Source: Jimgerdemannia flammicorona (Eukaryota). From it: a stretch of DNA of 36,659 nucleotides. Location: contig RBNJ01000208.1 in the NCBI GenBank assembly GCA_003990765.1, forward strand, positions 1 through 36,659, written 5' to 3'. Of the stretch, positions 1 through 36,659 are shown one piece after another. Numbering within the stretch: the stretch's first letter is position 1; each line of letters begins with the position of its first letter. Made by a program: the position numbers and the translations under genes. The notes below the pieces were generated by a model. That model searched no databases. It had not been told where the DNA came from and was given only the letters and a program-made list of their open reading frames with translations.

Positions 1-74
1 CAGACAATGCATAATACGGAGTGGACCATTCGGATAATGTGGTTAAAGCGGATAATATGAAAATAGTAGTCTGC

Positions 75-114
<40 letters not shown>

Positions 115-540
115 TTTTTTTTTTTTTTTTTTTTTTTTTTAAGTAATATTTCGTCAGTCTTGTCTTGTCTATTCGGCTGGACAAACACTATGTCCTCTCG
201 TCTCCTATATTATCATTTCGTCCCGAGCTCTACAACAGCATCGGCAGCAAGACGACAAATGGCATACACAAAGCTTTTAAGCGGAACGAGACTTTTGTTA
301 TGCCGAATATCCATGGTATGTTGAAATTATTGTTTATCTGGTTGAATACCAATCAGGTTGGGCAAGACAGCAAGGAAATAGTCGCAACGTAAAAAACAGC
401 AAAAATCTGAATAAAAGGGCCGCATGGAACGTCGGATGCAGCCGGAACTCATTGGTTCACCCGCCATTATATTCCTCAACATGCTACACCTACCATATAA
501 CGCGATCACGACCCTCCAAACTTCATAGTGAGAAGGTTAT

Positions 541-697
541 TATGACGCAACCACAGATTCAATCCAATGAAGCCAAGCCACATGCCTGGATCGTCATCCT
601 CTTGGTCACAGAGACTATGCCTATTTGCAAAATACCCTATGAAGACCTCAAAAAGGTCGGTGTAATTGGCCGTGGTAACTATGGCACGGTGTAAAAG
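541..697 (+). pseudogene. Protein kinase fragment (subdomain I glycine-rich loop) with an in-frame stop
   Basis: Reads KIPYEDLKKVGVIGRGNYGTV*K, a GxGxxGxV loop. TAA at 692-694 sits where Tyr is expected, and a GTTAGT splice donor follows at 698. No downstream kinase exons were recognised. Confidence 0.6.
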
Positions 698-1179
698 GTT
701 AGTGAATCAGCATTTGTTGCATTCATCCTACATTGGGCATATTTTCCGGTTAAATGATATCACGAAGTAAATCATATTAATGTCATACCAATCCAAGTCA
801 AGTAAGACGTCATGTAAGCCCCGTTGTCACGTAGGCACTTACGCCTCTTCCCCCAACCCCTTTCTCTAGAAAAGTCGGGCCCTTCATTCGTTTTATCTCC
901 GACGAGGAATTCAACATAATTCGTACCAACTTACTGTTTCTCCATTCCTGCCCCCACCATCCTTGCTATGGTACAACTACGCCCGCTTTCTGCCGAAAAT
1001 AGCATACAATGACCAAGCCGCCTTCGACGCCGAACACGCCACCAACCGGTCACTCCCGTCGTCGGAAACCGTGTCCATCCTAGCCCCTGATCTTACGAGG
1101 CGGACACATATGTTTGTTTTTAATGCAAACAACAACATGACATTGTTTTGGAATACTCCTTTATCCACCACCGGCCCAG

Positions 1180-1400
1180 AATTAACATGTCCGATGCCCG
1201 AGGCAACCCACCCAACACGGATCACCAACACAGCTGGTTATTCGAAGCGGTCACGTGGATCAACTACTCTTGCGACGCCAACTGCCTTGTCTCCCTGGGA
1301 GAGGTGAAAACGAGACGGGCCTCCTACAGGGACCTGGCGAAAACGTTCGTCAAGAGAAGCTGCATACCACGTATGGGTTCATGTGTGCGTGCTCGTCATG
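1180..1400 (+). pseudogene. Degenerate SET-domain protein fragment
   Basis: WLFEAVTWINYSCDANC (core 1259-1285) resembles the SET motif xLFxxxSxINHSCxPNC. It is followed by GEVKTRRASYRDL (cf. GEEITISY) and a Cys-containing tail. Spacing is shortened and the conserved His is replaced by Tyr. Confidence 0.45.
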
Positions 1401-1804
1401 CAGGGTTGAGAAAGGAGAAGGAAGGAAATAAGGGAGGAATGAAGCTCGGTAAAGCCTCAAGTAGCCACATGGTCATTGGGAGATAGGGGTGGATGCGGGG
1501 ATGGTGACGTTGGAAGTTTGAGTGGGTTTTAGCGAATATGGGGGTATAATAAATAGTTGGGTCATCAGAACAACCCTTAATTTTAAATGCGAACACGATG
1601 AGCCGAGCGGAGAGCATATCTAATTATCCCCAATGTCCATACAAATGACAGAATCAAATTCGTGATTCATATATACATATGTATTTCCCATTCTTTGTCG
1701 ACAGAAATAACAGGGCGTATGGAAATTATTTTGGTGAGGATAACAACGGATGAAGTTATTTCCCATATGGCGAAAAATTAATCTAGCGCCGATGTGTCTC
1801 ACCC

Positions 1805-1835
<31 letters not shown>

Positions 1836-2560
1836 CCAACACAACTCCATTCCGCGACGAGGATAGCAAAATATCTTTGCAAAATTTGCAGACGACAAAT
1901 TTCCGGTTCTAAATCGCGACTGATTGCACAAAATCAAGTTTATAGCGTTGATCCACGGATTGATTTTTCTCTAAGGATCGCACGTGCTAGACTTTGAACA
2001 CGTCGTGCGCAACGGTGAAATCCCGATTTCGTATCAAATTCGATCAGGGGGGAGGGGGGGGGGGGGGTTCTTTTGTAACCTTCAATACAACAATCACTTT
2101 TCCGATGCCTACAAAATAGCAAGGAAGAAGGTAACCAACAAAGCGAAAGAGGTTTGGTGCGCGAGTCGACGGAATGTTTCATTCGTCAATGAATTTAAGC
2201 GAGGCGTCTCTATTCACAGGTGAATATATCGCTGTGTATCTCCCTCCAAGGACAAAACAAATTTTGTCTGACGGATCTGCATATTTGTCTTTCTGAGCAG
2301 AATCGCTTTTTCTTGGGAGTCGACCAAGACTATCAATGTCGTTTTCTTCAAGTAAAAATTACACCTAACCAGTTCCCACAAACACAAGATGCTTACGATT
2401 CAAAATTATATTATTGAAATTTGTTTCCGAGATAGGTGACAGCGATCGGCGAGAGCACATCGCGTTTTGGTGCCCGTTCAAGGCGATTAAGAAAAAGAAT
2501 TAAAATAATAACGAATTCAAGGTTTTTTTTTCTAATGTGAAGAATAAGTACAATAGAGAT

Positions 2561-3574
2561 CTAGTAGGAGGTGGTGAAGATGGGGCTGGTAGAGGTGGTG
2601 TAGATGGGGCCGGTGGAGGTGCTGGAGGGGGGAATGATGGAGGAGGAGGAACTAGTAGTAGGGGGCACACCAGCGCCAAGCTGGCAGCCTTGGATGGCGG
2701 CGTTCCAGTTCTGCTGGATGAGGTACTTGACGCCGTTGATGTCGATGTTGTACTTGGCGCCGTTATGCAAGGTGTTCACGGTACCATAGACGTAGGCGCA
2801 CTTGTCAGCGTTCTCGTTACCGGTGGCATCGGTCCAGCCGGAGGCTGGGTCGGGGTCGGAGATAGCCTCCATCATCTCGTGGGTGATGACAGAGCCCATG
2901 CCGTCAACACCAGGGCTATCGTTGGGGGAGTTTTTGATATTGTCGGGAGCACAGGCGGAAAGGCAGTTGGAAAGATCACCAACGAGGGCGAACTTTATGT
3001 CCTTCGACCCCAACTTGAAGTTGTTGTGGTAACCACAGTATTGTTTGCAGAGACCAGAGGTCACGTCAACATCGGGCGATGTGAGGAGGAAGTAAATGCC
3101 GTTCTCGTCGGTGACGAGGTCGCCAGAGTTGAGGTGCGCGGTAACAACATCAATGACATCTTGATCGGAGAGGGACTTTCCCTTGGAGTATTGGGCGTCA
3201 TCAATCGATTTGATGAAGTTGACCGGGCCAGTAACGTACTCCTTTTCCTTGCCAGCAAGCTGCTGGTAATAGGTCTTCTCAATGTCGAAGTAAGAGGTTT
3301 CGCCGATGTGGCTGGAAAGATTCTCCAAGATTTGCCTATCGGAGGTCTTATTCCATTGACCGTAGTAGATGTAGTAGATGTTGACGGTGCCCACCAGGAG
3401 GGGCCCACCATTGTACTTGATATTACCAGCGATGGGGGCGTGGGTGTGGAGGTTAGGCTTGAAAATCGCTGTGATCTTCTTGGAGCCAATATTAGGGGGA
3501 ACGCTGGGAGCAGCAAAAGCGGAGGCGGCGAGGAAACCCAGGAGGGCAGAAGCGACGAGGACGAGCCTGACCAT
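2561..3574 (-). CDS. Secreted PHI-1/EXORDIUM-like protein (phosphate-induced protein 1 family) with a Ser/Thr-rich tail
   Basis: Intact, intronless 337-aa ORF from ATG to TAG with a hydrophobic N-terminal signal peptide. Family-typical motifs: YNGGPLL, NIYYIYYGQW, IYFLLTSPDV, CxxYCGYH, SPNDSPGVDGMGSVITHEMMEAISDP, ENADKC, YLIQQNW. Strong C/G-ending codon bias. Confidence 0.88.
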   Translation of the reverse strand: MVRLVLVASALLGFLAASAFAAPSVPPNIGSKKITAIFKPNLHTHAPIAGNIKYNGGPLLVGTVNIYYIYYGQWNKTSDRQILENLSSHIGETSYFDIEKTYYQQLAGKEKEYVTGPVNFIKSIDDAQYSKGKSLSDQDVIDVVTAHLNSGDLVTDENGIYFLLTSPDVDVTSGLCKQYCGYHNNFKLGSKDIKFALVGDLSNCLSACAPDNIKNSPNDSPGVDGMGSVITHEMMEAISDPDPASGWTDATGNENADKCAYVYGTVNTLHNGAKYNIDINGVKYLIQQNWNAAIQGCQLGAGVPPTTSSSSSIIPPSSTSTGPIYTTSTSPIFTTSY

Positions 3575-3676
3575 TTTCGTTAGCGCGAGATTGAGTGTGT
3601 GAGTGGTTGGTGTCTTAGACGCGGTAAACCTGTTGCGAGAGTGGATTGAGAATTAAAAACTGGCTCTGTGGGTCCG

Positions 3677-3684
3677 TTTATATA
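3677..3684 (-). promoter_or_regulatory. Putative TATA box of the PHI-1/EXO-like gene
   Basis: TATATAAA on the minus strand about 100 bp upstream of the ATG at 3574. Confidence 0.5.
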
Positions 3685-4237
3685 CGTATCTTTTGAAGGA
3701 ACCTGCGCGCATGTACATATAGGCCAAAGTCTGTTCACCAGCCCACCCCGACAAGCCAGCCGCAAAATCCGAAACCATTAACAACAATAAGTGTCGAATT
3801 ATGGCCAAGTTGGGGGCTGAATTTCCTATTTTATCCACTCGGATCTCGTTTACCAACGGGATATCCGTATTGCAATTTTTACAGAGTTTCGCAGGGGTCA
3901 ACGGTTCATTTACCAGGTAATTTCACCGCGTTATAACGCCTTCGGAAATTATTGTTATGCAGATTTGCGGAAGGCACAGTCCGGTAAGGCCGAGACTAAG
4001 GCCGAGTTATTTTGACAGTCCCCCCGATTGGACAATCTGAAACGGAATGCCAAAAAAGGGTGGTTCACTAAAGCGGCCACCGCCACAACGTGGCAGTGCC
4101 AGAATTAAGTCAATTTGCTACTGTAGCTTGCTTGTCACGATCGGGGGTCCTCACGATCGTGGTTGGGAATTAATTATGCATCATGATATCCCGTGTGGAA
4201 AATGAGGCTGCGGAATGGAGAGCGGATGGTTCATGTT

Positions 4238-4538
4238 CACAGTAATAATAATAATCATATCAGCCCATGCACTAGCCCCACACGTCTGCCCGAACACAAG
4301 TCTGTACCACCCGTCTGTACATCAGCCTATACACCAGCCCGTTGTCTTATTTACCACAACCATAGACCACATTACTACCCAGCCGAAGTAAACGTTGAAA
4401 ATAAATCCATTTCGGCTATAATTGTAACCTAATAAGGCAGAGGCTGAAGCATGAACTGGTATATGGGCTGGTGTATACGAAAATCACACGGGACATGTGG
4501 CTGATCTGGATATATCTGATACAATTTGCAATCACTAT
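4238..4538. mobile_element. Possible MITE-like foldback element
   Basis: Internal inverted match TATACACCAGCCC (~4328) / GGGCTGGTGTATA (~4465), and imperfect inverted ends (ATCAGCC / GGCTGAT). No clear TSD. Confidence 0.3.
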
Positions 4539-4764
4539 CTAGAGCAAAGGCACGTTTCTAGATACCAGGTGTGATGGCCAGGAACAGGCTCTGGATGTAT
4601 CTAGAATTGCTTTGGCATACGTTCTAGTGTGTTCCTGTATTATTCTAATACCATTCAATAAAATTAAAATTATATTTTTTATTATTAAACAATCCTGGCA
4701 AGGTTTTGAGGGTAAAATAAGACTATAACTAAAGCTACATGAGTTGAAAGATTTATAACGGATG

Positions 4765-6000
4765 ACGGACGATGAGTGATGAACGCAGAACGACGATGGT
4801 AATGAACAACGACTAATCCCGGGACATAGGACAATGATAAATGACGACAGAGAGTAGAGCAGCGATGAACGACGGCCAAGCACAGAATGATGATGAACGA
4901 CTACCAGGCTCAGAGCAGAACGGCAATGAACGACGACTAAGCGCAAAAGGCAATGAACGACAACTAAGCACAGAACGGCGATGAACGACGACTAAGCACA
5001 GAACGGCAATGAACGGCAATAAAGCGCAGAATGGCGACTAAGCACAGTGTAGAACGGCAATAAAGCGCAGAATGGCGACTAGGCACAGCGTAGAATGGCA
5101 ATGAACGACGACTAAGCACAGAACGGTGACGAACGACGACTAAGCACAGAACGGCAATGAACGGCAATAAAGCACAGAATGACGACTAATTACAGCGTAG
5201 AACGTCAATGAACGACGACTAAGTGCAGAACGGCGATGAATGACGACGACTAAGCGCAGAACAATGACAACGACTAAGCGCAAAATGGCAATGAATGATG
5301 AAAAAGCACAGAACGATCTAGCCCAGAGCAGTGATGAATGATGGCGACTAAGCACAGAACGACAAAGCCCAGAACAATGATGAATGACAACGATGACGAC
5401 GATCGGAACACCGAACGGCGAAGCCCAGAACGACGACGGCTAAGCCCTAAATGACGGTGAATGGCGACCAAGCGTGAACGACACTAAACCCAGAACAGCG
5501 ATGCCCGAATAGCACAGAATGATGATGACTAAACCCAATGAACGACGACTAGGCGCAGAACGGCAATGACCGACGACTATGCGCGGAACGGCGATGAACG
5601 ACGACTAGGCGCAGAACGGCAATGACCGACGACTATGCGCGGAACGGCGATGAATGACGACTAGGCGCAGAACGGTAATGAATGACAACTAATCACCGAA
5701 CGGTGATGAACGACTAAACACCGAAAGGCAATGAACAACTAAGTACTGAAAGTCGATGAACGACTAAGCCCAGAGAGATGATGAACGATGATGACGACTA
5801 AGTGAAGAGCAATGACGTCGACTAAGCGCAGAATAGCAATGAACGACGACCAAGAACAGAATGACAATGAACGACGACTAAACCCAGAGCAGCGATAAAC
5901 GACGGCTATGCTCAGAGTAGCGTAGAGTAATGACGACTAAGCCCAGAGCAGTGTAGAATGATGACGACTAAGTGCAGAAGGACAAAGAACGATGACTTAG
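4765..6000. repeat. 28-bp minisatellite array (consensus ~ACTAAGCACAGAACGGCRATGAACGACG)
   Basis: Tens of degenerate tandem copies. A near-perfect 56-bp dimer repeats around 5545-5680. Confidence 0.92.
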
Positions 6001-6049
6001 CACTGCTTTTAGCAACTGCGAAATATTTTTAGAATGGCCTAAGATCAAA

Positions 6050-7148
6050 CCACAGCGAAATATTTCCTAAATGAACTCCCAAGATGCGTAGACACAACGA
6101 CTGCGAAATGCTAGTGGTTTTCACAGAGCGATTACGGCAGGGTGTCTTGTGGCAGTGGGTGGTAGTTTGTCGTTACAGCAGGGTGCAGAGTGTGAACTTG
6201 GGCAAGGGAGGCAATCTCGGTTCCGGAGGGAAGGAAAGAGTAGTGTGGAGTGCCAAGACCCAGGAATATGCTTCAAAATTGGCGCGACCCAAATCTAAGT
6301 GTTGTGGAACGACGATTTGGAACAAATGGTTCAACGCAAGCTGAGATCACTTATACACATCGAGGAGGGGCCGAGGGGGCTACACACTGATTTACGTGGG
6401 ATCCCCATATATTCAGTTATGTTCGGGTAGGGGAATTTCATAAATAAATGCATTTAGATAGGGTAATAAAAACTCAGTTTGGAAACATCGAATAAGTAGG
6501 TGTGCATTCCTAAGGCCCTGACGTATTCCAGATTCGGTGCACGATAGGTCTCTTTTCAGGCCACCCCCCGAGGTTCTAAGACGCTGCACTTAGCGAATTT
6601 CTTAGAAAATACATCACCCTAGACCCAATAATTTCAAATTGCACACCGCCTTTTTATTGTCATGAAATCTCACTAAAGAAATGTCGCGTGGCCACGCATG
6701 TCACATGACATTTTTGGAAAATGCCGTACATCAGGATATACCAATACTATACACATTTTATTCAAGATATCTGCTTGTATCAGAGCCCAATTTTCCAGTC
6801 ACCAGATACCAGATACACAGAGATACAATGGGAGCAAATACGCCCAGAGCAGATCCCAACATCATGTGGCGGCCAAAATTTCTAGGTATTTGCTGAGTTG
6901 GTGGACGCTTTAGTGAAACCCCAAAAAGGGTTATCGCCCACATGTGTCAGTAATAATTATATTTCCGAGATCCTAATTTCATCGACGTGGCTCACCAGGC
7001 CTGTTTTCGGATAGCTCAATCATCATAAAATCCTGGTACCGTGAATTGAGTACCCGTGTACGCCAAGTATTATGTGACGTGGTTTATGACGCCAATCCTG
7101 CCCATGTGGATCACGGATCCACCAAATGGTTGGCCTCATGTGTTGACA
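6050..7148. mobile_element. LTR-like non-coding segment ending TGTTGACA (left end uncertain)
   Basis: The right end ...TGACA abuts the point where the LINE RT is cut off. It has no convincing ORF and retains CpG, unlike the adjacent LINE. Confidence 0.3.
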
Positions 7149-7154
7149 ATAATA

Positions 7155-10100
7155 TAAAATAATTTATGCATAGCTAGTCCAAAACCTGTTGAGCTACCCC
7201 CTGTAGCCTATCTAGTAGGATCTTTGTGACCAGTTTGTGATCCATATCTAAAAGCATAATTGGTCTTCAGTTCTTCCACTCCTCCCTTCTCTTCTTATTC
7301 TTATACAGCAGAGCCATAAGACCCAAGCTCTGTCTCCCAATCCATGCTTCTGAGTCTATCACTTTATCACACATTACCACTATTTCCTCCAGAATCATCT
7401 TGACTCCTGTCATTTCCTTCCAAAAATCCCACTGTAAGCCATTCTCTCCTAGTGCTGTCCTAGAGCTTGTCATCATCAGAACCTACTGAATCTTCCCCTT
7501 AGACAGCAGTACCAAGGTCATCTAAGCCCACTGCCAGATCAGAGTGCCATTCCTCCAAGTATATATCTATCAATGTCCAGTACCCTCACTCCTCTATCCT
7601 CCTTGCTCTAATAGTGATCTCACCACCTGCTCAGCTGATCCAGAATCTCTAGTACCCCAACAACCAACTCCCCAGCCTCATCCAAAACCCCCCCCAACTG
7701 CTGCTGTATTCTCCTTGCCTGCAGAAGCTATGACAAAAACTTGGTCAGCCTTTCCCTCTCCTCTAATCTCTACCATAGCAGCTAGGCCACTATGCCCTTA
7801 ATCTGAAGATCCTCCTCTTATCTCAGTATATCCTTTAGCTCCTCTACCTTTAGCCTGATCCACTGTATTTGCTAATCTCCTTCCTCACTATCCTTCAGCA
7901 GACCTGTCCAAGTTGCCAACAACCCTATCAATCTCAGAGAGGTCCACCTTACTTGCTTCTTTCTCTGAGCCCCCTGGATTCTTCCTGCCTCCCCCCAGTA
8001 CTTTTGTACCTCAGATTTCAATCTTATCCAGTGATCCCCAATCCCCAGCCCCTCTGCTCACCAACCAAGAATCCTAGAGCTAATATACACCATCCATATC
8101 TCTCATAGGGAGGTCTCTCCTAGTAAGGAGATATTTAGTTACCAATTTCTAGGCCCCTCCCCACTTCCCCCAAAGCACCCCCCTCAAGAAGACCCCTGTG
8201 ATCTGATTATAGATACTAAATAGTTTCTAAAGTTCTTCAGAAATCAACACCCCAGCAATCAGCAGTCAACATCCAGTCAATCCTTGAGCTCAGCCCTACT
8301 ACCTAGTGGGTAAAAACCCTATGATCCTTCCATCTAAGTCTCCTGGTATCTACTAAAGAGCCCAGACATTTGACTTTCTCTCAGGCTTCTATACCACTGC
8401 TCTTACCTACTATCTCTCTTCCTCCATTAATTCTGTCTATCTTTTCATCATACACTATGTTAAAGTTCCCTTCTAGACAATCAATACCTGCCTCCACCAA
8501 TGCTCTAGATTCTCATAGCCCTCAAATCCATTCTACTCTCTCTCTTCTCTCTGCTGGATAACAATAAGACCCAACTGTCAAGGATCTCTAGCCTGGACTC
8601 TTCCAAACTCCCCACACTACTCTGCTGCCCCAGTATCTAATGTCTGCAATATCCCTCTGCCCTTTCTAACCAGAATGCCCACATACCCTTGCCAAATAGC
8701 CACACTACTCCACTCCTTCATCTAGTCCAGAATATCCAAGTCTCTATTATACCCAACATCCTGCAGTAGGAACAGATCTGCTTCTGTCCCTTTCAGCCAT
8801 CCAAAGATATTTTGATATCTCACTGCTCCCCATAGCCCATTGACATAAAGATAATATTCTAGTTGTACTGTTTATATTGAATAATATTATTTGAAGAACA
8901 GCTGTCTACTCTATAATTCCATACTTGCCACATCACTAGCAATATCAAGGTTCCTCTCAGCCTCCAGTTTATATATCTCTCCTTACTAAGCCTTCAGTGC
9001 CTTCAAGATCTCCTGACAATCTGCACTATCTACAGTCTCTATCTCTGTTCGGTACTCCTCACACACCACCTGTCACTTTGCCAGCCCTTTTCTCAGACCC
9101 TATATATATATAGCCCTGTTATTCACAATTGCCAGAAGTGCCACCTCTCTGTCATCATCTATCTGATATGTCTCAGCCTCCAGCAATACTACTATTATCT
9201 CATCTCAGAGTTTTCTTGACAACTTCTCACTATGCAGAATTTCACCACAGTGCCTCTTGCTCAGTACCTGGAAGTCCTCTCCCCTCAGCTCCTCAGCTGC
9301 CATATTCTTAAGCATTTTCTACAGCTATTTCTCCTTGACCTTGGTCCCTGTCACTCCTTGGACCACTCTCTTCTCTCCTTCCATCTGCCCACTCTCTGCA
9401 TTCCTTTTTACCAACTCATCCCAATCCTCCTCCAGCATATCTAGCAGTTTGTCATCTCCTATAGTCCTACCTGGTACCCTATACTGAGGGCTCTCCCTCT
9501 CTGCCATCTTCACATCCTCCACCATGATGCTCTGCCCTGTATCTTTCCCCACTCCTAGAGCTCCCTCTGATGTCACTCCCTTCTCTCCTGCCCAGATACT
9601 TGTCCTCAATCTAGCTTCATCAGTGGTGGTCCCCCCAGCTGCTCCCTCTCTCAACTTAGCCAATAGATTCTTCTGAATGCACCTCCCCTGCACTCTCTCC
9701 CTAGCTGTCTGGTCCAGCCACACCTTCTTGCCATTCATGATCTCTACAATCATTCTGACCTCAAACTTCTTCTATGCCAATCTCTTCCTCTCTATGACTT
9801 CAGTCAGATTCTCCAATATCTCTAGCAAGTCCTCTTCTTCCTTTAGTATTTCTTTTACTCTTGAGACCTTATACTCTACAGATCTCCATTTGAGGACTAC
9901 TGGTTGGTCTCTTGCCTTCTCTATATTCTCCTTGCCTACCAGCTACCCCCTGATGTCCACATCATCAGTTCTGAATTTGGTGCCCTTCTAGACCCAAAAC
10001 TCAATATCTATGATTTCTCTATACTCTTTGATGGCCTCTACAATCCACTTCCTTCAATACTATAGGAATATCCAGCACTGTCAGCTATACCACTCAGAGA

Positions 10101-10800
10101 TCTCAGTACAAGTACTGAGCTATAGAGATTACTACTCCTCCCATCACCACTCCTCCATTACTTCCAACAGAATCTCCTCTTTCTTAAAGCCCACCTTCAC
10201 CTCTTCCAGACCCTTCAAGAAATTCACCAATACTGCTCCCTTTACCTCCTGGATGAGAAGTCCCAGAATCATCCTTGTCATTACTACTAAGCCTTAGAAA
10301 TACAATGTGACAGCAAATTCTAATCTCAATTTCTTGAGTAACAGTACTGCCACTAGGCCCATTACACTATTTATCAGATCTCTGGACCTCATGCCCCCCC
10401 TCTGTCCAGATCTATCATCAGTCATCACATCTGGATTTTTTTTCCAGATTAGCAGTCTTCTTACCATCAGCAGTCTCACTCCTTCCAGCCACTACTCTCT
10501 CTGCTCTGCTGCCCTTGTCACTACAATCTGCTCCACCAGCCCCTATAGTCCTTACTGTCTCCTTGCTCTTCTTCAGCCATCCCTTTAGTCTAGTCATCAG
10601 ATAGCTCTCCTTCACCTTGTCTGCAAAGCTTATTCTCTCAGTCTCCTATCTTCTAGAACTACCTTCTCCCCTTCTATATCCCCCAGCCAGTAAGCCCTAT
10701 ATACTTTTCCCCAAGTTATAACTCTTTCCCACATACTGTCAGTCAAATGCACTAGGACTACCCTGCCCAGCATGCACCTCAGAATACTTGTCAGTTGCTA
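7155..10800 (-). mobile_element. Degenerate L1/Tx1-like non-LTR retrotransposon (ORF1, APE endonuclease, N-terminal RT; 3'-truncated)
   Basis: Minus-strand motifs occur in the correct order: LYVNGL (~8845), ADLFLLQD (~8770), GNFNIVYDEKIDR (=GDFN, ~8460), FTH...SSRIDW (~8290), SDH (~8200), then RT start ALGENG...ALLYKNK...KN*RPIMLLDMDHKLVTKILLDRL (7450-7200). Many stops and essentially no CpG. Confidence 0.88.
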
Positions 10801-11859
10801 TATTGCTAGTATCTTTTCTCCAAAAATGATATCTTGAGTATTGTTAGAAGTTTGTATAACCTGAATATTACCAGAGAAAGGTTGATCCAGGAGCTCTCTG
10901 AGATTCTCATAGTTAGTATTCAGAATTTTCTTAGTAAATATTATTTTGAATAACTTGTATTTAGTAGAAATAGCAGAGGTGTTTTAGATTTCTCACAAGA
11001 TCTTAGATAGGCAGATATCTCAATTAATAATATTGACTTTGACAAGTTCTTTCTTAATAATCTGGTTGATTTATTCTGTCATACTATTGGTTTGAAAGTA
11101 ATATGATATATTTCTTTTTAGGTAGATCTTGTGAATTCATATATAAGTAATAACAAACTTATTAATAAATTCTGTATTATAGTCAGAGATATGTTTTTCT
11201 AGAGATCAATATCTAAGTATAAGGTTATAGAAAATATTAATAATACTCAAGATGTTAGTGATTTCTATTGAAAAAGCTTTAGATCATTTGGATAGATATT
11301 TTATAAATACTAGAATATATTTATTTCTTTATAGTATAACTAGAAGAGATCTAACAATATCTATTCTCTAACTTTTGAAGATATGGATAGGTTGGATAAT
11401 TGATTATAATAATATCTAATAACTTTTCTTTTTTTAGTATCTCTGGCAGGTATAGTACCTTCTAAATATATTCCTAACTTATATTCTGAAATATGGTCAA
11501 TATTAGTATATCTCTTATAGTTTTCTTTTATACTTCTTTATCCTTAATAGACCTTCCAGTGTTCTTATCAGATGAGATCTTTTTGCATCTTAGTAGTTGT
11601 GGAACTTTCTTTAGAGTATAGTTCTAAGACAGATTCTTCTAGTTTATTGAGTCTTGAAGAAAAGAGTATCAATATTATTATAAGTTTTTCCTACTTTATA
11701 GGTAATTGTAATTCTGTAATCTTATAAAATCAGAATCTAGTAGATAAGAATTCTGATAGATTTTATATAATGAAATAGCTATTTAAGAATAGTATGGTCA
11801 GTTATTAGAGTAAATCTTTTTCTGATAAAATAATACTTAAACAGAATAACTGTCCATAT

Positions 11860-12092
11860 CCCTTTAACTGTAGATAGGATCAATTATTTAGCAGACAAAT
11901 TAAGGTTTGAAAAAATGATTATTTGAAATATTGTTTAAATTTTTTTTTTTTTTTTTTTTAAAATTTTTACTAAATGTAGAATTATTATATAACAAATTAT
12001 TGGTAAATTTTTTTTTAAAAGCTCTTATGATTTTAAAGGTTATAAACTTTTAAAATCTTATCTCTAAATATAGATACAAATTAGTCAAAGAG
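11860..12092. mobile_element. ~233-bp MITE with CCCTTTAACT-type termini inserted in the Gypsy RNase H
   Basis: Left end CCCTTTAACT and right end AGTCAAAGAG (inverted, 2 mismatches), flanked by ATAT and ATAA. Removing the insert plus one AT restores the RNase H frame (TVI-WTV = AVIWAV). Confidence 0.7.
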
Positions 12093-15000
12093 ATAACTGT
12101 AAGGTATTCTAATTTGGTACTACTATAGTTAGCTTACTACTTTTGATAGTTTGGCTTATATAAGCTATTATATAATACTGATAATCAGGTCTTTTTTGAG
12201 CTAAGACTACTCTGAGACCATTTTTAGAGATATCTATATATAAGATAAATGACTTCTACAAGTTGAGTTATATAAGAACTAATGCTGTAGTCATGTAAAA
12301 TTTGAGTTTCTTAAAGGTTAATACTTATGATTTCTTCTATTTATATTATACTTTTTTCATACTATTCCTTATAAATCTCTTATAGTAAAATACTAACATC
12401 AAGAAGGATAGTGCTTCCTTCAGAGTTTTGAGTATTGGCCAATTATTGATCCTCTCAGTTTTCTTTAAGTTTTATAAAATCTTTTTTTAGAAACTATAAA
12501 TTTAAGAAATTCAACTTTCTACTTTCTAAAGTAGTATTTCTTAACATTGTGTATCAGATACTTCTTTCAGATATTGTAAATATTCTTCAAAATTTACTAA
12601 ATAAATGTTGAGTTATATATAGATAACTAGATAGTGGTAGATTAATAGAATATAGACTATGTCCAAAGGTTAAAAGTATATTGTCAAGTTCAATGAGTAT
12701 TTAGAGATATTCAAACAGTTTTTCCAGAGTAAGAAATGCTGTCTTTTGAATATATATCTTTAGGGGTTATAGAGATTTTATAGAATCTTGTAAAGAGATC
12801 TATATTGCTAAGATATCTGATCTCTTATAATTAATCTAGGAGGTTGTCAATTTAGGACAAGAGATAGACATTTTTTCTTATTACTAAATTGAGCTTTTTG
12901 TAGTCTATATAGTTTCTATCATCTCTTCTTGAGTATAATATATAAGTATAGAGCTAGCCCAAAGACTGGTAGAAAGTCAGATGACTTTATTATCTAAGAG
13001 TTCTTAAATATAATATCTTTAGATAGTGGGATATTCTATAGAGTTTTTGTCAGATGAGTTTTGAATTTTTTATATTTATACTTTAGTAATATAATAGATT
13101 ATATAATAGGTTACCATAGTCTATAATAAAGATATCTTAATATTTATATACTTATCTAAACTTTCAAATCCTTTGATCTGTTTTATATCTTGGCTCAGTT
13201 CAGAAACTTCTTACAGTTAGAGTATCTTGACTTTTATAAAGACTATCTAGGTGACTTTTTCTCTATAGATTTGGATTTATTCAGAACTACTGTTTTTCAA
13301 AATGACTTTTATTTCTACAGTATATCTAGAATCTATTATTTCTCTTTCTGTAGTTAATTCTTATTTCACAAGTTCAGATCTTGAGATTAGCTAGATATAG
13401 AGTCCTTTGAGCAGTTATATGATGAGTTCTTTACTATACTATACTTTCAAAGTTCAGAGTTATGTCTTAAAGGCAGTAGAGATTATGACCTTTATCTTCT
13501 TTGTAGGCTTTTATTTAAAGAATAGCTTCAGAATATAATAAAACATATTGTACAATATTCTTACTAAGTGTAAATTATTTCTGAACAGAGACTTCTGTAG
13601 TTATAAATCTCTAGGCTCTAATGTTGAGATGTAGTAATCTGACTCTAGTGGAGAGATCTTAAATATAATTAATATCTCTTTTCTCTATAGGATCTAGGGC
13701 TTCTATAAAGTTGATAGTATTCTCTATTTATTTTAAATAAGTAAGTTATATATTTATTAAGAGCTAGAATATCATCTCTTAGATTATGGATCATACATAA
13801 GAGTCTTTTTTATAACTCTTCTATCTTGTTCCTTTTGAATCTTAGCCCTGTTATCTCTCTTTTTGAGTATGTATACTATAATATTTTGACTGAGTTAAAT
13901 ATTCTCATACTAATAGGTTTAGAAGCTTAAGCATTTTCTATAGTAGTATTAGCTTATTGTTTGAAAGTGATATTTTTATTATAACTTCTTACTGTCTTGG
14001 AAATTTGCAACTATCTCTATCATAGATAGCTAAAAGAGTGATATATAGAAAATATACTTCTGTTTAGATAAAGTAATCTCTTCTATATATAAGGTTATTT
14101 TATTAGTATTATTATTGTTTTTTAAAATATAGCTGACTGTATGATTATTACTAAAGATACTAGGTCTGAGTATTTTTATCTTCACTGTTGATCTAGCAAG
14201 TAAGATTGATAGCAGTAGTCTCAGAAAGAGTGGAAGACTACTTGATGCTGATATTTTCCTTAGATAAAAAGCTCTTTTCTAGTTTATTACTTGTTTTGAG
14301 ATAATGATAACTGTACTTAGTCCTTCTTCAGTATTTCAGAATTCATCATCTTCATCTTTTAGTAGTATCTAGTATGGATTATTTTAAGAGTTTAGCTTAG
14401 AGAGTTTTTCTGGTTCTGAGATTTCTTCATCTGTTATTTCTTATCTCTAAATTACTTATACTTCTACAGCTTCAGTTGTAGAGTCAGATGACTTTTATAA
14501 ATAGTTGCATATATTTCTTCTTTCTTCTTCTGCATTCTAGATATACTGTACTAGAGGAGTTTTTTATTCTAATGTTCTTAGAGGAGTGTTTGAGAAATTT
14601 GTATCTTTTGAGATAAGTAGAGCATTCTTTGATTAGCTCTACAATGGTATCAATTATAATAAGGATAGTGTTCTATACCTATATATTATCTTCTGGCCTA
14701 TTATATACTAGATTGATTTATAGATAAAGTTTGGGATCATTGCCATCTTCAGATTTTTTCACATCTATAGTAGATAATTTACTACTAGCATACTTTTCCT
14801 AAATAGTAATCTTCTTCTTTTCTTAAATTGCTTATAATTAGTTACTTTGATTTAGTACTTCTTTTCTCTATAGTTGAATTTGAGAACTATTGACTAATTT
14901 TAATAATTGTATTAATTTTTTTTATTCAGTTAGTGCTCAGGATCATATTGTAAGTAATAGCTTTAAAGATGACAGTTTTTGAGATAGAGAACAGAATGTG

Positions 15001-15837
15001 TCTAAGAATAATAATAATGTTTTATACTTCTTCTAAGGGTTGAGTTAAGGCTATTATTATGCTGAGATTAGATAATCCATTAATAGATCACTAGAGGGTG
15101 TCTAGAAATGATTTTATGATAATATAGATAGCTACTTCTGTATCAATAAGTATTTTTGTCTTTTGTCCTTTAATATATCTATATAGATAAATACTAATAT
15201 GTCTTTTTACAGCTTGGATAGTAGTTGGTACTAGTTTGTACTAAGGAATTAGAACTCAGTCTTTACTGGTTCTAGTGGTTCTCAATAGTTTGTTTTAAAC
15301 TTCAATTATAAAATTACAAGAAGAGAACTTCTATCTTGGCTTTTTTGAATCTTCTTTCATATGTTATCATAAATATCTTAGAATATAGTCTTTGGGATAT
15401 ACTTCTTCTTGAGTTTTAGAGTTACTGGCTCTGGTATTTTTTGCTCTATTTTCTCATCTTTAGATTTAGATATTAGTTTATCTATTTAAGAAGTAAAGGG
15501 TAAAGGAGAATGAGACGGTGAATCAATATGATCTTTAGCTTTTTCTTTTTATAGAATTCTCCTCTTCAATTTTCTAACTGGTCTATCTTTATTTATCTTT
15601 CTTTTTTCTATAAAGTAAACAATTTTCCTAGAGATAACCTTAGTTGGATATAGCTTTAGATTACTGTATTCTTTACTATCACTTTTTTTATGATATTCTA
15701 TGAGTAAGCTTTGGTCTTTTTGTATTTTTTCAGTTTGTTAATTCTAGGTCTATTTGATCATTCCTTCTATTATTATATTCTGTAATATAGTAACAAAACT
15801 ATCCACAGTTATTATTGAACTTGAGTCTTATTATATA

Positions 15838-17437
15838 CAGTGACTTCCAAAACTGGTTCAATGTTTTATTATTTTTTATTTTTTATTATAAAAAAAAATA
15901 GATAAAAATATAAAACTAGAGTATATTATAGCCCTATATTAGAGGTTTCTATAGATAATAATTTTATTATACTTATTATTAAAATTGCTATTAAAAATAA
16001 TTTTTAAAAAAGTCCATACATTGGATCAGTTTTGGAATGACTATTTCAATAAACATATTTTGTATCACAGACCATCAAAAAATTACTGTATAAGTATGAA
16101 ATTTTGAATAATTATTCTCTTAACTCCTCTCTATATACTTATATTTTTTATTTTATTTTCTATCTCTTTTTTTATTTTTTTAAAAAAAAATGAGAAAAAT
16201 TCCATTGAACACTCAAAAAACATCATTGCTCTATATAGCAATATGTCAAATTGCCAAACAGACTAGTGTTAGTAAGACAACCATAATCTGTATTAAAAAA
16301 GAGTATTGCTCTACTATATTGTTAAAAAGAGGTCATCCAAAAATACTCTCAGATTATGAAAAATTATAAATAGTTCACTAGATAACTAGTGGTAATGCTG
16401 ATATGACCCCTGAGGTTGCAAAACTACTCCAAGAAGACAGCTAAGCAAAACAACATTATTCTTGAATCATTTCATTACTATTTGTAATATATGTTTTGAG
16501 TTAAAATATCAGTTATTTCTAATTAATCTTGAAATATATAATTGATTTCTTTAATTTATTGTCAAGGATGCTTTGGTAAAGCTCGGCATTCATTGATTCT
16601 TCGATTTTGCATGCATATCCTGCATATCCTGCATATTCTGCATATCCAGCGCCATTATAATTCATGTAGCTCCAAATGGAATCGTCCCCAAACTTTAAAG
16701 TCGGTGTCATGTGGTTCTCTGTCAATTGTTCACCTGCCGCAGCCAGAAAGTCAGTACGTCTTTTGAGCCAAAATGGTTATTTGGTCTCATTAGAAAATAT
16801 AATGTACTTCTAATTAACAACTGTCCACTCTTTATATATACTTGTACATGGATTTATATTGAGCTTTTATATATCAGCAGAAGAGTTGACAATTGATAAT
16901 GAGTATGAAAACACTGCCATCCCTGGACCTAAGCCCAATCGAGCACCTGTGGGTGCATATCAGGGGTTTCTTTCACTTTATGGTAGTCTTCAAACTGACT
17001 TCCTTCAGGGCATGATGCACTGTTTAGAGCTTAATCTATGAGGAGCTACTAAAAATATATATATGAGCTTTGGGAATGTGTAGAAGTTGAATAGAATGCA
17101 ATTCTCAGCCAAGTATGGTATAGATTTAATCAATAGTATGCCAAGGTATATTGGTGTGGTGTATAAGATAAAGGAGGCTATGTAAAGTATTTATCAGTAT
17201 CATATTTAGTATTTATTGAAATAGTCGTTCCAAAACTGGTCCAATGTGTGGACTTTTTTAAAAATTATTTTCAATAGCAATTTTAATAATAAGTATAATA
17301 AAATTATTATCTATAGAAACCTCTAATATAGGACTATAATATACTCTAGTTTTATATTTTTATCTATTTTTTATATATTTTTAAAATAATAAAAAGTAAA
17401 AAATAATAAAACATTAGACCAGTTTTGGAAGTCACTA
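15838..17437 (+). mobile_element. Tc1/mariner DNA transposon (Tc1-like) with ~215-225-bp TIRs, TA TSD and an internally rearranged dead transposase
   Basis: TA|CAGTGACTTCCAAAACTGG ... CCAGTTTTGGAAGTCACT(A)|TA, with TIRs at 15838-~16053 and ~17212-17437. Transposase motifs: QIAKQTSVSKTTI, RGHPKILS, TVHHALK..KKP, WT..IFSNETK, PTLKFG, MNAELYQSIL, SLDLSPIEHLW, ELWECVEVE, LINSMPR, GGYVKY. Confidence 0.92.
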
Positions 17438-17860
17438 TATAAGATAGATAGTTTCTTACTTCTTATAACAGATAACTTCTGTTATCACAAAATAGATAGT
17501 TCTGATTTTCTTTTAATATATGGCTCTTAGTGTTTTATAGATATATAGTACAGAATTTTATTTATAGTAATTTTTTTAATTTATCTGATTAATCAGTCTA
17601 GTTTGTAGCTAAGCTTTTGAATTTTATTCTTACTTTCTTTTATTTATTTATAGAATTCTTCTCTCTTAAATTTTCTTAAAGGATTCCTTAGAGTTTTTTG
17701 ATCAAGAGGTCCTTCTTATCTTCTTTCTTATTATTATTCTAGGTGGTTTCTTTCTTAATATCAAAGTATTCTTAGACTACATATATCCACTTATTTAATT
17801 AGGTCTTTTGATATCATGAGTATAGACATACTGGGTAATATTGGGAGGGATTCTATTTAT

Positions 17861-18938
17861 TATAATGTACTAGCTCAATAGAAACAAATTACAAAATTGA
17901 GACTACTATGTAGATTGGTTTAAGTCTCTAGTTACTTTCTCAAAAAGTAATAAAATGTTTAATAGTTTCTTATTTATATAGTATAGATAATTTTAGTTAG
18001 ATTCCTGATTAGGCATAGTTCTGTATATATAATATAATAAATTTAGTAGACTTCTTAAATAGTATAGATTCTGTATAATATAACAGATTTTAGCAAATTT
18101 CTTAAATAGTAGATAATAGCAATTTTCAGACTTAGTCTGATAATTATATTAAATATATTGAATTTCTCTTCTGGCTTAGTCTTACAAGTATACCAAAATA
18201 TAATAGATTTCTTAAATTCAGACTTAATCTAGTAAGTAGACTAAATAACTATAGTAGACTTCTTTAACTAAGTTATATTAGTTGACTACTTTATTTGTAT
18301 GAATAATTTTGCTATGAAGATATATCTGACTAACTGTCTTGGTCAAAGTAGAGCAGACTTCTCTTTCTGGCAGACTTCTTTATATCAAAAAGTGGATTAG
18401 AGTAAAAAAGAAAGCTCACAATCTTCTGTATAGTGACTTTAAAGTATATATTTCTCCTAAGTATTATAATCTTTCTAAATCAAGTAGCTTTTGACAGATA
18501 TATTTCTTAAAGTATATTAGATAGACTTGTCTTTTGCTTTTGACCTTTTTATACTATTTTTTATATTAGAAAGCAGATCAGAGTGAAATCAGATATATAT
18601 ATTAAGTTCTCTTACTTGTAATGTGAATTTCAGACTGAGATTTAATTACTTTGATTATTGAAGTATTTTATACAGTTGTATTGCTAGCTGATTGCTATGT
18701 AGCTAATTAAAAAATATACAGTAAGACTAATTTGAAAAGGTATTCTCTTAGAGAACAGATATTTCTTTAGAGTACAAGTATTCTCTCTAAGTATTAGAAT
18801 ACTCTGGAGATATGAAATTTATTCTAATTTAGTATATCAGCTATTTATATAATAGTGGTATAAGAGATAACTATATAGAGTAACTATACTGAGTATTTTG
18901 TACAATATGTAGCTATATTATAATATTTGCTTATTATA
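17861..18938 (-). mobile_element. Hypermutated solo LTR nested in the Gypsy gag region
   Basis: Collinear (reverse-complement) similarity to the 26591-28134 LTR. Termini TATAAT...ATTATA equal TGTAAC...GTTACA after deamination. Flanked by TTAT on both sides, but this AT-rich TSD support is weak. Confidence 0.7.
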
Positions 18939-19930
18939 TTATAAATATCATTAGACCAATGATGACTTGATTAGTAGTATTGAATTTAGCAATATATATT
19001 CTCTTTTGAATTCTTATAAAAAATACTTAAAGCAATTTTTCAAAATTCATCTTCATGTCTATAATTAATTCTTAGACTTTGTAGTAAGTTTTGATTTCTG
19101 TACACTTCTCAATAATCTAGTAAGAGATGGCTTCATATTGAGCTATATAATAGTTTTTAGTATGTAACTAGAACTTATTCTAGTCAAAGTTTAGATTATT
19201 TGATATTCTGATGAAGATTCTTTTGTTCAGCTCTTTTATTTATATCTTAAGTATAATTTGACTTCTGAACAAGAGATATTCAATATTACAATTTCTTCAA
19301 TAGTATCTAGAAATTCTACAGGGTCTTCTTCTGGATATTCTGTAAATATGAGTACTATTCTCTAGTTCTTCCTCAGTTTCTAAGTCTGAATCTGTTTCTT
19401 TAGCTATTTCTATAGGTATGCTATATTTAGTTGAGCTATTAGGAATCAAGAGGTAGATATTAGGTCTCTGGAATATGGGTACAATTCTTAGTATTCTCAA
19501 AGATAGTAGACTTAGAGGGTTTGCTGGTCTAGGCTGGGTAGGATATCTAAGAAAAATTGAAATTAGACAATGTGATCTTTAAGTTTTTATATAAGTTTAA
19601 AGTTTTATATAAGGTTATCTCTATTATCTGATTGGTTGGACTGGGTCAGGTCTCTTAGTAAAAAATCTGCAGGTACTTCAGGTGTATTTATCAGATATAG
19701 ACTTAGTGATTAGGTTAGTAGTAGTAAAAATTTCTGTACAGTACTGGCTTCTTTTTGAGATTCTTCTGATAGTGAATAGTTGGCTAGTCTTGAGGTAATT
19801 ACTTCTCTTTCTGTCCAAATGCTGCTGATTATTAATTCTCCTGTAGTAGTAGAGATTGGTGTTATATCAAATATATCTAGTTTGTTTGTTGAGTTTGATG
19901 AGCTGAAAAGTTATATAGATTTCAAAAATC

Positions 19931-19948
19931 TTCTCAGTTGAGTCCCCA
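19931..19948 (-). promoter_or_regulatory. Primer-binding site, tRNA-Pro-like
   Basis: TGGGGACTCAACTGAGAA begins 2 nt after the LTR end GTTACA. It matches the canonical tRNA-Pro PBS TGGGGGCTCGTCCGGGAT at 12/18, and 4 of the 6 differences are G>A or C>T. Confidence 0.65.
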
Positions 19949-19950
19949 AA

Positions 19951-20195
19951 TGTAACATACCAGCTCAATGGAGGCAAATTACAACAGTTGGGTGACTATG
20001 TAGATCAGCTTGAACCCCCAGTTACTTTCTTACAAAGTAACAAAATGTTCAGTTGGTGCAAGTTCTCTTGTTCATATAATGCAGATGATTTTAGCAATTT
20101 TCGTAACAAGTACAGATTCTGCATAATATGGCTATTTAGCAGACTTCTTTATATCAGATAGTAGACCATAAATAAAGCTCACAATCTCCTTTACC
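19951..20195 (-). repeat. Partial, internally deleted 5' LTR of the Gypsy element
   Basis: TGTAACATACCAGCTCAATGGAGGCAAATTACAA matches 17861 onward and the reverse complement of 28100-28134. Similarity ends near AAGCTCACAATCTCCT (~20190). Confidence 0.8.
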
Positions 20196-22044
20196 TGCTG
20201 CAGGATATATTACCACTTCGCTCAAAGTGTCGGATGCCGATCAAGCACATCAACGACAACACCCTCGACGTCATACCCCCTAGGAATTAGCATAGGGTAA
20301 ACAATGAATATCTGACAAACCAATGCATATTCCTATGTCTGGGAGCTCATCCATCGCACAATCTGAAGGAGCCTCAGCCATCGGGCAATCCAAGGGACCT
20401 TCACAATCCGAAGGGTAATCAGACATTGCACAATCAGAAGGGGTTTCAGCCATCACACAACCCGAACGGCCATAGACGTCGTGAAATCCGGAGGGGCGTC
20501 GGCGGTCGCTCGGAAAATAATAATGACTTCTCTCATTTTCCAGATTGGAGAAAAGAATGCCAGCAGCGAGCCTGACATAATTCAGTTCGAGTTTAATTTT
20601 CGTGGACAGATTCGTTCATCATTTGTATTTACGAGTCACTCTAGCGTCATGTCATGGCTGTTGGCTGTTGCTTATTTATTTATTTATTTATTTATTTTGC
20701 ATGGAGCCATCAGACTGTGAGCTCACATGTGCTTCGGAAATTTATTTCTTCGCTATAGACTTTTTGGTTGGCGTTGTGGCTAGAGTAGGTTACCCACCGA
20801 CGTCACATCCACAACGTCACTCCGAGATTCTCCGAGAACTCTCAAGACTTACGAGCACCGAACTGAATCCTTGCATGACTGTGACATAAGCAACAATCCA
20901 AGACTTTTGAGCACCAAGAGCATGAAATCGATACTTTTGACCGCCAAACTGCACCCTGGAACAACTGTGGCATGAGGACTCTTGATCACCAAACCGAGAC
21001 TTTTGATCACCAAAGAGCACCCTTGCGCGACTGTGGCCGGCCTGTTTTAACGCATGTCACGAAAGCACACCTGTCCACTTTGAAATTGACAAAGACACAG
21101 AGAGAGAAAAGACCGATACATAATAGTGTATTTATTTTTAAGTTGATACAACATGCTGGAATATAATTACAGAAGGGCAGGCTTGCCACCGCAAACTCAC
21201 ACGCAGTATACCGCACCAGCGAACCTGTCAGGGAATATTTCGTAATTGGTTGTTGTTCGCTTGGTTACCCACTTTGTCGAACTTCGCGTGCTCGAACTTC
21301 GCGTGCTCGAGGCCGCGCAGGCGATTGCACCAGAAGTTTGAATGCTTTTGTATCTCGCTATAGGAAATGGATTGGAGGAGCGATGTGAACTCGGTGTCCG
21401 ATAGGCATAGCTCCCGCAGAAGGATGAAATCGATTGACAACTGAATCATAACGTACGTAGAGACATCAAGGAACTTGCGAAAGCTTTTCGATAAAGGAAA
21501 ATCGGTTGAATACAAAACGAATTGAAAATTAGATTTGTTGAAGGCTATTCATTTGTGTTGAGAATTTCCATATTACGTGATTGACCATGTCCCAGGTACT
21601 TATATAGTTGTGGCAGCAAATAAAATTGGACATCATTAGAATTAAGTTACTTATTAACCTCCTTTCATATACTTTATTAAGATATATCGCACTAAATTGA
21701 AATATCCATGACGCGTGGCGAATTTTCAGTTCGTTGCAAGAGAACTCGATAAGAAGAGTACTGTATATAGTGGGGTTGGAAGGTGCGAAGCGAGGTGAAA
21801 TTGCTAGTTTTGATGTTGCAAACAACGAAATCTGAGTAGAAAAAAGGTCTTTATTTCGCTTCGTTTTAGACATCTAAATAAGCATGATTCGCTTTAAATG
21901 CCTTCAGGTTGAGGAGGTTCGCATGTTTTTGGTCTTGCCATGTTACTTTCACTTTCATAAAATTTATGTTGGGCCTTTGTCATGTCTCATTCAGGTTTTT
22001 TTTTAAAAAAAAAAAAAACATTATAATAAATTTAAAAGCAAGTG

Positions 22045-22365
22045 AAGAAACCCCACCCTATACAGAACTCTCGCAACCTAAAAAAATTGAAGGCAGTATT
22101 GTTCGCTGCCCACCCTATACAGAACTATTGGAACCTAAAAAATTGAAGTTAGTTAGAGAATAAGAGATTGGTCGCTGCCCACCCTATACAGAACGATTGG
22201 AACCTAAAAAATTGAAGTTAGTAATAAATGGAAGCCGACCTTAACTTGTCGGCTGTAAATCAAGAACTAAAACCGATGTAAATCAAAAACTGAAATCGAA
22301 GGCTGACCTTACCTTGTCAGCCGTAAATCAAGAACTAAAAAAGAAGGCTGACATTGTCAGCAATA
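22045..22365. repeat. Two short tandem arrays (3x CCCACCCTATACAGAAC...AACCTAAAAAATTGAAG; 3x hairpin-bearing GCYGAC..GTCRGC unit)
   Basis: Direct copies at ~22052, 22108 and 22178. Hairpin units at 22233, 22301 and 22346. Confidence 0.8.
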
Positions 22366-22594
22366 GTTACCTAATTAAGACCTTTTGAATAATCTTCTTG
22401 CCAGTGGAAACTCTTGCTTGGACAGATAAGAAAATGGGGCTGACTATCCCGCTTGTTTAAGAATAGCCGCAACATGCCATCAATACATGATGCTGTACCT
22501 CTTGCCCCCATAATCAGATCCGCTGTGGTCCCACTAGCTAGGATCTAAGATTAACTGAACTTGGGCCTCCCATCTATTAAGAGGGTTGTGAACC

Positions 22595-22960
22595 CAATAT
22601 CCCACAATTAACCAATTTTGCTCTACAATTACCACAATTAACATAACTAATTTAATGAGCTTGGACCTCCCGCTTATTATGGGGAGGCCATCGCAACGTA
22701 TCCAGCTGTTATCCCATTTAGTTTGCAACATCCCATGATTAACCAATTTTGCTCTAGAATTACCATAATTGATATAACTGATTTAATGAGCTTGGACCTC
22801 CCGCTTATTATGGGGAGGCCATCGCAACATCCAGCTGTTATCCCATTTAATTTGCAACATCCCACGATTAAACAGTTTTGCTCTAGAATTACTACAATCA
22901 ACCTCCCGCTTATTATGGGGAGGCTAATGCAACATCCGGCTGTTATCCCATTTAGTTTTC
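22595..22960. repeat. ~130-bp tandem repeat, 3 copies
   Basis: Recurring AACCAATTTTGCTCTA...ACCTCCCGCTTATTATGGGGAGGC...CTGTTATCCCATTTA at ~22610, 22741 and 22871. The third copy has a deletion. Confidence 0.9.
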
Positions 22961-23225
22961 TTCCGTTGTTCCTTTTTCCGACTCCAAAGTTATCCCATTT
23001 TCTTTTGTATTTTCTTTGCGCTCAGCCATAAATGGATGAAACACAAAAAAAATGTTTCAATATTGGAACAGGTTGCTACCAATAACTCTATTGAATATAC
23101 AGCATTGGACAGCTCTGCTCCATTTTGGGAAAGTTTTACGTCTTATCCAGGACGAGCAGCATAAGCCGTTAGTCGAAAAAAATTGGTTCAAAGCCCAACT
23201 AGGGGTATTTGAATGATTCATCGCC

Positions 23226-24090
23226 CTTTGTCCTTTCAACCTTTTGCGAAAGCCCGAACCATCCCACACATAAGGTGGGAGCGCCCTCGAATTTCCGGAG
23301 AACCCGAAAACCAAAGCCAGTGGTCGCAAGCAAGCAAGCAATTGAAAGGAAAAGTTGATAGGTGAAAATACGCATTCCCAGCCAAGAGGTGCTCGCTCTC
23401 TTTATAAGAGGCTAATGCGAAATGTTCAAGGTTAAGGGGGCCACTTTGTCCTTTCAACCTTTTGCAAAAGCCTGAACCATCCCACACATCAGGTGGGAGC
23501 GCCCTCGAATTTCCGGAGAACCCGAAAACCAAAGCTGCTGGTCGTATGCAAGCAAGCAATTGAAAGGGAAGTTGATAGGTTGATAGCCAAAATACGCATT
23601 CCCAGCCAAGAGGTGCTCGCTCTCTTTATAAGAGGCTAATGCGAGACGTTCAAGGTTAAGGGGGCCACTTTGTCCTTTCAACCTTTTGCAAAAGCCTGAA
23701 CCATCCCACACATAAGGTGGGAGCGCCCTCGAATTTCCGGAGAACCCGAAAACCAAAGCCAGTGGTCGCAAGCAAGCAAGCAATTGAAAGGAAAAGTTGA
23801 TAAGTTGATAGGCGAAAATACGCATTCCCAGCCAAGAGGTGCTCGCTCTCTTTATAAGAGGCTAATGCCCCCTTTGTCCTTTCAACCTTTTGCAAAAGCC
23901 TGAACCATCCCACACATAAGGAGGAAGCGCCCTCGAATTTCCGGAGAACCCGAAAACAAAAGCTGCTGGTCGTAAGCAAGCAAGCAATTGAAAGGAAAAA
24001 TTGATAGGTTGATAGCCAAAATACGCATTCCCAGCCAAGAGACGCCCGCTATCTTCATAAGATGCTAATGCGAGACGTTCAGCTAAAGGA
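23226..24090. repeat. ~204-224-bp tandem repeat, 4 highly similar copies plus a degenerate tail to ~24260
   Basis: Unit start CTTTGTCCTTTCAACCTTTTGC at 23226, 23444, 23668 and 23872. Confidence 0.95.
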
Positions 24091-26590
24091 TCAAAGCTAA
24101 TAGAAAACAGGAAATAATCCTTTAGCCTTTGAGTGTAGGAAAAGTTTATAAATTGAGAGGACAAAAATACGCCTTCGCAACCAAGAGACGCTAGTGCGAA
24201 CGTTCAAGGTTCTAGTGACTAAATGGATCAAAGCCAATTGAAAACTGGAGATAATCCTTTAGTCTTTAGGAGTATTTTAAGGAAATGTTGCCAGGATTTC
24301 CTTTAGGGAGAGAAGCATAGCATATTTGAGATATGCACAGCCTGCTAACTCTCTTCGCCCTTTCCCCTCACATATCCTAAACCCCTAATTTGGAAAAGGG
24401 GTTCGAGTGCACTATATTCCGTGGCTAGCGTTTCCAAAACCGAATAGCGGTAAACCTATGACCACAGTCGTGCCAAGGTGCGTTTGATGCTCAAAAGTCT
24501 CCAAAATCGCTCAGATTGTGCCCAATTGAGAATATGTTGATGACATCTTCAAGATTTGCCGATTACGTCAACTTTGCCGTTTTTTTTTTTTTTTTTTTTC
24601 CCCCACCACTCACCTGTTTTTTTTTTTTTTTTTTTGACCGCGACCAATCACGTGTTTCTTATTTTAGTTTTGCGGCAATAATCGGCGTCACCATGTTATA
24701 GTCACGTGGAACGTTGTCGTCGTACCAACCACCCGCCGCGACACTGGCGTGGTGTCCACCGTCGCTTCACAACTTGTAGTGTTGCCTCCACGGCACGTTG
24801 CGTCACATACTTATCGGCGACGATCCTCGCAGGGACTTCGAACACTTAAAACACAAAATATATTTTCGCGCTCTATGCACGCTCAGGAAACCAAACCAAC
24901 CTCGCTCATCGTCTAAGCAACAAGCATGACCATCAAAACCTTCTCGGAAGCACCTCTACGAAGACAACGCCGATACGATCGAGGCCTTAGACACAGCGCG
25001 CGGCCTGACGACCCCAAGACAAAGCCGGAAATTTGTATGAGGCGTTGTATAAGCGAGTGACGTTTGAGAACGGGATTGCAGAGGCGGGATGAAAGGGGAT
25101 GCTGAAGGAGATAAGGGAGGTCGGGAAGAGGGCCAAAGTTGTAAGGACAATACGTGCTGAGATAGTTTATCTCGTTGGCTGGCAAGCTTTCGTTGCGCCA
25201 TTTAAAAGAATATTGCATAATGCTTAAAAAGCATTGTAAATCTATTTCCTGCGAGGGGTTCTCACGGTTGACTGTGAAGAGAAATCAATATATGCAGGCA
25301 GGATTTTAACAATAAGGAGAAGTTACAAACACTTTCGCAATCTGAGCAACACTATAAAATATGGTTATATTAATGTTTTTTTTTTTTTTTTTTAAAAGAA
25401 AAAAAGTCTTTACGATGGTATGCATATCATATAAATGCTTTTACGCATGTCATTGCATCGTGACCGTCTGCATCTTTATCCTACAAATTTCGAAATGTGA
25501 GATCGACATCCCGTGGCCGTGGCTTTGAAAGTACTTCTTGCGTTTTGTGTCCCATACCGTTCTACATTCCTCCATTTTGCAGTCCATCCTCGTAGTGAGG
25601 GTCATCGCCATCCATAACGACTTACCATCCCCCAACTGCTAGCCATTCCACACAGGCTAACCATCTTTGGCGACTAATTGCCATACCCATTAAAGTGCAT
25701 CGCCACTCAGCCGCCATGCATCAGTGGCAGTGGCAAGTTGTTGCTCTGCTGCAATCTTTACCCATTCACCCGAAAGCATCACCCTTATACATCTCTCTGC
25801 GGATTATTTTCTCCCAAAAGGTAATTATTCCCCTGAAACTTTTAGCTTCTTCAAGCAAGGCCCAATGTTGCACAGCGAGGTTTACCATCGTCCGCCCCAT
25901 GGCAATTCGTCACTTAGCAGCAACTCATTACCCAGTGGCAGGTCTTTGCCCAGCGATAACTGGTATCTCTTCATCATTCCTAGCAAACCCTATTGTTGCT
26001 ATGTTTGTTTATCACCCAGCAGTAATGCAGGCCGTTACCCTTCCCCCAGTCGCAAGTTGTCGTTCGTCTGCAAATCGTCGCTCAGCAGCATGTCATCTCC
26101 TAACGGCAGGAGAAGAAACTGGGTAGGGGAGGATGGTTCAGGTGATGATGGCTATGGTAGGACATGTCATTGTGATCGAGTGGGAAAAGAATGGGAATAT
26201 GGAAGGGTAATTCGAATTTCGGGATTGGGGAGTAATATTTGAGCGGTTGGAATTTGATTAGGTAGCTCATTCCGCGATCCAAGTATGTTAAATACAATTT
26301 TTATTATTATTATTTTCAACCCAGAACTGACAATATGCCCCGAAAACGCCACTTCAGATCTAAAATAACTGTGCTACATATTTTTACCTCTGCCGACGTA
26401 TCCAAGACCAAGGAATCCAGAGACAAAGTGGTATTTTATCTCGCCAAAGTTCCGAACGATCCGCAGAAGTGGCATGATTCTGGGTACGGATCCATTTTTT
26501 TAGAGGGAGATTAATCCTCCGAACATGATGGGACAGATCATTGATTGGTGATGTTTCGATCGGAGCCTCCTCCAACGAACTTGTGGATGT

Positions 26591-28134
26591 TGTAACAGAC
26601 CAAAATGTACTACCCAAATTATAACTTAGCCAGATGATGTGAACAATTAACATACTTACTCAGCATGACTTGACTTCCAGTGTATTATAGTTACTCATGC
26701 CCACTACACTTATAATTAGCCAAGACACCAGATCAGAATTGTTTACTTGTGTCCTGTGGACACACTCATGTCCTGCGGACACACTCATGTCCTGCAGACA
26801 CACTCATGTCTGGCGGACACACTTATGTCCGGCAGACACACTCATGTCCTGTGGACACACCTGTACCCAGAGGACACACCCAAACATTACCGAAGATAGC
26901 AAATCTATAGTTAGCCACATAGTAACCAGATAGCAATCAACTTGTATAAATTACCCCAGAGGCGCGAGTGAATAAAACCTCAGTCCAAAAAGTCCGAAAT
27001 TGAAGCAAAAGACAAGTCTGCCTACCACACTTCGAGAGGAACTCTACAGCCACTGTTAGGAGATTATGAGCTTATTTCCCCTTATTCCCACTCCGGTCCA
27101 CTTTCCGATACAAAGAACGAGTTCATTTTTGGTTCGCTTGCCAGATAAGCCTGAAGAATCCCAGTTTTCTGCCAAGTTCAAGGAAGAACTTCGCCGCATT
27201 CCCAGAGAAAGCTGCCTTGCCCAAGCCAGTTTCTGATGCAACTTCACAGTGATCCATTTGTGCAAATGAAGCCAGTCTTTGATGCAACTTTGCCAAGAGA
27301 CCCTTTCCACGCCGCCAGTTGTTTGTATTCCCAGTTGAAGCTGCCGATTTAGAAGAATCTGCACCACCCGAGTTATTTCCCAGAAGCCCACCAATTCAGG
27401 AAGAATCTGCGCCATCCTGTTTCCCAGTTAAGAGCCTGCCGATTCAGGAAGAATCTGCATCACCCACCATTTCTAAGCTATCCGCTGCATTCCCAGAAGA
27501 GCTATCCGAGTTCTTCATTATTCCCAGTGAGCCTAGGAAGAATCCACGCCACACAATTCCCAGTGAGCCCGAGTTATCGAGTTATCCACCACCTGAGATA
27601 ATTCCCAGTTGAAGCCACCGAGTTATCTGCATTCCCCGAGAACCCCGCCGTTTCAGGAAGAATCCGCGCCGTACAATTCCCAGTGAGCCAAATCGAGTTA
27701 TCAGCTAGTTTGCCACGTTCCCAGTTGACCCACATAAGGAACCCACCATGCTACACAGAGATTGTCGCACTACACGGAGATCGTTACGCAGAAATTGCAT
27801 AAGGAGAACCACTAAATTACCAGACCGTCACGCACAGAGATCATCGCGCTACACAAGACCGTTACCCAGAAATCACACACTTTTGGAGATCGCCTCGCTA
27901 TACAAAATTGTGCCATTCCCAGTTGACCCAAGAAGGAAAAGACATACAAATCGCCACTACACCCAGAGAACTGTCCCAATAAGGAAATCGTTCGCACAGT
28001 ATCCAGATCTTGACTATTATACTGCTAAAACACCAAGAATATTTTGTTGCTTTTAACAAAGTAACTGGGGGCTCAAGCCAAACTACATCAACCCCCAATC
28101 TTGTAATTTGCCTCCATTGAGCCAGCACGTTACA
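26591..28134 (+). mobile_element. 1544-bp solo LTR, CpG-retaining, same family as the 17861 and 19951 LTRs
   Basis: TGTAAC...GTTACA inverted termini with a perfect 4-bp TSD ATGT (26587-26590 / 28135-28138). TATAAA at ~26945 is followed by AATAAA at 26971. Contains internal TTCCCAGTTGA and GGAAGAATCTGC repeats. Confidence 0.88.
26751..26880. repeat. 19-bp tandem repeat (GTCCTGCGGACACACTCAT, 6-7 copies) in the LTR U3
   Basis: Direct tandem copies with no spacers. Each contains a TGTCC-N3-GGACA dyad. Confidence 0.9.
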
Positions 28135-28639
28135 ATGTATAGAGATATCCTATCCCTATAAGCAATACACCAAATAGTGGAGGGCTTGGCTTCAACTATC
28201 CTGGCCATATTATTCCACATGCCCAATTTTGACAAATAATTAACTATATTCTTACTAAAAAACATCACCCAAAGATAACAAGTGTATTGCAATATACAAC
28301 TTGAGTAATGAGCGATTTGTGGCTTGTATTTAGATGTAGACATCATCAATGTTGACGTCATTATTCCTTACATCACCAATTTACAACACATCCCCCCCAC
28401 CCCCCCTTTCGTGCTTTCTCCAGTAAATATAGCAAAATTCCAATAAAGTGCAAGCTGAACTGTTTTAAACTGAATAAAAGCAGAAAACAGATTTATCTAT
28501 ATAAATTTATTATTAAGTATTCTGGGAAGAAATGCTGAAAGATACAATATTAAAAAAATTAATATACTTCTCTTACATCTTTTCTCTCCCCCCTCTTTCC
28601 CCCTCCCTCCTCTCTCCCAAAAAAAAAAAATATAATAAA

Positions 28640-30330
28640 AAAATGAAGATATTTTGAGTTACTACTATGGTCCCAAACTCAATTCACTATATCAGCAAGA
28701 ATGTAGAGAGGTTTCTCAAAATAATTTTGAATGAATATAAATACTGAGATTATATATCTTCTAAAGCTTTTTATATACTCTAGATCAGATAGGCAACTGC
28801 ATGAGATGTGTAATTGCTTTAGAGTCTTGATATAGAAGATAGAATGAAGAAGTAATGTGAGTACGATCTAATAAAGTATAGTTTATATAGCTAGATAAAT
28901 TAAATTAATAATATAAAAATATAAGAATAGTGAAGAGAATATATTCATATTGTTAAAGTCACTGAATCTAAAAGAAACAAAGTTTATTTGAGGTTGTCTA
29001 GATCTGAAAGAGCTGATAATTCATTTGGAATTATGATGATAAAAATAAAATTAGGATTAGTAAATATATAATATAACTCAGTAAAAAATAAACTATCTAA
29101 TCATATTTCAAATCTTTTAAAATCCAAATTTTAGCTACTCTAATTTTTACTAAATTGATATAACATATCAATCTGAATGTCAATCTCTGTTGTTTTCTCT
29201 TTTCTCATTCTTATACTCTCAATCACAATTACCTTTCTAATTATAAATATTATGAACTTATCTTATCAGATAACTTACCAGTGGGCAATGATTTCTTTCT
29301 GAGCAATAATATACTGCTAGATGGTTTTTTGTAAGCAATACCTTACTACTAAGAAGAGAGAATTATTTATAGTTATAGGTGACAAATCTCTTGATAGCAT
29401 ATTTATATAAGATAACTATAAGTCTTATTTAACTTAATGGAAATAGTAAAGAAGAGACATATTGTCACTGATTAATATTTATTCTCTAGTAGTAGCAAAT
29501 AGTCTCTATAGAGATAAATAGCTACTGAGAATAATTAAAAATTAAATATAACTCTACAACTATATGTTTTTAAGTAAATAGATGAAGTTTGCAGTAGTAT
29601 AATAACTTGTAACAGCAGTTAATAAATAGAACAATAATTGACCTTGATGAGTATGAGATTGACTACTGAAAGATAGAGAGCTACCATAATAAGGCAAGCA
29701 GTAAATAAGTTAATGACTGCTGAAAATGATAATGAATAATATCACAATAGAGATATAAGTTGGTTTTAAAAGTCACCATCAGTTTTTCATAGTGATGGTT
29801 ATGTGATCCACTATTCTGAGATCTGAAATAGTCTATTTAAATAGTTGGATTGATATTGATATATACATATATAATTCAATATCATCAAATAGTCTAATTT
29901 CTATGAGGTGCAATGCTAAAACAGCCACTATCTCACTTGATTAATTGGTTTTTGGCTAATAACTACAAAAAAAAAAATCAGAATGAGAATATCTTAACTA
30001 TATGTATATACTCTCATTAATCCAATCTACTTTATCTCTTTCCAATTTATTTACCAGTTGATTTTCCTTTTTTGTTATTGATGTATTTGTATATATTGAC
30101 CATTCAAGTATACCAGATATATATAGGTTTCCAAAGTCTGGATAGACTTAGATATATCCTATAATGTTAATGACTCAGCTATAAGAATTTTAGCCTTAAC
30201 TTTTCAGCAAGTATACCTTGGTGTAAAATATAATAGAAATTTAGTATTAATAAGGAGCAGATCTTTCAAAACACCTTTTTGATAAATTTCCTATGTAAAG
30301 TATTTCCCAAGTCTTTCTTTGATGGCGTGC
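28640..30330 (+). pseudogene. AT-rich, CpG-depleted relic, possibly an intron-containing LRR/F-box-type gene
   Basis: LRR-like peptides GCLDLKELII (~28995) and IDLDISYNVNDSAIRILA (~30145). Intron-like GTAAGC...CTAAG...TAG at 29331-29378. Abundant stops. Confidence 0.3.
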
Positions 30331-30648
30331 TTCTTGTCTAATTGTTCCAGTGGTTCGGAATTTTCACTAACATTGCACAATTATACCGAAACCCCTCGAG
30401 AACCATATGACTTGTAACTCATGAGTGATGCCTCGCGACGGTGTAGTGTGCTTTAACCCTAAATTTAATAACTTCCTTATTTTTTATTAGTTATTGATAT
30501 ATATTTTTCCCAGTTCAATGTTGTGTGGCTTAGTGGTAGCATATGTATGCAATCACTGTGTTGGTAGGATCATGATGACATCAAACTTAATTGACTGACG
30601 TAGGAGAAAAATAAAATTTCATTGTTTAGTTCAGTATCCGGATTATTT

Positions 30649-30678
30649 TATATCCTTCTTGTCTTTTTTTTTTTTTTT

Positions 30679-30725
<47 letters not shown>

Positions 30726-30746
30726 AGTGTATATCCTTCTTGTCTT
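30649..30746 (-). mobile_element. Poly(A)-only retro-insertion flanked by a 17-bp direct repeat
   Basis: TATATCCTTCTTGTCTT occurs at 30649-30665 and 30730-30746, enclosing a ~55-nt T tract plus ACACAAGTG. Confidence 0.6.
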
Positions 30747-30799
30747 CCCTCCAACCCCTACTTATAGCAACATCAAAAAAAGGCCACATCTTTCGTACC

Positions 30800-33700
30800 A
30801 ACCATTTTCAAACTCCACGGCTACCGTTTATACGACGCGCCTCACTGGCCTTAAAACGACGCGCTACACCACGTCACGCTCCCTGACCGCCTCGTAGCTG
30901 CAACTACGTCGTACCCCCCGGGCTCTATCACGACGCGCTCCACCACGATGCACTCTATCACGACACCCTCCACTGCGACGCGCTCTATCACTCAAGGCCA
31001 TCCCGAGCTGCTACCACATCGCGCCCGGTTCCTGTCACGACACACTCCACCGCTGAGGGCTCCACTACGACGCCCTCCACGGCGGCGCTCTCCAACACTC
31101 AAGGCCGCGCCCCGCGGGTCCTATCACGACGTGCTCCCCACTCAAGGCCCTTCCGTGCCGGCTACTATGTCGCGCCCCGCGGGCCCAATCACGCTCCACG
31201 ACGACGCACTCAACCACGACAACTCAAATCTGTCCCGTGGCTGCTATCACGTCGCGCCCCGCCGTCCCTATCATGACGCGCTCCACTATGACGCGCTCCA
31301 CCACGGCACTCTCCACTGCGACTCGCTTCACCACTCAAGGACGTCCCGTGGCTGCCCTATCACGACATGCTCCACGGTCCATACCACGATGCGCTCAACC
31401 ACGGCGCGCTCCACCATGACCCCTTCTACTGCGACGCGCTTTACCACTCAAGGCCTTTCCGTGACTGCTCTATCACGACGCGCTCCACCACTCCAAGCCA
31501 TCCCCCATGACGCACACCGTCACTGCTACTATTACATGCCCCACGGCTACAAGCGCAACGCACCCTGTGGAAGCTGCAGCGACGTGTCCCACCGCTCCTA
31601 TATCTATGGGCCCTGCTACCACTAGAGCGTCGTTCCCCGTGACCTTTTCCACAACCCGCCATACCGCTTCTAGCACTACGATCCCCGCCGCCACTCCAAC
31701 GACACGTCGAGCGACTGCTAGCACAACTGACCCCATGACTGCCACCTGGATGCGCCTCGCCGCTTCTATCGTATTCACCCCACCACTATTCCAACAACGC
31801 GCCCAACGGCTGCCACCTCAACGCGCCTTGCCACTTCTATCACGATGCACCCTACCGCTGCTCCAACGAAGCACCTAGCGGCTGCTACCACAATTGGTCC
31901 TGTGGCTGCCACCTCAACACGCCCCGCAGCAGCTAGCACCTCGCAAGGTGACCACGCCACCGCTCCAACGACGCACCAGCAGTTTCTAACATAACGACCG
32001 TGGCTATCACCCACGCCATGGAATTCCATCGGAGAGACTGGATCGATTACCATTTCCCAATGCCAAGGGCCGTTCGATTTGACAAGAGCGATATCATTGC
32101 ACCTGTCCCACTTTTCCTATCGTCCGTCATGCCCTATCCACAGTATATTATTTGCGCACAATGTGGAGGCCTTCATTATCGCATCATTTCCCGACCGTTT
32201 AAAACCATGCTCGCAAGGGAACTGGACCATCTCAGCGGTGACAAGATCTTCCAGAGGTTGCCGAAACACTATATACGGCACTTTTGGACTATCGTCTCGT
32301 CCATATCCAATTTGTTCCTTTTGAAGAACTAGACACGGAGGAAGTCCTGAATCGAGCTCCAAGTCAACCTCCGCAATCTCCCGCGAAACAACGACGAGTG
32401 ATAATCACAATGGTTCCAACGAGAAATGGAGAAAGACTCGAACACAGATATTAATCAAACTCTGCAATCTCCCATCGAACAACTGAACAAAAATCCTAAC
32501 CGACCTCTGCAATCTCCCGTCAAACAATGCCAAACCAGACCAACGTATTTCCGTCGCCCTTTCATTCTCGAAAATCCCGATATTCTCACCAGTAACGAGA
32601 ACAGCATATGACCGCAAGTGGGTAACGAGTTGCGGGACAATAACTGCCTCGACCACGACGCGCTCCACCACGATGCGCTCAACCACGACTCAACCCTCCA
32701 CCACTCAAGGCCGTCCTGTGGCTGCTACTACGTCGAGCTCCGCGGGCCGCGCTCAAAAAAAAAAACGACGTGCTCTGCCACGACGCCATCCACTGCGACG
32801 CGCTCCACCACTCAAGGCCGTCCGTGGCTGTCCTATCACGAGGCGCTCTATGACGATACGCTCCACCGCAACACCCTCCACCTCGAATGCGATCCACAAC
32901 TCAATGCCGTCCCATGGCTGCCCCCCGAGGCTTTATCGCGACGCACTCCACCACGGCGCGCTCCACCACGACACTCTCCACCGCGACGCTCTCGACCATT
33001 TAAGGCCGTCCCGTGGTTGCTACACATCGAGCCCTGCGGGACCTATCACGACGCGTTCCAAAACGGCGCGCTCCACCACGATGCGCTCCACCACGATGCG
33101 CTCCAACATTACGCGCTCCACCACGATGCCCTCCACCGTGAAGCGCTCCACTACTCAAGGCCGTTCCGTGGCTGCTACTACGCCGCGCCTCGCTCCACCA
33201 CACCAGACCGTCCCTTGGATGCTTCTACGACGCGTCCTACGGCTGCTCTCACGCAAGACCGTCCCATTGATGTTTCTACAACGCTTCTACGACGCGCTCG
33301 CGGCTGCTAACACATCGCGTCCCGCGGGTCCTACAACGACGCACACCGCTACTGTTACTTACGGCTGCAAGGACAACGCATCCTGCGGCAGCTGCCATGA
33401 CGCATAGCAGCTTCTATAACTATGAGCCCTGCCACCACTACAGCGACGAGCCCGTGGCTTTCTCTCAACGAGCCATGCGGCTGCTACCTCGAAGCGCTAC
33501 GCCGCTTCTATCACTACGATCCCCGCCGCAGCTCCAACGATGCGCCCAGCGGCTACTAACGTAACAGATCCCGAAACTGCCACCTTGACGCGTCCCGCCT
33601 CCTCTACCCATATGCACTCTACATCTTCCAAACCCGAGTTGAATCGCACGACCTGGCAACGGCACGTCGTCGGAAAACTAAGCAGCTGCCGCTCCACCCG

Positions 33701-34865
33701 TGTCCGCGTCGCTGTCCATTACAAGCTCGACCTCGAAGCGACGGCAGGATTGATGTTCTTATTCGACCCGGATAAGAAGCCGTCCCTAGGGCTCCAGTCT
33801 CAACTCCAACGCCAATGTCAACGCTAATGTCAACAAAAATGCTGACGCCAGCATAAACGCAAAACGCCCATCCTAAGACCCGTCCACAACAGTCATGACA
33901 CACTGAAAAGTCGATGAAACCGCGAGAAGGGTGCCGCAGGAGAACTTGAATGTTCAAAGGCGCCGGTGTGTCCGAAAGGGTCGACAAATGTTTCGCCTGC
34001 ACCAGGAAGGATAATTGCCTGTTCAAAGTGTTCTGCGTTTTCAAAATTATTCGCACGCCACTGGATACCATCTCGGAGGCGTCAACGGCGATTGTTAGAC
34101 AGCACAAAGGCGAAATCATCGCGCTTGTTCCACATTTCACCACGCCCCACCCACAGTACCAGACCGGGAAACAAAAACGTTCGACCAACTCGGAATCCGC
34201 GCGCTTCACCAATTGTGCATTTTGTGCACCACCTCCAATCATTAGAAACCATGCTCGCAAGGGTGCATAGGCGACGACTGCTTCCAGAGGTTGCTGGCAC
34301 CCTATGAGCAGCATTCGTGCGACTAGTGTCTCACGTCCATATTCGACTAATTCCTATCGAGGGAGGAAGACCTGAATACATATTCTAGCCAACCTCCGCA
34401 ATTTCCCGTCAAACAACTACGAGTGATAACCATGTCCGACTAGAAATAGGGAGATACCGAAGACAGATCCTAGTCAACCTCTGCAATCTCCAGTCGAACA
34501 ACTACAAGTAACAGCCGTGATGGTTCCGACTAAAGACCTGAACACAGCTCCTAGCCGACCTCCGTAATCTCTCGTCAAACAAGTCCAACGTACCGCAATA
34601 CGCCTACCCAAGATAGCACGACATCATGTTCCTGAAATATTCAAACCTGACCAACGTACTACTGTCTCTCTCTCATTCTCGAGAATACCGATATGCTCAC
34701 CAATAACGAGAACAGCATGTGGCCGCAAGTCGTTAACCTGGGCCTCGGACTGGGATTCCCTAATTACACCGACATCCAGAACGTCGTTGTCATCTTTTGC
34801 ATGGGCTCTCCACCAGGATTTTCATATATAATCTATGTTGTCTGGCGCTGTATCAAGTACAACTG
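30800..34865 (+). repeat. Diverged tandem duplication: two blocks, each a C-rich low-complexity array followed by a coding-like segment
   Basis: The motifs CACGACGCGCTCCAC and CACTCAAGGCCGTCCCGTGGCTGCTAC recur in 30800-32000 and 32650-33620. 32200-32625 aligns with 34245-34735 (AAACCATGCTCGCAAGGG, CTTCCAGAGGTTGC, CAACCTCCGCAAT, TAACGAGAACAGCAT). Confidence 0.85.
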
Positions 34866-34919
<54 letters not shown>

Positions 34920-35060
34920 AAAAGAAAAAAATAAAAAGAAAAAGAACCCGAAAAAGAAACCGAAAAAGAAAAACAAAACAAAAAAGAAAAAGAAAAAGAA
35001 AAAGAAAAAGAAAAAGAAAGAAAAAAAAAAAGACTAGAAAAAAGACTAGAAAAAAAGAAA
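34866..35060 (+). repeat. Poly(A) tract decaying into a (GAAAAA)n microsatellite
   Basis: About 50 A residues followed by AAAAAG-type units. This explains the poly-Lys and poly-Phe ORFs. Confidence 0.9.
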
Positions 35061-35999
35061 TATTTCTGCCATTACCATAGGTCCCCAACACTCTCACCTG
35101 GTTGCTTACTGATGGAAACAGTGCCGGCGCGGCCATCCTTTTCCAGGCTTCATCTCGTCGTGTCAATTTCTACCGCTCCATCGTCTCATACACACATACA
35201 CGCAGATTACAATAGTCCATTTAGATGGGCTGCCATTTGGGATTTTAAGTATTTTTTTTTGTTTTTCGTTTTTTGTTTTTTGTTTTTTGTTTTTTGTTTT
35301 TTAATCCAGATACTGGATATGATATCAAATACTATTATATGATAGACTTTGGTAATAGAAATATATATCTAACTCAGCGAGGTTGGGTAATACACCAGCC
35401 TCGCATTTATCCCTTTCTCTTTATTTATTCCTTTTATTTTATAGGATTTGGGATCTACGTGTATGTGTGTATCGAGGCGATGGACTGCAGCATTGATAAG
35501 GGGGCATGCGGCATGGTAAGGATGCTCGCAAAGGCACCAACGTCGTCACATACGGTTAAAAAAGTGAGTAAGGGTTGGACAACGGACAAAAAGATGGCCG
35601 AAAAAATGGTTTGTTATCTGCGATGTATTCTATTCGTTGTTGTATGTACTAAATGGATATTAATACTGATTAGAAGATGAACATAACTTTTCGTATATAT
35701 TATTGACATGAATTCCAATTTTGGTATTCATATTTTAAATGGCAATTAATAAACCAAATGGAAACATGAATATGATATATTATTATTGTACATGTTTATT
35801 GATTGGCATTTTGGCAATTATTACGTGCGACACCACCTTCTCCTTGGGTTCCAAATCGCCATTAACCTATGCATTTAAGGCAAAGTTTTCTTTCGCATAA
35901 ATGTTCGAGTTGTATAGAATGTAGAAATAATGTCGCGTGAAAATGTCCTTTCGCGTAATGTTTGAGTCGTAAATGTCACGTAAAAATGGGCCGATGGTT

Positions 36000-36590
36000 C
36001 CATGTCGCTGAGCAACCAAGGCCAGAAATTGCAAAGGACCTTTGATTTGACTTGCCCACATCGTCTTCCGCATTCGAGAAAACATTCTGAAATATCCAAC
36101 CAACGACAGTCACAGGTTGCTTTTCGCGGAGAAAATGCCTGTCATTGTCTATCGTTCCATCGTTCGTCGTACGTCATGCCCATCCTAAAATGTTCATACA
36201 GACTATCTGACTTTTACTCCTAGTTGGGCCTGGCCCTGGTTAACACCCTCACCAAGAATCGGCAAGGATTGTCATGATTCCCGTTTGCCTCGTTCGCGGC
36301 TCGATGTCGCCGAGTACCCAAGGCCAACTATTACGAAGGATCTATCTTTTCACTTGCCCACATTGAACTCCGCATTCGAGGGGTGTCCTTCCTCCAACGT
36401 TCTTCCAGACTCTACAACTCCTCGATCCCATATGAGCCTTGCCCTGGCTAAACCCTCGTCAATACTCGTCAAGTATAGTCAAGATTCTCCAGCCTTTGCT
36501 TCGCTTGCCGCCGAGCAACCAAAGGCCAGCTATGGAGAAGGACCTTTCTCTTGGCTTACCCACATTTATTTCCGCATTGGAGCGCACGTT
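36000..36590 (+). repeat. Three diverged copies of an ~80-bp coding-like module, possibly exons of a repeat-protein (pseudo)gene
   Basis: GYCGCYGAG.A.CAAGGCCA...AAGGA.CT...CTTRCCCACAT....TCCGCATT.GAG at ~36004, 36306 and 36508. Intron-like GTACGT...CCTAG at 36169-36223 and a GTAAGG donor at 36632. Confidence 0.55.
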
Positions 36591-36659
36591 CTGGGGGATC
36601 TATTCAAACATAAAATTAAAGACAGATCAAGGTAAGGGTTTTTTTTTTTTTTTTTTTTT

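Follow-up and report, generated by a model that had tools for sequence, protein, structure and literature searches.

Organisation of the locus

The analysed window comprises 36,659 nucleotides of contig RBNJ01000208.1, and its host is identified by the Phi_1 gene (2564-3652, minus strand), with 99% identity to a Jimgerdemannia flammicorona protein in NCBI. The possibility of an early-diverging fungal host, raised in the original prediction, is therefore borne out, as J. flammicorona belongs to the Endogonales (Mucoromycota). It is an ectomycorrhizal species. Dead transposons are nested in this stretch. Its leftmost block (7155-10800) is a CpG-free degenerate repeat that is not AT-rich (GC 0.448), with 33% C and 12% G on the plus strand. 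No Pfam family was found in any of its six frames, a homologue search and an atlas search gave no match, and minus frame 0 contains 63 stops compared with 88 ± 8 in shuffled sequences. This block is followed by the interior of a hypermutated Ty3/Gypsy retrotransposon (10830-15826, minus strand; GC 0.258), recognised by Pfam domains and by blastn colinearity (13868 to 10886) with L001, an intact metagenomic relative of 45.7% GC encoding dUTPase, RVT_1, RT_RNaseH and Integrase_H2C2/rve domains. A protease motif near 15144, a dUTPase (~13525-13157; Pfam E=1e-5), RT (~12929-12495), RNase H (~12340-12093; Pfam RT_RNaseH_2, E=1.5e-9) and integrase (~11590-10886), all on the minus strand, give the order PR - dUTPase - RT - RNase H - integrase of a Ty3/Gypsy element with dUTPase. 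The decayed Gypsy motifs pointed out in the original prediction were located on the minus strand, at 12718 (..EKLFEYL*ILIELDNILL..) and at 15144 (..LIDTEVA..); LTRs of this 10.8-15.8 kb copy were looked for and not found.

A Tc1/mariner-like element (15834-17441) is inserted next, with terminal inverted repeats (TIRs) of ~225 nt and ends reading CAGTG...CACTA, bordered on either side by TA. Its inverted repeat (15861-16053 / 17212-17404) is 91% identical, and in the arm core, aligned and read by eye, transitions are the only differences. The arms have a GC content of 13-25% and the centre of 39-47%, the latter with nine CpGs (16584-17226). To its right lies a hypermutated LTR-like repeat (copy A; 17845-19940, plus strand; GC 0.263, no CpG), followed by copy B (19951-20149, plus strand), a piece of the start of that repeat which is free of hypermutation and forms the right-hand border of the AT-rich block. 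The less-mutated sister anticipated within the window was located at 28151-26618 on the minus strand (copy C; GC ~0.45-0.48, CpG observed/expected ~0.7). Copy A matches it at the purine/pyrimidine level (28151-28015, 27409-27212 and 27039-26618), and the decayed 19-nt tandem array of copy A (18740-18786; TRF period 19) matches the 19-nt array of copy C (family D12). A second CpG-free, AT-rich block (28200-30250; GC 0.273) adjoins the outer end of copy C and contains decayed copies of 25590-25838 and 21294-21399.

CpG depletion and base composition

CpGs have been lost throughout 7155-20100, the centre of the inserted TIR element apart, with 11 present (9050, 15516 and the nine between 16584 and 17226) compared with ~304 expected from base composition. 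Observed and expected counts are 1 and 141.8 in 7155-10800, 1 and 82.9 in 10801-15826, 9 and 31.6 in 15827-17448, 0 and 47.6 in 17449-20100, and 4 and 38.0 in 28200-30250. CpG is normal in 20101-28150 (320 versus 382.2), as it is in the unique flanks (396 versus 373.4 in 1-7130; 440 versus 364.1 in 30300-36659), where GC is also normal. The last CpG on the left lies at 7114 and the first on the right at 20102, so the predicted near-absence of CpG over ~13 kb with sharp edges is confirmed. GC content per 100 nt indicates that the AT-rich part stops at ~19940, and the CpG-free stretch continues to 20101.

The proposal of a 13-kb hypermutated domain holds for the directional loss and fails for a single uniform domain, the stretch being a composite of at least four elements. 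Likewise, the loss in broad sequence context applies to 10801-19940 only; in 7155-10800, at 45% GC, loss of CpG is the only certain change. Dinucleotide observed/expected ratios in the latter block are 2.08 for ApG, 1.30 for CpT and 1.29 for TpG, and the ApG excess together with the 12% G hints at extra loss on one strand. RIP is conventionally indicated by TpA/ApT of at least 0.89, (CpA+TpG)/(ApC+GpT) of at most 1.03 and a composite index (CRI) above 0. Values on the RIP side of these limits occur in 10801-15826 (1.16, 0.90 and +0.26, respectively) and 17449-19940 (1.21, 0.89 and +0.32), and the CRI falls below threshold in 7155-10800 (-0.52) and 28200-30250 (-0.29) and is negative in the flanks.

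Direction, strand balance and sequence context of the substitutions

About half of the cytosines on both strands are now thymine in 10801-19940 and 28200-30250 (~11 kb), and GC content has fallen from ~45% to 25-27%. In 2646 ungapped, well-aligned columns between the Gypsy copy (10.9-14.1 kb) and L001, 599 of 1216 G/C sites (49%) carry C>T (348) or G>A (251), compared with reverse transitions at 105 of 1430 A/T sites (7.3%) and 212 transversions; L001 being a relative and not the ancestor of the copy, absolute mutation rates are blurred. Ordinary blastn scoring gave 419/924 forward (45%), 65/1120 reverse (5.8%) and 154 transversions. Sister pairs within the window show the same direction (forward 118 of 247 G/C sites, reverse 27 of 306, transversions 33), and so do pairs P5 and P6 in 28200-30250, with 58 and 23 C>T or G>A changes versus 20 and 4 in reverse. 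In a codon test against the protein P0131, an intact relative, 220 codons were aligned and 119 of them mismatch at the amino-acid level. C>T/G>A changes suffice to account for 67 of these, reverse changes for 11 and transitions in both directions for one, the other 40 needing a transversion; permutation (2000 rounds) gave 18.6 on average and 33 at most. Codons for conserved G, P, A and T have given way to those expected from C>T/G>A, and 12 in-frame stops stand where P0131 has an amino acid.

The excess of C:G>T:A falls on both strands of the repeated DNA, as in RIP: the sense strand carries 38 C>T versus 37 G>A, and relative to L001 change has occurred at 348/703 sites for C and 251/513 for G. 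Damage is spread evenly over the element, with a mutated fraction of 0.42-0.67 in every full 250-nt bin, and ends at element junctions. A search for strand-coordinated clusters found none (62 runs versus 63 expected; 0.471 versus 0.467 runs per site). The 3' neighbour exerts a strong effect in the comparison with L001 (changed before A 250/382, C 155/328, G 55/75 and T 136/340; p = 1e-13), corresponding to rates of 0.73 for CpG, 0.65 for CpA, 0.47 for CpC and 0.40 for CpT, that is CpG ~ CpA > CpC > CpT. The effect of the 5' neighbour is weak (range 0.46-0.59, p = 0.002), and a 5' T does not favour change at CpG sites (TCG 24/41 versus CCG 22/24). The repeat pairs follow the same order (3' A 0.65, C 0.57, G 0.74, T 0.21), as do the codons. 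CpA is favoured without the strong dominance that characterises canonical RIP. Every CpN context has changed in the comparison with L001, the sister pairs and the codon test, in agreement with the original prediction that directional C>T/G>A change would extend well beyond CpG.

Copy specificity

The 42-nt comparison on which that prediction drew was reproduced exactly: 17861-17902 and the reverse complement of 28093-28134 differ at 10 positions (nine G>A and one C>T), in four CpA, one CpG, two CpT and three CpC contexts, as claimed. Within the region common to the three copies, 13 of the 15 private changes of copy A are forward transitions and one is a transversion, compared with three forward of seven in copy B and two forward transitions of 12 in copy C (13 forward and 1 transversion in A versus 5 and 9 in B and C combined; Fisher p = 0.004). 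Copies B and C differ by nine forward transitions, 12 reverse transitions and 11 transversions. Damage is specific to individual copies, sparing sisters a few kb away. Canonical RIP would have mutated all copies present at the event; here B, C, 21294-21399 and 25590-25838 have mutated counterparts but are themselves unmutated, which could be explained by their later insertion. CpGs are retained in the tandem repeats at 23147-24100 and in the GC-rich minisatellites at 30.8-33.3 kb, so that either these sequences arose more recently or the trigger is something other than homology.

Origin of the hypermutation

We give roughly even weight, for and against, to the reading that these observations reflect a RIP-like C-to-T hypermutation at the DNA level, directed against repeats or heterochromatin, in a lineage that reportedly lacks RID and possesses a DIM-2-like methyltransferase. 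Mutagenesis would have acted episodically on double-stranded genomic DNA, working like RIP, and the younger unmutated elements (19951-28151 and the TIR centre) would have been inserted after such episodes. Gladyshev and Kleckner reportedly described in 2017 a RID-independent, DIM-2/H3K9me3-dependent route of RIP in Neurospora, and by analogy the agent here would most likely be a DIM-2-like enzyme of the DNMT1 superfamily, because RID-1 is reported in Pezizomycotina only and DIM-2-like homologues, methyltransferases of this superfamily, are reported in Endogonales, as far as the available text of PMC9963178 extends. Ordinary RIP in an ascomycete with canonical RID, which would have made the locus unexceptional, does not apply, the host not being an ascomycete and RID being placed in Pezizomycotina alone by that same text. 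The block at 7155-10800, with CpG loss and no clear loss in other contexts, counts against RIP-like hypermutation, and its state could be produced by slow methyl-CpG decay alone. The unmutated sister copies, the tandem repeats and minisatellites with their CpGs intact, the lack of strand-coordinated clusters and the 'no_rip' score of the species in the k-mer screen discussed below weigh on the same side.

The main alternative, which we nevertheless regard as rather unlikely, is passive decay, in which old heterochromatic transposons carry dense 5mC at CpG and non-CpG sites (for example via a DIM-2-like enzyme, homologues of which the available part of PMC9963178 reports in Endogonales) and slowly deaminate spontaneously. 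CpGs would go first, giving the state of 7155-10800, and other cytosines later, giving that of 10801-19940, with neither homology sensing nor an episode. The window does contain a graded series of CpG observed/expected ratios, from ~1.0-1.2 in unique DNA through 0.59-0.83 in the repeats at 22-23 and 25-28 kb to 0.01 in 7155-10800 (45% GC) and 0.0 in the AT-rich blocks (25% GC). The intact L001 already has a ratio of 0.36, and CpG-linked decay therefore exists in its element family. Equal and even damage on both strands, free of strand clusters, is also consistent with passive decay, and unmutated sisters and tandem repeats are what one would expect were age, not duplication, decisive. Against this, copies A and B stand at similar transversion distances from copy C, yet have 13 and three private forward transitions, respectively, and the states are all-or-none with sharp junctions. 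The block at 7155-10800 lacks a recognisable protein family yet keeps 33% C on one strand, which argues that non-CpG loss does not simply track age. Moreover, DIM-2 prefers CpT according to the accessible part of a review (PMC13297926), and CpT is the least mutated context here; the same part states that DIM-2 is needed for older heterochromatic repeats.

Native AT-rich, CpG-poor element families or general AT-biased drift are very improbable. Transversions do lean towards A/T (70/1216 versus 33/1430 away, 2.5-fold) and the TIR arms are GC-poor, but in the same alignment the transition asymmetry is 6.7-fold, so the change exceeds AT drift; a change no greater than such drift had been named beforehand as fatal to the hypothesis. 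A sister copy at similar transversion distance that escaped hypermutation also speaks against drift. The intact relative L001 is not AT-rich, and the unique flanks are normal in GC and CpG. This explanation is contradicted by the codon test, with its stops and its G, P, A and T replacements, by the 13 of 15 forward transitions private to copy A and by the transition asymmetry. AID/APOBEC-type cDNA editing is strand-specific, with G>A on the sense strand, and governed by the 5' neighbour, and such editing of retrotransposon cDNA or RNA during retrotransposition, hypermutating copies before insertion, would suit the retroelement origin of the worst-affected sequences and the arrest of damage at element junctions, but is contradicted by the strand balance and fits poorly with dominance of the 3' neighbour, leaving it the least credible explanation.

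If RIP-like hypermutation is accepted, it may further represent an active, RID-free defence of Endogonales that mutates repeated or heterochromatic DNA in all CpN contexts via a DIM-2-like enzyme, a proposal we advance only tentatively. Pezizomycotina would on this view not have invented RIP-type mutagenesis; the capacity of fungal DNMT1-like enzymes for it would be older, or would have evolved independently, and would have been overlooked in Mucoromycota by composition screens since the relics are no longer annotated as repeats. The prevailing view confines RIP to Dikarya; the accessible text of the latest kingdom-wide screen (2025; PMC12543289) restricts it to Ascomycota, and that of the review mentions RIP-type signatures in Ascomycota and Basidiomycota (PMC13297926). 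In the parts of the 2025 k-mer screen available, J. flammicorona is scored 'no_rip' (PMC12543289, Table S14) because no k-mer was enriched in annotated repeats. In the same table, 23 k-mers are enriched >2-fold in its non-coding DNA, and TATA reaches 4.0-fold enrichment there according to another supplementary table; the 23/0/0 pattern matches the 45/0/0 entry of Leptosphaeria maculans. Annotation-dependent RIP screens miss heavily decayed relics, and the present locus is a warning in this respect. The finding bears on transposon tolerance in a genome of ~231-240 Mb with >77% repeats as reported (PMC10386755).

Comparison with known systems

The locus resembles canonical RIP of Neurospora crassa and other Pezizomycotina in its C:G to T:A changes to genomic DNA, which affect both strands, its transposon relics converted into sharp-edged AT-rich blocks, its dependence on the 3' base with CpA among the top contexts, and positive indices for 10801-15826 and 17449-19940. 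Neurospora RIP has a strong CpA preference, whereas the preference here is broad. Canonical RIP mutates both partners, whereas here sister copies and tandem repeats are untouched; it is also premeiotic and homology-triggered, and the likeness is known from sequence pattern. The present host belongs to the Mucoromycota, and the available text of PMC9963178 places RID in Pezizomycotina alone. The RID-independent DIM-2/H3K9me3 route of Neurospora is alike in having a non-RID DNMT1-superfamily enzyme, putative in the present case, direct C-to-T change to heterochromatic repeats, and differs in that DIM-2 favours CpT (PMC13297926, in the part accessible), the least-affected context here.

Horns et al. 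(2012) and Hood et al. (2005) are said to have described CpG-targeted hypermutation of Basidiomycota transposons. That mode shares complete CpG loss limited to repeats, and 7155-10800 resembles it; it differs from 10801-19940, where non-CpG contexts are changed at 40-65%, and no 5' T preference is seen here.

What stands out is that C-to-T hypermutation, in a mucoromycote reported without RID, is saturating and specific to individual copies, and affects both strands and all contexts. A long-standing question thereby becomes testable, namely whether RIP-like mutagenesis requires RID and for how long DNMT1-like enzymes have been able to mutate repeats. A RIP-like compositional hint with DNMT-like candidates comes from another early-diverging fungus, Zoophthora radicans (Entomophthorales; eLife 2024, PMC11105155, in its accessible text), which belongs to a different phylum and is described there by composite-index windows only, covering 24.2% of the genome. 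In contrast to that report, direction, context, strand balance and copy specificity were here measured against reference copies.

CpG depletion and anatomy of the domain

[quoted passage not shown] This loss is borne out by counts set against expectations computed from the base composition of each stretch, with one CpG observed versus 141.8 expected in 7155-10800, one versus 82.9 in 10801-15826, nine versus 31.6 in 15827-17448 and none versus 47.6 in 17449-20100. The bounding CpGs lie at 7114 (last before) and 20102 (first after), and the flanks hold 396 versus 373.4 (1-7130), 320 versus 382.2 (20101-28150) and 440 versus 364.1 (30300-36659), GC and CpG being normal in the unique flanks. A second CpG-free, AT-rich block, absent from the original prediction, was found at 28200-30250 (four CpGs versus 38.0 expected).

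CpG loss aside, the domain is a composite rather than a single unit, joining an unassigned block, a Gypsy element, a TIR element and a copy of an LTR-like repeat. Six-frame Pfam searches were run on small pieces with stops read as X. The CpG-free block at 7155-10800 is without AT-richness (GC 44.8%; plus strand 33% C and 12% G) and is followed by a Ty3/Gypsy retrotransposon interior on the minus strand (10830-15826; Pfam dUTPase, E = 1e-5; RT_RNaseH_2, E = 1.5e-9), where the decayed Gypsy motifs quoted in the original prediction were found. A search for stretches of 60 nt with 80% purine/pyrimidine identity turned up no LTRs of this Gypsy copy. Inserted into the decayed Gypsy is a 1.6 kb Tc1/mariner-like element (15834-17441) with TIRs of about 225 nt, ends TA-CAGTG...CACTA-TA and a centre that retains nine CpGs at 39-47% GC. 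At 16612-16647 the centre carries tandem 9-nt repeats, and the domain's sole CpG island lies in the centre as well; the arm cores, compared by eye from the alignment, differ by transitions only. The LTR-like repeat is present as a decayed copy A (17845-19940, plus strand), a fragment, copy B (19951-20149, plus strand), and a well-kept copy C (28151-26618, minus strand). A 19-nt tandem array of ACTCATGTCCTGCGGACAC-like units in copy C (26726-26901) persists with period 19 in copy A (18740-18786), most of its Gs and Cs having turned into As and Ts.

The AT-rich state ends at about 19940, precisely at the start of copy B, and the second AT-rich block begins directly beyond the end of copy C, so that the unmutated 19951-28151 looks like younger DNA flanked by two decayed blocks. 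As E-values of purine/pyrimidine-collapsed BLAST are invalid, its strongest matches alone served as anchors for repeat copies; a purine/pyrimidine dot-plot added the pair 21294-21399 and 28766-28871, and transition-tolerant local alignments were excluded as too gappy.

The composite RIP index is positive in 10801-15826 (+0.26; TpA/ApT 1.16, (CpA+TpG)/(ApC+GpT) 0.90) and 17449-19940 (+0.32; 1.21 and 0.89, respectively). It is negative in 7155-10800 (-0.52; 0.96 and 1.48), 28200-30250 (-0.29; 0.97 and 1.27), the TIR element at 15827-17448 (-0.37; 0.95 and 1.32) and the flanks together with 19951-28134 (-0.28 to -0.55; 0.74-0.79 and 1.07-1.31).

Direction and extent of the changes

The decayed dUTPase-RT translation matched 10 proteins among protein representatives, through the dUTPase part only, and a search for longer relatives of the best of these (P0121) yielded P0131 alone (404 aa). 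Scanning metagenome contigs with P0131 led to L001, a 4101-nt contig (GC 45.7%, CpG observed/expected 0.36) that codes for a protein sharing 99% identity with P0131 and has dUTPase, RVT_1, RT_RNaseH, Integrase_H2C2 and rve domains in its ORFs. Positions 1-4101 of L001 represent an apparently intact Gypsy interior of the same family, with ORFs spread over three different frames and one stop (849-851) within the dUTPase frame. The match to L001 is colinear and runs in the window from 13868 to 10886, with 65-71% identity; since L001 is a relative and not the ancestor, the apparent rates include ordinary divergence.

Global alignment with L001 (2646 ungapped, well-aligned columns) revealed forward changes (C>T and G>A) at 599 of 1216 G/C positions (49%), reverse changes (T>C and A>G) at 105 of 1430 A/T positions (7.3%), and 212 transversions. 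BLAST alignments in which transitions went unrewarded (2044 columns) gave 419/924 forward, 65/1120 reverse and 154 transversions, and six in-window pairs of a decayed and a better-kept copy (553 ungapped columns) gave 118/247, 27/306 and 33. Among the 220 codons aligned with P0131, 101 were identical and 119 mismatched, the latter comprising 67 for which C>T/G>A changes suffice, 11 accounted for by reverse changes, one by both directions and 40 requiring a transversion; 2000 permutation trials averaged 18.6 forward-only codons with a maximum of 33. The 12 in-frame stops stand opposite glutamine (5), tryptophan (2) and R, P, Y, E and T (one each) in P0131. The three nucleotide data sets and the protein-level test thus agree on direction, and the codon test and stops establish the polarity, the GC-richer, open-reading state having come first. 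The 42-nt LTR comparison behind the original prediction proved exact, its 10 differences being nine G>A and one C>T (four CpA, one CpG, two CpT and three CpC).

Strand balance and sequence context

Both strands were affected alike, with 348 of 703 Cs and 251 of 513 Gs changed on the sense strand relative to L001, and 38 C>T versus 37 G>A changes in the codon test. The changed fraction was 0.42-0.67 in every full 250-nt bin over 3 kb, and strand-coordinated clustering was absent from both the L001 alignment (0.471 runs per site versus 0.467 expected) and the repeat pairs (62 runs versus 63 expected). The 3' neighbour had a pronounced effect in the L001 alignment (CpG 55/75, 0.73; CpA 250/382, 0.65; CpC 155/328, 0.47; CpT 136/340, 0.40; p = 1e-13), that of the 5' neighbour being small (0.46-0.59, p = 0.002). 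The repeat pairs gave the same order with CpT more strongly spared (CpG 0.74, CpA 0.65, CpC 0.57, CpT 0.21) and no 5' effect (p = 0.47). In codon classes set by the reference amino acid, 10/16 CpA and 18/32 CpC were changed, and at codon position 2 the changed Cs numbered 11/13 before A, 7/10 before C, 1/1 before G and 5/17 before T. Because CpT is spared, the cytosines that survive in the AT-rich blocks lie in CpT/ApG (observed/expected 1.6-1.7).

Strand balance and 3'-neighbour dependence together exclude APOBEC-type editing of cDNA. The same two properties suggest that the agent would be an enzyme reading the CpN dinucleotide on duplex DNA, in the manner of DNA methyltransferase-like proteins.

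Copy specificity

Transversions in the L001 alignment lean 2.5-fold towards A/T (70/1216 towards, 33/1430 away), compared with a 6.7-fold lean of transitions. Private changes, counted in a small sample of about 100 nt where copies A, B and C are all alignable, numbered 13 forward, one reverse and one transversion in copy A, three, two and two in copy B, and two, three and seven in copy C (forward to transversion, 13:1 in A versus 5:9 in B and C; Fisher p = 0.004). In pairwise comparison, B and C differ by nine forward changes, 12 reverse changes and 11 transversions, and A and C by 23, five and 10. Within the limits of this small sample, these counts indicate that one copy of similar transversion age escaped. 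Native composition or drift is rejected on the codon test, the private changes of copy A and the transition versus transversion lean.

A tandem repeat at 23147-24100, within the unmutated 20.1-28.1 kb segment, comprises four units of about 206-224 nt each (66-96% similar when compared without gaps, 87-89% when aligned by gapped BLAST); its retained CpGs bear on whether duplication alone triggers mutation. The strand-asymmetric minisatellites at 4700-6100 and 30850-33250, built of purine-rich 28-nt units and of 15-nt units resembling CTCCACCACGACGCG (53-62% GC), are highly repeated and without trace of C-to-T decay (CpG observed/expected 1.2-1.5).

The left block

The only certain loss in 7155-10800 is that of CpG. 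Six-frame searches found no Pfam families, an atlas search with its 148-aa ORF gave no match, and a homologue search with the minus frame, stops read as X, found none. Its remaining Gs (12%) follow A much more frequently than expected (ApG observed/expected 2.08); the corresponding ratio is 0.74-1.09 where the window is unmutated and 1.6-1.7 within the AT-rich blocks. This excess and the low G content would fit the same CpT-sparing process acting mainly on the minus strand; a native strand bias combined with plain methyl-CpG decay is equally possible. The minus frame from 10800 has 63 stops versus 88 ± 8 in shuffles (115 and 83 in the other two minus frames), which may be the remnant of a long, very ancient ORF.

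Host and genomic setting

The inference in the original prediction was conditional on the host being an early-diverging fungus, which Jimgerdemannia flammicorona is (ectomycorrhizal; Endogonales, Mucoromycota). The only clear cellular gene in the window, a Phi_1 (phosphate-induced protein 1) family gene at 2564-3652 on the minus strand (PF04674, E = 2e-28), has a product that shares 99% identity with a protein of this species in NCBI. The matches of this EXORDIUM-like gene comprise two Jimgerdemannia proteins (99% and 83%), then a few unnamed ones at 46-60%, with named matches lower in the list being bacterial metagenome proteins (about 42-50%); horizontal transfer or a patchy family may account for its origin. 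Reviews put the genome at about 240 Mb with >77% repeats (PMC10386755). Very long homopolymers occur in the window at 79-140 (T36-A-T27), 1806-1834 (A29), 30670-30720 (about T50) and 34866-34917 (about A52).

Relation to known mutational systems

Taken together, the transposon relics of a mucoromycote bear solid evidence of saturating, directional, copy-specific C-to-T hypermutation on both strands and in all contexts, with a CpG/CpA bias. We consider the chances about even that a RIP-like, episodic and targeted process was responsible. The main rival, which we consider less likely, is passive deamination of cytosines densely methylated at CpG and non-CpG sites. Both readings need cytosine modification or mutation outside CpG, which is undescribed in Endogonales. 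Editing of cDNA and native composition or drift are, even jointly, very improbable.

Leptosphaeria maculans is a textbook case of AT isochores made by RIP. [quoted passage not shown] The same table gives the same pattern for L. maculans (45/0/0, 'no_rip') and 13/0/0 for Endogone sp. (PMC12543289). Since L. maculans itself is scored 'no_rip', heavily decayed relics no longer annotated as repeats escape the screen's criterion, and the published k-mer numbers are in keeping with an abundance of such relics in J. flammicorona.

RID and DIM-2 are fungal DNA methyltransferases linked with RIP. A survey of Mucoromycota describes RID-1 as conserved in Pezizomycotina only and DIM-2-like homologues in Endogonales and Glomeromycota (PMC9963178). 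According to a 2026 review, DIM-2 methylates all CpN contexts with CpT preferred, and RIP of older heterochromatic repeats requires DIM-2 (PMC13297926). In an entomophthoralean study, RIP is described as seen in Dikarya only, and 24.2% of the Zoophthora radicans genome is reported, with caveats, to carry a composite-index signal (PMC11105155). Our literature search, which lay outside the species' genome paper, found no published report of RIP-like mutation in Endogonales or Mucoromycota.

The hypermutation described here works like RIP. It differs from canonical RIP in two tested properties, as a strong preference for CpA is lacking and not every duplicate copy was mutated. For these reasons we do not claim membership in canonical RIP, and the process is best filed as a RIP variant.

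Follow-up and report, generated by a model that had tools for sequence, protein, structure and literature searches.

Setting and Boundaries of the Element

The window analyzed here, a stretch of DNA of 36,659 nucleotides, contains a 9-kb block of 23 to 30% GC flanked by gene blocks of 40 to 60% GC. A Tc1-family element of 1609 bp lies inside the AT-rich block as a single copy, at positions 15838 to 17446. The minus strand of the same block carries remnants of RT_RNaseH_2 (E 8.5e-10), RT_RNaseH, and dUTPase (E 7.9e-6) domains between 10500 and 15836, and the RT_RNaseH_2 and dUTPase remnants indicate that the AT-rich host block is a decayed LTR retroelement. At 2564 to 3574, on the minus strand, there is an intronless open reading frame for a secreted protein of the Phi_1 (phosphate-induced protein 1) family. 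Its frame runs for 363 codons free of stops in the standard code, and the 337 residues that were queried match the Atlas letter for letter, in Phi_1 clusters. The presence of this standard-code gene in the window argues that the host is a standard-code eukaryote, possibly a fungus.

The ends of the element are laid out as follows:

15836-15837, left target-site duplication TA, adjoining the left end
15838-16053, plus strand, left TIR, starting CAGTG, with TTCCAAAACTGGT at 15845-15857 and again, inverted and with one mismatch, at 16025-16037
17212-17446, minus strand, right TIR, terminating ...CACTA (TAGTG on the other strand), with the motif TTCCAAAACTGGT at 17228-17240 and 17418-17430
17447-17448, right target-site duplication TA, adjoining the right end

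Tc1-family TIRs characteristically end in CAGTG. Here the left end reads TA followed by CAGTG and the right end reads CACTA followed by TA, with the TA target-site duplication present on both sides, and the TIR arms of ~216 to 226 nt are 91 to 92% alike with one 10-nt indel. The first-pass annotation of this DNA had described a Tc1 element between intact TIRs, and the TA flanks, the CAGTG and TAGTG ends, and the similarity of the arms bear it out. The differences between the left and right TIR are mostly C/T or A/G transitions, the first base included (CAGTG versus TAGTG).

The 13-mer TTCCAAAACTGGT occurs four times in the element, at the outer and inner limit of each TIR (15845, 16025 on the minus strand, 17228, and 17418 on the minus strand). 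Chance would account for 1.33 occurrences, and a count of four was also reached in 7 of 100 shuffles; the count alone being weak, it is the symmetrical placement of the 13-mers that points to putative two-site IR/DR ends. We take two 13-mers per end to resemble the layout of Sleeping Beauty-like Tc1 elements, whose ends are of the two-site IR/DR type. The element further resembles Sleeping Beauty-like Tc1 elements in its TA flanks, its CAGTG ends, its ~220-bp TIRs with an outer and an inner motif, and its length of ~1.6 kb. No further copy of the element was found within the window, and no TIR or 13-mer remnants were found inside the element.

The dinucleotide indices of the LTR block are mildly RIP-like, with TpA/ApT of ~1.2 and (CpA+TpG)/(ApC+GpT) of ~0.85. 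The 1-kb bin at 16001 to 17000, which holds most of the Tc1 coding interior, gave values of 0.82 and 1.48, respectively. This contrast may mean that the Tc1 copy arrived after its host element had decayed.

Identity of the Transposase Remnants

Pfam searches with 10 single open reading frames, and with a read-through of the catalytic core (piece 3 below), returned no transposase family, the only signal being weak, sub-threshold HTH matches in the first of the reading frames. Likewise, a word-indexed protein search with an 85-amino-acid reading frame against longer proteins gave nothing at an E value of ≤1e-3. A query of 147 residues was obtained by reading the minus strand of 16438 to 16878 across eight stops (five TAA, three TAG, and no TGA), and an exhaustive HMMER search with this query found 38 proteins at an E value of ≤1e-3, the best at 4.4e-10 with 38 to 40% identity. 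Eight full-length relatives of 331 to 345 amino acids were chosen from the 38 for Pfam testing, and all eight contained both DDE_3 and HTH_Tnp_Tc3_2. The remnants thus resemble proteins that have these two domains. The closest solved structure to the piece 3 read-through was the Sleeping Beauty catalytic domain (5cr4), with an E value of 0.62 and a collinear alignment. At the level of sequence similarity, with a maximum identity of ~40% to any protein found, the element is confirmed as one copy of the Tc1 family (IS630-Tc1-mariner) with transposase remnants.

The first two acidic catalytic positions are substituted (SNETK; no QDN), and the glutamate of PIEHLW is retained. A ciliate code, in which TAA and TAG would be read as glutamine, was considered and rejected on account of the TGA codons in other pieces, several stops at profile positions for W or K, and broken frames. 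The best reordered path through the interior leaves 10 in-frame stops and 10 frame corrections. Because stops and frame breaks are present in any order of the pieces, this copy of the element is dead. We take the element to have no function, and the rearrangement described below to be a by-product of its death and not the means of it.

Placement of the Gene Pieces

A profile of 341 nodes was built from eight intact Tc1-like transposases and run against the window in six frames, and nine near-full-length relatives were used as tblastn queries against the window. For pieces spread over several frames, a frameshift-tolerant profile-to-DNA alignment was written. The gene pieces, numbered by their place in the transposase, are as follows:

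16190-16442, plus strand, piece 1, the N-terminal DNA-binding part (nodes ~1-95), ending in AGCT at 16439-16442
16443-16870, minus strand, piece 3, the catalytic core (nodes ~122-265), with homology that may extend into the 7-mer at 16871-16877
16871-16903 (right limit 16898-16907), plus strand, piece 5, tentative (nodes ~285-295), fitting best after PIEHLW and starting with ATATCAG
16904-16963 (left limit 16899-16908), plus strand, piece 4, SLDLSPIEHLW with the third catalytic residue (nodes ~266-287), ending with ATATCAG
16957-17047, minus strand, piece 2, the second helix-turn-helix and the linker up to KKPLI (nodes 96-121), with ATATCAG and AGCT at its limits
17044-17191, plus strand, piece 6, the C-terminal part (ELWE..., LINSMPR..., KGGYVKY; nodes ~296-341), over three frames

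The physical order is 1(+), 3(-), [5?+4](+), 2(-), 6(+). Unlike Tc1 family genes in general, this one is not collinear, with its six pieces permuted and lying on both strands.

The profile search placed nodes 24 to 95 at 16247 to 16450 on the plus strand (piece 1; i-E 3.6e-4), nodes 96 to 122 at 17035 to 16955 on the minus strand (piece 2; i-E 0.3), nodes 135 to 240 at 16839 to 16504 on the minus strand (piece 3; i-E 1e-21), and nodes 271 to 284 at 16920 to 16961 on the plus strand (piece 4; i-E 0.03). Elsewhere in the window, no profile match was better than an E value of 6. The C terminus was missed by plain HMMER because piece 6 is spread over three frames.

A tblastn comparison with Tc1 transposases had been proposed in the first-pass annotation, and it recovered the center of the protein and the PIEHLW part with all nine queries, switching strand between them. 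Query residues ~132 to 240 aligned to 16836 to 16504 on the minus strand (E 1e-9 to 6e-15), and residues ~267 to 285 aligned to 16920 to 16964 on the plus strand (E 0.006 to 1.2). The remaining pieces were found by fewer queries: piece 2 by three of the nine (residues ~96 to 121, at 17023 to 16958 on the minus strand), piece 1 by two (the N terminus, at 16190 to 16441 on the plus strand), and piece 6 by one (the C terminus, at 17108 to 17173 on the plus strand; E 8.3). With the frameshift-tolerant alignment, z scores of 6.2, 6.4, 16.4, 6.5, and 10.0 were obtained for pieces 1, 2, 3, 4, and 6, respectively. In sub-profile scoring, for which the node ranges were picked after the alignments had been seen, none of 200 shuffles equaled the real score, and the opposite strand scored negative for each of these five pieces. 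The permuted and inverted arrangement in the original description of the locus was thereby upheld, each piece matching its own part of the profile on the strand given to it. A 9-bp tandem repeat, TGCATATCC, in ~4 units at 16612 to 16647, lies in piece 3 and adds ~9 codons.

Order and Balance of the Rearranged Interior

For scoring of the piece order, the interior was cut at the junction repeats into three segments, X (16443-16870), D (16871-16956), and Y (16957-17043), whose 48 possible arrangements by order and orientation were each scored. The present order gave -47.1 bits and ranked 46 of 48, while the collinear order Y- X- D+, as proposed in the first-pass annotation, ranked first at 106.1 bits. 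The ends do not enclose a single collinear transposase gene, given -47.1 bits for the present order versus 106 to 139 bits for reordered ones. The orientation of D was weakly fixed among the 48 orders (103.8 bits for D- versus 106.1 bits for D+), and omitting D gave 75.7 bits.

When D was opened as a circle at 16899 to 16908, the score was 135 to 139.6 bits, and the best value for reversed D was 119.9 bits. In a control in which the short part was shuffled, the mean was 133.2 (standard deviation [SD], 3.0) or 131.4 (SD, 2.8), with the real value reached in 5 of 200 or 1 of 200 shuffles. The control shows that the gain from circular permutation is mostly length fit (+26 bits with any filler), with a small residue signal besides. 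On these scores, the 86-bp fragment is best read as a putative circularly permuted piece made up of pieces 5 and 4. The first-pass annotation had also proposed a circular permutation of this fragment, with the boundary between pieces 5 and 4 at 16914 to 16917; the permutation is retained, and the boundary is placed at ~16899 to 16908 instead. Piece 5, which had been offered tentatively, is supported mainly by its length, the 86 bp being an exact fit for the gap, and otherwise by the small residue signal. The NEYEN frame read there earlier was not preferred, since it and the alternative frame score alike (139.7 versus 139.6 bits, from two ways of assigning the 7-mers).

The permuted reconstruction spans all 341 nodes, with gaps of 4, 2, 2, and 3 nodes and one insertion of ~9 codons that is the tandem repeat in piece 3. 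Removal of one copy of the 7-mer lowered the score by ~6 bits, and a duplication at the junctions is therefore not evident. The same loss weakly disfavors the idea that the 7-mer is a target-site-like duplication. The rearrangement is balanced: no junction is off by more than a few codons, and losses or duplications do not exceed ~4 codons.

Repeats at the Junctions

Two short repeats account for four of the five junctions: AGCT, at 16439 to 16442 and 17044 to 17047, and ATATCAG, at 16871 to 16877 and 16957 to 16963. At the junction between pieces 5 and 4 (16899-16908), a repeat was looked for and none was seen. P values were derived from random breakpoint pairs in the same sequence, either at the exact breakpoints or with a slack of ±5 nt per breakpoint. 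The direct 7-bp match gave a P value of 0.0008 at the exact breakpoints and 0.025 with slack, and the 4-bp inverted match (AGCT) gave 0.023 and 0.56, respectively. Since AGCT is at chance level with slack, the 7-mer alone counts as junction evidence.

AGCT had been described as joining piece 1 to piece 2, and ATATCAG as joining piece 2 to piece 3. The position of the first join stands, and the join keeps the frame and aligns to the profile with no gap; the repeat itself is not above chance with slack. The second join likewise keeps its positions, with the P values given above; through a single 7-mer copy it is one base out of frame, and it is in frame only with both copies retained.

Origin of the Rearrangement

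An exhaustive search over signed permutations gave a minimum of three inversions and exactly three minimal paths, in agreement with the earlier estimate that one inversion is insufficient and about three are needed. By a hand count, the minimum is unchanged when piece 5 is left out. In one of the minimal paths, a single inversion has the 7-mer pair (junctions J2 and J3) at its two ends, and another has the AGCT pair (J1 and J4).

On balance, and with modest confidence, we favor the explanation that this is an old, dead Tc1 copy whose interior was rejoined by unprogrammed, repeat-guided misrepair or by replication strand-switching. A Tc1 copy would have inserted at a TA within the decayed LTR retroelement, and an interior block of ~605 bp (16439-17047) would have been cut and rejoined without loss, leaving the TIRs untouched. 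Starting from the ancestral order 1-2-3-4-5-6, three inversions, nested or overlapping, would give the same outcome. Under the path suggested by the repeats, the first inversion would be that of [3 4], which 7-bp inverted repeats would have flanked in the ancestor (CTGATAT...ATATCAG); [3' 5] would then be inverted, and the whole block would finally be inverted between the two AGCT palindromes. The later inversions, we reason, would have brought the inverted 7-mer pair into the direct orientation seen now. The misrepair or strand-switching may have been guided by the short inverted repeats throughout, either in one compound accident or in several steps. The ancestral sequence assumed here is putative, as it was reconstructed from distant proteins only. 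Breakage at such a site has a precedent in PMC8277862, according to which breaks form in the interiors of TIR transposons and are repaired by microhomology-guided template switching.

Several observations weigh against this path. Independent occurrence of three rare inversions within 600 bp would be improbable. When templates are switched at short inverted repeats, the spacer between them becomes inverted, and in the cases described in PMC8604942 the spacers are 2 to 5 bp and the arms are longer than 9 bp; the path proposed here would call for spans of ~460 to 605 bp and arms of 4 to 7 bp, three times over. The rearrangement is otherwise like these template-switch inversions, and like the four-point model described in PMC5453318, in being balanced, in having short inverted repeats at the edges, and in requiring no recombinase. 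As for guidance by repeats, AGCT is not above chance, and the junction between pieces 5 and 4 has no repeat. Piece 5 is mainly a length fit.

The same observations bear on a one-step local shattering, which we hold to be a real, if minor, possibility. Five double-strand breaks within ~600 bp would have been followed by random religation through end joining, the repeats being incidental. The balanced outcome with small fragments of ~30, 55, 90, and 430 bp would fit such an event, as would the nonsignificance of AGCT and the one junction without homology, and a single event would spare us three coincident rare ones. The 7-bp repeat at J2 and J3 is, however, unexpected for blunt rejoining (P of 0.0008 to 0.025). 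It also counts against shattering that end joining seldom retains and religates fragments of 30 to 90 bp without loss. Clustered breakage with microhomology-mediated religation, the process suggested in the first-pass annotation, is possible.

We consider it unlikely that the scrambled order is an artifact of assembly or whole-genome amplification, with strand-switch chimeras or mis-joins yielding an order absent from the organism. Most amplification chimeras join sequence in inverted orientation where short stretches are complementary. The formation of chimeras in multiple displacement amplification, as described in PMC1855051, lends the artifact reading some weight. Five junctions that use each segment exactly once are nevertheless unlike random chimeras, the shared repeats of 4 and 7 bp would be far under any assembler word size, and a length of 1609 bp is ordinary for Tc1. 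Judging from the assembled sequence, we infer that the rearrangement took place in the genome rather than during assembly.

Copy-based repair seems to us quite improbable. By this account, a gap left by excision or a break would have been filled with repeated template and strand switches at microhomologies, as in interrupted gap repair or a process like FoSTeS/MMBIR. Such repair would account for a change confined between the TIRs, and it is known, from PMC8277862 and PMC3814204, to give rise to rearranged TIR elements whose breakpoints show microhomology. It yields deletions, filler, or duplications, though, while here each segment is present once, so that every switch would need to arrive where an earlier one had left off. 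The exact balance of the rearrangement thus disfavors copy-based repair and favors cut-and-rejoin or inversion at inverted repeats.

A very improbable alternative is that two copies of the same family, nested in opposite orientation and trimmed by deletions, contributed the plus- and minus-strand pieces separately. Pieces 1, 4, and 6 do follow one another as in a plus copy, and pieces 3 and 2 as in a minus copy. The pieces are exactly complementary without overlap, however, the total length is that of one element, and remnants of an inner TIR or motif are absent. In products of Sleeping Beauty autointegration, the ends of the element have been joined to a TA of its interior and thereby become internal. 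Suicidal autointegration of Sleeping Beauty, as described in PMC3952818, resembles the present case in being a Tc1-specific route to inverted internal segments. It differs in that both TIRs are terminal here and end sequence is absent from the interior. With no end sequence inside the element, we rejected both autointegration and two nested copies.

It is barely conceivable that this is a programmed scrambled gene of the ciliate type, reordered at pointers during development, since the formal match of permuted and inverted pieces with short repeats at four of five junctions is countered by a reordered gene that keeps 10 stops and 10 frame corrections, by the lack of a pointer at the junction between pieces 5 and 4, by AGCT being at chance level, and by a 337-amino-acid Phi_1-type protein in the standard code among gene blocks of 40 to 60% GC.

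Comparison with Known Systems

The misrepair or strand-switching that we favor has relatives among known processes, none of which it matches throughout. Abortive gap repair that gives rise to MITEs, and to Pack-TIRs by gap filling or FoSTeST, likewise keeps the ends, changes the interior, and leaves short homologies at the junctions (PMC3814204 and PMC8277862). The events described there delete sequence or bring in foreign sequence, whereas here none was lost or gained and segments were inverted. Ciliate scrambled genes, as portrayed in PMC9797194, share the permuted and inverted segments and the short repeats at segment ends. Unlike those genes, the reordered gene here is dead, and neither a ciliate host nor an unscrambled product is indicated. 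The likeness to ciliate pointers noted at first is therefore formal only, with a dead gene, a junction between pieces 5 and 4 that has no pointer, AGCT at chance level, and a standard-code host.

In the open-access literature searched, no described case of a scrambled or internally inverted Tc1 copy was found. A metagenome scan with the end motif TTCCAAAACTGGTNNAATGT returned 54 loci with one match each. Comparison of the element with these 54 loci by blastn gave matches of 21 to 34 nt only, and tblastn with the eight transposases gave nothing at an E value of ≤1e-3. The longest of these blastn matches (29, 32, and 34 nt) belonged to three loci that showed no matching inverted ends. We treated the 54 loci as chance matches, with no sister copy among them.

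Significance of a Scrambled Tc1 Copy

The element is an unusual variant of Tc1 in which nature has recorded a complex, balanced rearrangement of small size. To its own genome it is no more than a dead transposon without function. If the rearrangement is real, it is a clean natural case of balanced rearrangement with several junctions in the size range of 30 to 600 bp, which population and cancer surveys resolve poorly. The fixed order of motifs in Tc1 transposases serves as a built-in ruler, and every breakpoint can be placed as a result. Strand-switching matches in other transposon copies could show how common such events are, whether elements with long inverted ends are favored, and which homology is involved.

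A bolder reading, which we regard as doubtful, is that long-TIR transposons are hot spots for sub-kilobase, balanced micro-shattering or serial strand-switching, this copy being the fossil of one compound accident. Were it true, six segments of 30 to 430 bp would have been permuted at short inverted repeats with no base lost, and the case would represent a class of complex rearrangement and a route to transposon death that are invisible to ordinary annotation, in which only fragmented matches are reported. A route to transposon inactivation had been suggested for this locus from the outset, and a single copy provides no evidence for it.

Other Repeats in the Window

Several further repeat regions were noted in the window. 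A 224-bp tandem repeat occurs at 23226 to 23868 in a GC-richer block, in 2.9 copies that are 92% alike, and overlapping minus-strand open reading frames in this region repeat the same peptide. At 4862 to 5972 there are several arrays of ~28-bp units, with additional periods of 25, 31, 41, 56, and 107 bp. A strong skew of A over T accompanies these arrays, the AT skew reaching 0.53 at 5 to 6 kb. The region from 30850 to 33400, of 53 to 62% GC, contains repeats of 15, 30, 47, and 113 bp (CACGACGCGCTCCAC-like), and several of its plus-strand frames are open.
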